Source of the DNA: a plasmid
Length of the DNA stretch: 41,714 nt
Strand: one strand, 5' to 3'
Assembly (NCBI RefSeq): GCF_055900595.2
Contig: NZ_JBVWEU010000004.1
Shown here: piece after piece, positions 1 to 41,714 of the stretch
Numbering within the stretch: position 1 is the stretch's first letter
How the letters are laid out: each line of letters opens with the position of its first letter
Made by a program: the position numbers and the translations under genes
Notes under the pieces: generated by a model
Seen by the model: the letters and a program-made list of their open reading frames with translations, nothing else
What the model was told of the DNA's origin: nothing
Database searches by the model: none

Positions 1-29
1 ATGGGAAAGAGGTCAAGTTCAGTTCTCAA

Positions 30-47
30 TTATCCACTTGTGGATAA
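30..47. promoter_or_regulatory. Back-to-back DnaA-box pair (TTATCCACT 30-38; TGTGGATAA 39-47, a perfect box on the other strand). A further 8/9 box, GGTGGATAA, lies at 63-71
   Basis: Direct match to the TTATCCACA consensus. Lies between the origin iterons and the rep promoter. Confidence 0.55.
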
Positions 48-84
48 AGTGCAGATTTTTCCGGTGGATAAGTATCGCGATAGC

Positions 85-136
85 TTGCAATTTCTGTTTT
101 CACTGTCATTATGGGTGGGTAAAAATTTACCCATAG
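85..136 (+). promoter_or_regulatory. Putative rep promoter (TTGCAA 85-90, 16-nt spacer, CATTAT 107-112) overlapped by inverted iteron half-sites TATGGG 110-115 / CCCATA 130-135
   Basis: Hexamers and spacing read directly. The inverted TATGGG motifs equal the iteron core, analogous to the RepE operator. Confidence 0.4.
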
Positions 137-144
137 GCATTGAA

Positions 145-867
145 ATGGATACTCAAGCACTCTTGCCAGCTACTAAAACGTTTAAAAAACGCGCCAGTAT
201 AAAGCAATCTAACGAATTGACCGAAGCTGCATATTACCTGCCTCTTCAGGCAAAACGTGTGCTGTGGTTATGCCTCATGCAGGCCTATTTTAATGACAGC
301 CAGGAAGATGACTCTGACGTATTGCCGCTCTTCAAAATCAGCGTTTCCGATTACGTCAAATACTTCAATGTCGCTACGTCTGTCGCCAGTCGTGATGTGA
401 AGGCTGGGGTAAATGCTCTGGGCGAATCAACGGTTACCTTTTATCCAAAAGAAGGTGAGTTTGAAGAAGTTAAACGTCCGTGGCTGGCTGAAGCAGGAAT
501 GAAGCGAGGCCGGGGTTCCTGGCAGATTGAATTTAACTACAAGGTCATGCCATTCCTGGTCGGCTTAACCTCCCAGTTCACTACCTATTCTCTCTATGAC
601 TGTGGCCAGCTTAATAGTGTTCGTGTCATCCGGCTTTATGAAAGCCTGTGTCAGTTCCGGAGCACTGGTGTCTGGATCACCACACATGACTGGTTATGTG
701 AAAGGTTTATGCTCCCTGCCTCGCAGAAAAACAATATTGCTGAAATGAAGCGTACCTTCCTGGAACCTGCTCTGAAGAAAATTAATGAGAAGACGCCATT
801 AAAGGTAACATATACCACTGAAGAAGATGGTCGCTTGCTGTTTAATTTTCTTGATAAAAAACAATAG
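145..867 (+). CDS. repB: Rep_3-family iteron-binding replication initiator (RepE-like; IncR repB-like), 240 aa from ATG 145
   Basis: ORF track 1..867. The motif IKQSNELTEAAYYLPLQAKRVLW matches the RepE N-terminal motif VQSNDLTEAAYSL, which sits about 25 aa from the start, so ATG 145 (MDTQALL) is favoured. Iterons lie on both sides. Confidence 0.85.
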   Translation: MDTQALLPATKTFKKRASIKQSNELTEAAYYLPLQAKRVLWLCLMQAYFNDSQEDDSDVLPLFKISVSDYVKYFNVATSVASRDVKAGVNALGESTVTFYPKEGEFEEVKRPWLAEAGMKRGRGSWQIEFNYKVMPFLVGLTSQFTTYSLYDCGQLNSVRVIRLYESLCQFRSTGVWITTHDWLCERFMLPASQKNNIAEMKRTFLEPALKKINEKTPLKVTYTTEEDGRLLFNFLDKKQ

Positions 868-927
868 TCTGTAATTTTTATTTCCTCCCCCCTTAGTTTG
901 TTGCTGACATATGGGGGGATACTGAAC

Positions 928-1337
928 TTGCTGTGTTTCCCATAGTGCTTGCCTAACTTGACCTGTTTCCCACACTCCCGACCGTCCGAGAAGTTGACCT
1001 GTTTCCCATAGTCCGGGCCGTCCGAGAAGCTGACCTGTTTCCCTTAGTCCGGGCCGTCCGCGAAGTTGACCTGTTCCCCACACTCCCGGCCGCCCGCGAA
1101 GTTGACCTGTTTCCCACAGTCCGGGCCGTCTGCAAAGTTGACCTGTTTCCCACAGTCCCGGCCGCCCGCGAAGTTGACCTGTTTCCCATAATCCGGGCCG
1201 TCCGCGAAGTTGACCTGTTCCCCACACTCCCGGCCGCCCGTGAAGTTGACCTGTTTCCCATAGTCCGGGCCGTCCGCGAAGTTGACCTGTTTCCCATAGT
1301 CCGGAGCGTCCATTAAAGTTGACCTGTTTCCCACAGA
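928..1337 (+). repeat. Iteron array: 11 copies of a 36-bp unit TTGACCTGTTTCCCA(C/T)AGTCCGGGCCGTCCGCGAAG (starts 958, 994 ... 1282, 1319) plus a degenerate copy at 928
   Basis: Periodicity counted directly. Sits immediately downstream of the rep stop, like incC of mini-F. Confidence 0.9.
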
Positions 1338-1387
1338 GGATGGAAAACTCTTCTTGTGCTGAGCGTAAGAGCTATCTGCCGGAACGG

Positions 1388-1452
1388 TTCCTCTTCGCTT
1401 CCTCGCCAGTTCGCTCGCTACGCTCGGTTACATGGCTGCGGCGAGCGCTGAT
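1388..1452 (+). other. Primosome-assembly-site-like (n-prime/PriA ssi) element
   Basis: CTCTTCGCTTCCTCGCC...CGCTCGG...GGCTGCGGCGAGCG closely resembles the recalled ColE1/pBR322 segment CTTCCGCTTCCTCGCTCACTGACTCGCTGCGCTCGGTCGTTCGGCTGCGGCGAGCGG. Confidence 0.45.
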
Positions 1453-1675
1453 ACATAAGGCTCAGCATTGCACTGGTCGTAACTAAAATCAGAATCCTTC
1501 TGAATGACTCTCCTGTCTTGCAAGTTGAATACCTTTCTCAAAGCCCTTTTGTATGAGTTGCTGTTGATGGTCAAAAGTGCGTCTGCGTGTTGCTGCAGTG
1601 TGATTTAGTAGCACGCCCGTCGAGCTTCATCCCCCTTCTGTTGAGAGCGAAATCAAAACAATATGATTTTTTTTC

Positions 1676-1718
1676 TTGCAACATGACACTTTTTGTTCAA
1701 AATGACAAAAAACGTCAT
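1676..1718 (+). promoter_or_regulatory. Putative parA promoter/operator (TTGCAA 1676-1681, 16 nt, CAAAAT 1698-1703; ATGAC motifs at 1683 and 1702, inverted GTCAT at 1714)
   Basis: Hexamers and the ATGAC-N7-GTCAT inverted repeat read directly upstream of the RBS GAGGTG. Confidence 0.3.
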
Positions 1719-1728
1719 GAGGTGATAA

Positions 1729-2934
1729 ATGGACAATATTGAGCAGTTACGGAAAGTCGCTACACGTGCAGGTAAGCTTCTGACATCTTTGAGCGAAAGT
1801 ATCCGACAGCAAAAAGAGGAATTGAAGCTTACCGAGTTCTATCAGGAATACAGCAAAGCCGCTCTGTATAAGCTGCCTAAGCTCAGTAAAGGCAGTGTTG
1901 AGTATGCTGTGTCCGAAATGGAAGCCGGTGGCTACATTTTTAAAAAGAAACCTTCTGGTAATACGATGAAATACGCGATGACGATTCAGAATGTCATCGA
2001 TCTGTATAACCATCGTAAAGTACCGAAGTACAGGGATCGCTTCGATAAAGCCTTTACGATTTTTGTATGTAATCTTAAAGGTGGTGGTTCCAAGACAGTT
2101 TCTACCGCTTCATTATCACATGCTTTTCGAGCTCATCCTCAGCTTCTGTTCGAAGACCTGCGTATTCTGGCCATCGATTTCGATCCGCAGGCATCTCTGA
2201 CAATGTTCCTGAGCCATGAGAATTCAGTGGGCTTGGTTGAAAATACGGCTGCTCAGGCCATGCTCCAGAACGTGTCTCGTGAAGAATTACTTTCCGATTT
2301 TATAGTACCGTCTATTATCCCTGGTGTTGATGTAATCCCCGCTTCCATTGACGATGCATTCCTTGCTGAAGGCTGGAAGGGATTGTGTGAAGAACATCTG
2401 CCAGGGAAAAATATTCATGCGGTGCTTAAAGAGAACATTATCGACAAGCTCCAGCATGACTACGACTTTATTTTCCTTGATAGTGGTCCTCACCTTGATG
2501 CGTTCCTGAAAAACTGCATTGGGGCGGCAGACCTGATGTTGACCCCTCTTCCACCGGCGACGGTTGATTTTCATTCTTCCCTGAAGTTTGTGGCCAGCCT
2601 CCCTGCCCTCATAGATTCCATCGAAATGGATGGGCACACCTGCAATCTCATCGGTAATGTCGGCTTCATGTCCAAGATCCTGAACAAGTCTGATCACAAA
2701 ATTTGCCATAGTCAGGCCAAAGAGGTTTTCGGTGCCGATATGCTAGACATGGTTCTGCCAAGACTGGATGGTTTCGAACGTTGTGGGGAGACTTTTGACA
2801 CAGTTATTTCAGCAAATCCAGCAACCTATGATGGAAGTACAGAGGCACTAAAAAGCGCAAAATCAGCAGCGGAAGACTTTGCGAAGGCAGTCTTTGATCG
2901 CATCGAGTTCATTCGTACTAACGGAGGTATGTGA
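1729..2934 (+). CDS. parA: Type Ia partition ATPase ParA/SopA family, 401 aa
   Basis: Deviant Walker A NLKGGGSKT, large N-terminal extension, followed by parB with a TGATG overlap. Confidence 0.9.
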   Translation: MDNIEQLRKVATRAGKLLTSLSESIRQQKEELKLTEFYQEYSKAALYKLPKLSKGSVEYAVSEMEAGGYIFKKKPSGNTMKYAMTIQNVIDLYNHRKVPKYRDRFDKAFTIFVCNLKGGGSKTVSTASLSHAFRAHPQLLFEDLRILAIDFDPQASLTMFLSHENSVGLVENTAAQAMLQNVSREELLSDFIVPSIIPGVDVIPASIDDAFLAEGWKGLCEEHLPGKNIHAVLKENIIDKLQHDYDFIFLDSGPHLDAFLKNCIGAADLMLTPLPPATVDFHSSLKFVASLPALIDSIEMDGHTCNLIGNVGFMSKILNKSDHKICHSQAKEVFGADMLDMVLPRLDGFERCGETFDTVISANPATYDGSTEALKSAKSAAEDFAKAVFDRIEFIRTNGGM

Positions 2935-3908
2935 TGTCGAATGAGAAAAGAAAAACCATCGGCAGACAGTTAAATACCCAGGCGTCAATTGCGGAAATGA
3001 CGGACACCGGTAGAAGCCAGGTATTTACCTTAAAAACCGGCAGGAAGGTAACGTTCAGGTTTGTTCGGGTGCCTGCATCTGAAGTTGAAAGTAAGACCTT
3101 CGTAAACCAGGAAAACAACGGAAGAGATCAACTTGCACTGACCAGGGAATCCCTGAAATCCATTATCCAGACGATTAAGTTTCAGCAGTTCTTTCCCTGT
3201 ATTGGTATTAAGCAAAGTGAAAGGATTGAGATACTGGATGGTTCAAGACGGCGAGCCTCAGCAATTTTTGTCCGTACAGGCCTTGATGTAATGGTTACCG
3301 AAGAGCATTTATCAGCTGATGAAGCTCGCCAACTGGCTAAAGATATCCAGACAGCTAAAGAACATAATCTTCGGGAGATTGGCCTGAGATTGATCGCTCT
3401 TAAAGAGTCCGGATTTAATCAAAAGGAAATTGCTGAACTGGAGGGGTTATCTCAAGCTAAAGTTACCAGGGCGCTGCAGGCGGCGGCCGTACCGCAAGAC
3501 TTGATTTCTCTGTTCCCGGTTCAGTCGGAGCTATCGTTTAGTGACTATAAACTTCTTTTAGAAGTTAATGAAAAACTCAGTGAAAAGGGATTAACGCCTG
3601 AAGAACTCATTCAGTCTGTATCAGCTCAGCTCGATGCAATTTTGAGTGAAGGCGAGCGACCAGAAGACGAACAGAAAGCCAGTATACTGAAGCTGATTTC
3701 TCAGGCATCTCAGGCATTGATAGATCCATCTCCCAAGGAAAAGTCAGTGGTTTCCCCACTCTGGTCTTTTGAAGAAAAGGACAAGTTCGCGCGTAAGCGT
3801 GTGAAAGGGCGTACGCTGACTTATGAGTTTAGCCGTATGTCAAAAGTGATTCAGGATGAACTGGACAAGGCTATCAACGAGGTCCTTGACAGAAATTTGA
3901 GTCAATAA
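2934..3908 (+). CDS. parB: Partition centromere-binding protein ParB/SopB family, about 324 aa
   Basis: ParB-box motif ILDGSRRRAS, HTH region QKEIAELEGLSQAKVTRAL. ATG 2934 overlaps the parA stop (GTG 2931 is an alternative start). Confidence 0.9.
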   Translation: MSNEKRKTIGRQLNTQASIAEMTDTGRSQVFTLKTGRKVTFRFVRVPASEVESKTFVNQENNGRDQLALTRESLKSIIQTIKFQQFFPCIGIKQSERIEILDGSRRRASAIFVRTGLDVMVTEEHLSADEARQLAKDIQTAKEHNLREIGLRLIALKESGFNQKEIAELEGLSQAKVTRALQAAAVPQDLISLFPVQSELSFSDYKLLLEVNEKLSEKGLTPEELIQSVSAQLDAILSEGERPEDEQKASILKLISQASQALIDPSPKEKSVVSPLWSFEEKDKFARKRVKGRTLTYEFSRMSKVIQDELDKAINEVLDRNLSQ

Positions 3909-3910
3909 TT

Positions 3911-3983
3911 TCGCCATGGCGATTTCACATCTAACTTATTGTAATTAGGCAGTTTAGGCTGAGAATTTCAAGGTGAAATCGCC
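3911..3983. promoter_or_regulatory. Candidate parS/centromere: 12-bp palindrome TCGCCATGGCGA (3911-3922) and an 11-bp perfect inverted repeat GGCGATTTCAC (3918-3928) / GTGAAATCGCC (3973-3983)
   Basis: Symmetry read directly. Located just after the parB stop, where sopC/parS normally lie. Confidence 0.35.
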
Positions 3984-3989
3984 AAAGTT

Positions 3990-5261
3990 TTACGCCAGTT
4001 TCGCTGAAGGAATATCTGACCATCGTGTCGTATAAGCAGGAGAAAGCATCTCCCGTTTCATCTGCCATTCCGGGGCAATACCCCGCCCCGCAAACCATAC
4101 TTTACCCAGCCCTGAGTTGTTGATCCCGTCCAGAACCTTCATCAGCTCAGCACTGTAAGGGCGTGGCGGGCGTTCGTCGAACAGCTGCAGCTGCGAAACG
4201 CCGGAGCCGGTGAAGTCATTCAGCATAACTCCGGCTTTGGCATACCGGTGCCCATCCCTCCAGATACGCTCCAGAGCCGTTGTAGCGGCTGCAATGATGT
4301 CCCTGGTGTCCTGAGTGGGTGTAAGAAGTTTTTCCGTAGCCACGTTGCCGTAGTAAGGCTCTTTAATGGCGAACGGAGACGTTTTGATGAAAACGGAAAT
4401 ATGCCGGCAATACTGGTGCTCTTTACGCAGTTTTTCAGAGGCCCGCTCTGCGTGCTGACAGATAGCCTGACGGAGTGACTCGTACTCCGTGATCTTCACG
4501 CCAAAACTGCGGCTGCAGACAATTTGCTGTTTCGTCGGAGGGGCTTCCTCAAGCGAAAGGCAGCTTTCCCCGTTCAGTTCCCGTACCGTTCGCTCAAGGA
4601 CCACAGAAAAATTTTTGCGGATGAAGGCCGGGTTCGTCAGGGCGAGATCGAGCGCGGTCTTAATGCCCAGTACATTCAGCTTGCGTGCAATACGGTTACC
4701 CACCCCCCAGATTTCTTCAACCGGCTGCAGTGAAAGCAGTTTCCGCGTTCTCTGCGGATTTCCCCTGGTCAGAGCAAGTACGCCACGAAACTGTTTCCAC
4801 TCTTTTGAGGCCCACTGGGCTGATTTTGCGAGGGTCTTCGTTGGTCCGGCGCCCACGCCAATGGTCAGGTGGGTACAGTCATACACGTGCTGACGCAGCT
4901 GCCGGCCGAAGTCCTCAAGCTCCATACAGTGCTCCACGCCGGTCAAATCGAGGAACATCTCATCAATTGAATACTGTTCCACTCTGGGGGCCAGTTCCTC
5001 CAGGCTGTTCATCACGCGCGCCAACATCGAGGCATAAAGTTCATAGTTACTTGAAAACGCATATATTTTTTCCGGGTATCTTTCGTTTTTTATCTGAAAC
5101 CACGGAGTTTCCATTTTGATCCAGGGCTTCGCCTCGGCACTGCGAGCGATTACATTCCCGTCGTTGTTGCTCAGGACGACTATCGGCTTTCCTTTCAAAT
5201 CCGGGCGGAAAACACGTTCACAGCTGGCATAGAAGCTGTTCACATCGGCCAGGGCAAACAT
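3990..5261 (-). CDS. umuC: Y-family translesion DNA polymerase V catalytic subunit UmuC, 423 aa
   Basis: N-terminus [22 protein letters not shown] and overall UmuC/MucB-like sequence. The start overlaps the umuD stop by 1 nt. Confidence 0.93.
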
Positions 5262-5692
5262 CAGTACATCTCCCTCGGGCGGTGGATGATATGCGTGACG
5301 ACGCCAAAGATATCCAGCTCGTCGGGATCAGGATAAATCGGCGACCAGGAGGCATTCATGGGCTGCAGCGTCAGTCGCGGCGTCAGCAGAAGCCGTTTCA
5401 CCGTAAACTCCCCCTGCATGCTGGCGACAACGATATCGCCGTGCCGCGGCTTTTCAGCACTGTCCACAACCAGCAGATCGCCATTGTACAGACTGCCGTC
5501 GGCCATGCTGTCTCCGCTGGCACGCAGGTAGTACGTCGCGCTCGGATGCCGTATGCAGTAATCATGGAGATCCAGATCGGACTCGACATAGTCAGCAGCA
5601 GGGCTGGGAAAACCGCAGCTGGCCAGATCGGCAAACAATGGATGGGCCTGTGGCGGGAGTTCTTTCCCGGTGCTGAAAAGTTGTAGTTTCAT
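5261..5692 (-). CDS. umuD: UmuD (LexA-like self-cleaving Pol V accessory subunit), 143 aa from ATG 5692
   Basis: Cys-Gly cleavage site LASCGFPSP, Ser (ASGDSM) and Lys (FTVKRL) catalytic dyad, RBS GGAGGAAAG before MKLQLF. The ORF-track 5-prime extension is spurious. Confidence 0.9.
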
Positions 5693-5717
5693 CTTTCCTC
5701 CTGACACTCTAATTTTA

Positions 5718-5733
5718 CTGGTTATACATACAG
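5718..5733 (-). promoter_or_regulatory. LexA (SOS) box CTG-N10-CAG, followed on the coding strand by a TAAAAT -10 hexamer
   Basis: Minus strand reads CACTGTATGTATAACCAGTAAAAT, 25 nt upstream of the umuD ATG. Matches the TACTG(TA)5CAGTA consensus. Confidence 0.8.
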
Positions 5734-7645
5734 TGCTCACCGGGAGACCGGTAGAGATCAAGGGGTGAAAGTCCCCGACCATTGAAGGACCAGCAATCCA
5801 CAAGGTCCCCGAGTCATGCGTTGCATACCGCGAGGTATGGGGCGAAGCGTTGACAGGGGTGTTGACAGGCCAGCCATTGAGCCACGAAATGTATATTAAA
5901 TTACCGGGTGCCGACGTTGTACTGTTAACGGAAGGCAACATCATAGGGTGCGATACTGCGAGTGCCACATGGACCCGGCGGGGTCTGAGACCCTGGCATG
6001 TCAATACGATCTCTACGCGGGAACCGGGAGATCTCCCCTCTGACCATCTGCCAGTGTCGGAGACGGCCCGCACCGGGAAGACGAGGAGTCATAGCCGGTG
6101 ATGTACGGAGAGGAGAAGTCGGACTCGCTCATAGTAGCGGCGAAGCAGGCGAACAACCCGAAAGGAGCGGAGTCAGTGGAGCGAAGGAGCGGGGCCAAGG
6201 GGAACGCGGAACAGCCACACATGCGCCGGACACAGAGCCGGGAAAGCATGTCACAGAGGCTGTCACGCGTGCGGGAAGCTGCGAAGCAGCGGAAGAAAGA
6301 ACGGTTTACAGCATTGTTCCACCTGCTGACAGTCGAAGCACTGGAAGCCGCATTCCTCTCCCTGAGCAGGAAAGCGGCCGCCGGAGTGGATGGCATCAGG
6401 TGGATGGACTACGCCGGAAACATGAAGAACAACATAACAGATCTGCACCGGAGGCTACATTAGGGCAGCTACAGGGCGCAGCCCGGCAGGCGTCACTACA
6501 TCCCAAAAGCGGATGGAAAACAACGCCCGCTCGGCATCGCCTCGCTGGAGGACAAGATCGTCCAGTATGCGCTGGTGAAAATCCTGAACGCAGTCTATGA
6601 AAACGACTTTATGGGGTTCTCATACGGGTTCAGACCCGGGCGAAGCCAGCACGATGCACTGGACGCACTGGCCACAGGGCTGGTACGCACTAACGTAAAC
6701 TGGGTACTGGATGCCGACATCAGTCAGTTCTTCGACAGGGTGAGCCACGAATGGCTGATCAGGTTCACAGAGCATCGGATCGGCGACCGGAGCGTAATCA
6801 GGCTCATACGTAAGTGGCTCACAGCCGGGACGTTGGAGGAGGGTCAATGGCGAGCAACGGAGGAAGGCACCCCACAGGGTGCGGTCATCTCACCGCTGCT
6901 GGCAAACATATACCTCCACTACGTCTTCGATCTGTGGGCGCATCAGTGGCGACGTCGCTATGCCACAGGCAATGTGGTAATGGTCAGATACGCCGATGAC
7001 ATCGTCATCGGGTTCGACAAACGATACGATGCCCGGCGCTTCCGTATAGCCATGCAGCGCAGACTGAGGGAGTTCGGACTCACGGTTCACCCGGAGAAAA
7101 CCCGTCTGATGGAGTTCGGCCGCTTCGCTGCCGAAAACCGTGCCATCAGGGGAAAAGGCAAACCAGAAACGTTCAACTTCCTCGGGTTCACGCACATCAG
7201 CGGGAAAGATCGCAACGGCAGGTTCATGCTGATACGAAAGACCCGCCGGGATCGGATGACGGCAACTCTGAAAGCCATCAAAGACGGTCTGCGAAGGCGC
7301 TGGCATTACTCAATCCCCGAACAGGGAAAATGGCTCAGGAGAGTGGTTCAGGGATACCTGAACTATCACTCGGTACCGGGCAACTTCCCCACCATGCAGA
7401 AGTTCAGGACACACGTAACAAACCTCTGGCGCCGGGCGCTCAGGCGCAGGAGCCAGAAGGATGATACGACCTGGACGAAAGCAAACAAACTGGCAGCCGC
7501 ATGGCTACCAAGGGTTCGGGTTCTTCATCCATGGCCTGTGGAGCGGTTCACCGCCAGACACCCGAGGCAGGAGCCCGGTGCGTAAATCGCGCACGCCGGG
7601 ATCTGTGCGGGGGGTATCCGGTAACGGGTATCCCTACCGCGACAT
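5734..7645 (+). mobile_element. Group II intron ('retA' element); both boundaries approximate
   Basis: Structured RNA leader, an RT/maturase ORF in domain IV position, and a GC hairpin tail ending ...CCCTACCGCGACAT. Only about 365 nt precede the ORF and there is no clean GUGYG 5-prime end. Confidence 0.7.
6098..7585 (+). pseudogene. retA: Group II intron reverse transcriptase/maturase interrupted by a single in-frame TAG (6461-6463)
   Basis: ORFs 6098..6463 and 6575..7585 share one frame. The read-through gives [40 protein letters not shown]. RT motifs FRPGRSQHDAL and YADD are present. Confidence 0.85.
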
Positions 7646-7736
7646 ATTTAACAGCGTGACGATAATCCAGATCGCCTGCCGGATAATGGTGCCAACTTAC
7701 TGATTTAGTGTACGATGGTGTCTTTGAGGTGCTCCA

Positions 7737-8012
7737 GTGGCTTCCATCTCCATCAGTTGTCCCTCCTGCTCAGCTACTGAAGGCGTGGTGCGTAACGGTA
7801 AAAGTACTGCCGGACATCAGCGCTATCTCTGCTCTCACTGCCGTAAAACATGGCAGCTACAGTTCACTTACACCGCCTCTCAGCCCGGTACGCACCAGAA
7901 AATCATTGATATGGCCATGAATGGCGTTGGATGCCGGGCAACCGCCCGCATTATGGGCGTTGGCCTCAACACGATTTTACGTCACTTAAAAAACTCAGAC
8001 CGCAGTCGGTAA
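7737..8012 (+). CDS. insA: IS1 InsA, 91 aa
   Basis: [43 protein letters not shown] is typical InsA. Confidence 0.9.
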
Positions 8013-8434
8013 CCTCACGCATACAACCGGGCAGTGACGTCATTGTCTGCGCGGAAATGGACGAACAGTGGGGCTACGTCGGGGCTAAATCACGTCAGCG
8101 CTGGTTATTTTACGCCTATGGCAGGATGTGCAGGACGGTGGTGGCACGCGTCTTTGGTGAGCGTACTCTGGCCACGCTGGAGCGTCTTCCGGGCCTGCTG
8201 TCGGCCTTTGAGGTCGTGGTATGGATGACGGATGGCTGGCCGCTTTATGAATCCCGCCTGAAGGGAGAACTGCACGTTATCAGCAAGCGATATACGCAGC
8301 GAATTGAGCGGCATAACCAGAATCTGAGGCAGCATCTGGCAAGGCTGGGCAGGAAGTCACTGTCGTTCTCAAAATCGGTGGCGCTGCATGACAAAGTCAT
8401 CGGGCATTATCTGAACATAAAACACTATCAGTAA
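7931..8434 (+). CDS. insB: IS1 InsB frame (expressed as InsAB' through a -1 frameshift at A6C, 7988-7994)
   Basis: The ORF overlaps insA in the -1 frame. The TTAAAAAACTC slippery motif is present. Confidence 0.88.
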
Positions 8435-8449
8435 GTTGGAGTCATTACC

Positions 8450-8752
8450 AACCAGTTCACCACCTACTCGCTCCGCGATTGTGGCAGTCTTCGAAATCCC
8501 CGGACGATCCGCCTTTATGAAAGTCTTGCTCAATTCAAATCTTCAGGCTTATGGGTTACTACTCATGCTTGGTTAAATGACCGTTTCGTCTTACCGGAAT
8601 CCCAGCAGAAGAACTTGGCAGAGTTGAAACGATCTTTCCTTGATCCTGCACTCAAGCAGATAAATGAGAAAACACCTTTACTTGCTAAGTATAGTATTGA
8701 TGATTCAGGAAAATTTCTGTTCTCAATAATTGATAAGCAAAATCCCGTCTGA
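8450..8752 (+). pseudogene. 3-prime 100 codons of a second, paralogous Rep_3 initiator gene, truncated by IS1
   Basis: In-frame translation from 8450 (NQFTTYSLRDCGSLRNPRTIRLYESLAQFKSSGLWVTTHAWL...INEKTPL...) is roughly 60% identical to the C-terminus of the Rep at 145-867. Confidence 0.85.
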
Positions 8753-8803
8753 CATAAATCAGCACACATGAGCCTGTCATTTGACAAATTTTTGTCATGA
8801 AGA

Positions 8804-9155
8804 TGGGCGGATTTCCACACAGCACCGGCGCCCGGTAAGGTGGGCGGATTCCCACACGGCACCGGCGCCCGGCAAGATGGGCGGATTTCCACACAGCACC
8901 GGCGCCCGGTAAGGTGGGCGGATTTCCACACAGCACCGGCGCCCGGCAAGGTGGGCGGATTCCCACACGGCACCGGCGCCCGGCAAGATGGGCGGATTTC
9001 CACACAGCACCGGCGCCCGGTAAGGTGGGCGGATTTCCACACAGCACCGGCGCCCGGCAAGGTGGGCGGATTCCCACACGGCACCGGCGCGCGGCAAGGT
9101 GGGCGGATTTCCACACGGCACCGGCGCCCGGCAAGGTGGGCCGATTCCCATATCG
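8804..9155 (+). repeat. Second iteron array: 10 copies of a 37-bp unit (G/A)TGGGCGGATT(T/C)CCACAC(A/G)GCACCGGCGCCCGG(C/T)AAG, starts 8804-9137, with a 111-bp higher-order pattern
   Basis: Periodicity counted directly. Same position relative to the truncated rep as array 928-1337, with a related core (TTTCCACACAG vs TTTCCCACAG). Confidence 0.9.
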
Positions 9156-9641
9156 ACATGTATGTAGCTTGTGTTATCTGTGGATTGTGCAGCTCAGCGG
9201 GTCGCTGGTCGTATGGCGGAGTGTCCCCCGTAACCGGCCGCGTGCGGCCGCTAACGCGCAGTACGGCGCCGCGTCCCGCAGACGGGCCGCCGTTCCCGCG
9301 CGCAGCACTGCGCACCCCCGTGGGGGACGTACGGCAGCTGCGTGGCGGTGAGCGGGATTAGGGCTTTGCAGCTACCGTGTTAAGTTCCCTGGTGTCGCTG
9401 AAATAGTTGATGAACATCCCCCTAAGCGTCAGCAGCAAGCTGCCGCCGCTTAGGCCCCGGAAATCACGCCCTTTACGTCGTAAACGCCGTAAAGCCCGCT
9501 CACCGGGGTTAAAAGGGATTACTTTGACTTCTTCATTGCTGTTCGCGAGTTAAGGCTAATCAGGGCAGGGGGTAGGGTGGCAGAATTTATAGCCCGGCAA
9601 CCGGCTACGCCGGGCTTTCGGCGCCATTTTACAACACAGAC

Positions 9642-10698
9642 GGCTTTGTTGAATAAATCGAACTTTTGCTGAGTTGAAGGATCAGATCACGCATCTTCCC
9701 GACAACGCAGACCATTCCGTGGCAAAGCAAAAGTTCAAAATAACCAACTGGCCCACCTACAATAAAGCCCTCATCAACCGTGGCTCCATAACTTTCTGGC
9801 TGGATGATGAAGCTATTCAGGCCTGGTATGAGTCGGCAACGCCTTCATCACGGGGAAGACCTCAGCGCTATTCTGATCTCGCCATCACCACCGTTCTGGT
9901 CATTAAACGCGTGTTCAGGTTGACCCTGCGGGCTGCACAGGGTTTTATTGATTCCATTTTTACACTGATGAATGTTCCGTTGCGCTGCCCGGATTACACC
10001 AGTGTCAGCAAGCGCGCAAAGTCGGTTAATGTCAGTTTCAAAACGTTCACCCGGGGTGAAATCGCGCATCTGGTGATTGATTCCACCGGGCTGAAGGTCT
10101 TTGGTGAAGGCGAATGGAAAGTCAAAAAGCATGGCCAGGAACGCCGTCGTATATGGCGAAAGTTGCATCTGGCAGTTGACAGCAACACACATGAAATCAT
10201 CTGTGCAAACCTGTCGCTGAACAATGTGACGGACTCAGAAGCCTTCCCGGGTCTTATCCGGCAGACTCACAGAAAAATCAGGGCAGCATCGGCAGACGGC
10301 GCTTACGACACCCAACTCTGTCACGATGAACTGCGGCGTAAGAAAATCAGCGCGCTTATCCCGCCCCGAAAAGGCGCGGGTTACTGGCCCGGTGAATATG
10401 CAGACCGTAACCGTGCTGTTGCGAATCAGCGGCTGACCGGGAGTAATGCGCGGTGGAAATGGACAACAGATTACAACCGTCGCTCGATAGCGGAAACGGC
10501 GATGTACCGGGTAAAACAGCTGTTCGGAGGTTCACTGACACTGCGTGACTACGATGGTCAGGTTGCAGAGGCTATGGCCCTGGTACGAGCGCTGAACAAA
10601 ATGACGAAAGCAGGTATGCCTGAAAGCGTGCGTATTGCCTGAAAACACAACCCGCTACGGGGGAGACTTACCCGAAATCTGATTTATTCAACAAAGCC
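9642..10698 (+). mobile_element. IS903-like insertion sequence (IS5 family), 1057 bp, complete
   Basis: 18-bp terminal inverted repeats GGCTTTGTTGAATAAATC / GATTTATTCAACAAAGCC. The sequence matches the recalled IS903 left end. Confidence 0.9.
9674..10642 (+). CDS. IS903 DDE transposase (ORF track 322 aa; GTG at 9719 would give the expected 307 aa)
   Basis: Single long ORF filling the IS. IS5-family transposase sequence. Confidence 0.88.
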   Translation: MKDQITHLPDNADHSVAKQKFKITNWPTYNKALINRGSITFWLDDEAIQAWYESATPSSRGRPQRYSDLAITTVLVIKRVFRLTLRAAQGFIDSIFTLMNVPLRCPDYTSVSKRAKSVNVSFKTFTRGEIAHLVIDSTGLKVFGEGEWKVKKHGQERRRIWRKLHLAVDSNTHEIICANLSLNNVTDSEAFPGLIRQTHRKIRAASADGAYDTQLCHDELRRKKISALIPPRKGAGYWPGEYADRNRAVANQRLTGSNARWKWTTDYNRRSIAETAMYRVKQLFGGSLTLRDYDGQVAEAMALVRALNKMTKAGMPESVRIA

Positions 10699-10781
10699 GC
10701 GCGGGGCTAACAGGTAAGATGAAATTAAGGTTTTACGAACACTGCCACTGTAATTAATTACCGCTACTTTCATAAATCACC

Positions 10782-11168
10782 TCAGAATTTTTTGTTGAAC
10801 TTCTTAGGGTCGAAATTCTCACCGATTTTCTTGAAGAATTCTTTATCAATAATGCCGGGACTCTCTGCTTTTTTACTTTCCTGCACTTCAGGCTCAGACG
10901 GTTGTGTATTGTGCAATACACTTTCCGCTGCACCCTTCGCGCTACTCTTATCATGCGTATTGTGCAATACATTTTTTCGGTTTTGCCGCGTTCTATACAG
11001 TGCCATCTCAAGCCCTTTGGCTGTTACCGAAAAGCTGTATTCGCTGTCGAGGATTTCAGCAATTTCATGCCGCGTTAGCCCTCTGTCCAGCCAGTTCTCG
11101 ATTTCATTTAGGCGCAATCTGACAGCAGCCGATAAGTTGCGGGGTTTCAGATCTGCTGGTTTATTCAT
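10782..11168 (-). CDS. Hypothetical 128-aa protein with an N-terminal HTH-like segment (DRGLTRHEIAEILD) and a low-complexity, lysine-rich tail
   Basis: ORF with RBS GGAGGGGG. Preceded by an 11-bp-phased repeat array. No family recognised. Confidence 0.6.
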   Translation of the reverse strand: MNKPADLKPRNLSAAVRLRLNEIENWLDRGLTRHEIAEILDSEYSFSVTAKGLEMALYRTRQNRKNVLHNTHDKSSAKGAAESVLHNTQPSEPEVQESKKAESPGIIDKEFFKKIGENFDPKKFNKKF

Positions 11169-11229
11169 AACCCCCTCCGTTGTATGAAAATGACTCTACA
11201 ACACTCGTAAGAAGGGGTCAATCGAGTTT

Positions 11230-11380
11230 TGTAGTTTATCTGTAGTTTTATTGTAGTCTATTTGTAGTCTGTCACGTTTTTTGTAGTTTATTTGTAGTTT
11301 TATTGTAGTCTATTTGTAGTCTTACAACACTAAGGCAAAACGTTTTTTGTAGTTTATCTGTAGTTTATCTGTAGTTTTTG
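11230..11380. repeat. Eleven TGTAGT(T/C)T(A/T)T(C/T) units at strict 11-bp phasing in three clusters (4 at 11230-11270, 4 at 11282-11322, 3 at 11348-11380). Clusters 1 and 2 are a 52-bp-offset duplication (40/41 identical)
   Basis: Unit starts counted at 11230, 11241, 11252, 11263, 11282, 11293, 11304, 11315, 11348, 11359 and 11370. TACAACACT flanks lie at 11197 and 11323. Confidence 0.85.
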
Positions 11381-11388
11381 GTTGCTCA

Positions 11389-11412
11389 GATGGTCATGCA
11401 AGCATGACCATC
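11389..11412. repeat. Perfect 11-bp inverted repeat GATGGTCATGC-AA-GCATGACCATC
   Basis: Read directly. Lies between the TGTAGT array and an AT-rich tract that has further short repeats (CCCTTAACCT x2, GCGTGAT-AA-ATCACGC, GGTATTAC x2, ACTGATTTAAA x2). Confidence 0.8.
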
Positions 11413-11716
11413 AAAGAATAGGACGCTTTTTAGCCAAATGCCCCTTAACCTACGGAGATCGCCCTACCAAAAAAAGATGATTTTTTATCCCTTAACCTGC
11501 TATACACCTAACGCAGCGTGATAAATCACGCTATCGCACTGATTTAAAAGAAAAAAAACAAAATTTAGCCATGCTGCGGTATTACCCAGGTATTACAAAT
11601 CAAATCTAAATTACTGATTTAAATAACTTTTTATTTATTACTTTGGTAATACTATGATTTCACCGTATTAGACACCCTTTTTTCGTTTAAAAAATGCACA
11701 AATTGAGGACTGAATG

Positions 11717-11981
11717 GGCTTTGTTGAATAAATCGAACTTTTGCTGAGTTGAAGGATCAGATCACGCATCTTCCCGACAACGCAGACCGTTCCGTGGCAA
11801 AGCAAAAGTTCAAAATAACCAACTGGCCCACCTACAATAAAGCCCTCATCAACCGTGGCTCCATAACTTTCTGGCTGGATGATGAAGCTATTCAGGCCTG
11901 GTATGAGTCAGCAACACCTTCTTCACGAGGCAGACCTCAGCGCTATTCTGACCTTGCCATCACGACTGTGCTGGTCATTAA
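11717..11981 (+). mobile_element. IS903 left-end fragment (265 bp), truncated by the Tn1721 IR
   Basis: Near-identical to 9642-9906. Homology ends at CATTAA|GGGGAGCCC. Confidence 0.9.
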
Positions 11982-12019
11982 GGGGAGCCCGCAGAATTCG
12001 GAAAAAATCGTACGCTAAG
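11982..12019 (+). repeat. Tn1721-type 38-bp terminal inverted repeat (IRR-II)
   Basis: GGGGAGCCCGCAGAATTCGGAAAAAATCGTACGCTAAG, as recalled for Tn1721. Confidence 0.9.
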
Positions 12020-13767
12020 GTTTTCCGGGCATCCGTAAGGGCCGAAACTTCCCGTCTTCCAGTCTGCGGCTCTGCCGCCAGACGTAATCGCCGGTTAGGT
12101 TGATGTGCTCCCAGCCCAGCGGCGACAGGAATTGCAGCAGCTCGCCGTCCACCGGCTTGCCGGCCTCGACCAACCCCTGGGTGGCGCGTTCCAGGTACAC
12201 CGTGTTCCACAGCACGATAGCCGCCGTCACCAGGTTGAGGCCGCTGGCCCGGTAGCGCTGCTGCTCGAAGCTCCGATCCCTGATTTCCCCAAGGCGGTTG
12301 AAGAACACCGCCCTGGCCAGCGAGTTGCGCGCCTCACCTTTGTTCAGGCCGGCATGCACGCGGCGGCGCAGTTCAACACTTTGCAGCCAGTCCAGGATGA
12401 ACAGCGTGCGCTCGATCCGGCCCAGCTCGCGCAGGGCCACGGCCAGTCCGTTCTGGCGCGGGTAGCTGCCGAGCTTGCGCAGCATCAGCGAGGCGGTGAC
12501 GGTGCCCTGCTTGATCGAGCTGGCCAGGCGCAGGATGTCGTCCCAGTGGGCACGCACGTGCTTGATGTTCAGGGTGCCGCCGATCAGCGGGCGCAACGTC
12601 GGGTAGGCTTGCACGCCCTGCGGCACGTACAGCTTGGTTTCGCCGAGGTCGCGGATGCGCGGCGCGAAGCGGAAGCCTAGCAGGTGCATCAGGGCAAAGA
12701 CGTGATCGGTGAAGCCGGCCGTGTCGGTGTAGTGCTCCTCGATCCGCAGGTCGGACTCGTGGTACAGCAGGCCGTCGAGCACATAGGTGGAATCGCGGAC
12801 GCCGACATTCACCACGCGGGTGCTGAACGGCGCGTACTGGTCGGAGATATGGGTATAGAACAGCCGTCCCGGCTCGCTACCGTACTTCGGGTTGACGTGC
12901 CCGGTGCTCTCGCCCCGGCCACCCGCGCGGAAGCGCTGGCCATCGGAGGATGAGGTCGTGCCGTCGCCCCAGTGGGCGGCAAAGGCGTGGCGATACTGGT
13001 GGTTGACCAGCTCGGCCAAGGCCGCCGAATAGGTTTCGTCGCGGATGTGCCAGGCTTGCAGCCAGGACAGCTTGGCGTAGGTCAGGCCGGGGCTCGACTC
13101 GGCCATCTTGGTCAGCCCGAGGTTGATCGCATCACCGAGGATTGCGGACAGCAGCAACGTCCTGTCTTTGGCCTCGGCCCCGTCCTTCAAGTGGGTGAAG
13201 TGGCGGCTGAAGCCCGTCCAGTCGTCCACGTCCATCAGCAGTTCGGTGATCTTGATGCGCGGCAGTAACTGGCTGGTTTGGTCGATCAGCGCCTGCGCCC
13301 GATCCGGCACCGCCGCATCCAGCGGGGTGATTTTCAGCCCTGACTCGGTGAGGATGGCATCGGGCAGCTCGTTGTCCTTGGCCAGGCGGGTGACGGTGGC
13401 CAACTGCTCGTCCAGCAGCTGCAAACGCTCTTCCAGGTACTGGTCGCTGTTCGGGTTGATCGCCAGGGGCAGGGCCTGCTCGCGCTTGAGTGCGGCGAAC
13501 TTCTCGGCCGGCAGCAGGTAGTCGTCGAAGTCGCGGAACTGCCGCGAGCCCTTGACCCAGATGTCGCCGGAGCGCAGGGCGTTCTTCAGCTCGGACAGGG
13601 CGCAGATTTCGTAGAATTTCCGGTCGAGGCCTTCCGGGGTGATCACCAGCGGCTTCCAGCGCGGCTTGATGAAGGCCGTGGGTGCATCGGCCGGCACCTT
13701 GCGCAGGTTGTCGGCGTTCATCTCACGCAGGGTCTGCACGGCTGCCAGCACGCCTTGCGCGGCCGGC
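12015..13767 (-). pseudogene. tnpA: 5-prime-truncated tnpA copy (Tn1721 delta-tnpA of the tet module)
   Basis: Matches the C-terminal 583 codons of the tnpA at 17503-25424 (one synonymous nucleotide difference seen at 12635). Identity ends at 13767 (GCGCGGCCGGC). Confidence 0.9.
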
Positions 13768-14162
13768 CCGTGCTGTTCCCCAACTTTTCGCTCGGCGAAG
13801 AGTATGAACATGCGCCGCCGGCGACGAATCGCCAAATCTCACCGTATCTCCCGAGCGGACGATTTCGCACCGGTCTGCCCGTCGAAGGGCTTGCGATCGA
13901 ACGGGGCGACCTTTTCTATGCATGTCCGCGAGCCAGCGTCTTTTATGGCACGGCGCTCGACGCCGACCTTCGGACGCGCGGCGTAAGCACGCTTGTCATG
14001 GCCGGGATAAGCACCACCGGCGTTGTTCTTTCAAGCGTCGCCTGGGCTAGTGATGCGGACTACGACGTGCGTTTGGTCCAGGACTGCTGCTACGACCCGG
14101 ATCGGGATGCCCACGAAGCTCTGTTGCGTTCCGGGTTCGGCGGACGTGTACAGGTCGTGTAA
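13768..14162 (+). pseudogene. C-terminal fragment of an isochorismatase/cysteine-hydrolase family gene
   Basis: RASVFYGTALDADLRTRGVSTLVMAGISTTGVVLSS...DYDVRLVQDCC resembles the family's C-terminal half. There is no N-terminal part. Confidence 0.5.
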
Positions 14163-14299
14163 TTTTCGGGCCTCGCATGATCGCGGCCATAGCCGCAGGT
14201 GGATTGGTGCGAGGCAGGGCCAGTCCAAGTCAGGGTGCGGTCATCGCGGCGCCTGCAACTCTCAAAAACCCATCGCCGTAGCGGAGGTCTTGTAATCGC

Positions 14300-15184
14300 A
14301 TGTCATTACGCACGCCCGATTTATTGTTCACAGCGATAGCACCTGCCATTTGGGGCAGCACCTACATTGTCACCACCCAATACCTGCCGAACTTCTCACC
14401 GATGACGGTCGCGATGCTGCGGGCGTTGCCGGCGGGTTTATTGCTCGTGATGATCGTCCGACAGATTCCAACGGGAATCTGGTGGATGCGCATCTTCATC
14501 CTCGGCGCACTTAATATTTCGCTATTCTGGAGCTTGTTGTTTATTTCGGTCTACCGCCTGCCGGGCGGGGTCGCGGCGACGGTAGGCGCTGTGCAGCCGC
14601 TGATGGTCGTGTTCATCTCTGCCGCTCTGCTAGGTAGCCCGATACGATTGATGGCGGTCCTGGGGGCTATTTGCGGAACTGCGGGCGTGGCGCTGTTGGT
14701 GTTGACACCAAACGCAGCGCTAGATCCTGTCGGCGTCGCAGCGGGCCTGGCGGGGGCGGTTTCCATGGCGTTCGGAACCGTGCTGACCCGCAAGTGGCAA
14801 CCTCCCGTGCCTCTGCTCACCTTTACCGCCTGGCAACTGGCGGCCGGAGGACTTCTGCTCGTTCCAGTAGCTTTAGTGTTTGATCCGCCAATCCCGATGC
14901 CTACAGGAACCAATGTTCTCGGCCTGGCGTGGCTCGGCCTGATCGGAGCGGGTTTAACCTACTTCCTTTGGTTCCGGGGGATCTCGCGACTCGAACCTAC
15001 AGTTGTTTCCTTACTGGGCTTTCTCAGCCCGGGGACCGCCGTGTTGCTAGGATGGTTGTTCTTGGATCAGACGCTGAGTGCGCTTCAAATCATCGGCGTC
15101 CTGCTCGTGATCGGGAGTATCTGGCTGGGCCAACGTTCCAACCGCACTCCTAGGGCGCGTATAGCTTGCCGGAAGTCGCCTTGA
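14300..15184 (+). CDS. pecM: EamA/DMT-family transporter (PecM-like of Tn1721), 294 aa
   Basis: Ten-TM hydrophobic profile. In the Tn1721 position, downstream of tetA(A). Confidence 0.85.
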   Translation: MSLRTPDLLFTAIAPAIWGSTYIVTTQYLPNFSPMTVAMLRALPAGLLLVMIVRQIPTGIWWMRIFILGALNISLFWSLLFISVYRLPGGVAATVGAVQPLMVVFISAALLGSPIRLMAVLGAICGTAGVALLVLTPNAALDPVGVAAGLAGAVSMAFGTVLTRKWQPPVPLLTFTAWQLAAGGLLLVPVALVFDPPIPMPTGTNVLGLAWLGLIGAGLTYFLWFRGISRLEPTVVSLLGFLSPGTAVLLGWLFLDQTLSALQIIGVLLVIGSIWLGQRSNRTPRARIACRKSP

Positions 15185-15215
15185 CCCGCATGGCATAGGC
15201 CTATCGTTTCCACGA

Positions 15216-16415
15216 TCAGCGATCGGCTCGTTGCCCTGCGCCGCTCCAAAGCCCGCGACGCAGCGCCGGCAGGCAGAGCAAGTAGAGGGCAGCGCCTGCA
15301 ATCCATGCCCACCCGTTCCACGTTGTTATAGAAGCCGCATAGATCGCCGTGAAGAGGAGGGGTCCGACGATCGAGGTCAGGCTGGTGAGCGCCGCCAGTG
15401 AGCCTTGCAGCTGCCCCTGACGTTCCTCATCCACCTGCCTGGACAACATTGCTTGCAGCGCCGGCATTCCGATGCCACCCGAAGCAAGCAGGACCATGAT
15501 CGGGAACGCCATCCATCCCCGTGTCGCGAAGGCAAGCAGGATGTAGCCTGTGCCGTCGGCAATCATTCCGAGCATGAGTGCCCGCCTTTCGCCGAGCCGG
15601 GCGGCTACAGGGCCGGTGATCATTGCCTGGGCGAGTGAATGCAGAATGCCAAATGCGGCAAGCGAAATGCCGATCGTGGTCGCGTCCCAGTGAAAGCGAT
15701 CCTCGCCGAAAATGACCCAAAGCGCGGCCGGCACCTGTCCGACAAGTTGCATGATGAAGAAGACCGCCATCAGGGCGGCGACGACGGTCATGCCCCGGGC
15801 CCACCGGAACGAAGCGAGCGGGTTGAGAGCCTCCCGGCGTAACGGCCGGCGTTCGCCTTTGTGCGACTCCGGCAAAAGGAAACAGCCCGTCAGGAAATTG
15901 AGGCCGTTCAAGGCTGCCGCGGCGAAGAACGGAGCGTGGGGGGAGAAACCGCCCATCAGCCCACCGAGCACAGGTCCCGCGACCATCCCGAACCCGAAAC
16001 AGGCGCTCATGAAGCCGAAGTGCCGCGCGCGCTCATCGCCATCAGTGATATCGGCAATATAAGCGCCGGCTACCGCCCCAGTCGCCCCGGTGATGCCGGC
16101 CACGATCCGCCCGATATAGAGAACCCAAAGGAAAGGCGTCGTCGCCATGATGGCGTAGTCGACAGCAGCGCCGGCCAGCGAGACGAGCAAGACCGGCCGC
16201 CGCCCGAAACGATCCGACAGCGCGCCCAGCACAGGTGCGCAGGCAAATTGCATCAACGCATACAGCGCCAGCAGAATGCCATAGTGGGCGGTGACGTCGT
16301 TCGAGTGAACCAGATCGCGCAGGAGGCCCGGCAGCACCGGCATAATCAGGCCGATGCCGACAGCGTCGAGCGCGACAGTGCTCAGAATTACGATCAGGGG
16401 TCTGTTGGGTTTCAC
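15216..16415 (-). CDS. tetA: Tetracycline efflux MFS pump TetA, class A, 399 aa from GTG 16415
   Basis: VKPNRPLIVILSTVALDAVGIGLIMPVLPGLLRD... is typical TetA(A). Divergent from tetR. The ORF-track N-extension is ignored. Confidence 0.93.
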   Translation of the reverse strand: MKPNRPLIVILSTVALDAVGIGLIMPVLPGLLRDLVHSNDVTAHYGILLALYALMQFACAPVLGALSDRFGRRPVLLVSLAGAAVDYAIMATTPFLWVLYIGRIVAGITGATGAVAGAYIADITDGDERARHFGFMSACFGFGMVAGPVLGGLMGGFSPHAPFFAAAALNGLNFLTGCFLLPESHKGERRPLRREALNPLASFRWARGMTVVAALMAVFFIMQLVGQVPAALWVIFGEDRFHWDATTIGISLAAFGILHSLAQAMITGPVAARLGERRALMLGMIADGTGYILLAFATRGWMAFPIMVLLASGGIGMPALQAMLSRQVDEERQGQLQGSLAALTSLTSIVGPLLFTAIYAASITTWNGWAWIAGAALYLLCLPALRRGLWSGAGQRADR

Positions 16416-16463
16416 GTCTGGCCTCCGGACCAGCCTCCGCTGGTCCGATTGAACGCGCGGATT

Positions 16464-16511
16464 CTTTATCACTGATAAGTTGGTGGACATATTATGTTTA
16501 TCAGTGATAAA
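16464..16511. promoter_or_regulatory. Two tet operators (CTTTATCACTGATAAG 16464-16479; TTTATCAGTGATAAA 16497-16511) in the tetA/tetR divergent promoter region
   Basis: Palindromic TetR-operator-type sequences between the divergent genes. Confidence 0.8.
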
Positions 16512-16520
16512 GTGTCAAGC

Positions 16521-17171
16521 ATGACAAAGTTGCAGCCGAATACAGTGATCCGTGCCGCCCTGGACCTGTTGAACGAGGTCGGCGTAGACGGTCTGACGAC
16601 ACGCAAACTGGCGGAACGGTTGGGGGTTCAGCAGCCGGCGCTTTACTGGCACTTCAGGAACAAGCGGGCGCTGCTCGACGCACTGGCCGAAGCCATGCTG
16701 GCGGAGAATCATACGCATTCGGTGCCGAGAGCCGACGACGACTGGCGCTCATTTCTGATCGGGAATGCCCGCAGCTTCAGGCAGGCGCTGCTCGCCTACC
16801 GCGATGGCGCGCGCATCCATGCCGGCACGCGACCGGGCGCACCGCAGATGGAAACGGCCGACGCGCAGCTTCGCTTCCTCTGCGAGGCGGGTTTTTCGGC
16901 CGGGGACGCCGTCAATGCGCTGATGACAATCAGCTACTTCACTGTTGGGGCCGTGCTTGAGGAGCAGGCCGGCGACAGCGATGCCGGCGAGCGCGGCGGC
17001 ACCGTTGAACAGGCTCCGCTCTCGCCGCTGTTGCGGGCCGCGATAGACGCCTTCGACGAAGCCGATCCGGACGCAGCGTTCGAGCAGGGACTCGCGGTGA
17101 TTGTCGATGGATTGGCGAAAAGGAGGCTCGTTGTCAGGAACGTTGAAGGACCGAGAAAGGGTGACGATTGA
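16521..17171 (+). CDS. tetR: Tetracycline repressor TetR, class A, 216 aa from ATG 16521
   Basis: MTKLQPNTVIRAALDLLNEVGVDGLTTRKLAERLGVQQPALYWHFRNKRALLDAL. Confidence 0.93.
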   Translation: MTKLQPNTVIRAALDLLNEVGVDGLTTRKLAERLGVQQPALYWHFRNKRALLDALAEAMLAENHTHSVPRADDDWRSFLIGNARSFRQALLAYRDGARIHAGTRPGAPQMETADAQLRFLCEAGFSAGDAVNALMTISYFTVGAVLEEQAGDSDAGERGGTVEQAPLSPLLRAAIDAFDEADPDAAFEQGLAVIVDGLAKRRLVVRNVEGPRKGDD

Positions 17172-17469
17172 TCAGGACCGCTGCCGGAGCGCAACCCACT
17201 CACTACAGCAGAGCCATGTAGACAACATCCCCTCCCCCTTTCCACCGCGTCAGACGCCCGTAGCAGCCCGCTACGGGCTTTTTCATGCCCTGCCCTAGCG
17301 TCCAAGCCTCACGGCCGCGCTCGGCCTCTCTGGCGGCCTTCTGGCGCTCCTGCTGCGGCGTCCGCTCGTGGGCCGTGGCGCGGGTCCGCGCGCCGGCCTC
17401 GTGCGCCTGGCGCTCGCGGGCGAGGTCCAGGGCGGCCGTCTTCACGTTCTGCCTTGCGCAGATGAGATA

Positions 17470-17507
17470 GGGGAGCCCGCAGAATTCGGAAAAAATCGTA
17501 CGCTAAG
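17470..17507 (+). repeat. Tn1721-type 38-bp terminal inverted repeat (IRR-I), same orientation as 11982-12019
   Basis: Identical 38-mer GGGGAGCCCGCAGAATTCGGAAAAAATCGTACGCTAAG. Confidence 0.9.
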
Positions 17508-17832
17508 GTTTTCCGGGCATCCGTAAGGGCCGAAACTTCCCGTCTTCCAGTCTGCGGCTCTGCCGCCAGACGTAATCGCCGGTTAGGTTGATGTGCTCCC
17601 AGCCCAGCGGCGACAGGAATTGCAGCAGCTCGCCGTCCACCGGCTTGCCGGCCTCGACCAACCCCTGGGTGGCGCGTTCCAGGTACACCGTGTTCCACAG
17701 CACGATAGCCGCCGTCACCAGGTTGAGGCCGCTGGCCCGGTAGCGCTGCTGCTCGAAGCTCCGATCCCTGATTTCCCCAAGGCGGTTGAAGAACACCGCC
17801 CTGGCCAGCGAGTTGCGCGCCTCACCTTTGTT
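17503..17832 (-). pseudogene. tnpA: 3-prime segment of Tn1721-type tnpA, split by the blaTEM transposon
   Basis: The frame continues to the junction at 17832. Joining it to 22783-25424 minus one 5-bp duplication restores 2967 nt (988 codons plus the stop). Confidence 0.9.
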
Positions 17833-17979
17833 GGGGTCTGACGCTCAGTGGAACGAAAACTCACGTTAAGGGATTTTGGTCATGAGATTATCAAAAAGGA
17901 TCTTCACCTAGATCCTTTTAAATTAAAAATGAAGTTTTAAATCAATCTAAAGTATATATGAGTAAACTTGGTCTGACAG

Positions 17980-18852
<873 letters not shown>

Positions 18853-19022
18853 TCAATATTATTGAAGCATTTACCAGGGTTATTGTCTCATGAGCGGATA
18901 CATATTTGAATGTATTTAGAAAAATAAACAAATAGGGGTTCCGCGCACATTTCCCCGAAAAGTGCCACCTGACGTCTAAGAAACCATTATTATCATGACA
19001 TTAACCTATAAAAATAGGCGTA

Positions 19023-19743
<721 letters not shown>

Positions 19744-22700
19744 ATGCCCGTTGACTTTCTGACCACTGAGCAGACTGAAAGCTATGGCAGATTCACCGGT
19801 GAACCGGATGAGCTTCAGCTGGCACGATATTTTCACCTTGATGAAGCAGACAAGGAATTTATCGGAAAAAGCAGAGGTGATCACAACCGTCTGGGCATTG
19901 CCCTGCAAATTGGATGTGTCCGTTTTCTGGGCACCTTCCTCACCGATATGAATCATATTCCTTCCGGCGTCCGGCATTTTACCGCCAGACAGCTCGGGAT
20001 TCGTGATATCACCGTTCTTGCAGAATACGGTCAGAGGGAAAATACCCGCCGTGAGCATGCAGCGCTGATACGTCAGCACTATCAGTATCGTGAATTTGCC
20101 TGGCCCTGGACATTTCGCCTTACCCGTCTTTTATATACCCGGAGCTGGATAAGCAACGAACGTCCTGGCCTGCTTTTCGATCTGGCGACAGGGTGGCTTA
20201 TGCAACATCGTATTATTCTCCCCGGAGCCACTACGCTGACCCGGTTGATTTCAGAGGTAAGGGAAAAGGCGACGTTGCGCCTGTGGAACAAACTGGCACT
20301 GATACCGTCAGCCGAACAGCGTTCACAGCTGGAGATGCTGCTGGGGCCAACTGATTGCAGCCGCCTGTCTTTACTGGAATCACTGAAAAAGGGCCCTGTG
20401 ACCATCAGTGGTCCGGCGTTTAATGAAGCAATTGAACGCTGGAAAACTCTGAACGATTTTGGCCTGCATGCTGAAAACCTGAGTACACTCCCGGCTGTGC
20501 GCCTGAAAAATCTCGCACGTTATGCTGGTATGACTTCGGTGTTCAATATTGCCAGGATGTCACCGCAGAAAAGGATGGCGGTTCTGGTTGCCTTTGTCCT
20601 TGCATGGGAAACGCTGGCGCTGGATGATGCATTGGACGTTCTGGACGCCATGCTGGCCGTTATCATCCGTGACGCCAGAAAGATTGGGCAGAAAAAACGG
20701 CTCCGCTCGCTGAAGGATCTGGATAAATCTGCATTGGCGCTCGCCAGCGCATGTTCGTACCTGCTGAAAGAAGAAACACCGGACGAATCGATTCGTGCTG
20801 AGGTGTTCAGCTACATCCCAAGGCAAAAGCTGGCTGAAATCATCACGCTTGTCCGTGAAATTGCCCGGCCCTCAGACGATAATTTTCATGAAGAAATGGT
20901 GGAGCAGTACGGGCGCGTTCGTCGTTTCCTGCCCCATCTGCTGAATACCGTTAAATTTTCATCCGCACCTGCCGGGGTTACCACTCTGAATGCCTGTGAC
21001 TACCTCAGCCGGGAGTTCAGCTCACGGCGGCAGTTTTTTGACGACGCACCAACGGAAATTATCAGTCGGTCATGGAAACGGCTGGTGATTAACAAGGAAA
21101 AACATATCACCCGCAGGGGATACACGCTCTGCTTTCTCAGTAAACTGCAGGATAGTCTGAGGCGGAGGGATGTCTACGTTACCGGCAGTAACCGGTGGGG
21201 AGATCCTCGTGCAAGATTACTACAGGGTGCTGACTGGCAGGCAAACCGGATTAAGGTTTATCGTTCTTTGGGGCACCCGACAGACCCGCAGGAAGCAATA
21301 AAATCTCTGGGTCATCAGCTTGATAGTCGTTACAGACAGGTTGCTGCACGTCTTTGCGAAAATGAGGCTGTCGAACTCGATGTTTCTGGCCCGAAGCCCC
21401 GGTTGACAATTTCTCCCCTCGCCAGTCTTGATGAGCCGGACAGTCTGAAACGACTGAGCAAAATGATCAGTGATCTACTCCCTCCGGTGGATTTAACGGA
21501 GTTGCTGCTCGAAATTAACGCCCATACCGGATTTGCTGATGAGTTTTTCCATGCTAGTGAAGCCAGTGCCAGAGTTGATGATCTGCCCGTCAGCATCAGC
21601 GCCGTGCTGATGGCTGAAGCCTGCAATATCGGTCTGGAACCACTGATCAGATCAAATGTTCCTGCACTGACCCGACACCGGCTGAACTGGACAAAAGCGA
21701 ACTATCTGCGGGCTGAAACTATCACCAGCGCTAATGCCAGACTGGTTGATTTTCAGGCAACGCTGCCACTGGCACAGATATGGGGTGGAGGAGAAGTGGC
21801 ATCTGCAGATGGAATGCGCTTTGTTACGCCAGTCAGAACAATCAATGCCGGACCGAACCGCAAATACTTTGGTAATAACAGAGGGATCACCTGGTACAAC
21901 TTTGTGTCCGATCAGTATTCCGGCTTTCATGGCATCGTTATACCGGGGACGCTGAGGGACTCTATCTTTGTGCTGGAAGGTCTTCTGGAACAGGAGACCG
22001 GGCTGAATCCAACCGAAATTATGACCGATACAGCAGGTGCCAGCGAACTTGTCTTTGGCCTTTTCTGGCTGCTGGGATACCAGTTTTCTCCACGCCTGGC
22101 TGATGCCGGTGCTTCGGTTTTCTGGCGAATGGACCATGATGCCGACTATGGCGTGCTGAATGATATTGCCAGAGGGCAATCAGATCCCCGAAAAATAGTC
22201 CTTCAGTGGGACGAAATGATCCGGACCGCTGGCTCCCTGAAGCTGGGCAAAGTACAGGTTTCAGTGCTGGTCCGTTCATTGCTGAAAAGTGAACGTCCTT
22301 CCGGACTGACTCAGGCAATCATTGAAGTGGGGCGCATCAACAAAACGCTGTATCTGCTTAATTATATTGATGATGAAGATTACCGCCGGCGCATTCTGAC
22401 CCAGCTTAATCGGGGAGAAAGTCGCCATGCCGTTGCCAGAGCCATCTGTCACGGTCAAAAAGGTGAGATAAGAAAACGATATACCGACGGTCAGGAAGAT
22501 CAACTGGGCACACTGGGGCTGGTCACTAACGCCGTCGTGTTATGGAACACTATTTATATGCAGGCAGCCCTGGATCATCTCCGGGCGCAGGGTGAAACAC
22601 TGAATGATGAAGATATCGCACGCCTCTCCCCGCTTTGCCACGGACATATCAATATGCTCGGCCATTATTCCTTCACGCTGGCAGAACTGGTGACCAAAGG

Positions 22701-22749
22701 ACATCTGAGACCATTAAAAGAGGCGTCAGAGGCAGAAAACGTTGCTTAA
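19744..22749 (+). CDS. tnpA: Tn3-family transposase TnpA, 1001 aa from ATG 19744
   Basis: [39 protein letters not shown]... The stop lies inside the left IR, as in Tn3. Confidence 0.93.
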
Positions 22750-22782
22750 CGTGAGTTTTCGTTCCACTGAGCGTCAGACCCC

Positions 22783-25424
22783 TTGTTCAGGCCGGCATGC
22801 ACGCGGCGGCGCAGTTCAACACTTTGCAGCCAGTCCAGGATGAACAGCGTGCGCTCGATCCGGCCCAGCTCGCGCAGGGCCACGGCCAGTCCGTTCTGGC
22901 GCGGGTAGCTGCCGAGCTTGCGCAGCATCAGCGAGGCGGTGACGGTGCCCTGCTTGATCGAGCTGGCCAGGCGCAGGATGTCGTCCCAGTGGGCACGCAC
23001 GTGCTTGATGTTCAGGGTGCCGCCGATCAGCGGGCGCAACGTCGGGTAGGCTTGCACGCCCTGCGGCACGTACAGTTTGGTTTCGCCGAGGTCGCGGATG
23101 CGCGGCGCGAAGCGGAAGCCTAGCAGGTGCATCAGGGCAAAGACGTGATCGGTGAAGCCGGCCGTGTCGGTGTAGTGCTCCTCGATCCGCAGGTCGGACT
23201 CGTGGTACAGCAGGCCGTCGAGCACATAGGTGGAATCGCGGACGCCGACATTCACCACGCGGGTGCTGAACGGCGCGTACTGGTCGGAGATATGGGTATA
23301 GAACAGCCGTCCCGGCTCGCTACCGTACTTCGGGTTGACGTGCCCGGTGCTCTCGCCCCGGCCACCCGCGCGGAAGCGCTGGCCATCGGAGGATGAGGTC
23401 GTGCCGTCGCCCCAGTGGGCGGCAAAGGCGTGGCGATACTGGTGGTTGACCAGCTCGGCCAAGGCCGCCGAATAGGTTTCGTCGCGGATGTGCCAGGCTT
23501 GCAGCCAGGACAGCTTGGCGTAGGTCAGGCCGGGGCTCGACTCGGCCATCTTGGTCAGCCCGAGGTTGATCGCATCACCGAGGATTGCGGACAGCAGCAA
23601 CGTCCTGTCTTTGGCCTCGGCCCCGTCCTTCAAGTGGGTGAAGTGGCGGCTGAAGCCCGTCCAGTCGTCCACGTCCATCAGCAGTTCGGTGATCTTGATG
23701 CGCGGCAGTAACTGGCTGGTTTGGTCGATCAGCGCCTGCGCCCGATCCGGCACCGCCGCATCCAGCGGGGTGATTTTCAGCCCTGACTCGGTGAGGATGG
23801 CATCGGGCAGCTCGTTGTCCTTGGCCAGGCGGGTGACGGTGGCCAACTGCTCGTCCAGCAGCTGCAAACGCTCTTCCAGGTACTGGTCGCTGTTCGGGTT
23901 GATCGCCAGGGGCAGGGCCTGCTCGCGCTTGAGTGCGGCGAACTTCTCGGCCGGCAGCAGGTAGTCGTCGAAGTCGCGGAACTGCCGCGAGCCCTTGACC
24001 CAGATGTCGCCGGAGCGCAGGGCGTTCTTCAGCTCGGACAGGGCGCAGATTTCGTAGAATTTCCGGTCGAGGCCTTCCGGGGTGATCACCAGCGGCTTCC
24101 AGCGCGGCTTGATGAAGGCCGTGGGTGCATCGGCCGGCACCTTGCGCAGGTTGTCGGCGTTCATCTCACGCAGGGTCTGCACGGCTGCCAGCACGCCTTG
24201 CGCGGCCGGCGCGGCGCGCAGTTCCAGCACCTCCAGCAAGGCCGGCGTGTAACGGCGCAGGGTGGCGAAGTTCTCGCCGACCAGGTGCAGGTGGTCGAAG
24301 CCTTCCGGCCGGGCCAGCAGCTCGGCCTCGCTGACGCTCTCGGTGAACTCGTCCCAGGGAATCACCGCCTCGATGGCGGCATAGGGGTCGCTGCCGCTTT
24401 CCTTCGCTTCCAGCAGCGCCTGGCCGATCCTGGAGTACAGGCGCACCTTGTCGTTGATCGCCTTGCCCTGCTTCTGGAACTGCTGCTGATGCTTGTGCTT
24501 CGCGCCGCTGAACAGCTTGACCAGGATGCGGTCATGCAGATCGACCAGCTCATCGATCACGGTCGCGGTGCTCTCCAGCACCACGGCGGCCAGGGTCGCG
24601 TAGCGGCGCTGCGGCTCGAACTTACCGAGGTCTTTGGGCGTCATCTGCCCACCCTCGCGGGCCAGCTTGAGCAGGCGGTTCTGGTGGATGTGCCGGCCCA
24701 GGCCTTCGGGCAAGTCCACCAACTGAAATGTCTTCAGCCGCTCGATGTGTTCCAGCATGTGCCGAGAGTTGGGTTTCAGCGGTGCCTGGCGCAGCCAGGT
24801 CAACCAGGTGATGCTGCTGCCGGCCTTGAGCTTCAACAGCTCGTCCAGCTTGGCCCGATGCGAGTCCGTGAGTGGTTCGACCAGGGCGCGGTAGACCCGC
24901 CGATTGGCTCGCGCAATGGCTTCCGAGCAGGCCCGGTCAATCACGCTCAGCGCCGGCAGGATGCGTCGTTTCTGCCGTAGGCTCTCCAGGGCCTGACCGG
25001 CCAGCAGCAAGCCTTTGTCGGTCTGCTGGGCCAGCTCGGTTAGCTCGCGCACCAGGGCGCGGAAGTCGGACAGGCCGAACGGGGCCAGTTGCAGGTAGGT
25101 GCGCAGTTCCTGGGCATGCTCGCGACGGGTCACGTCGCGCTCGCCGTACTTTGCCCAGCTCGCCGGCTCGGCCTGGACTTGCTTCGCCACCCACAGGATG
25201 ACCGGCTCGGGCAGCTCGCTGTCGGTTCCCAGCGCGTAACCGGGGTAGCGCAGCAGGCAGAGCTGCACGGCGAAGCCGAGGCGGTTGGCGTCGCCGCGTC
25301 GCTGGCGGATCAGCGACAGGTCGGAGTCGTTGAAGGTGTAGTAGCGGATCAGGTCATCCTGGCTTTCCGGCAGCGCAAGCAGGGTGTCCCGCTCCGTGGC
25401 CGAGAGGATCAAGCGACGCGGCAT
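22783..25424 (-). pseudogene. tnpA: 5-prime segment of Tn1721-type tnpA (interrupted at 22783)
   Basis: [33 protein letters not shown]... The ORF-track tail [10 protein letters not shown] is read-through into the Tn2/Tn3 IR. Confidence 0.9.
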
Positions 25425-25427
25425 GTG

Positions 25428-25988
25428 TCAGTCGTCCGTGCGGAGGTACTGGTAGAGGGTTTCCCGGCTGATGTTGAACTCGCGGGCAAGCTGCGCCTTG
25501 GGCTCGCCGGCCGTCGCTCGCTGCCGCAGGGTAGCAGCCTGCTCATCGGACAGGGCTTTCTTGCGGCCCCGGTACGCGCCACGCTGCTTGGCCAAGGCGA
25601 TGCCCTCACGCTGCCGCTCGCGGATCAGGGCGCGCTCGAACTCAGCGAAGGCCCCCATCACCGACAGCATCAGGTTGGCCATCGGCGAGTCCTCGCCAGT
25701 GAACACCAGGCCCTCCTTCAGGAACTCGATGCGCACGCCGCGCTGAGTCAGCTTCTGTACCAAGCGACGCAGGTCATCGAGGTTGCGGGCCAGCCGATCC
25801 ATGCTGTGCACCACCACTGTATCGCCTTCGCGGACGAAGCTCAGCAGCGCTTCGAGCTGGGGGCGCTGGGTGTCCTTGCCCGATGCCTTGTCGGTGAACA
25901 CCTTGCTCACCTGGGTTTGTTCCAGCTGGCGTTCCGGGTTCTGGTCAAAGCTGCTGACCCGGACGTAGCCGATGCGGTGCCCCTGCAC
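25428..25988 (-). CDS. tnpR: Tn21-subgroup resolvase TnpR, 186 aa (GTG start)
   Basis: MQGHRIGYVRVSSFDQNPERQLE... is a serine recombinase. Sits 3 nt upstream of tnpA. Confidence 0.92.
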   Translation of the reverse strand: MQGHRIGYVRVSSFDQNPERQLEQTQVSKVFTDKASGKDTQRPQLEALLSFVREGDTVVVHSMDRLARNLDDLRRLVQKLTQRGVRIEFLKEGLVFTGEDSPMANLMLSVMGAFAEFERALIRERQREGIALAKQRGAYRGRKKALSDEQAATLRQRATAGEPKAQLAREFNISRETLYQYLRTDD

Positions 25989-26163
25989 GATGTCTCCTTG
26001 GTTGAAGGCGGCTTAAGTGCACTTTCTGTTCCGTTGTGCCTCAAAGCCCATTTCTGTCAGGCTGAAATCTATAACCTTCGCGGGCATGTGTCAAAAAATG
26101 GGAAAGCAGACTCTATTCTGACGAAGCGGCGCGGCCCTGCCTGACATCAAGTTAGGGTATGCC
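25989..26163. promoter_or_regulatory. res site region of the Tn21-subgroup transposon
   Basis: TGTCAG/CTGACA-containing repeats (for example TGTCAGGCTGAAATC, CCTGACATCAAGTTAGGGTATGCCTCAACCTGACGG) upstream of tnpR. Confidence 0.6.
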
Positions 26164-26514
26164 TCAACCTGACGGCGGCGAATCACAAGCGTCCGGTTTG
26201 ACGCTGGTTTCGGTCGCAGTGCTGGCCCGCGCCTGGAAGCGCTGATAGCACTCCAGCCCGCAGAAATGCTCCACGTACTCGGCCCCTTCCGGCGTGAAGG
26301 CGGCATCGAGCGGGATTTCCTTGCAGCACACGCAGCAACTGGTGCTCGGTTCATTGGCGTTCATGGTGGTGTTCCTCCATTGGTTGACGAAGCCGACGAA
26401 GGCCGCCGCCGGCATCGGCCTGGCGAACAGGAAACCCTGCACCGTGTCGCAACCCGCCTGCCGCAACCACGCAAGGCAGTCGGGTGTTTCCACACCCTCG
26501 GCTACCACCTCCAT
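26164..26514 (-). pseudogene. C-terminal remnant of an EAL-domain gene (urf2/tnpM of Tn21-type transposons), cut by the integron IRi
   Basis: [34 protein letters not shown] is an EAL-domain C-terminus. The upstream part of the track ORF is integron sequence. Confidence 0.7.
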
Positions 26515-26539
26515 TGTCGTTTTCAGAAGACGGCTGCAC
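26515..26539 (+). repeat. Class 1 integron 25-bp inverted repeat IRi
   Basis: TGTCGTTTTCAGAAGACGGCTGCAC, as recalled. Confidence 0.9.
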
Positions 26540-26716
26540 TGAACGTCAGAAGCCGACTGCACTATAGCAGCGGAGGGGTTGGATCCATCAGGCAACGACG
26601 GGCTGCTGCCGGCCATCAGCGGACGCAGGGAGGACTTTCCGCAACCGGCCGTTCGATGCGGCACCGATGGCCTTCGCGCAGGGGTAGTGAATCCGCCAGG
26701 ATTGACTTGCGCTGCC

Positions 26717-27730
26717 CTACCTCTCACTAGTGAGGGGCGGCAGCGCATCAAGCGGTGAGCGCACTCCGGCACCGCCAACTTTCAGCACATGCGTGTAAAT
26801 CATCGTCGTAGAGACGTCGGAATGGCCGAGCAGATCCTGCACGGTTCGAATGTCGTAACCGCTGCGGAGCAAGGCCGTCGCGAACGAGTGGCGGAGGGTG
26901 TGCGGTGTGGCGGGCTTCGTGATGCCTGCTTGTTCTACGGCACGTTTGAAGGCGCGCTGAAAGGTCTGGTCATACATGTGATGGCGACGCACGACACCGC
27001 TCCGTGGATCGGTCGAATGCGTGTGCTGCGCAAAAACCCAGAACCACGGCCAGGAATGCCCGGCGCGCGGATACTTCCGCTCAAGGGCGTCGGGAAGCGC
27101 AACGCCGCTGCGGCCCTCGGCCTGGTCCTTCAGCCACCATGCCCGTGCACGCGACAGCTGCTCGCGCAGGCTGGGTGCCAAGCTCTCGGGTAACATCAAG
27201 GCCCGATCCTTGGAGCCCTTGCCCTCCCGCACGATGATCGTGCCGTGATCGAAATCCAGATCCTTGACCCGCAGTTGCAAACCCTCACTGATCCGCATGC
27301 CCGTTCCATACAGAAGCTGGGCGAACAAACGATGCTCGCCTTCCAGAAAACCGAGGATGCGAACCACTTCATCCGGGGTCAGCACCACCGGCAAGCGCCG
27401 CGACGGCCGAGGTCTTCCGATCTCCTGAAGCCAGGGCAGATCCGTGCACAGCACCTTGCCGTAGAAGAACAGCAAGGCCGCCAATGCCTGACGATGCGTG
27501 GAGACCGAAACCTTGCGCTCGTTCGCCAGCCAGGACAGAAATGCCTCGACTTCGCTGCTGCCCAAGGTTGCCGGGTGACGCACACCGTGGAAACGGATGA
27601 AGGCACGAACCCAGTTGACATAAGCCTGTTCGGTTCGTAAACTGTAATGCAAGTAGCGTATGCGCTCACGCAACTGGTCCAGAACCTTGACCGAACGCAG
27701 CGGTGGTAACGGCGCAGTGGCGGTTTTCAT
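26717..27730 (-). CDS. intI1: Class 1 integron integrase IntI1, 337 aa (R32/N39 variant)
   Basis: [44 protein letters not shown]... Confidence 0.96.
27615..27643 (+). promoter_or_regulatory. Cassette promoter Pc, strong variant (TTGACA-N17-TAAACT). The P2 site at about 27731-27757 has the inactive 14-nt spacer
   Basis: TTGACA 27615-27620 and TAAACT 27638-27643 read directly. TTGTTATGACTGTTTTTTTGTACAGT lacks the GGG insertion. Confidence 0.85.
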
Positions 27731-27802
27731 GGCTTGTTATGACTGTTTTTTTGTACAGTCTATGCCTCGGGCATCCAAGCAGCAAGCGCGTTACGCCGTG
27801 GG

Positions 27803-27872
27803 TCGATGTTTGATGTTATGGAGCAGCAACGATGTTACGCAGCAGGGCAGACGCCCTAAAACAAAGTTAGCC
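27803..27872 (+). other. attI1 recombination site (crossover at G|TTAGCC 27866-27872)
   Basis: GATGTTATGGAGCAGCAACGATGTTACGCAGCAGGGCAG.CGCCCTAAAACAAAGTTAGCC. Confidence 0.85.
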
Positions 27873-27874
27873 AT

Positions 27875-28372
27875 ATGAACTCGGAATCAGTACGCATTTA
27901 TCTCGTTGCTGCGATGGGAGCCAATCGGGTTATTGGCAATGGTCCTAATATCCCCTGGAAAATTCCGGGTGAGCAGAAGATTTTTCGCAGACTCACTGAG
28001 GGAAAAGTCGTTGTCATGGGGCGAAAGACCTTTGAGTCTATCGGCAAGCCTCTACCGAACCGTCACACATTGGTAATCTCACGCCAAGCTAACTACCGCG
28101 CCACTGGCTGCGTAGTTGTTTCAACGCTGTCGCACGCTATCGCTTTGGCATCCGAACTCGGCAATGAACTCTACGTCGCGGGCGGAGCTGAGATATACAC
28201 TCTGGCACTACCTCACGCCCACGGCGTGTTTCTATCTGAGGTACATCAAACCTTCGAGGGTGACGCCTTCTTCCCAATGCTCAACGAAACAGAATTCGAG
28301 CTTGTCTCAACCGAAACCATTCAAGCTGTAATTCCGTACACCCACTCCGTTTATGCGCGTCGAAACGGCTAA
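27875..28372 (+). CDS. dfrA12: Trimethoprim-resistant dihydrofolate reductase DfrA12, 165 aa
   Basis: MNSESVRIYLVAAMGANRVIGNGPNIPWKIPGEQKIFRRLTEGKVVVMGRKTFESIGKPLPNRHTLVISRQANY... Confidence 0.93.
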   Translation: MNSESVRIYLVAAMGANRVIGNGPNIPWKIPGEQKIFRRLTEGKVVVMGRKTFESIGKPLPNRHTLVISRQANYRATGCVVVSTLSHAIALASELGNELYVAGGAEIYTLALPHAHGVFLSEVHQTFEGDAFFPMLNETEFELVSTETIQAVIPYTHSVYARRNG

Positions 28373-28456
28373 CCATTCCGTCAACGGGACGCCAAAATGC
28401 TGCGCATTTTGGTTCCCTCCGCTGCGCTCCGGCTCTCGTTACGTCCAACGTTAGCA
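28367..28456 (+). other. dfrA12 attC (GGCTAAC ... GTTAGCA)
   Basis: Inverse-core and core sites with imperfect internal symmetry. Confidence 0.7.
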
Positions 28457-28483
28457 CCACTGAAACCCAGCTTTATTTAGCTC

Positions 28484-28774
28484 ATGTTTATTCAAACGGC
28501 ATTTAGCTTTTCAGGCGTTATTCAGTGCCTGTTTTGCCTTTTTTCCGGGCTTCGCCTGCATGGGCTGCGCAGGTTTTCAGTCTTTTTGGCCTCTAGCCCT
28601 TGCGTAGCAAGCGCAAGCAGCTATCGTTTTTGCAGTGCTGTGCCGCCTCGGTGGCGCAGCGTTTTTTCACGGTTAGCGCCCGTCGCCAAATTCAAGTTAT
28701 CCGTTTTGGCTTCTGGTTCTAACATTTCGGTCAAGCCGACCCGCATTCTGCGGTCGGCTTACCTCGCCCGTTAG
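28484..28774 (+). CDS. gcuF: Gene cassette of unknown function gcuF (orfF), 96 aa. Its attC is at about 28716-28776 (GTTCTAAC ... GTTAGAC)
   Basis: Classical position between dfrA12 and aadA2. Hydrophobic small ORF. Confidence 0.7.
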   Translation: MFIQTAFSFSGVIQCLFCLFSGLRLHGLRRFSVFLASSPCVASASSYRFCSAVPPRWRSVFSRLAPVAKFKLSVLASGSNISVKPTRILRSAYLAR

Positions 28775-28779
28775 ACATC

Positions 28780-29571
28780 ATGAGGGAAGCGGTGACCATC
28801 GAAATTTCGAACCAACTATCAGAGGTGCTAAGCGTCATTGAGCGCCATCTGGAATCAACGTTGCTGGCCGTGCATTTGTACGGCTCCGCAGTGGATGGCG
28901 GCCTGAAGCCATACAGCGATATTGATTTGTTGGTTACTGTGGCCGTAAAGCTTGATGAAACAACGCGGCGAGCTTTGATCAACGACCTTTTGGAAACTTC
29001 GGCTTCCCCTGGAGAGAGCGAGATTCTCCGCGCTGTAGAAGTCACCATTGTTGTGCACGACGACATCATTCCGTGGCGTTATCCAGCTAAGCGCGAACTG
29101 CAATTTGGAGAATGGCAGCGCAATGACATTCTTGCAGGTATCTTCGAGCCAGCCACGATCGACATTGATCTGGCTATCTTGCTGACAAAAGCAAGAGAAC
29201 ATAGCGTTGCCTTGGTAGGTCCAGCGGCGGAGGAACTCTTTGATCCGGTTCCTGAACAGGATCTATTTGAGGCGCTAAATGAAACCTTAACGCTATGGAA
29301 CTCGCCGCCCGACTGGGCTGGCGATGAGCGAAATGTAGTGCTTACGTTGTCCCGCATTTGGTACAGCGCAGTAACCGGCAAAATCGCGCCGAAGGATGTC
29401 GCTGCCGACTGGGCAATGGAGCGCCTGCCGGCCCAGTATCAGCCCGTCATACTTGAAGCTAGACAGGCTTATCTTGGACAAGAAGAAGATCGCTTGGCCT
29501 CCCGCGCAGATCAGTTGGAAGAATTTGTTCACTACGTGAAAGGCGAGATCACCAAGGTAGTCGGCAAATAA
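28780..29571 (+). CDS. aadA2: Aminoglycoside (3'')(9) adenylyltransferase AadA2, 263 aa
   Basis: MREAVTIEISNQLSEVLSVIERHLESTLLAVHLYGSAVDGGLKPYSDIDLLVTVAVKLDETTRRALINDLLE... Confidence 0.93.
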   Translation: MREAVTIEISNQLSEVLSVIERHLESTLLAVHLYGSAVDGGLKPYSDIDLLVTVAVKLDETTRRALINDLLETSASPGESEILRAVEVTIVVHDDIIPWRYPAKRELQFGEWQRNDILAGIFEPATIDIDLAILLTKAREHSVALVGPAAEELFDPVPEQDLFEALNETLTLWNSPPDWAGDERNVVLTLSRIWYSAVTGKIAPKDVAADWAMERLPAQYQPVILEARQAYLGQEEDRLASRADQLEEFVHYVKGEITKVVGK

Positions 29572-29572
29572 T

Positions 29573-29632
29573 GTCTAACAATTCGTTCAAGCCGACGCCG
29601 CTTCGCGGCGCGGCTTAACTCAAGCGTTAGAT
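29573..29632 (+). other. aadA2 attC (60 bp; GTCTAAC ... GTTAGAT)
   Basis: TGTCTAACAATTCGTTCAAGCCGACGCCGCTTCGCGGCGCGGCTTAACTCAAGCGTTAGAT. Confidence 0.85.
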
Positions 29633-29740
29633 GCCAGATTTGGCGTTGCGTATGCTCACAGAAAATCGACAGCCGCAAGACTGTTTTTGGCAACTCATAG
29701 CCACCACTATTTATCCTTCATACCGTAGAGGAGATTGCAC

Positions 29741-30073
29741 GTGAAGAACTGGCTCTTTCTGGCTATTGCAATATTTGGTGAGGTCGTCGCAACTTCCGCA
29801 CTGAAGTCCAGCCATGGATTCACCAAGTTAGTTCCTTCTGTTGTAGTTGTGGCTGGCTACGGGCTTGCGTTCTATTTCCTCTCTCTCGCACTCAAGTCCA
29901 TCCCGGTCGGCATTGCTTATGCTGTTTGGGCTGGCCTCGGCATCGTACTTGTGGCAGCTATCGCTTGGATCTTCCATGGCCAGAAACTAGACTTGTGGGC
30001 GTTCGTTGGCATGGGACTTATCGTTAGTGGCGTCGCCGTTCTAAATCTGCTATCCAAGGTCAGCGCACATTGA
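29741..30073 (+). CDS. qacH: SMR-family quaternary-ammonium efflux protein QacH (qacL-type), 110 aa from GTG 29741
   Basis: (M)[32 protein letters not shown]... RBS GAGGAG. The sul3-integron qacH sequence as recalled. Confidence 0.88.
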
Positions 30074-30083
30074 TCGGGCTGGC

Positions 30084-30143
30084 ATCTAACAGTTCATTCA
30101 AGCCGACGCCGCTTCGCGGCGCGGCTTAATTCAGGTGTTAGTC
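30084..30143 (+). other. qacH attC (ATCTAAC ... GTTAGTC)
   Basis: Central portion TTCAAGCCGACGCCGCTTCGCGGCGCGGCTTAA is nearly identical to the aadA2 attC. Confidence 0.8.
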
Positions 30144-30985
30144 GGACGCCTACGGCGCCGAGGAAAAAAGAAACCAAACCATTCTTGCTGCCAAAGAGAA
30201 AAACCCCTTACGGTGGCGTACTGGGAAAGTGCGTATCTACGACGCCTTGCCGGTCTCAATGTCATGCCGTCCTCTTTCGAAGGCTGCTTGATGCAAACCT
30301 CTCAAAAATCTGGCATAAACTATCTTGACATATTCCGATTGAACACCTTCCGAATATCAGCGGCTATCAGCGGGATCTCATCTTTTTTCGTGACGTAGGA
30401 GTGGGCATTCTGCTGCAGATGAAACTGGCAGCGTTGCCACAGAATTCCAGGGAAGACAGCATCGATTGCCGCGCGCAGTCCTGAGTGGTCATCACTGGTG
30501 ATCATTCGCAGGCCGTGCATCCCTCGTCGTACGAGACCCTCGAGAAAGGAACGCCAGTTTACCTCTGCCTCACTGTTCGCGACTTCGGCGTCAAGAATAT
30601 GCCGATTCCCGCTGTAATCAACGCCAATAGCCACTAGAAGCGCCTGCTTGACCACATGGGAACCGACGCGAACCGATTCATAGGTCGCATCAAGTACCAA
30701 GTATTGAATCTGTCCGACAGGCTGCGCCTTCCAAGACGTAATCTCTTCATCGAGCTCCTTTGCCAGCCTGCTGACCTGGGACGAGCTGACTTCGGTGCCA
30801 CAAAGAATTTCGACGATATCCGAGACCCTGCGGGTACTTACTCCTTTGACATACATTTCGGCGATGGCGAGCTTGAGAGCACGCTCACTGCGCATGCCTT
30901 TCTCGATGCAGCTGGGATAAAACTCCATCCCGCGAACTTGTGGTACTTTCAAGAGGACTTTCCCGGTCGCAAGATTGAATATTGG
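30144..30985 (-). mobile_element. IS256-family element remnant ('IS440' of sul3 contexts): the transposase lacks its N-terminal part and its C-terminal part is frameshifted
   Basis: ORF 30320..31006 has IS256/mutator motifs (GVSTRRVSDIVEILCG, LVLDATYESVRV, ITSDDHSGLRAAI, WQRCQFH). Downstream frames still show FPVRHRK-type remnants. GC content drops abruptly near 30985. Confidence 0.7.
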
Positions 30986-31250
30986 ATTATTTGGATTTAC
31001 CAACAAACACTACTATTTAGCTACGAAAACTCAAGAGAAGTACACAAAACCTTTTGGAAGTGATGGAAGTTTAAGTCCTCTTGATTATAGTGTAGGTATT
31101 GGAACAGGTTTAGAATTAGGACATTTCCAGTTTATGTTTGGCTATGATTACCCTCTTAGTAACAGTTCGAAAGATCCAGACCTAAGTCAAGTACGCCAAC
31201 ACAACTTCAGAGCAAGTATAGCATATTCATTTAGAAAGCTAAAAAAATAA
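30975..31250 (+). pseudogene. Possible C-terminal fragment of an outer-membrane beta-barrel protein gene (low-GC origin)
   Basis: Alternating-hydrophobic strands ending ...HNFRASIAYSF. The N-terminus is fused to the IS remnant, so the gene is not intact. Confidence 0.3.
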
Positions 31251-31252
31251 AA

Positions 31253-32044
31253 CTAACCAAGGGCTTTGGATATTTTCAAGGCATCTGATAAAGACTTAAC
31301 ATCATGGGTGCGGAGATAATCTGCACCTTTTTTGTATGCATACATTTCTGCTGCAAGAGTTGGTGCTAAACGAGATTTCACATCGGTTCCAGTTATTTTA
31401 CCTAAGAATGATTTCCGTGACACTGCAATCATTACTTGCAAATTAAAAGCTTCTTGAATTTCAGGGAAACGCTTCAAAACAAGAATAGATGTTTCTGGAT
31501 TAGAGCCTAAAAAGAAGCCCATACCCGGATCAAGAATAATTCGTTCACGCTTTACACCAGCCTCAACTAAAGCAGCAATTCTTTCTTTAAAAAATTCCAT
31601 CATGGAAGTAAAAACCTCTTCCGGATTCGTTTCAACTTTAGTAGCTGCACCAATTCGCTGAACGGAGTGCATCAACACAAGTTTGCAATCTGACTTTGCC
31701 AAGCCTGAATAAATCTCAGGATAAGGAAAACCTTGAATATCATTAATAAAATCAACCTTTTGTTCTATGCAAAAACTCTGAACCTCAGGTTTAAATGTAT
31801 CAACAGAAATAGAAATGCCTTTTTCTTTTAAAGCCTTAATGACAGGTTTGAGTCTTTTGATTTCTTCCACAACGCCCACTTCAGTTGTATCAGGATTACT
31901 GGAAGCGGCTCCCAAATCAATCACATCTGCTCCATCTTCAACCAAATGCAGAGCATGCTCAATTGCCTTATCTGTATCTAAATAAAGTCCTCCATCGGAA
32001 AAACTATCGGTGGTTATATTTACGATTCCAAAAATCTTGCTCAT
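31253..32044 (-). CDS. sul3: Sulfonamide-resistant dihydropteroate synthase Sul3, 263 aa
   Basis: MSKIFGIVNITTDSFSDGGLYLDTDKAIEHALHLVEDGADVIDLGAASSNPDTTEVG... Confidence 0.93.
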   Translation of the reverse strand: MSKIFGIVNITTDSFSDGGLYLDTDKAIEHALHLVEDGADVIDLGAASSNPDTTEVGVVEEIKRLKPVIKALKEKGISISVDTFKPEVQSFCIEQKVDFINDIQGFPYPEIYSGLAKSDCKLVLMHSVQRIGAATKVETNPEEVFTSMMEFFKERIAALVEAGVKRERIILDPGMGFFLGSNPETSILVLKRFPEIQEAFNLQVMIAVSRKSFLGKITGTDVKSRLAPTLAAEMYAYKKGADYLRTHDVKSLSDALKISKALG

Positions 32045-32134
32045 ATCATTTTGCTTTGATTACAAAAGTAGCATTTATCTTAATTGACTAATTATCACTT
32101 ACGCAAATTGACACATTTTCCCTATCTTTGCAGC

Positions 32135-32758
32135 CTAATTTTTTTGTTTTAATTCATTATGAAAACTGATAGGAACTGTCATTTCGAGTTTTTCGCGGTT
32201 TTGGGTCAAAATTCGGTTTTTTCCCCGAACTACGACTGTTTTCGCACCCCGAACAACTAATCCAATCAGAATTTTCCGGCAACGCCGACTCCAAGAAGTG
32301 TAATTCCAGTCTATTTCTGCCGTCAACCCCTGATTCGCGTTAATGCGACAAAGCTCAAACACATAACTCCCCCACGAAGCCATATAAACTCCGATTTCGA
32401 GGTGTTATCCTGTTCCGCATAAACTTCGTTTTTGGGTATTATACCTACACCAAAGCAAGAAGATTATGGGTCCAAACTTCATTTGTATATTTTGCAAACA
32501 AATATCTGCCTGTCATATCTGTCGGAGTGTGGTGATACTCCTTTGCATTAAAAATGCGCTGATAAAAGGTAGTTCAGCAAAAGGCGAAACGCCAATAAAT
32601 ATATCTATAACCGGTTTCGCCCGTTGATTGGGTATCGCCGTGCTTCCGATATGTTCAATGGCTACGGCATGAGAACCGAAAAAATGGAGCAATTTTATTT
32701 TCTCTTCTTCAAAATTCTTTGTCTAATCCGGGTTATATTCCATAATTTCAATTTTCAT
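32135..32758 (-). pseudogene. Decayed GrpB/UPF0157-family gene: in-frame TAG at 32723-32725 plus frameshifts. The 82-aa track ORF 32135..32383 is its distal piece
   Basis: MKIEIMEYNPD*TKNFEEEKIKLLHFFGSHAVAIEHIGSTAIPNQRAKPVIDIFIGV, then GRYLFAKY and FELCRINANQGLTAEI in other frames. Confidence 0.5.
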
Positions 32759-32795
32759 GATAGTTTCGTCCTTGCCTCAAAAACCATGTTTGGTA

Positions 32796-33659
32796 TTATA
32801 CTCCATATCTCTCCGGTGCAGGAATAGCCTTTTCTGATGCACGGCTAACAGCTTCCCATTCTTCCCAGGTAGCCATCCGTGCTTTTAAGGTATCCATCGC
32901 CAAATCGTATACCATGCTGCCAAGGATAAGCCTCAAAGGCGGATTATTGCTGGCTACTAATTTCATAAGGGCTTCCGCTGCCAAGGAAGGATCACTATCG
33001 ACCGAATCTTCGGAATACTGTTTCGCCAGCTCATCGCGCAGTGTACCGTATGAATCTAATGGATTGCTGTAACTCATCGAAGTGTATAAATCTGTCCAAT
33101 ATCCTCCTGGTTCCACCATAGTGAGTTTCACTCCGAAATGTTCCGCTTCTTTTGCTAAGGCTTCACTCATTCCTTCCAGCGCAAATTTACTTGCACTGTA
33201 AATACCAGACATCGGACCCGAGATAATAGCGCCAATGCTTGTAATCTGTATGATATGTCCAGAACGCTGCGACCTCAAATAGGGCATCACTGCCTGACAA
33301 ACCCAAAGAGCTCCAAAAAAGTTTGTGTCCATTAGTTTCCGAGCATCGGATTCGTTTAGTTCTTCAATCATACCCATAGTCATGATACCCGCATTATTAA
33401 CAACAATATCAAGCCTACCGAAATGTTTAACTGCTGTTTCAACCGTAGAAAAAACAGCCTCCCTATCTGTAACATCGAGGTTTAATGGCAGTAAGCTCTC
33501 TTGATATGTTTCTTCTAGCTTCGCCAAATTATCGATAGTCCTTGCAACTGCAACAACTTTATCCCCGGCTTTCAAGGCGGCGCATGTAAAAGCATAGCCA
33601 AGCCCCTTGCTTGCTCCGGTAATAAACCATACTCTTTTATTTTCGCTATTAGGTATCAT
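32796..33659 (-). CDS. Short-chain dehydrogenase/reductase (SDR), 287 aa
   Basis: TGASKGLG cofactor motif, NNAG, catalytic S...YSASK. Confidence 0.85.
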   Translation of the reverse strand: MIPNSENKRVWFITGASKGLGYAFTCAALKAGDKVVAVARTIDNLAKLEETYQESLLPLNLDVTDREAVFSTVETAVKHFGRLDIVVNNAGIMTMGMIEELNESDARKLMDTNFFGALWVCQAVMPYLRSQRSGHIIQITSIGAIISGPMSGIYSASKFALEGMSEALAKEAEHFGVKLTMVEPGGYWTDLYTSMSYSNPLDSYGTLRDELAKQYSEDSVDSDPSLAAEALMKLVASNNPPLRLILGSMVYDLAMDTLKARMATWEEWEAVSRASEKAIPAPERYGV

Positions 33660-33804
33660 AGATATTCTCCTTTAGGCTATTATAGAAAGATTATTATAAG
33701 CGAAATTAATACCGTTAAACGCCATGAGCCCGACAATTTTGAGCACTTTGTTTTGTACTCCCAGAAGCTCACCACTACAAATTATCATCAACCCGGTCCT
33801 TTTT

Positions 33805-34064
33805 TCAGTCCACTTGCGGTTTCATTGTTACTTTGTCATAGCGTCGTGTCAGAATGCGGCAGAGAACAGCGTTTACTATCAACGCAACACCAGACCAGAA
33901 AAACCATGTATTAACACCTATAACCTCAACAACCGGACCTGCAACAAGTAAGCCTATCGGCATAGAAAGAGTCATGGCGGTCATCAAAAGGGAAAACACC
34001 TTGCCCATCATTTCAGGGGCAATGCTTTCTTGAACATAAGCCATAACAGGAACATTCATAAATG
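33805..34064 (-). pseudogene. mef(B): 3-prime fragment of an MFS macrolide-efflux gene (mef(B)-like), truncated by IS26
   Basis: C-terminal TM helices ...VMAYVQESIAPEMMGKVFSLLMTAMTLSMPIGLLVAGPVVE. The first track codons derive from the IS26 IR. Confidence 0.65.
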
Positions 34065-34884
34065 GGCACTGTTGCAAAGTTAGCGATGAGGCAGCCTTTT
34101 GTCTTATTCAAAGGCCTTACATTTCAAAAACTCTGCTTACCAGGCGCATTTCGCCCAGGGGATCACCATAATAAAATGCTGAGGCCTGGCCTTTGCGTAG
34201 TGCACGCATCACCTCAATACCTTTGATGGTGGCGTAAGCCGTCTTCATGGATTTAAATCCCAGCGTGGCGCCGATTATCCGTTTCAGTTTGCCATGATCG
34301 CATTCAATCACGTTGTTCCGGTACTTAATCTGTCGGTGTTCAACGTCAGACGGGCACCGGCCTTCGCGTTTGAGCAGAGCAAGCGCGCGACCATAGGCGG
34401 GCGCTTTATCCGTGTTGATGAATCGCGGGATCTGCCACTTCTTCACGTTGTTGAGGATTTTACCCAGAAACCGGTATGCAGCTTTGCTGTTACGACGGGA
34501 GGAGAGATAAAAATCGACAGTGCGGCCCCGGCTGTCGACGGCCCGGTACAGATACGCCCAGCGGCCATTGACCTTCACGTAGGTTTCATCCATGTGCCAC
34601 GGGCAAAGATCGGAAGGGTTACGCCAGTACCAGCGCAGCCGTTTTTCCATTTCAGGCGCATAACGCTGAACCCAGCGGTAAATCGTGGAGTGATCGACAT
34701 TCACTCCGCGTTCAGCCAGCATCTCCTGCAGCTCACGGTAACTGATGCCGTATTTGCAGTACCAGCGTACGGCCCACAGAATGATGTCACGCTGAAAATG
34801 CCGGCCTTTGAATGGGTTCATGTGCAGCTCCATCAGCAAAAGGGGATGATAAGTTTATCACCACCGACTATTTGCAACAGTGCC
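34065..34884 (-). mobile_element. IS26 (820 bp)
   Basis: 14-bp IRs GGCACTGTTGCAAA at both ends. The sequence matches recalled IS26. Confidence 0.96.
34117..34821 (-). CDS. tnp26: IS26 transposase Tnp26, 234 aa from ATG 34821
   Basis: MNPFKGRHFQRDIILWAVRWYCKYGISYRELQEMLAERGVNVDHSTIYRWVQRYAPEMEK... Confidence 0.95.
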   Translation of the reverse strand: MNPFKGRHFQRDIILWAVRWYCKYGISYRELQEMLAERGVNVDHSTIYRWVQRYAPEMEKRLRWYWRNPSDLCPWHMDETYVKVNGRWAYLYRAVDSRGRTVDFYLSSRRNSKAAYRFLGKILNNVKKWQIPRFINTDKAPAYGRALALLKREGRCPSDVEHRQIKYRNNVIECDHGKLKRIIGATLGFKSMKTAYATIKGIEVMRALRKGQASAFYYGDPLGEMRLVSRVFEM

Positions 34885-35916
34885 ATAACGACTGCGTTTG
34901 CGAATGATCCTGTGCCCCAGAAAGATAAAGCCGTCATTAACATGGGTGATTTTAGTCTTATCCATGTTCAGCCTGAGTTTCAGACTGCCTTCGAGCACAC
35001 CCCGACACTCCTCCCTGATGGCTTCCGCCTGTGCTTTGGTGCCTTTGACGATGGGGACAAAATCATCGGCATAGCGGCAGTACGCCACCGCGGGTTTCCA
35101 CTGCCAGTTTTCTCTGACCGCCGTACTTCGGCCCCGTTGGATACTGTTATTCCAGTACCACCGATCTTTTCTGGCTTTCCCGCTCAGGTAGCGCTCATGC
35201 AGGTATTGATCGAACTCATTCAGCATGATGTTCGATAATAGCGGCGATATAACACCGCCCTGTGGCACACCTTCACTGGCCGCCCGAAAGAGACCGACAT
35301 CGATATGTCCCGCCTTGATGGTTTTCCACAGCAGAGTCATGAAACGTGCGTCACTGATCCTGCGGCGTACAGCCTTCATCAGCAGTCGATGATGTACGGT
35401 GTCGAAGTAACTGGACAGGTCGCCTTCAATCACCCAGCGTCCCCGGGTTTCACCGCAGTCTGTGAGCTGTAATTTCACCGTGCGGATCGCGTGGTGGACA
35501 CTGCGCTCAGGCCGGAAGCCATATGAGAGCGTATGAAAATCACTCTCCCATATCGGCTCCATCGCCATCAGCATGGCCCGCTGAACAATACGATCCCGCA
35601 ACGCGGGGATACCCAGTGGTCGCAGTTTGCCGTTGCTTTTAGGGATGTAAACCCGTCTGGCGGGCAAGGGCTGGTAGTGGCCTGAGAGTAATTCATCCCT
35701 GAGGATTTGCAGCTCAACAGCCAGTCTGGCCTGTAGCATTGTTTTGTTCACGCCATCAACGCCGGGGGTATGCGCCCCCTTTGATGAAAGCGTGATCCGC
35801 GCCGCTTCAGCCAGCCATTCTGGTTGTGTTATCAGACGCAGCAGCCGTTGAATCCGTAGGGACGGATCGGTGGCTGCCCATGTGGCAAGCTTGCGTTGCA
35901 TTTCGCTGATTATCAA
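34885..35916 (-). pseudogene. Group II intron RT/maturase, C-terminally truncated (about 344 aa retained)
   Basis: RT motifs RRVYIPKSNGKLRPLGIPALRDRIVQ, FRPERSVHHAI and YADDFV. The track ORF tail VANSRW is IS26 sequence. Confidence 0.85.
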
Positions 35917-36572
35917 AGGTCTTCACCTCGTTAGGTCAGTTAATTCACGTCGCAAACACATTCAAACTGCTTCCCTTCGCCATGTAATGGGCTTTCCCCA
36001 TCGCGGACTACTACGGAAGCTCCGCCAGCCAGCGCGTCATCGGAGCCATGCCCCCTTAACATCCGTCGCTGACCTTCCCCGGTTTACCTGCCTGGACTCA
36101 GGCATACTGAGGAGGCTGCCCGTCGCACTCTTTATCCTTGCTTGCCGCAAGTTGGCAGAAGTCAGCAACGCAAGCGTGATAGACGCTGCTGCCCCGGTGT
36201 TTCGCATACATGTCAAAACACCTTCGACCGGCAGTGCTTACGTATCACTGCCAGTTCCTCCTGCACGGCCTGTCAGATCACGTAGGCCGTGGTGACGTTT
36301 TCAACCCACAGAGGCGGATTAACGGGTTCATGTTCTTCAGCCTTTCAGTACTTAACCTTGAGGATCATCTCGGCTTAGTGATCTCGCCTCAATCCCCGTT
36401 GTCAGCGGGTTACATCACCCTGCGGGCATGCCGCAGGTCACTGCCGCTCAGGTTCTCCACCGTCACACCCGGTGGGATTGTTGGGTTTCTCATCGTGAGT
36501 TACCGGTTCAATATTCCAGACAGACTCGCGGTTCATTTAAGCATCCATGCCCGCCCTGAACTCCGGGCACAC
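34885..36572 (-). mobile_element. Second, unrelated group II intron: the 5-prime 1688 nt only, with the 3-prime end removed by IS26
   Basis: The minus strand begins GTGTGCCCGGAGTTCAGG (GUGYG) at 36572. About 656 nt of structured leader precede the IEP. Confidence 0.8.
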
Positions 36573-36927
36573 TGTAGGTGATGTCGGTGACCCACACCTG
36601 ATTGGGCTTCACTACAGTAAATTCACGCCGCACGTGATTAGGCGCTATCAGTGACGGTCGTCCCCGGCTCCCGCGTGGCACTTTATAACCATGTATAGCC
36701 TGAATCCTGTTTTTCCTCATGATTTTGGCAACCCGGTTTCTGCTGCACACTTCGCCAATTTCGCGAAGATCGCCATGAACCCTGCGATAACCGTAAACTC
36801 CACCACTCAGCGTATAGGAGTCGCGGATGAGTTCCAGCAGTCGCTGGTTATCCTTTTCTCCGGCAGATACAGGGTTATGGAGCCAGACATAAAATCCGGC
36901 ACGGGCAACCTTAAGGACCCGACACAT
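36573..36927 (-). pseudogene. IS3-family OrfB (DDE transposase) N-terminal part, ending at ...NQVWVTDITY where the intron begins
   Basis: GGVYGYRRVHGDLREIG...RVAKIMRKN...VWVTDITY. The track tail SVPGVQGGHG... is intron sequence. Confidence 0.8.
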
Positions 36928-36974
36928 TGTAACGATCGACCAGATTTCACGGTGATCGTTGATAAAGCGATACT

Positions 36975-37259
36975 TCAGTCGGGCTCCCTTGCAAAGTACC
37001 GCGCTGCCTTTTTCAGAATATCCCGCTCTTCCTCAGTGCGTTTAAGCTGTGCTTTCAGCCTGAGAATTTCTGTTCTGGCATCCAGTAAATCCTGTGCCTG
37101 CTGTCCACTGTTGTCAGGCTTAACAGCCCGGAGCCATTTATATAGGCTGTGCGCCGACACGCCGAGCCGTTCAGATACTTCAGCAATAGAATAGCCCCGC
37201 TCGGTGATCTGGCGGACGGCCTCTTCCTTAAATTCAGGGGTAAAACGTGATGTGCCCAT
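36975..37259 (-). CDS. IS3-family OrfA (HTH plus leucine zipper), 94 aa
   Basis: FTPEFKEEAVRQITERGYSIAEVSERLGVSAHSLYKWL ... RDILKKAARYFA. Confidence 0.85.
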   Translation of the reverse strand: MGTSRFTPEFKEEAVRQITERGYSIAEVSERLGVSAHSLYKWLRAVKPDNSGQQAQDLLDARTEILRLKAQLKRTEEERDILKKAARYFAREPD

Positions 37260-37277
37260 AGACTCCTCCTATGCTCA

Positions 37278-37357
37278 AACTATAGGGCAGATTTGTCTAC
37301 GGGCTCGGGGTCACTCCAACTATAGGGCAGATTTGTCTACGGGCTCGGGGTCACTCC
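37278..37357. repeat. Exact tandem duplication (2 x 40 bp) of AACTATAGGGCAGATTTGTCTACGGGCTCGGGGTCACTCC, which is the terminal sequence of the IS3-family element
   Basis: 37278-37317 and 37318-37357 are identical. Confidence 0.9.
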
Positions 37358-37358
37358 A

Positions 37359-37399
37359 TTAAGTGATAACAGGTGTCTGGAAATATAGGGGCAAATCCA
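37359..37399 (+). mobile_element. 41-bp IS2-like right-end fragment
   Basis: TTAAGTGATAACAGGTGTCTGGAAATATAGGGGCAAATCCA differs at one position from the recalled IS2 IRR. Confidence 0.7.
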
Positions 37400-37461
37400 G
37401 TCGGGAGGATGCGTGATCTGATCCTTCAACTCAGCAAAAGTTCGATTTATTCAACAAAGCC
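37400..37461 (-). mobile_element. 62-bp IS903 left-end fragment (inverted relative to 9642 and 11717)
   Basis: The reverse complement equals IS903 nt 1-62 with one mismatch. Confidence 0.88.
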
Positions 37462-37502
37462 CATTCATGTCTGTCGTCTCCGTCACGGAAATTATTACGG
37501 GA

Positions 37503-37919
37503 TTATTTCACCCAGTCTTCCAGCACCAGGCCCGGGACCCGCGCAAACTCTCTCACATTGTTCGTCACCAGGATGGCGCCCGCCGCGATGGCGTGCCCGG
37601 CAATGGCCGTGTCATTCGGGCCGATCGGCGTCCCGGCTAGGCGCAGCGCCACCCGGATGTCCGTCGTGGCGTCCACCGCGGCGCGGTCCCAGGGCAGGAC
37701 GGCATCGAGGCGCGCGCAGAACGCGTCGACCAGCTGAATATGGCGCGGCGAGGCCTTCGGGCCGGTGGCGCCGAAGCGCATCTCGGCATATGTCACGGCC
37801 GAGACCACGATGCGATCACCGCGCAGCACCGCCTGCTCCAGGCGCTTCAGCACCGCTGCCGGCTGCTCGCGCATGATGAACGAGCAGATGTTAGTATCGA
37901 GCATCCAGGTTTTCTTCAT
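37503..37919 (-). CDS. vagD: PIN-domain toxin VapC/VagD, 138 aa
   Basis: MLDTNICSF... PIN acidic residues. 4-nt overlap with the upstream antitoxin gene. Confidence 0.9.
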   Translation of the reverse strand: MKKTWMLDTNICSFIMREQPAAVLKRLEQAVLRGDRIVVSAVTYAEMRFGATGPKASPRHIQLVDAFCARLDAVLPWDRAAVDATTDIRVALRLAGTPIGPNDTAIAGHAIAAGAILVTNNVREFARVPGLVLEDWVK

Positions 37920-38146
37920 GGCTCAAAACGTCCTTCATCGCTGACCACATCCTCACGCTCCGCCATAAAGTCCGGATCGGCCCTGTCCAGCTGCGCGAAC
38001 GAGCCCCAGGTCGGCCGGACGGGACGCAGAATGATGCTGTCCCCTTCCCGGACGATCTCCAGCTCGCTGACGCCGTCAAAATCCAGGTCCCGGGGCAGAC
38101 GGATGGCGCGGTTATTGCCGTTTTTAAATATCGAAACTGTGCGCAT
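37916..38146 (-). CDS. vagC: AbrB/SpoVT-fold antitoxin VapB/VagC, 76 aa
   Basis: MRTVSIFKNGNNRAIRLPRDLDFDGVSELEIVREGDSIILRP. Confidence 0.9.
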   Translation of the reverse strand: MRTVSIFKNGNNRAIRLPRDLDFDGVSELEIVREGDSIILRPVRPTWGSFAQLDRADPDFMAEREDVVSDEGRFEP

Positions 38147-38197
38147 GGTTTTTCCTCATATGCTGAGTGTGCCAGGGAGTATTCCCGCATAGGTGAA

Positions 38198-38305
38198 GTA
38201 TATGCCTGCAAGCCCGGCTTGTATAGGTGTTACATATGCAGATGGTAGGTATATGCGTATGCTTTGCCTATGCAGATGCCCGGCATATGGATATGTTACA
38301 CCTAT
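38198..38305. promoter_or_regulatory. Repeat-dense region upstream of vagC: inverted repeat ATAGGTGTTACATAT (38223-38237) / ATATGTTACACCTAT (38291-38305), direct TATGCAGATG x2 (38235, 38269), GTATATGC x2 (38198, 38249)
   Basis: Repeats read directly. A role as a VagC operator is an inference. Confidence 0.4.
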
Positions 38306-38719
38306 GTTGGTTTCTCACTTTTCCCGCTCAGATCCGAAAAAAGGCAGTTCCGGATCTGATTCAGCCCCGCCGGCGCGCAGCGGCCCGGAAACACAAGATG
38401 TAGCGGTGTTTCCAGCTGTCAGTGACCATATATGTTGTGTCCCTCCCCTGCCCCGTGACCGGCCGCTCACCACCCTGAAAGGGCGCTGTGGTTATTCCGT
38501 GTGCGTGGTACACTTCCGGAAACTGTGGAATAACATAAAAGTCGGATCCGGCCAGAGCGGCCGTCAGGTAATTTAATTACGTTGTTATATGGCTGCTTAT
38601 TATTTTAGTATGTGAAAATCACTCTAGTGAAAGTCACTGTCACGACAGAGTGGCACTCATCTGACGATGATTGAGGTGTGGTAAAATTGCACGGCTAACT
38701 ATTCAACTGAGGAAAGGAC

Positions 38720-39070
38720 ATGTTTACTGCATTCAATGAGAGAAATGATTTCAGTTATGCTTTTGAAAAAATCCGTAATGCGATTTCCGCGCCAGGAGAA
38801 AATAATCTTTATGCTGCAACAGAATTAGGTCTTGGCATTCTGCTCCGTAAATACGAGCAGTTTCGCCAGGAACTGGATGCGGCCGGTGAGCTGGGAAACT
38901 GGGAATATGATCTCGATACCTACAATCACTGTATTGCGGTGCTGCAACGTTACTTCACCGGCAATCCATCCGGACTGACAGAACGTGATGCCCGGATTTA
39001 CAGCCATTACCTGCAGACTGAGCACAAAAGGTTTGTGAAACTGGCTGAAGAGCTGGCTGCCGGCCGCTGA
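38720..39070 (+). CDS. Hypothetical protein, 116 aa, soluble and helical
   Basis: RBS GAGGAAAGG before the ATG. First gene of a three-gene same-strand cluster. No motif recognised. Confidence 0.6.
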   Translation: MFTAFNERNDFSYAFEKIRNAISAPGENNLYAATELGLGILLRKYEQFRQELDAAGELGNWEYDLDTYNHCIAVLQRYFTGNPSGLTERDARIYSHYLQTEHKRFVKLAEELAAGR

Positions 39071-39120
39071 CTACGGACAGAGGGCGGGATTTCTCAGGAA
39101 TATAAAGGGGTAAATGATCA

Positions 39121-39864
39121 ATGACTGATATACAGGCCGCAACTGAGAGTATAGTTGCTGCGACATCCCATCCGGTTTCCGTACAGCTGATTAATCAAGG
39201 GGCGGGGATCTGGGGAAACGTGGCAACCGGGCTTATCACTGGCCTGCTTACTGGGGGTATAACACTCACTGGCATCTGGCTGACACATTATTTCACGCTT
39301 AAGCGTGAGAGACAGGCGTCAGAAGATAAAATGAAAAAGGAACTGCATTACATTGCCACCGAGTTGGTATTCATGCTTGAACGGTATGCTGAGGGTTGTT
39401 TCCGGGTTGTGACGGATGACGGCCAGGATGATGATGCCCCCCAGCCTGAGAGAAAAGCTGTCACGAATTACCCTGAACTGAATCTGATCGATGTCTCCGG
39501 TGACTGGCGGACTTTAGAGCCACGTCTTATGTATCGCATCCGTGAACTGCCGGTGCTCCAGGATGAGGCCCACAGGGCAATTGCATATGCCGCCGAATAC
39601 TCCGACCCTCCTTGGCATAAGGACTATTTCAGGGAACGGCAGTATCAGTTCACGCGCTTGGGCATCAACGCTGTCATTCTTGCCGTCCGTCTGCGCAAGG
39701 CAACCGGGATGCCCGAAACACGTCTTACAGGTCATGATGAATGGTCTGCAGTTTCCGTGTTTCGTAAAGTCTGGAGGCGCGAAAGAGCCCTGCGCGCTGC
39801 TGAAGCTACCCGCAACAGGGAGTGGAATCAATTAGTGATACCTGATGGAATGTCAAACCAATGA
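39121..39864 (+). CDS. Hypothetical membrane-anchored protein, 247 aa
   Basis: Gly-rich hydrophobic segment IWGNVATGLITGLLTGGITLTGIWLTHYF near the N-terminus. The stop overlaps the next gene's ATG (ATGA at 39861-39864). Confidence 0.65.
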   Translation: MTDIQAATESIVAATSHPVSVQLINQGAGIWGNVATGLITGLLTGGITLTGIWLTHYFTLKRERQASEDKMKKELHYIATELVFMLERYAEGCFRVVTDDGQDDDAPQPERKAVTNYPELNLIDVSGDWRTLEPRLMYRIRELPVLQDEAHRAIAYAAEYSDPPWHKDYFRERQYQFTRLGINAVILAVRLRKATGMPETRLTGHDEWSAVSVFRKVWRRERALRAAEATRNREWNQLVIPDGMSNQ

Positions 39865-40637
39865 GCGGCCTCTTATCATATTCTCACCCGCAGCAGCCGG
39901 CGCAAATGCCGGTGGCCATTGACTATCCCGCCGCGCTGGCCCTGCGCCAGATGGCGCTCGTTCAAGATGAACTACCGAAATACCTGCTGGCACCGGAAGT
40001 CAGCGCCCTGCTCCATTATGTGCCCGATTTGCACCGCAAGATGCTGCTGGCAACCCTCTGGAACACCGGCGCACGTATCAACGAGGCGCTGGCGCTGACC
40101 CGGGGGGATTTTTCGCTGGTGCCACCGTATCCGTTCGTGCAGCTGGCCACGCTTAAGCAGCGCACCGAAAAAGCGGCCAGGACAGCCGGCCGAGCTCCCG
40201 CCGGTAGCCAGGCTCATCGTCTGGTTCCGCTTTCCGATCACCACTACGTCAGCCAGCTGCAGATGATGGTGGCCACCCTGAAAATTCCGCTGGAAAGACG
40301 CAACAAGCGTACCGGCAGAACAGAGAAAGCCCGCATCTGGGACATCACCGACCGGACAGTACGGACCTGGATTGGCGAAGCGGTTGAAGCGGCCGCCGTC
40401 GACGGGGTGACATTCTCGGTGCCGGTCACCCCGCATACGTTCCGCCACTCCTACGCGATGCATATGCTGTATGCCGGCATACCACTGAAGGTTTTGCAGA
40501 GCCTGATGGGCCACAAATCGATTAGCTCGACGGAAGTCTATACGAAGGTGTTCGCACTTGATGTTGCTGCGCGGCATCGAGTTCAGTTTCAGATGCCCGA
40601 AGCGGATGCGGTAGCCATGCTGAAAGGGAATATTTAA
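39861..40637 (+). CDS. resD: Tyrosine site-specific recombinase (plasmid ResD-like resolvase/integrase), 258 aa
   Basis: Catalytic signature TGARINEAL (R), HTFRHSYA (HxxR), LMGHKSISSTEVYT (H...Y). Confidence 0.85.
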   Translation: MSGLLSYSHPQQPAQMPVAIDYPAALALRQMALVQDELPKYLLAPEVSALLHYVPDLHRKMLLATLWNTGARINEALALTRGDFSLVPPYPFVQLATLKQRTEKAARTAGRAPAGSQAHRLVPLSDHHYVSQLQMMVATLKIPLERRNKRTGRTEKARIWDITDRTVRTWIGEAVEAAAVDGVTFSVPVTPHTFRHSYAMHMLYAGIPLKVLQSLMGHKSISSTEVYTKVFALDVAARHRVQFQMPEADAVAMLKGNI

Positions 40638-40694
40638 GTACTTAGGAGAATGATGCTGGCGAACGTCCTGCTCGCCGGGGAGGTCTGTCAGACG

Positions 40695-40952
40695 TTATCT
40701 GGACCAGCTGACGGGAATATCTGCTCTGTATTCTTCATACTGCTCATAGATCGCATGCTGAAGCATCGTAATACGTTCTGACAACCTGTTGGCGTCCGAC
40801 ATATGCCGCCATTCCCCCTCAATAGTGGTTTTCTGTCCATCCGGGAGATTGAGCGTGATCAATACCTTTGTATCACGAATAATCACCCCGTCAGTGAAAG
40901 AATTAAGACCACTCCTTACGGTATTATCTATCTGTATAGTTTCAAGTTTCAT
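40695..40952 (-). CDS. Hypothetical protein, 85 aa from ATG 40952
   Basis: Strong RBS AGGAGGT 7 nt upstream of MKLETIQ. The track start at 40985 lacks an RBS. Confidence 0.6.
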   Translation of the reverse strand: MKLETIQIDNTVRSGLNSFTDGVIIRDTKVLITLNLPDGQKTTIEGEWRHMSDANRLSERITMLQHAIYEQYEEYRADIPVSWSR

Positions 40953-41080
40953 CTTGTTACCTCCTGTTGACCGGATCCCAAGCATAGATATCTGAATTCA
41001 AATTGCCTAGTGAAATGTCTGGATATGCCGCATTTTTCCCCTTATACAGCGAAGCTGGCCAAAGGCCAGCCCGCTTGGAT

Positions 41081-41167
41081 TTATCGCTTTTGCCAGTAAA
41101 TCAGCATGGCAAGGAACAGGATTGTTGCCCCCTGAGAAGCGGTCAGGAAAGTTTCCAGCAATGACAT
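41081..41167 (-). CDS. Possible 28-aa hydrophobic peptide MSLLETFLTASQGATILFLAMLIYWQKR
   Basis: ATG preceded by GCGGAG. A TM-like core with a KR tail. Followed by the hairpin GCTGGCC-AAA-GGCCAGC (41054-41070). Below the ORF-track size cutoff. Confidence 0.3.
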   Translation of the reverse strand: MSLLETFLTASQGATILFLAMLIYWQKR

Positions 41168-41384
41168 TATCGTAAAACTCCGCATTATTCAGGTGTGTGA
41201 TTCAGGGGCCTTAGTCCCCCTTTTACAGGACGTAGTGTTCTGTCACGACGGAAGCCAGGGTTAATAAAAACGATTCGAATATGTCTGCAGGGACGATAGA
41301 AATCTTCGTGCGGGTTGTCTCGCTGTAGCCGGCTCTGGAGAGCGACTCGGGGGAGGAGTAGTATCTTCCGGCCACGGATATGAT

Positions 41385-41447
41385 CGAGCCAGCAGTGCTC
41401 GCCGCAGTCGAGCGACAGGGCGAAGCCCCGAGTGAGCGAGGAAGCAC
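41385..41447 (-). other. Second primosome-assembly-site-like element, inverted relative to 1388-1452
   Basis: The minus strand reads GTGCTTCCTCGCTCACTCGGGGCTTCGCCCTGTCGCTCGACTGCGGCGAGCAC. It shares GCTTCCTCGC and CTGCGGCGAGC blocks, at the same spacing, with 1397-1446. Confidence 0.45.
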
Positions 41448-41510
41448 CAGGGAACAAAACTTATAAATTCTGCTTACGCTCAATGCCTGAAAAATCACCT
41501 CCCCTCGGGG

Positions 41511-41527
41511 TTATCCACTTATCCACG
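41511..41527 (+). promoter_or_regulatory. Two overlapping DnaA boxes, TTATCCACT (41511-41519) and TTATCCACG (41519-41527)
   Basis: 8/9 matches to TTATCCACA, immediately before an AT-rich tract. Confidence 0.6.
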
Positions 41528-41530
41528 GGC

Positions 41531-41580
41531 ATATTTTTATAAAGTACTTTTTTATTCTTTTTCTTTATTTTACATCTTTT
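41531..41580. other. AT-rich putative DNA-unwinding region of oriV
   Basis: ATATTTTTATAAAGTACTTTTTTATTCTTTTTCTTTATTTTACATCTTTT lies between the DnaA boxes and the iterons. Confidence 0.55.
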
Positions 41581-41625
41581 AGGGAGCCTGAAAGCCGCGT
41601 ACAGTGCGGCCTGAGAGGGGGCCTG

Positions 41626-41714
41626 TATGGGCAACTGGTAAACATAATATGGGAAATTAATCACGTATCAGTGGGTTTTGTGTCAACAAGCTATGGGATA
41701 TGCATCAACAAGCT
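41626..41714 (+). repeat. Origin iterons: TATGGG-type units at exact 22-bp phasing (41626, 41648, 41670, 41692), with a fifth starting at 41714 and completed by window nt 1-21
   Basis: The unit core TATGGGAAAcAGGTCAAC is the reverse complement of the 36-bp-array core. The copy spanning the window ends matches it 16/18. Confidence 0.7.

Follow-up and report, generated by a model that had tools for sequence, protein, structure and literature searches.

An IS1-truncated IncN1 replicon

The plasmid analysed here (41,714 nucleotides, contig NZ_JBVWEU010000004.1; this whole stretch is called the window below) carries, next to an IS1 element, a decayed IncN1 replicon. With a probability that we put at roughly 70%, the locus is an inert fossil that exerts at most a weak, dose-dependent titration of IncN RepA. 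Its parts and borders are as follows.

7682..8449, + strand: IS1, IS1X3-type, 768 bp (sequence; IS1X3 annotation in near-identical plasmids)
8450..8752, + strand: pseudogene, IncN1 repA codons 140-239 and stop (Pfam, protein identity, mapping on L003)
8753..8799, + strand: spacer from the repA stop to the first repeat (near-identical to L003 1874-1920, by eye)
8800..9152, + strand: orphan 'iteron I' array of IncN, 10 units spaced exactly 37 bp apart (Tandem Repeats Finder, core scans)
9153..9375, + strand: G+C-rich IncN-derived flank 3' of the array (alignment to L003 with indels up to ~9375, then divergence)
9642..10698, + strand: IS903B (IS5 family), right border of the remnant (terminal repeats ggctttgttgaataaatcg and cgatttattcaacaaagcc; ORF 9674-10642)

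The truncated gene (8450-8749) holds exactly 100 codons followed by a TGA stop (8750-8752), and its protein shares 99% identity with genes that are intact in IncN-typed plasmids and annotated 'replication initiation protein' (hits H39-H47). On the intact IncN plasmid L003 the junction maps to position 1571, which is codon 140 of repA. Codons 1-139, amounting to 58% of the gene, and all upstream DNA are lost, with IS1 in their place. Of a Rep_3 initiator, the pseudogene retains WH2 and the end of WH1. Pfam Rep3_C scores 39.7 bits on it (cut-off 21.1), and Rep3_N matches with its last 25 profile positions only (20 bits, below the cut-off of 22.4); the two winged-helix domains of a Rep_3 protein are not found together in one ORF. 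A preliminary description of this DNA held that IS1 has removed a Rep_3 gene, roughly 60% identical to the functional Rep, up to its last 100 codons. Both statements are borne out, as IS1 (7682-8449) directly adjoins 8450-8752 and the remnant and the C-terminal part of the live Rep (145-867) agree at 59/97 positions (61%).

The remnant lacks a promoter and a usable start codon. PGAP labels it an incomplete pseudogene with a missing N-terminus, and the ORF list of the window holds no + strand ORF of at least 50 aa in the remnant repA frame; the first in-frame start-type codon, located by eye, would give only ~45 aa. We also considered a truncated Rep fused to InsB. They share a reading frame, yet the InsB stop at 8432-8434 comes between them. 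Because MOB-suite assigns 'IncFIA,IncR' to some sister plasmids, the F-plasmid RepE (IncFIA) was also considered as a source. It was rejected, being only 32% identical to the fragment, and FIA typing primers had no match in the window even with 3 mismatches allowed; a source for that IncFIA assignment did not emerge.

By its sequence, the dead replicon is assigned to IncN1. The retained 100 codons are close to the repA of typed IncN plasmids, and a 37-bp 'iteron I' array lies directly 3' of repA, as in IncN1 plasmids. A complete repA with its promoter and the IncN1 origin module (DnaA box, AT-rich tract and five 22-bp iterons upstream of repA) are missing. The remnant agrees with the IncN1 basic replicon of pCU1, R46 and pKM101 in its repA tail (99%), in spacer and 37-bp unit, in both terminal units of the array and in the flank beyond it, whereas it lacks the origin module and the larger part of repA and has a shorter array. 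Since codons 1-139 and the upstream DNA are lost, the remnant is a non-working relic of the IncN1 family.

The retained iteron array

Tandem Repeats Finder reports, for 8800-9150, a period of 37, 9.5 copies, 92% matches and a score of 590. A core scan resolves 10 units with starts from 8800 to 9133 and a spacing of exactly 37 bp; the final unit consists of a ~20-bp core only, like the end of intact IncN arrays. The array starts 47 bp past the repA stop, and its unit, spacer and ends are as in L003, L007 and L010. The conserved element of the units, AAGGTGGGCGGATT(C/T)CCACA, is read as the initiator-binding core because intact IncN plasmids have it in their five origin iterons upstream of repA as well; these iterons, inverted and 22-bp in L003, match the array core AAGGTGGGCGGATTCCCA. 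Repeated sites that match the origin iterons of an initiator, a mark of iteron-based copy control, are thus present in the orphan array. On the IncN matrix, its units score 36.7 bits on average, against 39.0 for an intact array.

The pCU1 array has 13 units. The intact IncN plasmids that we examined have 32-39, with 37 units of 37 bp in L003. The array had been described as intact, full and regular; its regularity and both of its ends stand, but with 10 units against 32-39 it is not of full size. Judged by sequence and position, what is retained is the downstream 'iteron I' block of IncN and not the origin. The flank at 9153-9375 probably corresponds, from its position, to the 'CUP6' element, which in IncN1 plasmids separates iteron I from resP (PMC6052338).

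The unit types along the array read ABACBACDEF. The 111-bp higher-order pattern noted earlier is real but modest, with 96.7% self-identity at lag 111 versus 92.0% at lag 37. ORFs of 118-250 aa that run across the array on both strands were discarded as by-products of the repeat and not genes. An Rfam scan of 5200-9800 found no RNA family in the remnant, its sole match being domains D1-D4 of a group II intron.

The lost origin and the live IncR replicon

In L003, the origin module lies upstream of repA at 850-1070 and consists of a DnaA box, an AT-rich tract and five inverted 22-bp iterons. When up to 4 mismatches to the IncN core were allowed, the whole window yielded just the 10 array units. 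The remnant would be unable to start RepA-dependent replication from the upstream iteron origin, and is expected to play no part in plasmid maintenance. The live replicon of the window is of the IncR type.

145..867, + strand: live IncR initiator gene repB (Pfam Rep3_N and Rep3_C; sister plasmids typed IncR)
955..1337, + strand: downstream 36-bp array of the live replicon, 11 cores (Tandem Repeats Finder, core scan)
41511..41714, - strand: IncR origin with two DnaA-box-like TTATCCAC repeats, an AT-rich tract and 22-bp-spaced inverted iterons (sequence reading)

The TTATCCAC repeat sits at 41511-41526. A core scan at up to 6 mismatches found two of the five 22-bp positions of the IncR origin (41626 and 41714), the remaining three being weaker. 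The last of these iterons (41714) crosses the end of the window into position 1; therefore the window is a closed circle.

pCU1 has three replication origins. That there is more than one, with oriS dependent on RepA, is stated by works cited in PMC7826253, and the array, the spacer and ~220 bp of downstream IncN DNA are all kept in the window. A replicon that is still partly alive could be imagined on these grounds, with a secondary pCU1 origin (oriS or oriV) at or near the array firing via host Pol I or supplied RepA. We give this hardly any credence. The DnaA box, AT-rich tract and origin iterons are all upstream of repA in L003 and deleted here, and sister plasmids that carry the remnant alone are not typed IncN; one of them, H1, is typed IncR alone.

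The earlier claim of a dead second replicon with a surviving downstream iteron array agrees with these data: the rep gene is truncated by IS1, and the arrays of the dead and the live replicon are homologous in core sequence as well as in architecture. The 22-nt core consensuses of the orphan array and the live 36-bp array share 15/22 positions, so the two are related as proposed. The core that had been listed (TTTCCACACAG...CCGG...AAG) needs correction, since it is the half in common with IncR plus spacer, and not AAGGTGGGCGGATT(C/T)CCACA.

Could the array cross-talk with the plasmid's own initiator? IncR RepB would then bind its units, which would burden the IncR replicon with additional copy control or handcuffing. 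RepB and IncN RepA are 57% identical over their full length (BLASTP), and the shared core positions include the whole TTYCCCACA half. Furthermore, the orphan units average 6.9 bits on the IncR matrix, where the 99.9th percentile of the background is -2.0, and this is similar to IncR's own degenerate upstream iterons (average 9.1). However, the core half conserved within each family differs (GTTGAC in IncR, GGTGGGC in IncN), and the orphan units lie ~29 bits under the true IncR downstream units. Hybrids that combine an IncR backbone, the remnant and an intact IncN1 replicon exist (PMC6353027), and otherwise similar IncR backbones carry anything from 2 to 24 units with no compensation seen. We therefore consider cross-talk very unlikely.

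Rearrangement junctions at both borders

The IS1 element contains InsA/InsB-type ORFs (7737-8012 and 7931-8434) and is labelled 'IS1-like element IS1X3 family transposase' in near-identical plasmids. Its right end is the junction with the truncated rep gene; its left end adjoins IncR backbone, ~35 bp past a group II intron. A simple insertion of IS1 would be flanked by a 9-bp direct target duplication. None is present around this copy, with cgcctgccg (7673-7681) on the left and aaccagttc on the right. IncR backbone on the left and IncN DNA on the right argue that IS1 marks a deletion or recombination junction. The element at the right border, annotated in sister plasmids as IS5 / IS903B family transposase, likewise lacks a target-site duplication (9642-10698). 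As neither element has one, both appear to sit at rearrangement junctions. A second IS903B copy begins at ~11717.

These borders suggest how the locus may have formed. An ancestral IncR plasmid would have carried IncN replication DNA, from which an IS1X3-associated rearrangement removed the origin, the repA promoter and the first 139 codons. This would have left the repA tail, the 'iteron I' array of 37-bp units and a piece of the IncN element that follows, with IS903B on the other side.

A published scar with a variable array

The exact junction between IS1 and repA occurs in at least 680 PLSDB plasmids. Of 5,426 complete E. coli genomes, 154 contain a 40-nt junction word, spread over 159 records; 5 of its 167 matched places in E. 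coli are chromosomal. Among species-representative genomes, one contig has the junction; it belongs to Citrobacter freundii and ends inside the array. The junction nucleotide is the same in hundreds of plasmids, and the structure has a single origin. It probably arose in one event and was then inherited with a successful IncR backbone, with IS-mediated moves into other plasmids and chromosomes.

The structure is an already known, published scar and a widely inherited fossil. It corresponds to 'region N' of IncR plasmid pST1023 (PMC9412624) and to the 'cryptic IS1X3-to-IS26 region' of p721005-KPC and p504051-KPC (PMC6353027), and was also published in PMC11047700. Like the window, region N of pST1023 has IS1X3, the IncN repA remnant, 37-bp iterons and IS903B immediately after the retA group II intron; only the unit count differs, with 10 units here, 24.3 copies in pST1023 (PMC9412624) and 2-24 units elsewhere. 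The published accounts consulted, including PMC9412624 and PMC6353027, neither tested nor discussed a function for the orphan array. As a published scar that marks one IncR lineage, the structure is in itself of little importance. Its junction can serve as a clean marker of that backbone lineage, and the number of units as a fast-evolving marker for tracking sub-lineages. For annotation, the remnant should not be taken for a second functional replicon.

Arrays of 2, 8, 10, 11 and 24 units occur with identical flanks, and match lengths suggest a possible 7-unit form. The unit string of the 24-unit array contains those of the window, L001 and L002 as subsequences, which indicates contraction. 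Thus, the window array seems derived by deletion from the 24-unit form, and its 111-bp pattern would be inherited. The preliminary description had taken this pattern for a sign of recent amplification. That proposal is not borne out: the same ACB/ACD higher-order prefix is common to 24-unit and 11-unit arrays in other hosts, and the window string is contained in the 24-unit array. Unequal recombination between identical units could account for such drift in size, mostly by shrinkage.

Co-residence with IncN plasmids

Tandem initiator sites that follow rep, lie apart from the origin and point the other way from its iterons are known from P1 incA, F incC and the downstream repeats of RepFIB. Cloned downstream iterons exert incompatibility in pCU1, P1 incA and F incC. 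In P1, F and RepFIB these loci act in a live replicon on its own initiator, whereas here the cognate gene is dead; any effect of the array could for this reason fall only on a co-resident IncN plasmid. From general iteron biology, incompatibility or handcuffing by the orphan array would be a plausible idea, one that finds no positive support in our analysis.

We examined how often the scar and IncN occur together. The junction and IncN repA 5' sequence are found together in 34 of 5,426 E. coli genomes versus 9.5 expected (odds ratio 4.7; figures by inclusion-exclusion on genome counts). Both are on the same record in 26 cases. They are on separate replicons in at least 8 genomes, a count that is inexact for functional IncN because the IncN set was defined by any match to the repA 5' region and takes in other truncated repA copies. 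The excess of co-occurrence reflects mostly same-molecule hybrids and shared ecology (multidrug-resistant animal and clinical isolates), and is not a measure of compatibility.

Such hybrids could also arise if the main effect of the remnant were recombinational: with ~0.9 kb homologous to IncN, made up of 303 bp of repA, the array and ~220 bp beyond, a non-conjugative IncR plasmid could fuse with a conjugative IncN plasmid and travel with it. The 26 E. coli records with both on one molecule, and a co-occurrence ~3.6 times chance, are in keeping with this. The arrangement of the hybrids is not. In NZ_CP137706.1, the remnant and an intact repA are on opposite strands and 68 kb apart, where a simple homologous cointegrate would differ. 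In p504051-KPC, the IncN1 module is inside the catA2 accessory region, among IS26-flanked units and away from the remnant (PMC6353027). Published accounts blame mainly IS26 and other mobile elements (PMC9412624, PMC11047700), and we hold a recombinational role to be highly improbable.

Live IncN plasmids do occur in bacteria with the fossil. The clearest example is strain CUVET18-789, in which the chromosome bears an orphan array of 11 units and a 48.8-kb IncN plasmid with a single rep gene and 39+5 sites is also present. In two other strains the orphan array is plasmid-borne: ABWA45 has 2 units beside a single-replicon IncN plasmid, and M159-1 has 24, with an IncX1 replicon in addition on its IncN plasmid. 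These two strains are not clean tests. Their pattern is what dose-dependent incompatibility would give, and two cases prove nothing.

These data bear on whether the orphan array is an active incompatibility determinant against IncN, which titrates or handcuffs RepA, excludes IncN plasmids and so benefits the IncR plasmid. We consider this unlikely. The array units are near-consensus IncN sites, orphan arrays recur independently, and in both plasmid-borne cases either the array has collapsed to 2 units or the IncN partner has a second replicon. On the other hand, an 11-unit array coexists with a single-replicon IncN plasmid, the number of genomes with separate replicons (at least 8) is near the 9.5 expected by chance, and the array varies in size from 2 to 24 units. 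Moreover, IncN plasmids carry 37-44 sites each, which makes 10 extra units a small fractional load. Together these results indicate that strong exclusion of IncN by the array looks unlikely.

A bolder form of the idea, which we think distinctly improbable, is that IncR and IncF33 plasmids keep orphan arrays as a dose-dependent weapon, 10-30 RepA sites without repA lowering the copy number of an incoming single-replicon IncN plasmid. Lasting co-residence would then require either a smaller array or a second replicon acquired by the IncN plasmid, and ABWA45 and M159-1 fit this. If true, one resistance plasmid would interfere with another by means of a dead replicon, with a bearing on how resistance plasmids stack in a cell.

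We favor the inert fossil. The iterons are termed 'the RepA-binding site' in PMC9412624, which cites Papp & Iyer 1995, and by sequence the 10 units are good IncN RepA sites that would probably bind some RepA if an IncN plasmid were present. They would add about one quarter to the sites already on that plasmid, and the outcome would be at most a mild, dose-dependent drop in IncN copy number, not exclusion.

A 5'-truncated IncN repA that keeps a long 37-bp array, with another replicon driving the plasmid, is found independently in IncF33:N1 plasmids (pHNAH17 and relatives, PMC6052338). These repA-iteron I-CUP6-resP remnants differ from the present one in their truncation by IS26, their breakpoint, their 28-31 units and their IncFII F33 backbone (PMC6052338). 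Orphan IncN iteron I arrays have thus arisen at least 2 times, through IS1X3 here and through IS26 in IncF33, which could hint at selective retention.

An IncN1 replicon remnant between IS1 and IS903B

The remnant region carries these features:
7682-8449, IS1, its right inverted repeat ending at 8449
8450-8752, repA remnant, exactly 100 sense codons, ended by TGA (8750-8752)
9642-10698, IS903B, the right boundary

A preliminary description of a Rep_3 gene cut by IS1 to its last 100 codons, roughly 60% identical to the functional Rep and followed by ten highly regular 37-bp units, was borne out. The translated remnant scores 39.7 bits against Pfam Rep3_C (cut-off 21.1), and its match to Rep3_N is confined to the final 25 positions; its identity to the C-terminus of the live initiator at 145-867 is 61% (59/97). 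The repA stop is separated by 47 bp from the array, which Tandem Repeats Finder places at 8800-9150 (9.5 copies, 92% matches, score 590). Scanning the whole window with the core AAGGTGGGCGGATTCCCACA revealed 10 units at an exact 37-bp spacing, from 8800 to 9133, and no further unit outside this array. Neither IS1 nor IS903B shows a target-site duplication, indicating that each sits at a junction left by rearrangement and is not a simple insertion.

When the 100-residue fragment was compared with 72,556 plasmid records in a translated search, it matched intact genes for a 'replication initiation protein' with 99% identity, among them repA (1154-1873 of locus L003) in CP042643.1, typed IncN, MOBF and MPF_T. 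Upstream of this gene lie a DnaA-box-like site, an AT-rich tract and five 22-bp-spaced repeats (964-1069) whose core, TGGGAATnnGCCCACCTT, is the reverse complement of the 37-bp unit core; downstream, the same spacer as in the window precedes 37 units of the 37-bp repeat. The IS1 junction maps to codon 140 of this gene, thus the remnant comprises IncN1 repA codons 140-239 and the downstream 'iteron I' array. Judged by this alignment, repA has lost its promoter and 139 codons along with the origin module, and the array was kept, in agreement with the earlier view of a dead second replicon. IncN homology beyond the array ends at ~9375, and by position this stretch would correspond to CUP6, an element located between iteron I and resP (PMC6052338).

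Among E. coli plasmids, IncN repA truncations with other breakpoints recur: some matches begin 35-38 nt inside the gene, and others retain only ~100 nt of the queried 5' region. The differing breakpoints indicate that IncN replicons within multi-replicon plasmids commonly decay and have done so more than once.

The remnant is a known fossil carried by a successful IncR lineage

The locus, a decayed IncN1 replicon that travels with a successful IncR lineage, is a fossil already in the literature. It was described as 'region N', comprising IS903B, IS1X3, the IncN repA remnant and 37-bp iterons in 24.3 copies (PMC9412624), likewise in PMC11047700, and as the 'cryptic IS1X3-to-IS26 region' (PMC6353027); none of these three descriptions includes a test of orphan-array function. 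Sister plasmids display the order parAB, umuCD, group II intron, IS1X3, repA remnant, array, IS5/IS903B, stbA. A 101-nt query across the junction (coverage >=80%) matched at least 680 PLSDB records. Using a 40-nt junction-centred word, which cannot seed on IS1 alone or repA alone, we found 159 records in 154 of 5,426 complete E. coli genomes; 5 of the 167 matched places were chromosomal. The breakpoint is identical in all carriers, pointing to a single ancestral event.

The array has most likely contracted

Sister arrays vary in unit number between identical flanks.

Unit types of the window array and of comparison loci
L005, 2 units, GJ
L002 (NZ_CP110155.1), 8 units, ABACDDCF
Window, 10 units, ABACBACDEF
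L001 (CP099300.1), 10 units, ABACBGDDEF
L009, 11 units, AIBACBACDBF
L006, 24 units, ABACBACDDCDDHIIBGDDCDDEF

Match lengths suggest that a 7-unit form exists too. The 111-bp pattern noticed earlier is real, as self-identity of the array is 96.7% at lag 111 versus 92.0% at lag 37, but it is limited to two periods, ACB and ACD. Its proposed recent amplification did not hold: the same pattern occurs in the 24- and 11-unit arrays and is thus older than the window plasmid. All units of the window, L001 and L002 occur in the same order within the 24-unit string, and the first eight and last two units of that string make up the window array. A single unequal exchange pairing two identical D units of the 24-unit form would produce the window array, which, on these unit strings, has most likely contracted.

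Intact IncN plasmids that we examined carry 32-39 downstream units; counts of 28-31 are given for iteron I in PMC6052338. In the IncN+IncX1 plasmid NZ_CP058721.1 (2859-4259 of locus L008), the units of the iteron I array are not uniformly 37 bp apart: several spacings are 36 bp and one gap measures 109 bp, reflecting either repeat indel variants or long-read assembly errors.

The live IncR replicon is unlikely to engage the orphan units

The core scan placed an IncR iteron across 41714|1 (stretch 41626-41714 joined to 1-20), and since this upstream iteron continues from the last base into the first, the window contains the whole of a circular plasmid of 41,714 bp. Numbering begins arbitrarily at an ATG (position 1) within the origin region; repB most likely starts at 145. 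Upstream of repB are two TTATCCAC boxes (41511-41526), an AT-rich tract and 22-bp-spaced inverted iterons, and downstream is a 36-bp array with 11 cores. The intact IncN1 replicon shares this plan of upstream inverted 22-bp iterons and a downstream array, and full-length identity between RepB(IncR) and RepA(IncN) is 57%.

The suggested kinship of the two arrays stands, as the core consensuses have 15 of 22 positions in common, the shared part being the TTYCCCACA half; however, the core listed earlier consisted mostly of this shared half and spacer. The family-specific half differs (GTTGAC in IncR, GGTGGGC in IncN). Under an IncR matrix, the orphan units score a mean of 6.9 bits, well above the background 99.9th percentile (-2.0) and similar to the degenerate upstream IncR iterons (mean 9.1), yet ~29 bits under true downstream IncR units. 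Hybrids combining the IncR backbone and remnant with an intact IncN1 replicon are also known (PMC6353027). Action of RepB(IncR) on the orphan units is therefore unlikely.

Effects on IncN plasmids are predicted to be small

The remnant repA has no promoter, and its frame, which is that of InsB but lies after the InsB stop codon, contains no start codon yielding >=50 aa, hence the remnant cannot make RepA. With a complete IncR replicon present and the IncN origin module absent, the remnant, as read from its sequence, adds nothing to replication of the plasmid. That a residual secondary origin, such as oriS or oriV of pCU1, persists near the array is an unlikely alternative.

Cloned downstream iterons exert incompatibility, as documented for pCU1, P1 incA and F incC. 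Under an IncN matrix, the orphan units average 36.7 bits versus 39.0 for an intact array, which marks them as predicted near-consensus IncN sites, and the incompatibility or handcuffing first envisaged is thus reasonable in principle. An IncN plasmid carries 37-44 sites, and ten more add roughly a quarter, predicting a small effect at most. Strong exclusion of IncN plasmids is unlikely in view of the co-residence described below; a weak, dose-dependent effect may occur.

The remnant co-resides with IncN plasmids

As an indirect test of incompatibility, we examined natural co-residence in the 5,426 complete E. coli genomes, using as IncN marker the repA 5' region that the remnant lacks. This region occurs in 335 genomes, and a concatenated query with the junction word matched 455 genomes (480 records). 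By inclusion-exclusion on genome counts, 34 genomes carry both markers versus 9.5 expected (odds ratio 4.7). In 26 records both lie on one molecule, leaving at least 8 genomes with separate replicons, close to the chance expectation.

We opened three strains with separate replicons. CUVET18-789 harbors a chromosomal 11-unit array together with an IncN plasmid of 48.8 kb that has a single rep gene and 39+5 sites; here the array is cleanly tolerated at single-copy dose. ABWA45 carries a single-replicon IncN plasmid beside an orphan array of only 2 units, and M159-1 a 24-unit array with an IncN partner that also has an IncX1 replicon; these two fit both a fossil and an incompatibility determinant.

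The same-molecule records raise the idea that the remnant serves as a homology patch for IncR-IncN fusion. We do not favour this, since the remnant in NZ_CP137706.1 lies 68 kb from the intact repA and in inverted orientation to it, and the IncN1 module of p504051-KPC lies away from the remnant, in an accessory region containing IS26-flanked units (PMC6353027).

Other features of the plasmid

An orphan stbA (10782-11168, minus strand; StbA_2, NCBIfam, 204 bits) lies in segment 10699-11716, between two directly oriented IS903B copies (9642-10698 and from ~11717); stbB and stbC are absent from this segment. Upstream of stbA, arrays of the 11-bp repeat TTTGTAGTTTA (11228-11377) are possibly StbA-binding sites. 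MOB-suite types vary among sister plasmids ('IncFIA,IncR' or 'IncR' only, comparing L002 with L001). Classical FIA primer sequences have no match in the window. The first-reported IncR plasmid, pK245, was grouped among F-:A13:B- plasmids (PMC6052338).

A complete group II intron lies directly left of IS1, within 5768-7646, with Rfam D1-D4 at 5768-5993 and its reverse transcriptase/maturase ORF at 6098-7585. A second reverse transcriptase/maturase ORF (34858-35913, minus strand) scores 295.9 bits, just below the 300-bit cut-off. The resistance region (12015-33659) includes three Tn3-family transposase ORFs.

15216-16490, minus strand, tet(A)
17980-18840, minus strand, blaTEM
26717-27730, minus strand, integron integrase
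27875-28372, dfrA12
28780-29571, aadA-family gene
31253-32044, minus strand, sul3

In the backbone, upstream of a tyrosine-recombinase gene (39861-40637), the 40-bp unit CTCCAACTATAGGGCAGATTTGTCTACGGGCTCGGGGTCA is repeated at 37274-37358 (2.1 copies, 97% identity).

Follow-up and report, generated by a model that had tools for sequence, protein, structure and literature searches.

An IS903-bracketed segment with an intact stbA gene

The window analysed here is a 41,714-nucleotide stretch of plasmid DNA. Between a complete and a truncated IS903 in direct orientation lies a segment of 1018 bp (exactly 10699-11716, as delimited in the initial annotation), which comprises an intact stbA gene, the complete intergenic region between stbA and traK, and a stub of stbB. 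Its genes and borders are the following.

9642-10698, plus strand: complete IS903-type element (1057 bp) forming the left border (copy 1); transposase ORF at 9674-10642.
10699-10773, minus strand: 5' remnant of stbB, with its ATG at 10773-10771 and 25 codons (MKVAVINYSGSVRKTLISSYLLAPR), cut by the left IS903.
10782-11168, minus strand: stbA, an intact ORF of 128 aa, with an N-terminal three-helix helix-turn-helix (HTH), a disordered middle and a conserved C-terminal tail.
10906-10919 and 10957-10970: two copies of a 14-bp palindrome, GTATTGTGCAATAC, inside the stbA ORF and 51 bp apart.
11714-11716, plus strand: traK start codon, fused directly to the right IS903; the residual frame reads MGFVE*.
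11717-11981, plus strand: second IS903 (copy 2), truncated and IS903B-like, forming the right border in the same orientation as copy 1.

Copy 2 ends after IS position 265 (window 11981), where it is interrupted by the terminal repeat of a Tn3-family transposon of the TnAs1/Tn1721 kind that starts at 11982. Over these 265 bp the two copies are about 96% identical (about 4% difference). The 9-bp flanks of copy 1 are unlike each other (AACACAGAC and GCGCGGGGC), and there is thus no target-site duplication. Another plasmid (L003) shows the reverse situation, with a complete counterpart of copy 2 and a truncated counterpart of copy 1. Compared with a view to movement as a composite transposon, the outer flank of its complete copy 2 (CGTAGGCAA) does not match the left outer flank in the window (AACACAGAC), the two flanks being taken from different plasmids. 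A third IS903 remnant, at about 37408-37461, consists of 55 bp of the left end in inverted orientation and borders on a tandem duplication of 40 bp (37274-37358), located where another element ends. The IS903-like end at 37461 was considered as the missing part of copy 2 and rejected, as it belongs to this separate inverted 55-bp left-end remnant.

The encoded protein belongs to the StbA family

The initial annotation had recognised neither the 128-aa protein nor the repeat upstream of its gene, but the gene is annotated as 'plasmid stabilization protein StbA' in the RefSeq records that match the segment. The profile search that it had proposed identified the protein as a member of the NCBIfam equivalog StbA_2 (NF041290; 204 bits, cut-off 100). 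Database matches of the protein carry the precomputed label PF28167, and a Pfam-A scan of the 128 residues gave only a sub-threshold match to Clr5 (E = 0.026, failing the cut-off). A sequence search of the PDB with the same protein retrieved no StbA and only a spurious match to bS20, and a Foldseek search with the protein model gave nothing significant. The HTH-like N-terminus that had been noticed in the translation is borne out by the AlphaFold2 model, where residues ~11-60 have pLDDT > 90 and three helices (12-28, 33-43 and 50-73) make up an N-terminal HTH spanning residues ~12-73, followed by a disordered stretch (74-105, pLDDT < 50). StbA proteins occur in length variants of 111, 128, 143 and 150 aa, and the length differs in the unstructured C-terminal part.

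The 14-bp palindrome inside the gene has the form GTATTG(TG/CA)CAATAC, also written GTATTGYRCAATAC. Both of its copies in stbA encode VLHNT, and the number of VLHNT motifs, counted at the protein level, distinguishes the StbA length variants. Elsewhere in IncN backbones the same palindrome is intergenic (R46, L004, 30005-30018; L006, 5429-5442), and in R46 it is found between a -10-like box and the RBS of a SprT-like gene, 19 bp ahead of the gene start. The palindrome looks like the operator of an IncN regulator embedded in coding sequence.

A phased repeat array adjoins the stbA promoter

Upstream of stbA lie the following elements.

11193-11221, minus strand: predicted sigma-70 promoter of stbA, with -35 TTGACC (11221-11216), a 17-nt spacer and -10 TAGAGT (11198-11193).
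11227-11270, plus strand: repeat set 1, four units of 11 bp, each with the core TGTAGT; putative StbA array of the stbS kind.
11279-11322, plus strand: repeat set 2, also of four units and 98% identical to set 1.
11345-11379, plus strand: repeat set 3, with three units that keep the helical phase of set 2.

The segment contains eleven exact TGTAGT units on the plus strand, arranged 4+4+3 and spaced by 11 bp within each set (starts at 11230, 11241, 11252 and 11263; 11282, 11293, 11304 and 11315; 11348, 11359 and 11370). Direct counts reproduce the description in the initial annotation of eleven phased units in three clusters, the first two offset by 52 bp, and Tandem Repeats Finder returned a period of 11 for the array. 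Sets 1 and 2 form a 44-nt duplication with one mismatch (98% identical) at this offset, and sets 2 and 3, being spaced by 66 bp (6 x 11), are in phase. The motif occurs 23 times in the whole window on both strands, as compared to 9.3 +/- 3.0 times in shuffled sequences, none of which reached 23. The array lies between the stbA promoter (-35 at 11216-11221) and the predicted nic site (11503/11504), its first unit lying 6 bp upstream of the predicted -35, and a strong RBS (GGAGGGGG) precedes the stbA ATG.

The parent locus is the stbA–traK region of IncN plasmids

The sequence search for an intact parent locus, also proposed earlier, led to the stbA–traK region of IncN plasmids. In intact members the order is stbC-stbB-stbA, repeats, nic, traK-traJ-traI, where stbA-stbB-stbC (on the leading-region side) and traK-traJ-traI are divergent operons, and the DNA of our segment corresponds to the stbA–traK intergenic region. 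TraK is the accessory protein of the relaxosome, TraJ the coupling protein (T4CP) and TraI the MobF relaxase. The operon partners stbB, whose product is ParA-like, and stbC are complete in the parent-type loci L006, L008 and L011, of which the window carries a truncated member; similarly, the traK/trwA-type accessory gene, the T4CP gene and the MobF relaxase gene stand next to oriT in intact relatives, whereas the window keeps only the traK ATG. What has been lost is thus the whole of stbC, traJ and traI, stbB after codon 25 and traK after its ATG. The first 25 stbB codons directly abut the left IS903, in agreement with the earlier suggestion that IS903 would have taken away any partner gene downstream. 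Another plasmid (L005), 98.3% identical, continues beyond both IS903 junctions, into stbB (63 aa) on one side and traK on the other. The window locus differs from the IncN stbABC–oriT region in being truncated on both sides by IS903 and in residing within an IncR-type plasmid.

Intact StbB proteins carry a deviant Walker A motif, GSVGKT; at this place the stbB remnant encodes GSVRKT, as does L005 (6883-7074). As both share this change, StbB may already have been inactivated in a common ancestor, before the IS903 cut.

The gene order and orientation of the window locus are also those of R46/pKM101, pCU1 and their relatives. R46 has a nic core and hairpin nearly identical to those of the window, 11-bp phased direct repeats between stbA and nic followed by a palindrome before nic, as in the window, and a StbA C-terminal half and stbB start that are 85-95% identical. 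An alignment of the two loci shows conservation of the AT-rich half, a central block, the part of stbA that encodes the C-terminal half of the protein and the beginning of stbB, but no alignment was possible for the N-terminal half of the gene or for the repeat array. The two StbA proteins share 56% identity overall and differ in the N-terminal DNA-binding domain and its recognition helix, and the repeat core is TGATGTA in R46 as against TGTAGT in the window. The intact IncN plasmids L006, L008 and L011, on the other hand, have the StbA type and the TGTAGT repeats of the window.

StbA type and repeat sequence change together

We compared nine loci, all oriented alike, which fall into three types.

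Window-type StbA: window, L005, L006, L008 and L011 (5 loci); repeat core TGTAGT, 9-12 exact copies.
R46-type StbA: R46, pLJ1 and pT18 (3 loci); repeat core TGATGTA, 8-12 exact copies.
R388 StbA: R388 (1 locus); repeat core TTGCATCAT.

The type of the StbA N-terminus and the sequence of the repeats co-vary strictly (9/9 loci). All nine arrays are phased at 11 bp and have one and the same orientation with respect to stbA, and the copy number varies by whole 11-bp units only; all window-type loci keep a distance of 19 bp from set 1 to set 2. Since the DNA-binding domain and the repeats change together while the flanking DNA stays conserved, we infer that StbA binds these repeats. Along with homology, this co-variation is the strongest support here for a reading of the TGTAGT units by StbA, and it offers a natural specificity swap for studying how StbA recognises its centromere.

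One locus of this set has a composite structure. In pT18 (L009, NZ_CP017086.1), positions 1874-3395 are 99% identical to window 11394-12916, with an identical right junction (oriT, truncated IS903, TnAs1), and otherwise the locus has an R46-type stbA, TGATGTA repeats and intact stbB and stbC. The left and right halves of the module must therefore have different histories, and recombination within the conserved nic block is likely.

A complete MOBF origin of transfer

The features between the array and the traK start codon are listed below, a slash marking the nick.

11389-11399 and 11402-11412: perfect 11-bp inverted repeat, arms GATGGTCATGC and GCATGACCATC, with a 2-nt spacer.
11442-11451 and 11489-11498, minus strand: AGGTTAAGGG, present twice in direct orientation, close to nic on its 3' side (nicked strand).
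11499-11508, minus strand: nic core GGTGT/ATAGC, predicted nick 11504/11503, by homology to R388 ...GTATTGTCT/ATAGC.
11515-11532, minus strand: nic-proximal predicted hairpin AGCGTGAT-TT-ATCACGCT, ending 8 nt 5' of nic if the GCG extension of its base is included.
11533-11713: AT-rich distal half of oriT, GC 0.24-0.37, ending in the traK RBS (GAGGA, 11705-11709).

A hairpin followed by nic at such a spacing is an architecture typical of MOBF origins. We assigned nic through the R388 oligonucleotide and a statement on pKM101 (PMC4176350). The R388 substrate is GCGCACCGAAAGGTGCGTATTGTCT/ATAGCCCAGATTTAAGGA, and among MOBF nic sites G17, T18 and T23 are conserved, with T21 replaced by G in pKM101 and F (PMC4176350). 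The minus strand of the window around the predicted nic (...AGCGTGATTTATCACGCTGCGTTAGGTGT/ATAGCAGGTTAAGGGATA) fits these positions one by one: when GCGTTAGGTGT/ATAGCAGG is aligned to the R388 oligonucleotide GCGTATTGTCT/ATAGCCCAG, G17, T18 and T23 are conserved and position 21 is G, as in pKM101. From the base of the hairpin through the nic core, the window reads GCG-TTAGGTGT/ATAGC and R388 GCG-TATTGTCT/ATAGC. The window, L006 and R46 hardly differ in the block 11440-11540. The two AGGTTAAGGG copies are candidate sites for an accessory protein; at the equivalent place R388 carries two copies of TTTAAGGA.

The perfect inverted repeat (11389-11412) and the AT-rich tract with short repeats had both been noticed previously and are as described. 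The R46-type plasmids (R46, pLJ1 and pT18) have a palindrome at the same place with other arms (GTATTCATGC/GCATGAATAC), and both types (GATGGTCATGC and GTATTCATGC) keep a TCATGC-AA-GCATGA centre and perfect symmetry. As the arms have been swapped with position and symmetry retained, the symmetry itself seems to be maintained; the palindrome is probably the binding site of a dimeric protein, and the swap suggests that the specificity of this protein also differs between the two IncN types. In the AT-rich field, GC content reaches its minimum of 0.24-0.25 across 11550-11700, and the tract contains several short direct and inverted repeats, among them an inverted pair (11579-11595/11636-11652) and a direct pair (ACTGATTTAAA at 11538 and 11613). 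Its traK-proximal part is about 20% divergent from both R46 and L006, so that recognition by common IncN TraK proteins is not assured.

Transfer from the predicted nic would lead with the repeats and stbA, in agreement with the leading-region position of the stb genes (PMC3098194). With the traK, T4CP and relaxase genes no longer adjacent, this oriT is an orphan and would depend on a helper.

Comparison with the StbA system of R388

A related system is that of the IncW plasmid R388, whose StbA has a three-helix HTH N-terminal domain and an unstructured, non-conserved C-terminal domain. The window StbA has a similar layout, with a three-helix HTH at the N-terminus and disorder in the C-terminal part. 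BLASTP of the two proteins gives 30% identity over 57 N-terminal residues (E = 7e-5 in a single comparison), and an hhalign profile comparison recovers the same N-terminal stretch (E = 1.8e-4); the homology is thus limited to the N-terminal domain, at about 30% identity. In R388, StbA binds the stbDRs, which are 9-bp repeats separated by 2-bp spacers and grouped in two sets of five at the stbA promoter, and represses that promoter; together with the stbDRs it is sufficient to stabilise the plasmid when StbB is missing, and in that situation it blocks transfer (PMC3098194). The window likewise has sets of repeats with an 11-bp period at the stbA promoter, between stbA and a MOBF nic and in the same orientation relative to stbA. 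The two systems differ in the repeat unit (TTGCATCAT in R388, TGTAGT in the window), in the layout of the sets (2 x 5 units as against 4+4+3), in the position of the array, the second set of R388 overlapping the promoter whereas the window array stops 6 bp upstream of the -35, and in the absence of stbB and stbC from the window. The features of an R388-type StbA/stbS system found here are the N-terminal HTH homology, the unstructured C-terminal part and the 11-bp repeat sets.

Origin and possible function of the segment

Taken from the traK ATG to the end of stbA, the segment is intact and syntenic with IncN plasmids, from which it follows that it holds a stbS-like array and a complete MOBF oriT. 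We therefore consider, with a probability of roughly 0.9, that it is the stbA–traK region of an IncN-type conjugative plasmid, with a complete MOBF oriT, a stbS-like StbA array and an intact stbA, whose flanks were removed by IS903. Family, synteny and the nic core uphold StbA/stbS and oriT among the candidates initially put forward for the phased repeats; family and synteny speak against the other two, ParR/parC and iterons.

By analogy with R388, StbA monomers would bind successive direct repeats through their N-terminal HTH and polymerise along one face of the helix, and StbA bound to the array would repress transcription from the neighbouring stbA promoter and anchor the plasmid to the nucleoid, leading to segregation independent of StbB. 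The oriT would be nicked and mobilised only if a co-resident IncN plasmid supplied TraK, TraI, TraJ, a T4SS and StbB in trans, StbB presumably being needed, again as in R388, to relieve the block that StbA imposes on transfer. Because R388 StbA without StbB blocks transfer, the orphan module might hinder its own mobilisation. The segment is now a passenger in an IncR-type multiresistance plasmid. In practical terms, an orphan IncN oriT is predicted to make otherwise non-conjugative multiresistance plasmids mobilisable by IncN helpers, and the retained StbA and repeat array may add stability.

It is possible, if on balance unlikely, that the segment is an inert relic, derived from an IncN plasmid but inactive in its present host and persisting through linkage to resistance genes between IS copies. 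The loss of stbB, stbC, traK, traJ and traI would fit such a reading, as would the presence in the IncR backbone of its own parAB, one record in which the module is split by IS1, and near-identical copies in hundreds of plasmids, which point to recent spread rather than purifying selection. Indeed, with copies at least 99% identical in many plasmids, sequence conservation is uninformative on selection for function. However, the stbA ORF, its promoter and RBS, the eleven repeats and the whole oriT up to the traK ATG are all intact, R388 StbA and its stbDRs work without StbB (PMC3098194), and MOB-suite types the carriers as mobilizable, a call based on sequence.

Slightly more doubtful is the opposite view that the IS903-bracketed combination of oriT, stbS and stbA without stbB is not debris but a selected, portable 'mobilise-and-stabilise' module. 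If this were true, array-bound StbA would give non-conjugative IncR, IncX and IncF plasmids a tethering to the nucleoid that does not depend on StbB, with the adjacent oriT kept silent until an IncN helper brings StbB and a relaxosome; the co-varying types of StbA domain and repeat would represent specificity (incompatibility) classes within IncN, and a second IncN regulator would have its operators in the 14-bp palindromes within stbA.

An iteron-type replication origin or incompatibility determinant, where a Rep protein would recognise the 11-bp repeats as iterons, is very improbable. Tandem direct repeats beside an AT-rich region do superficially resemble an oriV, but 10699-11716 contains no Rep ORF, the replicon of R46 lies about 11 kb away (31743-32462), the segment is syntenic with the oriT between stbA and traK and includes a MOBF nic core, and the repeats co-vary with StbA and not with Rep; we rejected this reading on the grounds of synteny, the missing Rep gene and the StbA-linked repeats. 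Finally, a Type II ParR/parC centromere, in which a small ribbon-helix-helix adaptor would sit on phased repeats and a ParM-type partner would have been lost, shares with the locus only phased direct repeats upstream of a small DNA-binding protein gene, and is refuted by family assignment and synteny, the protein being modelled as an all-helical HTH of the StbA family and the truncated downstream partner being StbB, a ParA-like protein of the Walker type and not an actin-like ParM.

Distribution and host plasmid

The IncN-derived segment is ordinary and widely carried. Searches of PLSDB with the 1018 bp matched 1876 records, 532 at 99% identity or more and 1130 over most of the length. The left junction (IS903 to truncated stbB) is present in 598 PLSDB records and the right one (traK ATG to IS903) in 555; in one PLSDB record the module is split by IS1. 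Carriers among the records examined include IncR and IncX1 replicons. The host of the window is itself an IncR-type multiresistance mosaic, with parAB, umuDC, IS1, a tet(A) element of the Tn1721/TnAs1 kind and an integron.

The locus, the protein family and their presence in IncR plasmids are already known. IncR plasmids with KPC/NDM, such as pC275-2, have been described to carry dIS903B, stbA, IS903B, drepB and IS1X3 next to dTnAs1 (PMC11792461), and a review reports an oriT of R46 origin in IncR plasmids (PMC12310702). The segment of the pC275-2 type is structurally no different from that of the window. Both papers list genes, the repeats, the nic site and StbA specificity not being analysed there.

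Apart from the segment, the window contains two GC-rich tandem arrays, at 958-1336 (36 bp x 10.5 copies) and 8800-9150 (37 bp x 9.5 copies). The 37-bp array is part of the IncR backbone, with umuDC and a truncated rep region nearby, and its copy number differs among plasmids, with far more copies in L001 and L002. Both arrays may serve the IncR replicon as iterons or as centromere repeats.

Follow-up and report, generated by a model that had tools for sequence, protein, structure and literature searches.

Organization of the stbA locus

The stretch of plasmid DNA analysed here, hereafter the window, comprises 41,714 nucleotides (contig NZ_JBVWEU010000004.1) and carries a module made up of an oriT, the gene stbA and a stub of stbB, flanked by copies of an IS903-family element and devoid of partner genes (Table 1). 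The 128-aa product of the central open reading frame was identified as an IncN-type StbA (NCBIfam NF041290 StbA_2, E=7.8e-61, 204 bits vs. a cut-off of 100); 1,753 records match, and in the plasmid records listed the matching region is annotated as StbA. The iterons and the nic region typical of an StbA context are both present upstream, the latter placed by by-eye alignment with other IncN-type loci and with the R388 nic (GCGTATTGTCTATAGC). Downstream, stbB is interrupted after 25 codons by an IS903-family element, and no stbC, SprT-like, ardK/KorA-family or traK gene was found in the window. A scan for promoter consensus sequences, to which the promoter-like site 5' of stbA is due, returned no internal promoter within the gene and no promoter-like site near the palindromes described below.

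A single-sequence AF2 model of StbA has pLDDT values of 78-87 at aa 21-60 and of 50-60 at aa 71-110. The C-terminal half of R388 StbA has been described as disordered and poorly conserved (bioRxiv 10.1101/2022.04.29.490116), which fits the linker predicted with low confidence in our model, where the palindromes are hosted.

Table 1. Features of the stbA locus in the window (positions from the first nucleotide of the window)
Feature	Position	Strand	Description
IS903-family element	9674-10642		IS5/IS903 transposase ORF; interrupts stbB
stbB remnant	10699..10773	-	first 25 codons; tblastn 96% identity over 25 aa
stbA, 128 aa	10782..11168	-	N-terminal helical DNA-binding domain; low-confidence linker, aa ~70-110, hosting the dyads (both predicted)
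Dyad copy 2 (gene order)	10905..10920		TGTATTG-TG-CAATACA, perfect 7-2-7; + strand TGTATTGTGCAATACA; encodes S|VLHNT|Q (aa 84-88) on the minus strand
Dyad copy 1 (gene order)	10956..10971		CGTATTG-TG-CAATACA, 6-2-6; + strand CGTATTGTGCAATACA; encodes N|VLHNT|H (aa 67-71)
Promoter-like site	11193..11221	-	TTGACC-17-TAGAGT, just 5' of stbA; consensus scan only
11-bp iterons	11228..11377		TTGTAGTTTAT type; presumed StbA-binding centromere/operator array, by analogy with R388 stbDR (PMC3098194)
oriT nic region	about 11490..11535	-	inverted repeat agcgtgatttatcacgct then gcgttaggtgtatagcagg; stbA-sense strand

Palindromes within stbA

The first-pass annotation had reported two copies of a 7-2-7 palindrome, 51 bp apart inside the 128-aa coding region, as the source of a repeated VLHNT peptide. 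The separation and the peptide repeat were both confirmed from the window sequence and two copies are indeed present, but only the one at 10905 is a 7-2-7 dyad, the one at 10956 being 6-2-6 because its outermost pair (C..A) is mismatched. The 14-mer that they share, GTATTGTGCAATAC (GTATTG-TG-CAATAC), occurs exactly only at these two positions. When up to two mismatches were allowed on both strands, four matches were obtained vs. 0.23 expected, a number that was reached in none of 100 shuffles. The copies belong to a 22-nt direct repeat that is 91% identical and has the same spacing.

Such duplicated palindromes had been called unusual, and this holds for the duplication, which exceeds what shuffled sequences yield, but not for the single palindrome, since nine 7-2-7 palindromes are found in the window vs. 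about three in shuffles. A lone palindrome of this kind being common, the case rests on duplication and on comparative data; what stands above chance is the duplication of the dyad and, most of all, its conservation across plasmids.

The 16-mer at 10905 is found unchanged in the stbA genes of IncN1 and IncN2 plasmids, and also in the promoter of the SprT-like gene of RIP113.

Conservation of the dyad across StbA homologues

The alleles of stbA carry one, two or three copies of a 45-51-bp unit that contains the dyad. In the StbA proteins of IncN1 and IncN2, only 33-36% identical to that of the window, the sequence T|GTA|TTG|CAC|AAT|ACA is unchanged in every copy, and the codon that precedes it always ends in T (AGT, TCT, CCT, GAT, AAT, GGT or ACT; seven codons for six amino acids), so that both the synonymous positions of the dyad and the preceding wobble base are invariant. 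Between alleles, identity reaches 88.6% over the 16-mer vs. 38.8% over the 15-nt flanks.

Homologues of other lineages depart from the peptide and keep the symmetry. The pKP037-3 clade has T|GGA|TTG|CAC|AAT|CCA (TGGATTG..CAATCCA), encoding GLHNP; the L154 lineage has TGTTTCGTACGAAACA (TGTTTCG-TA-CGAAACA), encoding VSYET; and the stbA genes of the lineage with a Pseudomonas putida plasmid and the loci L140-L141 have TGGATTGCGCAATCCA, which is read in a frame shifted by one base and encodes VDCAIQ. The palindrome is therefore conserved independently of codons, reading frame and peptide. The outcome that would have spoken against a function in DNA, a peptide retained while the nucleotide symmetry is lost, is the reverse of what the homologues display: nucleotides are fixed and the peptide varies, even by a change of frame. 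Comparison of the alleles thus indicates that the 16-bp dyad is selected at the DNA level and that the VLHNT repeat is a by-product.

Two of the proposals made in the first pass can be weighed on these grounds. The idea of an intragenic operator gains from the independence of the symmetry from codons, frame and peptide, and from the overlap of the same dyad with promoters elsewhere (see below). That of a small internal duplication is right in that the units are tandem duplicates present in one to three copies depending on the allele, but the dyads are more than its footprint, since the 16-mer is held at 88.6% identity while the flanks drift to 38.8%.

The spacings of the dyads inside stbA range from 33 to 51 bp and are not helically phased. 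Four stbA genes located next to SprT-like genes (L142, L144, L155 and L187) have no internal sites, so the role played within stbA is dispensable. Nevertheless, the recurrence of the dyad in four StbA lineages and in two frames, with arms that always match the local operator, argues for a function, as far as comparison of the loci allows.

The dyad at the promoters of SprT-like genes

Taken over all sites, the dyad follows the 16-bp consensus TG[T/G]A[T/A][T/C]G-NN-C[A/G][A/T]T[A/C]CA. A scan of species genomes with the pattern alone gave mostly chance matches; two or more symmetric sites were present at six loci. Five of these were examined, the sixth (L079, from a Christensenella MAG) being left out: two are IncN-type and three are not, and in these last, from Roseateles, Methylobacter and Photorhabdus, all sites lie directly 5' of SprT-like genes.

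The reverse approach took the SprT-like protein as the starting point and included 80 metagenomic loci, in about 45 of which a perfect dyad lies no more than 160 bp upstream of the gene. In the same 80 loci, 64 of the 92 matches to the pattern TG.A..G..C..T.CA are fully symmetric, vs. an expected 1/64. The symmetric sites within 160 bp of the start of an SprT-like gene comprise at least six compensated variants (TGTATTG/CAATACA, TGGATTG/CAATCCA, TGTATCG/CGATACA, TGGATCG/CGATCCA, TGTAATG/CATTACA and TGGAATG/CATTCCA), with CA, TG, CG or TA at the centre. Two-fold symmetry is thus kept by compensatory change, as in the operators of repressors.

Promoter elements are overlapped by the dyads: for instance, TATAAT lies between two dyads in L074 and L187, and in L162 the dyad occupies the spacer and the -10 element of TTGACT-17-TACAAT. 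Located on sigma70-like promoter elements, the dyads behave as operators of duplex DNA. This overlap was found at the SprT-like genes of related loci, the copies in the window being intragenic.

Sites of the same plasmid co-vary. The variant inside stbA agrees, in full or in its arms, with the dyad or dyads over the sigma70-like promoter of the SprT-like gene of that plasmid. Complete plasmids have their own variant again immediately behind the final stb-operon gene and 13-25 bp 5' of the SprT-like start codon. Accordingly, in RIP113 and pCRE10.4 the sites in stbA, at the operon end and at the SprT promoter are all of the TGTATTG type, the five sites of pKP037-3 all have TGGATTG, and the P. 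putida plasmid has TGGATTG at 4/4 sites (centre CG in three and CA in one); the sites of L154 are of the types TGTTTCG and TGTATCG.

The SprT-like gene is the sole constant neighbour of the dyad and is monocistronic in most loci. The two were found together in backbones of the IncN, IncX3, IncX4 and IncP-like types, as well as in the majority of metagenomic relatives, and at least 2,619 sequenced plasmids have a gene of this type. Their products combine a PF10263 metalloprotease domain with an HExxH motif, an acidic linker and a C-terminal zinc ribbon (CxxC..CGxxxC).

Candidate binding proteins

Protein residues and operator bases change together. In the motif xSN[R]xKYxC, located before the ribbon, R is found in 54/54 loci with ATTG operators and K in eight of the nine with ATCG, L201 being the exception. 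On a neighbour-joining tree, whose deep branches are poorly resolved, R->K and T->C each require four changes, and the four K lineages are the sequences with C at operator position 6. A second motif, GGxxxG[Q/E/D], has Q solely with TGT (30/30), E solely with TGG (15/15) and D with both types of site, and AATG operators are accompanied by SG[K/Q/V]R. These rules also hold in five additional plasmids, of which four are closely related to loci of the original set. Because residues of the SprT-like protein co-vary with bases of the operator, this protein is proposed as binder and autorepressor.

We consider it rather probable, from this comparative evidence, that the dyad is an operator of SprT-like promoters with extra copies in stbA and that the SprT-like protein binds it and represses its own gene. 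The sequences show selection on the nucleotides, co-variation of the sites of a plasmid, overlap with promoters and co-variation of protein and operator; protein binding, the identity of the binder and the effect of binding inside stbA are what we infer here. A plasmid-encoded protein would bind the dyad in double-stranded DNA as a symmetric dimer. The primary home of the dyad is on or beside the -35, -10 and +1 positions of a monocistronic SprT-like gene, in many unrelated backbones; it would work there as an operator and the SprT-like protein, by binding the dyad of its own promoter, would act as an autorepressor. IncN-type plasmids and some others with an oriT-stbABC arrangement have extra copies overlaid on the codons for the disordered StbA linker, and one more where the stb operon ends. 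The copies inside stbA might be auxiliary sites that loop to the SprT promoter and oriT or raise the local concentration of the protein there; alternatively, they might form a roadblock that reduces read-through into stbB and stbC, and they could also place the protein near oriT and the StbA complex.

To our knowledge, proteases of the SprT/Spartan type do not read DNA sequence. No recognisable HTH was found in the SprT-like protein, in which PF10263 was the only domain detected; a sequence search of the PDB with the SprT-like profile gave only a weak match, to Spartan; and no DNA-binding domain was detected by Pfam in the small ORFs around the SprT-like gene of IncX3.

The alternative that we take most seriously, although we judge it rather unlikely, is that the dyad, intragenic copies included, is bound by a repressor of the KorA/TrfB family (ArdK in IncN) that controls the establishment genes of the leading region. 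The CUP promoters of IncN1 carry TACTTGTATTGAC, a 13-nt ArdK consensus that contains the 7-nt dyad arm TGTATTG, and a probe with a related copy of this consensus was shifted in EMSA (PMC6289460). The ArdK operator of R388 is GTATTGACACCTATTGACA (GTATTGACA..TATTGACA), and ArdK can repress inverted-repeat versions (PMC9723621); the RK2 KorA operator OA, GTTTAGCTAAAC (PMC2680271), resembles the TGTTTCG-TA-CGAAACA of L154; and the repeats of pKP037-3 have GGATTGA where its own dyads have GGATTG. Genes of the KorA family are present in all three IncN-type plasmids, in L074/L219 and in L220, and in IncN1 ardK adjoins the SprT-like gene.

Nevertheless, a family gene does not accompany the dyad on every replicon: the SprT-like operon of the IncX3 plasmid pEC25_NDM-7 bears a perfect dyad, and the plasmid has no KorA-family ORF (hmmsearch, E<10), so that operator and SprT-like gene are found there together in the absence of the proposed alternative binder. 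A KorA-like gene was found in only 12 loci (8 of the 80 metagenomic ones plus L013, L014, L015 and L074), and the dyad is absent 5' of every KorA-family gene examined. The likeness of the half-sites is itself uneven, extending to TGTATTG in the CUPs of IncN1 and only to (T)ATTG elsewhere: given the CUPs of IncN2 (AATATTGAC) and the promoters of the KorA-like genes themselves (CTATTGAC in L074 and L159, ACATTGAC in IncN2), only ATTG or TATTG is common with the dyad.

Two further candidates were rejected. The iterons are of different types (ACTACA; TACATCA/TACACCA; GGGACA) that follow the StbA clade and are independent of the type of dyad, by which StbA is excluded as the binder; likewise, the 11-bp iterons of the window are not the partner of its dyads. 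A LexA box was dismissed by inspection, as some copies have CTGT..ACAG with a spacing of N10 and not N8, and the TGG variants are devoid of the motif.

Possible alternative functions of the palindromes

A more far-reaching role for the same protein, which we regard as unlikely, is that the SprT-like proteins of plasmids, besides repressing their own promoter, are sequence-specific DNA-dependent proteases which read the dyad and are parked near oriT, where they would process a DNA-bound protein (the relaxase joined covalently to nic, or StbA in its nucleoprotein complex) and couple plasmid establishment or partition with conjugation. The sites at which such proteins would be parked, i.e. the dyads inside stbA and at the operon end, lie a few hundred bp from oriT and from the StbA centromere.

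We find it very unlikely that the palindromes act as single-stranded hairpins, in the transferred strand on its entry into the recipient or in the stbA mRNA, serving as signals for priming, as ssDNA promoters, for protein loading or for RNA stability. Compensatory changes do preserve pairing, two identical palindromes could also pair mutually, and stbA follows nic directly on the nic-carrying strand, in the leading region (PMC3098194), and is the first gene to enter. However, base identity is conserved beyond what pairing demands (TG.A..G/C..T.CA), the 2-nt centre is too short for a loop, asymmetric hybrid sites exist (e.g. TGTATTGCACAATCCA), and the sites of SprT-like genes lie on the -35, -10 and +1 positions of duplex-type promoters. 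Folding does not go well beyond that of shuffled sequences, with z-scores of only -1.9 (RNA) and -2.2 (DNA), and neither the dyads nor the 85-nt repeat gave an Rfam match at the gathering score.

Serine recombinases have crossover sites with a 2-bp centre, a geometry that the dyads share, and the sites might be crossover points of a site-specific recombinase or secondary, nic-like targets of a MOB-F relaxase, both of which we hold to be highly improbable. Support for a recombination role is circumstantial. The 45-51-bp unit varies from one to three copies between alleles, but slippage between 16-22-nt repeats explains this equally well; the extragenic sites of pKP037-3, at the stb operon end and the SprT promoter, are 12 bp apart, and the equivalent sites in IncN1 and IncN2 flank a 6-7-kb accessory block of the leading region that is inverted in IncN1, but position at promoters accounts for the conservation without recombination.

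As for the resemblance to a MOB-F nic region suggested in the first-pass annotation, it does not survive closer comparison. A stretch of the copy at 10956, TGCGTATTGT, does match the 10 nt adjoining the nic of R388, but this match is specific to the window allele, in whose first copy alone 'GCGTATTGT' occurs, and there on the non-transferred strand. In a MOB-F nic region the transferred strand has ..GT/ATAGC after an inverted repeat (GCGTATTGTCT/ATAGC in R388), an arrangement that the dyads do not have, the T/ATAGC core being absent. The true nic region of the window lies elsewhere and on the opposite strand (Table 1), and the dyad is found in MOBP plasmids as well.

Finally, we give almost no credence to the palindromy being an accident of an internal duplication or of a functional VLHNT linear motif: although the two units are diverged tandem duplicates that both end in ..AES/GAAAGT, the peptide is replaced by GLHNP, VSYET or VDCAIQ, the last in another frame, while symmetry stays, invariance extends to synonymous and preceding wobble positions, and the same 16-mer is found in non-coding promoters.

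State of the sites in the window and significance

In the window, where neither an SprT-like nor a KorA-family gene is present and stbB is truncated, the dyads are orphaned and probably idle unless a co-resident plasmid provides the protein. One other allele (L002) has a single unit with one broken arm, and its locus has neither an annotated stbB or stbC nor an assigned MOB type. Relaxed selection would fit both this broken arm and the outer pair lost from the copy at 10956.

Operator dyads, including intragenic ones, are a known kind of element. What appears to be new is this family of dyads, its link with SprT-like genes across incompatibility groups, and the sequence-specific SprT-like protein that it implies; the literature searched, which does not extend to the 1999 study of the pKM101 leading region, holds no description of these dyads. 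Plasmids of the IncN, IncX3 and IncX4 groups are main carriers of carbapenemase and mcr genes. A conserved and co-evolving 16-bp dyad constitutes a defined regulatory handle, and a ready-made assay, for an uncharacterised SprT-like gene. If the SprT-like protein does read the dyad, sequence specificity would be seen for the first time in the SprT/Spartan family, and a protease would be tied to the oriT-stbA region, which balances plasmid segregation against transfer. The case also illustrates how a cis-element overprinted on a disordered linker yields a spurious peptide repeat, which annotation based on the protein only would misread.

Comparison with known systems

The intragenic auxiliary operators lac O2, inside lacZ, and gal OI, inside galE, are a close parallel in layout. 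As in those systems, a dyad of the repressor type is found in coding sequence, away from the promoter operator, and several copies belong to one regulon. Here, by contrast, the gene that hosts the sites, stbA, is not the one regulated, and the sites form one to three tandem copies in a disordered linker and are read in different frames; the primary operator may be kilobases away (about 8.7 kb in IncN1), and looping is hypothetical here.

The operators of KorA/ArdK (TrfB) in IncP-1, IncW and IncN plasmids are similar in being short repeats on promoters of leading-region and establishment genes, with a TATTG/GTATTG half-site, and inverted-repeat topology is known among them (PMC9723621, PMC2680271, PMC6289460). 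The dyads described here differ in their 7-2-7 architecture, in their absence from the promoters of the KorA-family genes themselves, in their occurrence in IncX3 and in that their variants track the sequence of the SprT-like protein.

With the StbA-stbDR system of R388 they share the oriT-stbABC and leading-region neighbourhood and the principle of one protein with sites at several operons, StbA binding iterons at oriT and at several leading-region promoters (PMC3098194). The stbDR sites are, however, direct repeats bound by StbA's N-terminal domain, whereas the dyads are inverted repeats whose type is tied neither to the StbA clade nor to that of the iterons. In R388 itself neither such a dyad nor an SprT-like gene was found, only a 6-2-6 palindrome (GGCGACGTGTCGCC) in the tail of stbA.

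Lastly, the putative binder resembles SprT, Spartan and Wss1, as well as the ArdC protein of R388, in its SprT-like HExxH domain (PF10263), and its gene resembles that of ArdC in its location in the leading region (PMC7213743). ArdC combines ssDNA binding with metalloprotease features (PMC7213743). The DNA binding of known SprT/Spartan members is not sequence-specific, and these proteins are not transcription factors, whereas the plasmid-encoded proteins considered here would, as their co-variation with the operator suggests, recognize a defined dyad and regulate their own gene, both of which would be novel in this family.

Arrangement of the dyads and of associated elements

Separated by only 12 bp in pKP037-3, the dyad at the operon end and that at the promoter of the SprT-like metalloprotease gene enclose 6-7 kb of accessory genes of the leading region in the IncN1 and IncN2 plasmids, this dyad-flanked block being inverted in IncN1. 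The layout has the appearance of a two-site promoter that was pulled apart through rearrangement at the dyads. Some dyads are enclosed in longer palindromes (TGATTC-dyad-GAATCA, TGAATC-dyad-GATTCA, TATTATC-dyad-GATAATA), and the putative recognition site may therefore exceed 16 bp in some lineages.

The dyad arm TGTATTG is also fused to the -35 in all five CUP promoters of the IncN1 plasmid (TACTTGTATTGAC), and throughout its 42 kb the motif is confined, with two exceptions, to these promoters and the dyads; cross-talk between ArdK, whose consensus the CUP promoters carry, and the putative dyad-binding protein is thus a possibility.

An oriT-proximal palindrome, which reads GGTCATGCTTGCATGACC in the window, retains an invariant core, CATGCTTGCATG, in the window, IncN1, pKP037-3 and IncN2, its outer arms differing by clade in a compensated manner (GGT/ACC, GTATT/AATAC, ACTTT/AAAGT). 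The same core occurs in the SprT operator of locus L185 (TGCATGCAAGCATGCA).

In pKP037-3, an element of ~85 nt, GCGTTAGGGATTGAAGCCCGAAGGGGCGAGACAGCTTGCCTGGCTCGATGCGCAGCACGAAAGCCCGCCCCGCAGGGAACGCC, is present in four copies, and unrelated plasmids (the P. putida-type L140/L141 and L155) keep it directly 5' of their SprT operators. Rfam returned no match for the element. Because its two ends are mutually complementary, it could form a long hairpin, for instance a single-stranded DNA promoter or a CUP-like leading-region element.

Genomic context in the window

The oriT-stbA segment lies between IS903/IS5-family copies, as it is likewise bracketed by IS copies in the annotation of the IncR plasmid pKPS77, and only 25 codons of stbB are left. 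A 721-bp query comprising this stbB stub, stbA and the iterons was covered over at least 80% of its length in 1,133 of 1,753 matching plasmid records.

Elsewhere, long ORFs in several frames at 8560-9360 translate into repeated peptides (..PPTLPGAGAVWKSAHL..), which indicates a putative GC-rich tandem repeat array adjoining the IS element. Rfam matches comprised group II intron domains D1-D4 (5768-5993, 186 bits) and an AAC/AAD leader / attI site (27820-27898, 68 bits), the latter pointing to a probable class 1 integron.

Positions of the features compared
Feature	Replicon or locus	Position	Remark
IS903/IS5-family copy	window	9674-10642	
IS903/IS5-family copy	window	11749-12018	truncated
stbB stub	window	10699-10773	
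oriT-proximal palindrome	window	11392-11409	equivalent position in L013, L014, L015
CUP promoters with TGTATTG	IncN1 (L013)	7454, 8796, 10005, 5105(-), 1735(-)	
Operon-end / SprT-promoter dyad	IncN1 (L013)	3861 / 10752	
Operon-end / SprT-promoter dyad	IncN2 (L015)	1178 / 36439	
Operon-end / SprT-promoter dyad	pKP037-3 (L014)	9509/9537	
~85-nt element	pKP037-3 (L014)	9400-9500, 12406-12500, 13029-13125, 14144-14240	
~85-nt element	L140/L141	~3860-3930	
~85-nt element	L155		
Dyad in longer palindrome	L010	~1696-1723	
Dyad in longer palindrome	L154	~2652-2679	
Dyad in longer palindrome	L221	8018-8045	

Comparison with R388

The stbA tail of R388 carries an unrelated 6-2-6 palindrome, GGCGACGTGTCGCC (16765-16778). 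Besides the stbA promoter, five sites in the leading region of R388 carry copies of stbDR, the iterons bound by StbA (TTGCATCAT).

Follow-up and report, generated by a model that had tools for sequence, protein, structure and literature searches.

Stacked mobile-element remnants beside vagCD on a plasmid, and possible targeting of IS3-family terminal repeats by ISEc15-clade elements

How did the ends of several insertion sequences come to lie against one another beside the vagCD genes of a plasmid, and does their arrangement record a simple order of insertion? The question is raised by a segment of 2577 bp (34885–37461) in the window, by which we mean the whole stretch of 41,714 nucleotides under analysis (contig NZ_JBVWEU010000004.1). 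Read leftward from the plasmid backbone, the layers are the 62-bp left end of an IS903-group element (IS102), the 41-bp right inverted repeat (IRR) of IS2, a solo 40-bp left inverted repeat (IRL) of ISEc15, ISEc15 itself with IRL, orfA and the N-terminus of orfB, the 5' part of a group II intron, and IS26 (Table 1). A first-pass annotation made from the letters alone had described a clean nest of four levels that records the order of events. Its element identities and junction coordinates stand, every boundary that it named being a true element terminus, and its point that mobile elements sit within one another is supported. The count of four missed a layer, the solo IRL, and a clean order of events is not supported, since the counterparts of the IS2 and IS903-group remnants are missing.

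Table 1. Features of the remnant stack and its surroundings, in window coordinates.
Feature	Position	Strand	Basis or remark
Complete IS903-group copy	9642-10698		same window
IS26, complete, 820 bp	34065..34884	(-)	14-bp IRs, Tnp26 ORF, annotation
IS26 14-bp IRs	34065-34078 and 34871-34884		
Tnp26 ORF	34117-34839		DDE_Tnp_IS240 domain
Group II intron fragment (E.c.I4-type), 5' 1688 bp of 2270 bp	34885..36572	(-)	5' GTGTG, RVT_1, full-length relative L001
Intron reverse transcriptase (RT) ORF, 339/502 codons kept	34885-35901	(-)	RVT_1
Intron non-coding 5' part (RNA upstream of RT ORF)	35902-36572	(-)	
Position matching the K-12 annotated small RNA EyeA, inside intron 5' part	36109..36183	(-)	coordinates transferred from L094
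ISEc15 (IS3 family), 5' 746 bp	36573..37318	(-)	HTH_Tnp_1, HTH_21, RefSeq annotation
ISEc15 orfA, intact	36975-37259	(-)	HTH_Tnp_1
ISEc15 IRL, inner copy	37279-37318	(-)	40 bp
Solo second ISEc15 IRL, 40 bp, exact	37319..37358	(-)	head-to-tail with first copy
IS2 terminal 41 bp, whole IRR	37359..37399	(-)	outer tip 37399; 40/41 bases as K-12 IS2A right end
IS903-group terminal 62 bp (dIS102 in literature)	37400..37461	(-)	tip 37461; 18-bp IR
vapC/vapB (vagD/vagC) toxin-antitoxin pair	37503..38146	(-)	PIN and MazE_antitoxin domains, annotation; plasmid backbone flank

The segment is a non-functional stack of mobile-element remnants and a variant of a published arrangement. Its entire 2577 bp is found again at 92–100% identity in at least 298 plasmids, so the layer structure is not due to chance; in most of these relatives the segment measures 2537 bp and has a single copy of the ISEc15 IRL. 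The dIS102-dIS2-ISEc15 structure is not new. It has been published as 'locus A' of IncR plasmids, in which a remnant called dIS102 is truncated by IS2 and IS2 by ISEc15, adjoining vagCD (PMC9412624). The variants of that locus described in the same source have ISEc15 intact, disrupted by ISKpn60 or disrupted by Tn5393. Locus A shares with our segment the three outer layers, the junctions and the backbone flank (vagD/vapC). The two differ in that ISEc15 is split here by a group II intron, which is in turn cut by IS26, and in that the IRL is duplicated. Neither the IRL duplication nor targeting is mentioned in the passages of PMC9412624 considered here.

The outermost remnant belongs to the IS903 group of the IS5 family by its 18-bp terminal repeat and the adjacent left-end sequence, an assignment at group level that does not distinguish IS102 from IS903B. 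As the first-pass annotation had it, these 62 bp are an IS903 end: 61 of the 62 bases are those of the left end (9642–9703) of the complete copy in the same window. The adjoining piece had been matched to the right repeat of IS2, and it is IRR, clearly not IRL. The functional IRR of IS2 is 41 bp (PMC3299598), and the left end of IS2 is missing from the locus.

Elements of the IS3 family carry orfA (HTH) and, behind it in the -1 frame, orfB (HTH_21 plus DDE); they measure about 1.2–1.5 kb and have 5'-TG...CA-3' terminal repeats, and ISEc15 conforms to this pattern. RefSeq annotates it as 'IS3-like element ISEc15 family transposase', and the name used here comes from the PGAP/RefSeq annotation and PMC9412624 rather than from comparison with the ISfinder reference. 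OrfB of complete 1230-bp relatives reads ...VWVTDITYI...DQGSQY..., and the N-terminal part kept in the window (HTH_21) ends at the TDITY codon, in agreement with the earlier description of an intact orfA and an orfB broken at 36573. That description treated 36573–37358 as a single element. The IS3-family identity holds but the single layer does not, since 37279–37318 and 37319–37358 are two exact tandem copies of the IRL.

The intron interrupts ISEc15 exactly at the conserved TDITY/I codon in the catalytic region of the transposase. We place the junction between 36572 and 36573 because uninterrupted ISEc15 copies at three intron-empty sites (L005, L089 and L093) read ...ACCTACA/TCCGCACC..., which also confirms the intron start given by the first-pass annotation, with GTGTG beginning at 36572. 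One of these empty sites (L093) is the same locus as a filled one (L088). The intron has genuinely inserted into orfB in a site-specific manner, probably by retrohoming. We call it E.c.I4-type on the basis of the behaviour described in the literature, namely homing into IS3-like transposase genes including that of IS911, and not from comparison with a reference sequence. The reported hosts of E.c.I4 are IS629, IS911, ISEc16 and ISEc31 (PMC3522654). Like E.c.I4, our intron goes into a conserved position of IS3-family transposase genes and is present in many copies per genome, on plasmids as well as chromosomes; ISEc15, however, is not among the host elements of that paper. Of 5426 E. coli genomes, 2615 carry the intron, some of them in as many as 20 copies.

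A full-length copy (L001) is 2270 bp long, scores 64.9 bits on RF00029, has the 3' end ...CUCUAC and lies between a 5' exon and a 3' exon from different IS3-family elements. It encodes an LtrA protein of 502 aa with RVT_1 and GIIM domains (341 bits on TIGR04416, cut-off 300), in which no endonuclease domain was detected. In the window, the C-terminus of the maturase and RNA domains V and VI have been lost to IS26. Rfam returned no match for this region at E <= 0.1, because the detectable domain V/VI lies in the 3' 582 bp that were removed. Absent here and present in L001, domain V/VI and the 3' splice site identify the window copy as a dead fragment of a true intron. Over its 1688 bp it shares at least 99.5% identity, and an identical 5' end, with the intron remnant at ykfC/eyeA in K-12. 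The EyeA position was transferred through L094, in which the intron begins at locus position 3192, with eyeA at 3581–3655. In the CP4-6 prophage of K-12, the same intron sits in an IS3-family element, IS911A, at the homologous codon of orfB, and there too its 3' side is truncated by an unrelated IS. The prophage differs in the host element, which is IS911, in the truncating element, which is IS5 (IS5A), and in the further interruption of IS911A by IS30A; unlike in the window, no stacked terminal repeats were noted.

The innermost boundary, at 34884/34885, bears out the earlier claim that IS26 truncates the intron. The element was recognized by its length of 820 bp, its 14-bp repeats and Tnp26, and an identical stretch in NZ_CP010149.1 carries the IS26 annotation. 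The window as a whole is not that plasmid: outside 34885–37461 it is a mosaic relative to NZ_CP010149.1. On its left, IS26 is flanked by a truncated MFS (mef(B)-like) gene. The sequences on its two sides, CATAAATG and ATAACGAC, do not form an 8-bp target duplication. Together with the last 582 bp of the intron, IS26 has removed all that lay beyond.

In relatives with a complete ISEc15, the other end of the element abuts the brxL/trlF intergenic region and not IS2. Searches of PLSDB found neither the predicted reciprocal IS102::IS2 junction nor a simple ISEc15 insertion at the trlF site. Given the missing halves of IS2 and the IS903-group element and the brxL/trlF flank, a later deletion or rearrangement anchored at an IS end must have occurred at least once, and would have taken the rest of IS2 and IS102. 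Another possibility is that an intramolecular, deletion-forming ISEc15 event made the IS2 junction itself.

The positions of the junctions raise the further possibility that ISEc15 did not land at random. Flanks were surveyed at 64 non-redundant loci of ISEc15 relatives from different species, all within the ISEc15 clade. A tandem copy of the element's own IRL was present at 12 of the 64. Among the other 52, the core motif of IS3 repeats stood in register against the IRL at 18, compared with 114 of 3208 control windows (Fisher p = 3.6e-13). At 5 of 39 loci, the element's own IRL was stacked outside the IRR. At one locus (L092), ISEc15 lies 42 bp from the right tip of IS2; a 4-bp duplication (GTTA) accompanies it, and the remaining part of IS2 follows on its far side. 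This insertion is probably independent of the window junction, although the two differ by only 1 bp and one SNP. In Scandinavium (L025), where the element is an ISEc15 relative, about 46 bp of an IS2-like IRR are followed by IRL, IS, a TAA duplication and the rest of the IS2-like element. IS911-like repeats of 39–40 bp are stacked against ISEc15-type ends at L003 and at L088/L093. Tandem IRLs were also found in 93 PLSDB plasmids, in three different contexts among five examined.

Most heterologous stacks are less complete. Searches with ISEc15 and IS2 proteins (tblastn) found the remainder of the presumed target IS beside such stacks at L009, L023, L025, L026, L055, L059 and L082 only. Target duplications were not seen for most of them; among ISEc15-type copies in general, 3–4-bp duplications occur at L092 (GTTA), L089 (CAC), L025 (TAA) and L050 (GTA) and are absent at most other surveyed copies. 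Since target remainder and target duplication are both lacking, simple insertion alone does not explain most heterologous stacks, and the scarcity of duplications means that they do not separate formation in place from movement of composites.

From the comparison of these loci, the IS2/ISEc15 junction looks targeted rather than incidental, and we infer that neither it nor the IRL/ISEc15 junction results from random nesting. On this reading, elements of the ISEc15 clade have a preference for attaching one of their ends, in most cases the IRL, at the inner edge of IS3-family terminal repeats, about 37–46 bp from the tip, their own repeats included. Landing in IS2 would leave the 41-bp IS2 repeat. 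Landing in the IRL of a resident copy, followed by recombination between the two direct copies, would give a tandem IRL. The general form of this proposal is tentative, and we put it at slightly below even odds: a specificity of the clade for the inner boundary of its own, IS2-type and IS911-type repeats (in IS2, the inner end of the 41-bp repeat) that gives head-to-tail stacks of solo repeats and tandem-IRL elements apparently still mobile, with IS2(41)/IRL(40)/ISEc15 in the window as one footprint. The reading as a whole, that is, a remnant stack and locus A variant whose junctions arose by ISEc15-clade targeting, with later deletion or rearrangement, has in our estimate a probability of about 0.7. 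The element identities and termini, the empty and filled intron sites and the recurrence in plasmids are its observed part.

Other explanations of the junctions differ in how well they fit these data. The simplest takes the locus as plain successive nesting, with IS903 in the backbone, IS2 in IS903, the IS3-family element in IS2, then the intron and then IS26, and attaches no meaning to junction positions. Each junction does fall at the genuine tip of an element, resistance plasmids often carry nested elements, and the account of locus A in PMC9412624 is simply one of successive truncations. Such nesting is at odds with the repeated occurrence, in separate contexts, of a junction at the inner edge (41/42/46 bp) of IS2-type right repeats, with a repeat stacked at the same register in 30 of the 64 surveyed relatives, with the extra solo IRL, and with the lack of reciprocal halves and the brxL/trlF sequence at the far flank; we consider it improbable. 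Replication slippage without involvement of the transposase could account for the tandem IRL, a short unit whose two copies are identical in the window and are each preceded by CTC[A/C]A microhomology. Forms with and without the duplication also share the outer flank, so that gain or loss occurred in place. One boundary of the repeat nevertheless coincides exactly with the IS tip, and a 40-bp terminal duplication is found in at least 12 diverged relatives of other species. Moreover, the outer and inner copies differ in sequence in L003, L025, L061, L063/L080 and L083, which argues for derivation from different element copies and makes slippage a very doubtful explanation. Least credible is the alternative offered by the first-pass annotation, that 37359–37399 forms the real end of a novel IS3-family element whose repeat resembles that of IS2. 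TGGA...CCCC...AGAC is indeed common to the IS2 IRR and the ISEc15 IRL, but the piece is 40/41 identical to IS2 itself, relatives in other contexts lack it, and complete 1230-bp ISEc15 copies, like collapsed 1230-bp contigs, have TGGAGTGACC or TGGACTGACC as their terminus at either end. The complete copies refute this alternative.

A different kind of repeat-based explanation is capture, in which ISEc15 at the inner edge uses the outer repeat as its own end and the captured repeat then moves with the IS as a unit. Stacks without a target remainder would follow directly from capture. The 3-bp duplications that bracket the element together with the outer IRL in L089 (CAC) and L025 (TAA), the same tandem IRL in at least three flank contexts, and the resemblance beyond chance of stacked heterologous repeats to the element's own repeat are all consistent with it. 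Formation in place would equally keep the L089 and L025 duplications, however, and no duplication surrounds the heterologous composites examined. In the window lineage, the far flank of ISEc15 is brxL/trlF and not IS102, so IS102 did not receive the stack as a single unit. On balance, capture appears unlikely, if still worth considering.

The preferred reading, targeting of repeat inner edges, has partial precedents. Repeat-directed insertion is known for IS911, IS30 and IS21, and for IS4321/IS5075 into Tn21-family repeats. In all of these, as proposed here, the terminal repeat of another element is chosen as target, and the transposase probably recognizes a repeat-like target sequence. IS911 and IS30 insert beside the outer tip of the target repeat and give tip-to-tip junctions, whereas the join described here is at the inner boundary, 37–46 bp in, and the solo repeat that remains is complete and lies head-to-tail to the end that has come in. 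A literature search, with most subscription journals outside its reach, found nothing relevant on repeat stacking in IS3-family elements, which is a weak negative.

In conclusion, the segment as such is ordinary. It is a scar left by mobile elements that passed repeatedly through a multiresistance plasmid, it has no function in itself, and its main use is to mark lineages of IncR/IncF plasmids. The pattern seen across the relatives would be of greater consequence. If ISEc15-clade elements do home to the inner edges of repeats, the accumulation of such remnants at the same sites in plasmids would be explained. Annotators would be warned that tandem or foreign 40-bp repeats beside these elements are footprints and not new element ends. 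It would also offer a testable handle on how the integration complex of IS3-family elements chooses its target, for example through being tethered by transposase or OrfA that already occupies a resident repeat.

Direct reading of window 33900-38400, together with an ORF listing, resolves the region into stacked fragments of mobile elements, and this layered structure is real, far beyond chance. The layers, identities and coordinates of the first-pass annotation were borne out by this reading, by ORFs and protein domains, and by comparison of IS ends. Matches to the full 2577-bp segment, 92-100% identical, exist in at least 298 plasmids. Over the stack region, the window and E. coli D6 plasmid A (NZ_CP010149.1) are 100% identical; in its left part (before ~18.9 kb) the window is arranged differently from that record, and it thus derives from a plasmid or assembly that is related but rearranged.

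Features of the stacked region and its borders in the window
Feature	Position	Strand	Evidence or extent
IS26	34065-34884	transposase minus	perfect 14-bp terminal repeats; DDE_Tnp_IS240 domain
Reverse-transcriptase ORF	34885 to 35901/35916	minus	RVT_1, E = 1e-33
EyeA equivalent	36109-36183	minus	transferred from E. coli K-12 locus L094, 3581-3655; inside intron 5´ part
Group II intron 5´ start	36572	minus	GTGTGCCCGGAG
IS3-type orfB, N-terminal part	right of 36572		HTH_21
IS3-type orfA	right of orfB part		94 codons, intact; HTH_Tnp_1
ISEc15 IRL, one copy	37279-37318
ISEc15 IRL, other copy	37319-37358
IS2 right end	37359-37399		40/41 bases as in IS2A right end, E. coli K-12
IS903-group left end	37400-37461		61/62 bases as in left end of complete IS903-group copy, window 9642-10698
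Backbone, then vapC/vapB	41 bp directly beyond 37461, then genes

IS26 adjoins a truncated MFS (mef(B)-like) ORF (33805-34064) with an SDR gene upstream of it. In NZ_CP010149.1, the corresponding identical segment has sul3 upstream of the SDR and mef(B)-like genes, and this side resembles the way in which sul3-type integron regions usually end. Another IS903-type left end (11717 onward) lies 1 kb downstream of the complete IS903-group element, in the same orientation, and the 62-bp remnant is one base off from both.

All the layers named earlier are present, but one had been missed. A repeat search and alignment with three relatives revealed two exact tandem copies of the left inverted repeat (IRL) of ISEc15, so that along the minus strand 62 bp of IS903-group end precede the 41-bp IS2 right repeat, which is followed by TGGAGTGACCCCGAGCCCGTAGACAAATCTGCCCTATAGT and then by a second run of these 40 bp that leads into orfA. 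Most relatives have a single IRL, and the segment therefore measures 2537 bp there compared with 2577 bp in the window. A junction-specific search recovered the tandem form from 93 PLSDB plasmids and five E. coli records. The adjoining IS2 piece corresponds to the right repeat of K-12 IS2A, not the left. It had alternatively been proposed that these 41 bp are the true end of a novel IS with an IS2-like repeat. This is refuted by complete copies of the element, which RefSeq labels “IS3-like element ISEc15 family transposase”: they are 1230 bp long, with left end TGGAGTGACC and right end GGTCACTCCA (comparison loci L089, L008 and many others), and where relatives sit in other contexts the IS2 piece is absent. 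IS110-family elements (ISKpn60-like, IS4321/IS5075-like) recur in or beside ISEc15 (L005 3460-4775, L002 3886-5200, L088 4876-5880); in L005 and L002, two ISEc15 variants carry them at the same point of orfB, a hint of a further hitchhiker with site specificity.

The outer part of the stack has been met before. In IncR plasmids, “locus A” next to vagCD has dIS102 (IS903 group) cut short by IS2, and IS2 in turn cut short by ISEc15; one plasmid has ISEc15 intact, whereas ISKpn60 disrupts it in 41 plasmids and Tn5393 in 6 (PMC9412624). Loci L005 and L090 represent the ISKpn60-type form, whereas the window carries an intron-disrupted, IS26-truncated variant. Only in part is the stack the clean nest first suggested, one that records the order of events. 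Its junctions all coincide with true element tips, in keeping with insertions or truncations that followed one another. However, neither IS2 nor the IS903-group element has its other half anywhere in the lineage, and IS26 has no 8-bp target duplication at its flanks. In relatives with complete ISEc15, the right end adjoins 78 bp from a BREX locus, namely from its brxL/trlF intergenic region, and no continuation of this region was found on the opposite side of the stack. PLSDB contains neither the predicted reciprocal IS102::IS2 junction nor a trlF site with a simple ISEc15 insertion. Taken together, these observations require at least one end-anchored deletion or rearrangement.

Empty-site copies of ISEc15 (L005, L089, L093) read GTCACCGACATCACCTACA directly joined to TCCGCACCTGGCAGGGC; the intron thus entered between window positions 36573 and 36572, following the TDITY codons in the catalytic region of the transposase. 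A single plasmid locus is represented both by L093 (empty) and by L088 (filled). The full-length intron in L001 (K. pneumoniae p607-1) spans 2270 bp and terminates in CUCUAC. Its domain V/VI matches Rfam RF00029 (64.9 bits, threshold 40), and its 502-aa protein, with RVT_1 and GIIM, reaches 341 bits on the group II RT/maturase model of NCBIfam (cut-off 300), no endonuclease domain being detected. The window retains the first 1688 bp and 339 of the 502 codons; IS26 removed the remainder, and for this reason Rfam found nothing in the window itself. There was likewise no Rfam report for the EyeA-equivalent stretch. In L001 (5000-5420), the intron has a 5´ exon from ISEc15 and a 3´ exon from orfB of a different IS3-family element, reading WTREGWVYLAVILD instead of RTWQGWLYLAVVID (compared with L002, L003 and L088), which suggests recombination between intron copies in different host elements.

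Copies of the intron with at least 99.4% identity, up to 20 per genome, occur in 2615 of the 5426 complete E. coli genomes, among them one in the K-12 ykfC region. This K-12 copy occupies the homologous codon of IS911A, includes the annotated small RNA eyeA and is truncated by IS5A; IS30A splits IS911A as well. Homing into IS3-like transposase genes, among them those of IS629, IS911, ISEc16 and ISEc31, is reported for E.c.I4 (PMC3522654), and the intron seen here shows the same behaviour. The outer three layers are thus already published, and for the fourth the K-12 reference genome offers a near-identical precedent; the whole is a non-functional, largely published scar.

The junctions of the stack look targeted. 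A query joining IS2 interior to the ISEc15 right repeat, a synthetic reciprocal junction, matched eight K. pneumoniae plasmids. In one, L092, 42 bp separate ISEc15 from the right tip of another IS2 copy; the orientation is the same, there is a GTTA 4-bp duplication, and the remaining IS2 lies on the other side. In the window the distance is 41 bp. With a difference of one base at the junction, one SNP and another location of the IS2 copy, the two insertions are probably independent events. In IS2, the functional right end comprises exactly 41 bp, made up of an 11-bp cleavage domain and, further in, a protein-binding domain (PMC3299598), which places the insertion at the inner boundary of the functional repeat. 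A clean analogue in Scandinavium (L025), where the target's remainder is still present, reads IS2-like right repeat (~46 bp), IRL, IRL-IS, TAA and remainder of the IS2-like element, with TAA also before the stack and the IS2-like left repeat 1.18 kb further on.

DNA outside the element tips was examined at 80 loci with ISEc15-like OrfA (68-99% identity; one genome per species, Enterobacterales to Pseudomonas, Marinobacter and Burkholderiales), 64 after removal of redundant flanks. A second copy of the element's own IRL, head-to-tail as in the window, was present at 12 of the 64 (36-40 of 40 bases, one partial). Replication slippage could produce such tandems, but outer and inner copies differ in sequence at L025, L061, L063/L080, L083 and L003 (a Citrobacter plasmid); this argues against slippage for them and points to different source elements. 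An IS3-repeat core ([AG]GA[CT]A, 11-24 nt before the tip) occupied the same register at 18 of the 52 remaining loci, compared with 114 of 3208 control windows further upstream (Fisher p = 3.6e-13); the stacked sequences bearing it often start TGAA/TGGA...CCCC. The element's own IRL (37-41 bp) was stacked outside the right repeat at 5 of 39 loci, IS911-type left repeats of 39-40 bp abut ISEc15-type ends at L003 and L088/L093, and at L089 a CAC 3-bp duplication encloses intact ISEc15 plus the outer IRL. A third repeat type, TGAATCGCCAC[A/G]GATAATCTAGACACTTCCGAGCCGTTGA, lies outside the stacked IRL (L013/L031 right flank, L011 left flank), giving triple stacks in Erwinia and Huaxiibacter contigs, and also occurs beside a Symbiopectobacterium copy. 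Across loci L009-L087, most ISEc15-clade copies, even those free of a stacked repeat, lack a 3-4-bp target duplication, clear ones being seen in L050, L025, L089 and L092 only; this scarcity suggests frequent end-anchored rearrangement in the clade.

IS3-family elements transpose by copy-out/paste-in through a circle with abutted ends (PMC2909936). One possibility is that a resident IS3-type repeat attracts the integration complex of ISEc15-clade elements, which then attacks the inner edge of that repeat, perhaps by interaction with transposase or OrfA bound to the protein-binding domain of the repeat. An own-IRL target in direct orientation would yield two direct copies and, upon recombination, a tandem IRL; an IS2 target would leave the 41-bp IS2 repeat. 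The target's remainder and target duplications are frequently absent at the surveyed stacks, so a second step is needed. This may be an intramolecular event in which a junction or dimer gives rise to a deletion, an IS-end-anchored deletion, or movement of a composite with the outer repeat as its end. The geometry seen here differs from that of IS911, IS30 and IS21, which insert adjacent to the outer tip of repeat-like targets; here the join lies at the inner boundary. No description of inner-edge repeat stacking was found in the searchable literature.

In conclusion, the structure itself is an ordinary scar. The most interesting outcome is a comparative lead, a statistically strong pattern in sequence with a proposed mechanism, that elements of the ISEc15 clade may target the inner edge of resident repeats.

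Follow-up and report, generated by a model that had tools for sequence, protein, structure and literature searches.

The closest described relative of the locus analyzed here is the rfsF/ccdA-ccdB-resD operon of the F plasmid (RepFIA maintenance region), in which the order is rfsF, oriV-1, ccdAB, resD (PMC4398462). Both multimer resolution and replicon fusion at rfsF occur in vivo with F and pOX38 (PMC8299605), and ResD/rfsF mediates plasmid fusions that mobilize virulence plasmids (PMC8299605). The site is also a known swap point, and plasmids accumulate defence genes beside it (PMC8004404). A second relative is the “rfsF-resD” segment next to vagCD in the backbone of pST1023 and other IncR plasmids, which runs vagD-vagC, rfsF, resD, repB side. 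A third is the PADLOC family PDC-S67, a single-gene candidate. PDC families are candidates nominated by guilt-by-embedding, and by their authors' own account none of the 145 PDC systems has been tested (Payne et al. 2024 preprint).

The window, which is the whole stretch of plasmid DNA analyzed (41,714 nucleotides), contains the rfsF/ResD module by which a plasmid of IncR/IncF type resolves multimers and fuses replicons. Its features are as follows.

37503-38146, minus strand: VapBC toxin-antitoxin system (PIN protein and MazE-type antitoxin) adjoining the locus
38330-38357, plus strand: rfsF (the replicon fusion / multimer resolution site), the 28-bp ResD recombination site AGATCCGAAAAAAGGCAGTTCCGGATCT, with two 10-bp inverted arms and an 8-bp spacer
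38358-38603, no strand assigned: conserved block, not coding, that separates rfsF from the variable cassette, at the position of the F oriV-1 region
38612-38638, plus strand: small palindrome in two direct copies (GTGAAAATCACT and GTGAAAGTCACT), found by repeat search just upstream of the promoter
38679-38687, plus strand: putative extended -10, TGgTAAAAT (TGGTAAAAT), read in the sequence, for an orf116-orf247-resD transcript
38720-39070, plus strand: orf116, 116 aa, a putative small soluble up-down four-helix bundle, encoded by one of the slot's several interchangeable leader genes
39121-39864, plus strand: orf247, 247 aa, a predicted single-pass inner-membrane protein and PDC-S67 member
39861-40637, plus strand: resD, 258-aa tyrosine recombinase, orthologue of F ResD (D protein)

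Like the F operon, this locus has rfsF ∼390 bp upstream of the first gene, a ResD that is ∼91% identical to that of F, and a last cargo gene that abuts or overlaps the resD start; ColBM-type plasmids share the place beside pifC. Unlike the F operon, it has orf116 and orf247 in place of CcdA and CcdB, to which they show no sequence or fold similarity, and the two do not co-vary. The gene order is also that of the IncR backbone, and positions 39907-41714 of the window are 96.7% identical to an IncR plasmid, but the published IncR descriptions examined name rfsF-resD alone and leave the two intervening genes unmentioned. As for PDC-S67, orf247 matches the profile (E = 3.6e-45; residues 47-236 aligned to profile positions 6-195 of 203) and has relatives in defence-rich mobile islands; it differs in being wired into a plasmid multimer-resolution operon rather than embedded in BREX, DISARM or type I RM systems. 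We found no published description of PDC-S67 in such an operon, and neither PDC-S67 by name nor the RefSeq accessions were mentioned in the papers searched. The orf116/orf247 locus does not represent a novel type of system, and we infer what it does.

All three open reading frames are real genes. An earlier reading of this DNA, made from the sequence only, had described them as an operon, and its gene coordinates, the ATGA shared by the orf247 stop and the resD start (39861-39864, a 4-nt overlap), the 50-bp gap between orf116 and orf247 on the same strand and the extended -10 were all found in the sequence. It was likewise right about the neighbouring toxin-antitoxin system, which is the VapBC pair listed above. 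The three-gene block is at least 99% identical across 866 plasmid records. By tblastn against plasmid records, relatives of orf247 were found in 1990, of orf116 in 1607 and of ResD in more than 5000. The genes are under purifying selection, with dN/dS values (NG86) of 0.12-0.32 for orf247 and 0.09-0.13 for ResD. A scan of the plus strand detected no terminator-like site between the three genes, and Rfam gave no matches across 37000-41714. Both orf116 and orf247 are labelled hypothetical in every annotation source examined, and neither has a Pfam or NCBIfam match above threshold, in keeping with the earlier reading, which could place neither in a family.

By sequence comparison, the recombinase is the orthologue of F-plasmid ResD (WP_000016982; identity over residues 11-255). 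Its translation contains the complete tyrosine-recombinase signature noted previously (R72, H192-x-x-R195, H218 and Y227) and matches Pfam Phage_integrase (PF00589, E = 2.3e-18, residues 41-230). Residues 32-232 align to positions 104-285 of a XerD model, such that the catalytic domain is present with only ∼40 residues before it and without an Xer-type N-terminal core-binding domain. The earlier view that this ResD-like gene is not solitary but tightly coupled to its upstream neighbour was correct. Given the precedent of F ResD, this allele would putatively resolve multimers and fuse replicons at rfsF.

The rfsF site at 38330-38357, which the earlier reading had overlooked, matches exactly the published pattern AGATCCGNAANNNNNNNNTTNCGGATCT (PMC8299605), with 0 matches expected by chance. 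The window has no other match even when 3 mismatches are allowed (0 in 100 shuffles), and the site lies 390 bp upstream of orf116. Because of this position, orf116 and orf247 fill the rfsF-resD interval. Of the 23 loci among L001-L028 that carry ResD, 20 had an rfsF-like site (0-3 mismatches) at an equivalent position, with ∼710-1160 bp separating it from the orf247 relative downstream, and in plasmid L001 homology to the window starts exactly at rfsF. The adjoining block (38358-38603) is common by blastn (70-82%) to many loci whose downstream cassettes differ, with a shared right boundary at 38603. Only 38503-38549 of this block is shared with F.

The interval between rfsF and resD is a modular cargo slot whose occupants here are orf116 and orf247, and we hold this view of the whole architecture with high confidence. 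Homology breaks sharply at ∼38603/38604, at ∼39114 (between orf116 and orf247) and at ∼39906/39907; the last falls inside resD, where nucleotide homology to four other plasmids begins (39907-39909), and resD codons 1-15 belong to the variable cassette. The contents of the slot vary as follows. F has the order pifC (minus strand), rfsF, ccdA, ccdB, resD. A ColBM plasmid has, at the same backbone position, pifC (minus strand), rfsF, an orf116-like gene, orf229 and resD. An IncR plasmid (L027) has ccdAB, orf227 (an orf247 relative) and resD, with the small gene absent. Other slots hold a different small gene with an orf247 relative, or unrelated hypothetical genes. Alternative cargo and family-B small proteins had no Pfam or PADLOC family. 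Whatever its identity, the last gene usually abuts or overlaps the resD start codon, and rfsF, cargo and resD have the same orientation at all loci examined. The commonest non-Ccd occupant found here is orf247 (PDC-S67).

The two cargo genes also assort independently of one another. An orf116 that is 97% identical to that of the window lies beside an orf247 relative of only 35% identity in L026, in L040/L041 the gene after orf116 encodes an unrelated 177-aa protein, and an orf247 allele 86-87% identical to that of the window is accompanied by a family-B small gene in L037. Median pairwise identity over 16 loci was 45.6% for orf247 and 83.5% for ResD, with no correlation between the two divergences (r = 0.17). 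In the comparison of the window with L037, dS was 0.26 for orf247 and 0.96 for resD. The deep divergence among alleles of orf247 stems from old allelic classes that recombination has shuffled, together with a protein rate ∼2.6-fold above that of ResD. The three genes are consequently not the single dedicated unit that had been proposed. The four-helix orf116 protein appears to be small, cytoplasmic and interchangeable, and to serve as a modulator or as cargo in its own right rather than as a cognate partner of orf247.

The glycine-rich anchor and large charged C-terminal domain previously noted in orf247 are both present, the hydrophobic helix spanning approximately residues 32-55. The predicted topology is N-out/C-in, with a single transmembrane helix carrying a G37/G41/G45 motif and a short periplasmic tail. 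An AF2 model (pLDDT 82) shows a cytoplasmic four-helix bundle. Across the family the helix is rich in small residues (14.7% Gly), with GxxxG in 56% of 123 representatives, and the modelled glycine-zipper helix likely self-associates. Fold searches with orf247 and orf116 returned only generic helical bundles, and therefore no mechanism is backed structurally. The family comprises 949 clusters, all of ∼200-250 aa with no domain fusions.

Holins and other glycine-zipper membrane perturbers resemble orf247 in being short proteins with a GxxxGxxxG transmembrane helix, and the N-terminal 73 residues match holin family phrog_4237 weakly and non-significantly (E = 0.013). Unlike them, orf247 combines a single transmembrane helix with a 190-residue cytoplasmic helical domain and resides in a plasmid maintenance context with no lysis cassette; no significant match to a holin family was obtained. 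A phage origin of orf247 was rejected, as relatives were found in just 3 of 50,697 phage records and one IMG/VR contig was just the identical plasmid block. In Enterobacterales, the family is nearly confined to the site upstream of resD. Solitary relatives, with no recombinase nearby, are found in Stenotrophomonas and diverse other bacteria.

Our preferred reading joins the cargo-slot architecture to a conflict or maintenance function of orf247, and we assign it a probability of about 0.55. The best account of orf116 and orf247 is accordingly that they are autonomous conflict or maintenance cargo co-expressed with resD, with orf247 probably acting as an autonomous single-gene module and not as a ResD cofactor. 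Its relation to the ccdAB cargo of F would be one of analogous role, not of sequence. Mechanistically, the cytoplasmic bundle of orf247 would sense a trigger, whereupon the zipper helix would oligomerize and perturb the inner membrane.

A specific defence or addiction function (an effector of abortive-infection, exclusion or addiction type) is proposed only tentatively. Relatives of orf247 are found in Tn7-like cargo beside kinase, HEPN_AbiV and PRTase-CE/ORC-CDC6-like genes, in islands with Cap4 nuclease/MComp1/EcoRII-C or Mrr/caspase, and in one case at a prophage moron position. Sixty neighbours of orf247 relatives gave PADLOC matches to PD-T4-6, mad3, mad6, AriA and PtuA, as a raw tally. 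Note that this neighbourhood evidence is confounded, because the rfsF swap point gathers defence genes; the embedding signal of PDC-S67 could have arisen when a small rfsF-resD module, itself mobile, inserted into a defence locus. An arms-race signature in orf247 was sought and rejected: dN/dS stayed below 0.35 (NG86), and with values below 1 there is therefore no gene-wide sign of positive selection. The earlier suggestion of an exclusion or defence module is consistent with the PDC-S67 match and the defence-rich islands, and is unproven. More speculative still is a fuller version, in which thousands of resistance and virulence plasmids of enterobacteria would have rfsF-resD as a dedicated plug-in slot, its contents co-expressed with the resolvase and shuffled by rfsF fusion and flanking homology; orf247 would be a new membrane-anchored effector, a single protein serving abortive infection or plasmid competition by oligomerization of its zipper helix, and orf116 or family B would tune or trigger it.

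Other explanations assign orf247 or orf116 to the recombinase itself. It is unlikely, though the strongest of these ideas, that orf247, alone or together with the small protein encoded upstream, assists or regulates ResD without being essential, for instance by holding rfsF recombination at the inner membrane, by setting its timing, or by tipping the balance between resolution and fusion; as a regulator of ResD it would therefore have retained its translational coupling to resD. At 19 of 24 genome loci resD follows the orf247 relative on the same strand (immediately in 17), despite orf247 identities of 39-56%, and the 4-nt overlap is kept in 12 of 20 loci. Such persistent linkage in Enterobacterales could reflect a functional tie to ResD. 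Help from an outside protein is conceivable for a recombinase that has no Xer-type core-binding domain, and in Dyella (L046), a distant lineage, a family member and a tyrosine recombinase lie two genes apart. Nevertheless, F carries its closely related ResD with ccdAB directly upstream and neither orf116 nor orf247, and F-derived plasmids recombine at rfsF experimentally (PMC8299605). Because F ResD works without the two proteins, an obligatory accessory role, as suggested earlier for multimer resolution, is disfavoured. ResD at 80% identity or higher occurs in more than 5000 plasmids versus 1990 with any orf247 relative. In the ResD class seen most often in Klebsiella, the genes upstream of resD are unrelated, distant orf247 relatives have no recombinase nearby, and the lack of correlation between orf247 and ResD divergence also argues against this role. 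That orf116 supplies in trans the missing N-terminal core-binding (SAM-like) domain of ResD, as one part of a split recombinase, is very improbable. The protein is a four-helix bundle of about the fitting size, ResD has little sequence before its catalytic domain, and 16 of 35 orf116-family members give sub-threshold matches to Pfam Phage_int_SAM_4 (best E = 4.4e-4); orf116 itself gave no Phage_int_SAM match above the gathering threshold and resembled no recombinase N-domain in profile or fold.

Two further explanations concern the gene pair. In the first, which we consider improbable, orf116 and orf247 are a TA-like addiction pair that replaces ccdAB, with orf247 as membrane toxin and orf116 as cytoplasmic antidote, tying post-segregational killing to dimer resolution. 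The pair occupies the backbone position of ccdAB in F (pifC on the minus strand, rfsF, pair, resD), a small gene precedes a larger one encoding a membrane protein, and orf247 has a glycine-zipper helix with a weak holin-like match. A cognate TA pair is, however, rejected because of the free assortment described above: near-identical copies of orf116 are found beside a 35% orf247 allele or an unrelated 177-aa protein, and a near-identical allele of orf247 is found beside a family-B small gene. Downstream of ccdAB an orf247 relative does without any small gene, solitary relatives exist, PDC-S67 is a single-gene candidate in PADLOC, and searches revealed no sequence or fold likeness of either protein to known toxins or antitoxins. 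The second, a recombinase-run invertible or excisable switch that toggles the membrane protein, has a negligible probability, and all that speaks for it is that a tyrosine recombinase gene adjoins a promoter-proximal gene pair. The window has a single rfsF-like site, even with 3 mismatches allowed, and hence no segment that could be inverted; the promoter and the genes are not bracketed by a pair of inverted repeats either, and the orientation of rfsF, cargo and resD is constant. With two inverted sites not found, a switch of Fim or shufflon type, as had been suggested, is effectively refuted. The reading preferred over all of these remains that of conflict or maintenance cargo in a modular slot.

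Among IncF, IncR and Klebsiella virulence plasmids of clinical importance, a very high proportion carry the ResD/rfsF module, and ∼2000 plasmids have orf247 relatives (866 the three-gene block), yet annotations call both cargo genes hypothetical. Should orf247 turn out to act in defence, exclusion or addiction, then a widespread gene would help to determine whether plasmids persist or phages are resisted in Klebsiella and E. coli, and its 949-cluster family would receive a first functional assignment. If instead it modulates ResD, it bears on the formation of hybrid resistance-virulence plasmids. Treating rfsF-resD as a modular cargo slot would improve plasmid annotation and the interpretation of mosaicism.

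Judging from gene spacing, orf116, orf247 and resD are probably co-transcribed and translationally coupled. A single promoter (extended -10 at 38679-38687) would drive all three genes, and ResD translation would re-initiate at the ATGA overlap, so that cargo would be expressed whenever the resolution function is. The element was missed by a two-hexamer promoter scan because its -35 is weak. The palindromes at 38612-38638 are a possible operator; neither copy is conserved in a diverged Hafnia cassette, and the GTGA-N3-TCAC repeats are conserved only among close cassettes. The second copy is kept in L026 and L015, the first only partly. In these two plasmids the -10 element is identical to that of the window, and the -10, ribosome binding site and start codon are kept in two diverged plasmids.

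The recombinase gene lies in a ResD/rfsF locus. Its product is an orthologue of F ResD (∼91% identical over residues 11-255), in keeping with the "ResD-like" label of the sequence-only reading, and the tyrosine recombinase signature described there as intact was confirmed (R72, H192xxR195, H218 and Y227 are present). The Pfam Phage_integrase domain spans residues 41-230, and only ∼40 residues stand ahead of the catalytic domain. As ResD residues 32-232 match positions 104-285 of the XerD model, ResD has no Xer-type core-binding domain. The published target of ResD is the 28-bp replicon fusion site rfsF, AGATCCGNAANNNNNNNNTTNCGGATCT (PMC8299605). This site, missing from the earlier description of the locus, was found once in the window, where none is expected by chance. 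The features, with genes as ORF calls, are:

37503-38146, minus strand: neighbouring toxin-antitoxin (TA) system VapBC (PIN and MazE-type antitoxin)
38330-38357: rfsF, 28 bp, 0 mismatches to the published pattern
38720-39070, plus strand: orf116
39121-39864, plus strand: orf247
39861-40637, plus strand: resD, 258-aa recombinase

The three plus-strand ORFs have exactly the coordinates first proposed. Reading of the sequence also verified the 50-bp gap between orf116 and orf247, the ATGA stop/start overlap of orf247 and resD at 39861-39864, and TGGTAAAAT at 38679-38687, earlier called an extended -10; the TA system noticed beside the block is VapBC. Shine-Dalgarno-like motifs are visible in the block, and no terminator-like sites were found between the three genes on the plus strand. 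A single promoter probably serves orf116, orf247 and resD, with ResD probably translationally coupled. The 2.1-kb block is at least 99% identical in 866 plasmid records (from Klebsiella, Escherichia, Salmonella, Shigella, Enterobacter and others). Its products in RefSeq are, in order, two hypothetical proteins and a site-specific integrase, and all sources checked list both upstream proteins as hypothetical. The window agrees with the published IncR backbone order of vagCD, rfsF-resD and repB, in descriptions that do not mention two genes between rfsF and resD (PMC9412624; PMC12310702). Its segment 39907-41714 shares 96.7% identity with an IncR plasmid, as far as the rep gene there; a group II intron reverse transcriptase and IS26 lie to the left of VapBC.

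The variable rfsF-resD interval is a modular cargo slot with independently exchanged parts, and both orf116 and orf247 are real, conserved genes within it. In F, pifC (minus strand) is followed by rfsF, oriV-1, ccdA, ccdB and resD, with ccdB abutting resD. At the equivalent backbone position of a ColBM-type IncFIB plasmid, pifC (minus strand) is followed by rfsF, a relative of orf116, one of orf247 (229 aa) and resD. One IncR plasmid has ccdA, ccdB and a 227-aa orf247 relative before resD, and a Klebsiella IncFIA/FII plasmid has a 111-aa gene and a 223-aa orf247 relative. Four unrelated hypothetical genes (130, 173, 67 and 334 aa) precede resD in L042, of the most abundant Klebsiella ResD class (3329 records at 90-95% identity), and ccdAB plus three further genes lie upstream in another plasmid, L043. 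The cargo of this class, at L042 63-2317 and L043 539-2303, is a run of hypothetical genes, with or without ccdAB, the last being 334-338 aa; its proteins had no matches in Pfam or PADLOC. In L040 and L041 (Klebsiella IncFIB/FII), a gene for an unrelated 177-aa soluble protein takes the place of orf247 behind rfsF and an orf116 relative (2902-3435 and 2903-3436, respectively); there is no resD, and further on comes an EAL-domain gene in the other orientation.

In differently loaded plasmids, nucleotide homology to the window has sharp limits at 38603/38604 (left) and 39907-39909 (right; resD codon 16), with a third breakpoint at ∼39114, just ahead of orf247. Left of rfsF the plasmids diverge again, and homology to L001 starts exactly at 38330. 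That homology ends at rfsF agrees with published reports of this site as a switch point for gene sets (PMC8004404).

A profile scan for orf247, using one genome per species, gave 24 loci. In 19 of these, resD comes after the orf247 relative in the same orientation (directly adjacent in 17 of the 19), a 4-nt stop/start overlap was found in 12 of 20 loci, and an rfsF-like site (0-3 mismatches, 710-1160 bp before the orf247 relative) lies upstream in 20 of the 23 ResD-bearing loci among L001-L028. Because this linkage persists within Enterobacterales, optional modulation of ResD by orf247 is the sole rival explanation that keeps real weight. ResD at ≥80% identity occurs in >5000 plasmids versus 1990 with any orf247 relative; the accessory-factor role suggested earlier is unlikely to be an obligatory one. 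Across the 19 linked loci ResD stays 78-94% identical while orf247 drops to 39-56%; median pairwise identities in 16 loci were 83.5% for ResD versus 45.6% for orf247 (r=0.17). Plasmid relatives of orf247 are bimodal (942 at ≥95%, 7 at 60-95% and 1041 below 60%), and those of orf116 are at least 80% identical in 1563 of 1607 records. All genes are under purifying selection (ω of 0.12-0.32 for orf247 and 0.09-0.13 for ResD); at equal dS (L020 and L022), the amino-acid change rate of orf247 is ∼2.6 times that of ResD. Between the window and L037, dS is 0.96 in resD versus 0.26 in the adjacent orf247, which shows mosaicism directly. A cognate TA pair of orf116 and orf247 is disfavoured, since the two assort independently: orf116 is 97%, 88% and 54% identical in L026, L015 and L013, where the orf247 relatives are at 35%, 45% and 46%, and L037 has an orf247 allele 86-87% identical to that of the window behind a different small gene. 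The orf116 position in most loci is held by family B, a second, loosely related family of 95-111 aa, at:

L007 5596-5931
L008 5650-5955
L012 5652-5972
L016 5599-5928
L020 5580-5906
L022 5612-5908
L037 3670-3957
L038 3630-3956

Family B is highly divergent, its members tied together only through transitive BLASTP. Its members share motifs close to L(I/F)xxLxxxGHxxVW and G..(L/V)A(R/K)...GW, and no family was found in Pfam or PADLOC.

orf116 itself matched no curated family; it falls in phrog_36524 (no functional annotation) and just 105 homologues came up, all enterobacterial. Because 16 of the 35 close relatives gave a sub-threshold Phage_int_SAM_4 signal (E=4.4e-4 at best), orf116 was tried as the split core-binding domain of ResD. 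This was rejected: in an hhalign comparison with the integron integrase encoded in the window, its SAM-like N-terminus matched with a probability of 0.08, and a PDB profile search with orf116 had no recombinase among its matches. A recombinase split between orf116 and ResD is thus disfavoured. So is an invertible, recombinase-controlled switch, which the sequence-only reading had offered, as rfsF occurs once in the window. The probable role of orf116 is that of an exchangeable modulator or of cargo in its own right.

orf247 is a member of a large, autonomous family whose proteins cross the membrane once. It matched no family in Pfam or NCBIfam, falls in phrog_33426 (no functional annotation), gave a weak holin match (E=0.013) and matches PDC-S67, a PADLOC phage-defence candidate family, at E=3.6e-45; that neither upstream protein could be placed holds for curated families. 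In the AF2 model (pLDDT 82), 30 disordered N-terminal residues precede a long helix, the first part of which is the TM segment, and a short hairpin and three helices then complete a four-helix bundle. The TM helix bears G37xxxG41xxxG45, bearing out the single glycine-rich anchor seen before, and charge distribution predicts an N-out/C-in topology. A profile search of 1.84 billion representatives gave 949 clusters (598 at E≤1e-10), all of ∼200-250 aa and uniform layout, with no domain fusions among them. An N-terminal TM helix was found in 94% of 123 representatives, with 14.7% Gly, 36% G+A+S, and GxxxG in 56%; TM helices usually have about half that glycine content. PDC families were defined by their embedding within loci of BREX, DISARM or type I RM (guilt-by-embedding); by the authors' own statement, the 145 PDCs are candidates only (bioRxiv 10.1101/2024.01.29.577857). 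The PDC-S67 label is a lead, not a function, and could stem from a small rfsF-resD module inserting into a defence locus. A literature search for PDC-S67 by name or RefSeq accessions found no paper.

Beyond the plasmid clade, the relatives in Stenotrophomonas (27-31% identity) stand alone on the chromosome. Enterobacterial chromosomal copies are located in two types of island, one with Cap4 nuclease, MComp1, CTD1, EcoRII-C and SMC-type ATPases, the other with Mrr, a caspase and a decayed resD. Distant members were found in a prophage at a moron position, with head genes on one side and tail genes on the other, adjoining a DUF4160/DUF2442 pair, at an ordinary chromosomal site, on the edge of an integrase-bounded island, and as Tn7-like element cargo by protein kinase, HEPN_AbiV and PRTase-CE/ORC-CDC6-like genes. 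Another, in L046 (a Dyella metagenome contig), lies in an integrative mobilisable element with MobA, two genes downstream of a tyrosine recombinase. Phage genomes almost entirely lack the family. A PADLOC scan of 60 neighbours matched PD-T4-6 kinase, mad3, mad6, AriA, PtuA and others, as raw matches with no background rate.

We infer, with low confidence, that orf247 serves as cargo in conflict or maintenance, for abortive infection, exclusion or addiction, and would act via its zipper helix. The recombinase, its site and the PADLOC candidate status of orf247 were already known; the placement of both genes within the rfsF-resD operon, the modular slot and the account of the structure and topology of the orf247 family are new. 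Interest is moderate, chiefly through prevalence on resistance/virulence plasmids and the simplicity of experiments.

Several minor observations were made. Between vapB and rfsF, 38187-38305 is repeat-rich: a 19-nt direct repeat (GCATAGGTGAAGTATATGC-like) is present three times, alongside a tandem pair of 34 nt and an imperfect inverted repeat of 40 nt (arms 75% complementary, spacing 3 nt). This stretch may be the vapBC operator/promoter or iteron-like sites. The sole part of the rfsF-to-first-gene interval common to F is 38503-38549 (47 bp at 81%; 46095-46141 of the F record, inside its oriV-1 region), where a DnaA-box-like TGTGGAATA was seen by eye. Just downstream of resD and convergent with it, a small minus-strand gene (40695-40985) has a 96-aa ORF, 85 aa in RefSeq (WP_000764642); it is 100% conserved in IncR and IncF plasmids, and its product belongs to phrog_31850 (no functional annotation) and has no family in Pfam or PADLOC. 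L001 (NZ_CP032991), an IncFIA/FII/N plasmid with an identical three-gene block, carries left of rfsF (1651-7461) not the vapBC-proximal backbone but five genes annotated as AAA ATPase, two hypotheticals, S-4TM pore-forming effector and hypothetical. This cluster looks like a defence-type cassette abutting rfsF; its genes were included among the 60 neighbours, for which matches are reported for the set and not per member. L002 (NZ_AFNK01000058.1, Haemophilus sputorum CCUG 13788) is a 2183-bp contig with the rfsF-orf116-orf247-resD block, at 100% protein and 99.4% upstream DNA identity to the enterobacterial block; assembly contamination is more likely than a genuine Pasteurellaceae plasmid. Decayed modules were seen in Rahnella (L011 5950-6678, the orf247 relative split into two ORFs) and an unclassified Enterobacterales (L018 6774-7525, resD as two ORFs and orf116 as its last 43 codons). 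The L046 recombinase (6127-7366) is apparently in two parts, a 162-aa ORF that faintly matches Phage_int_SAM_4 and an overlapping 252-aa Phage_integrase ORF, which may reflect a frameshift or a true split.
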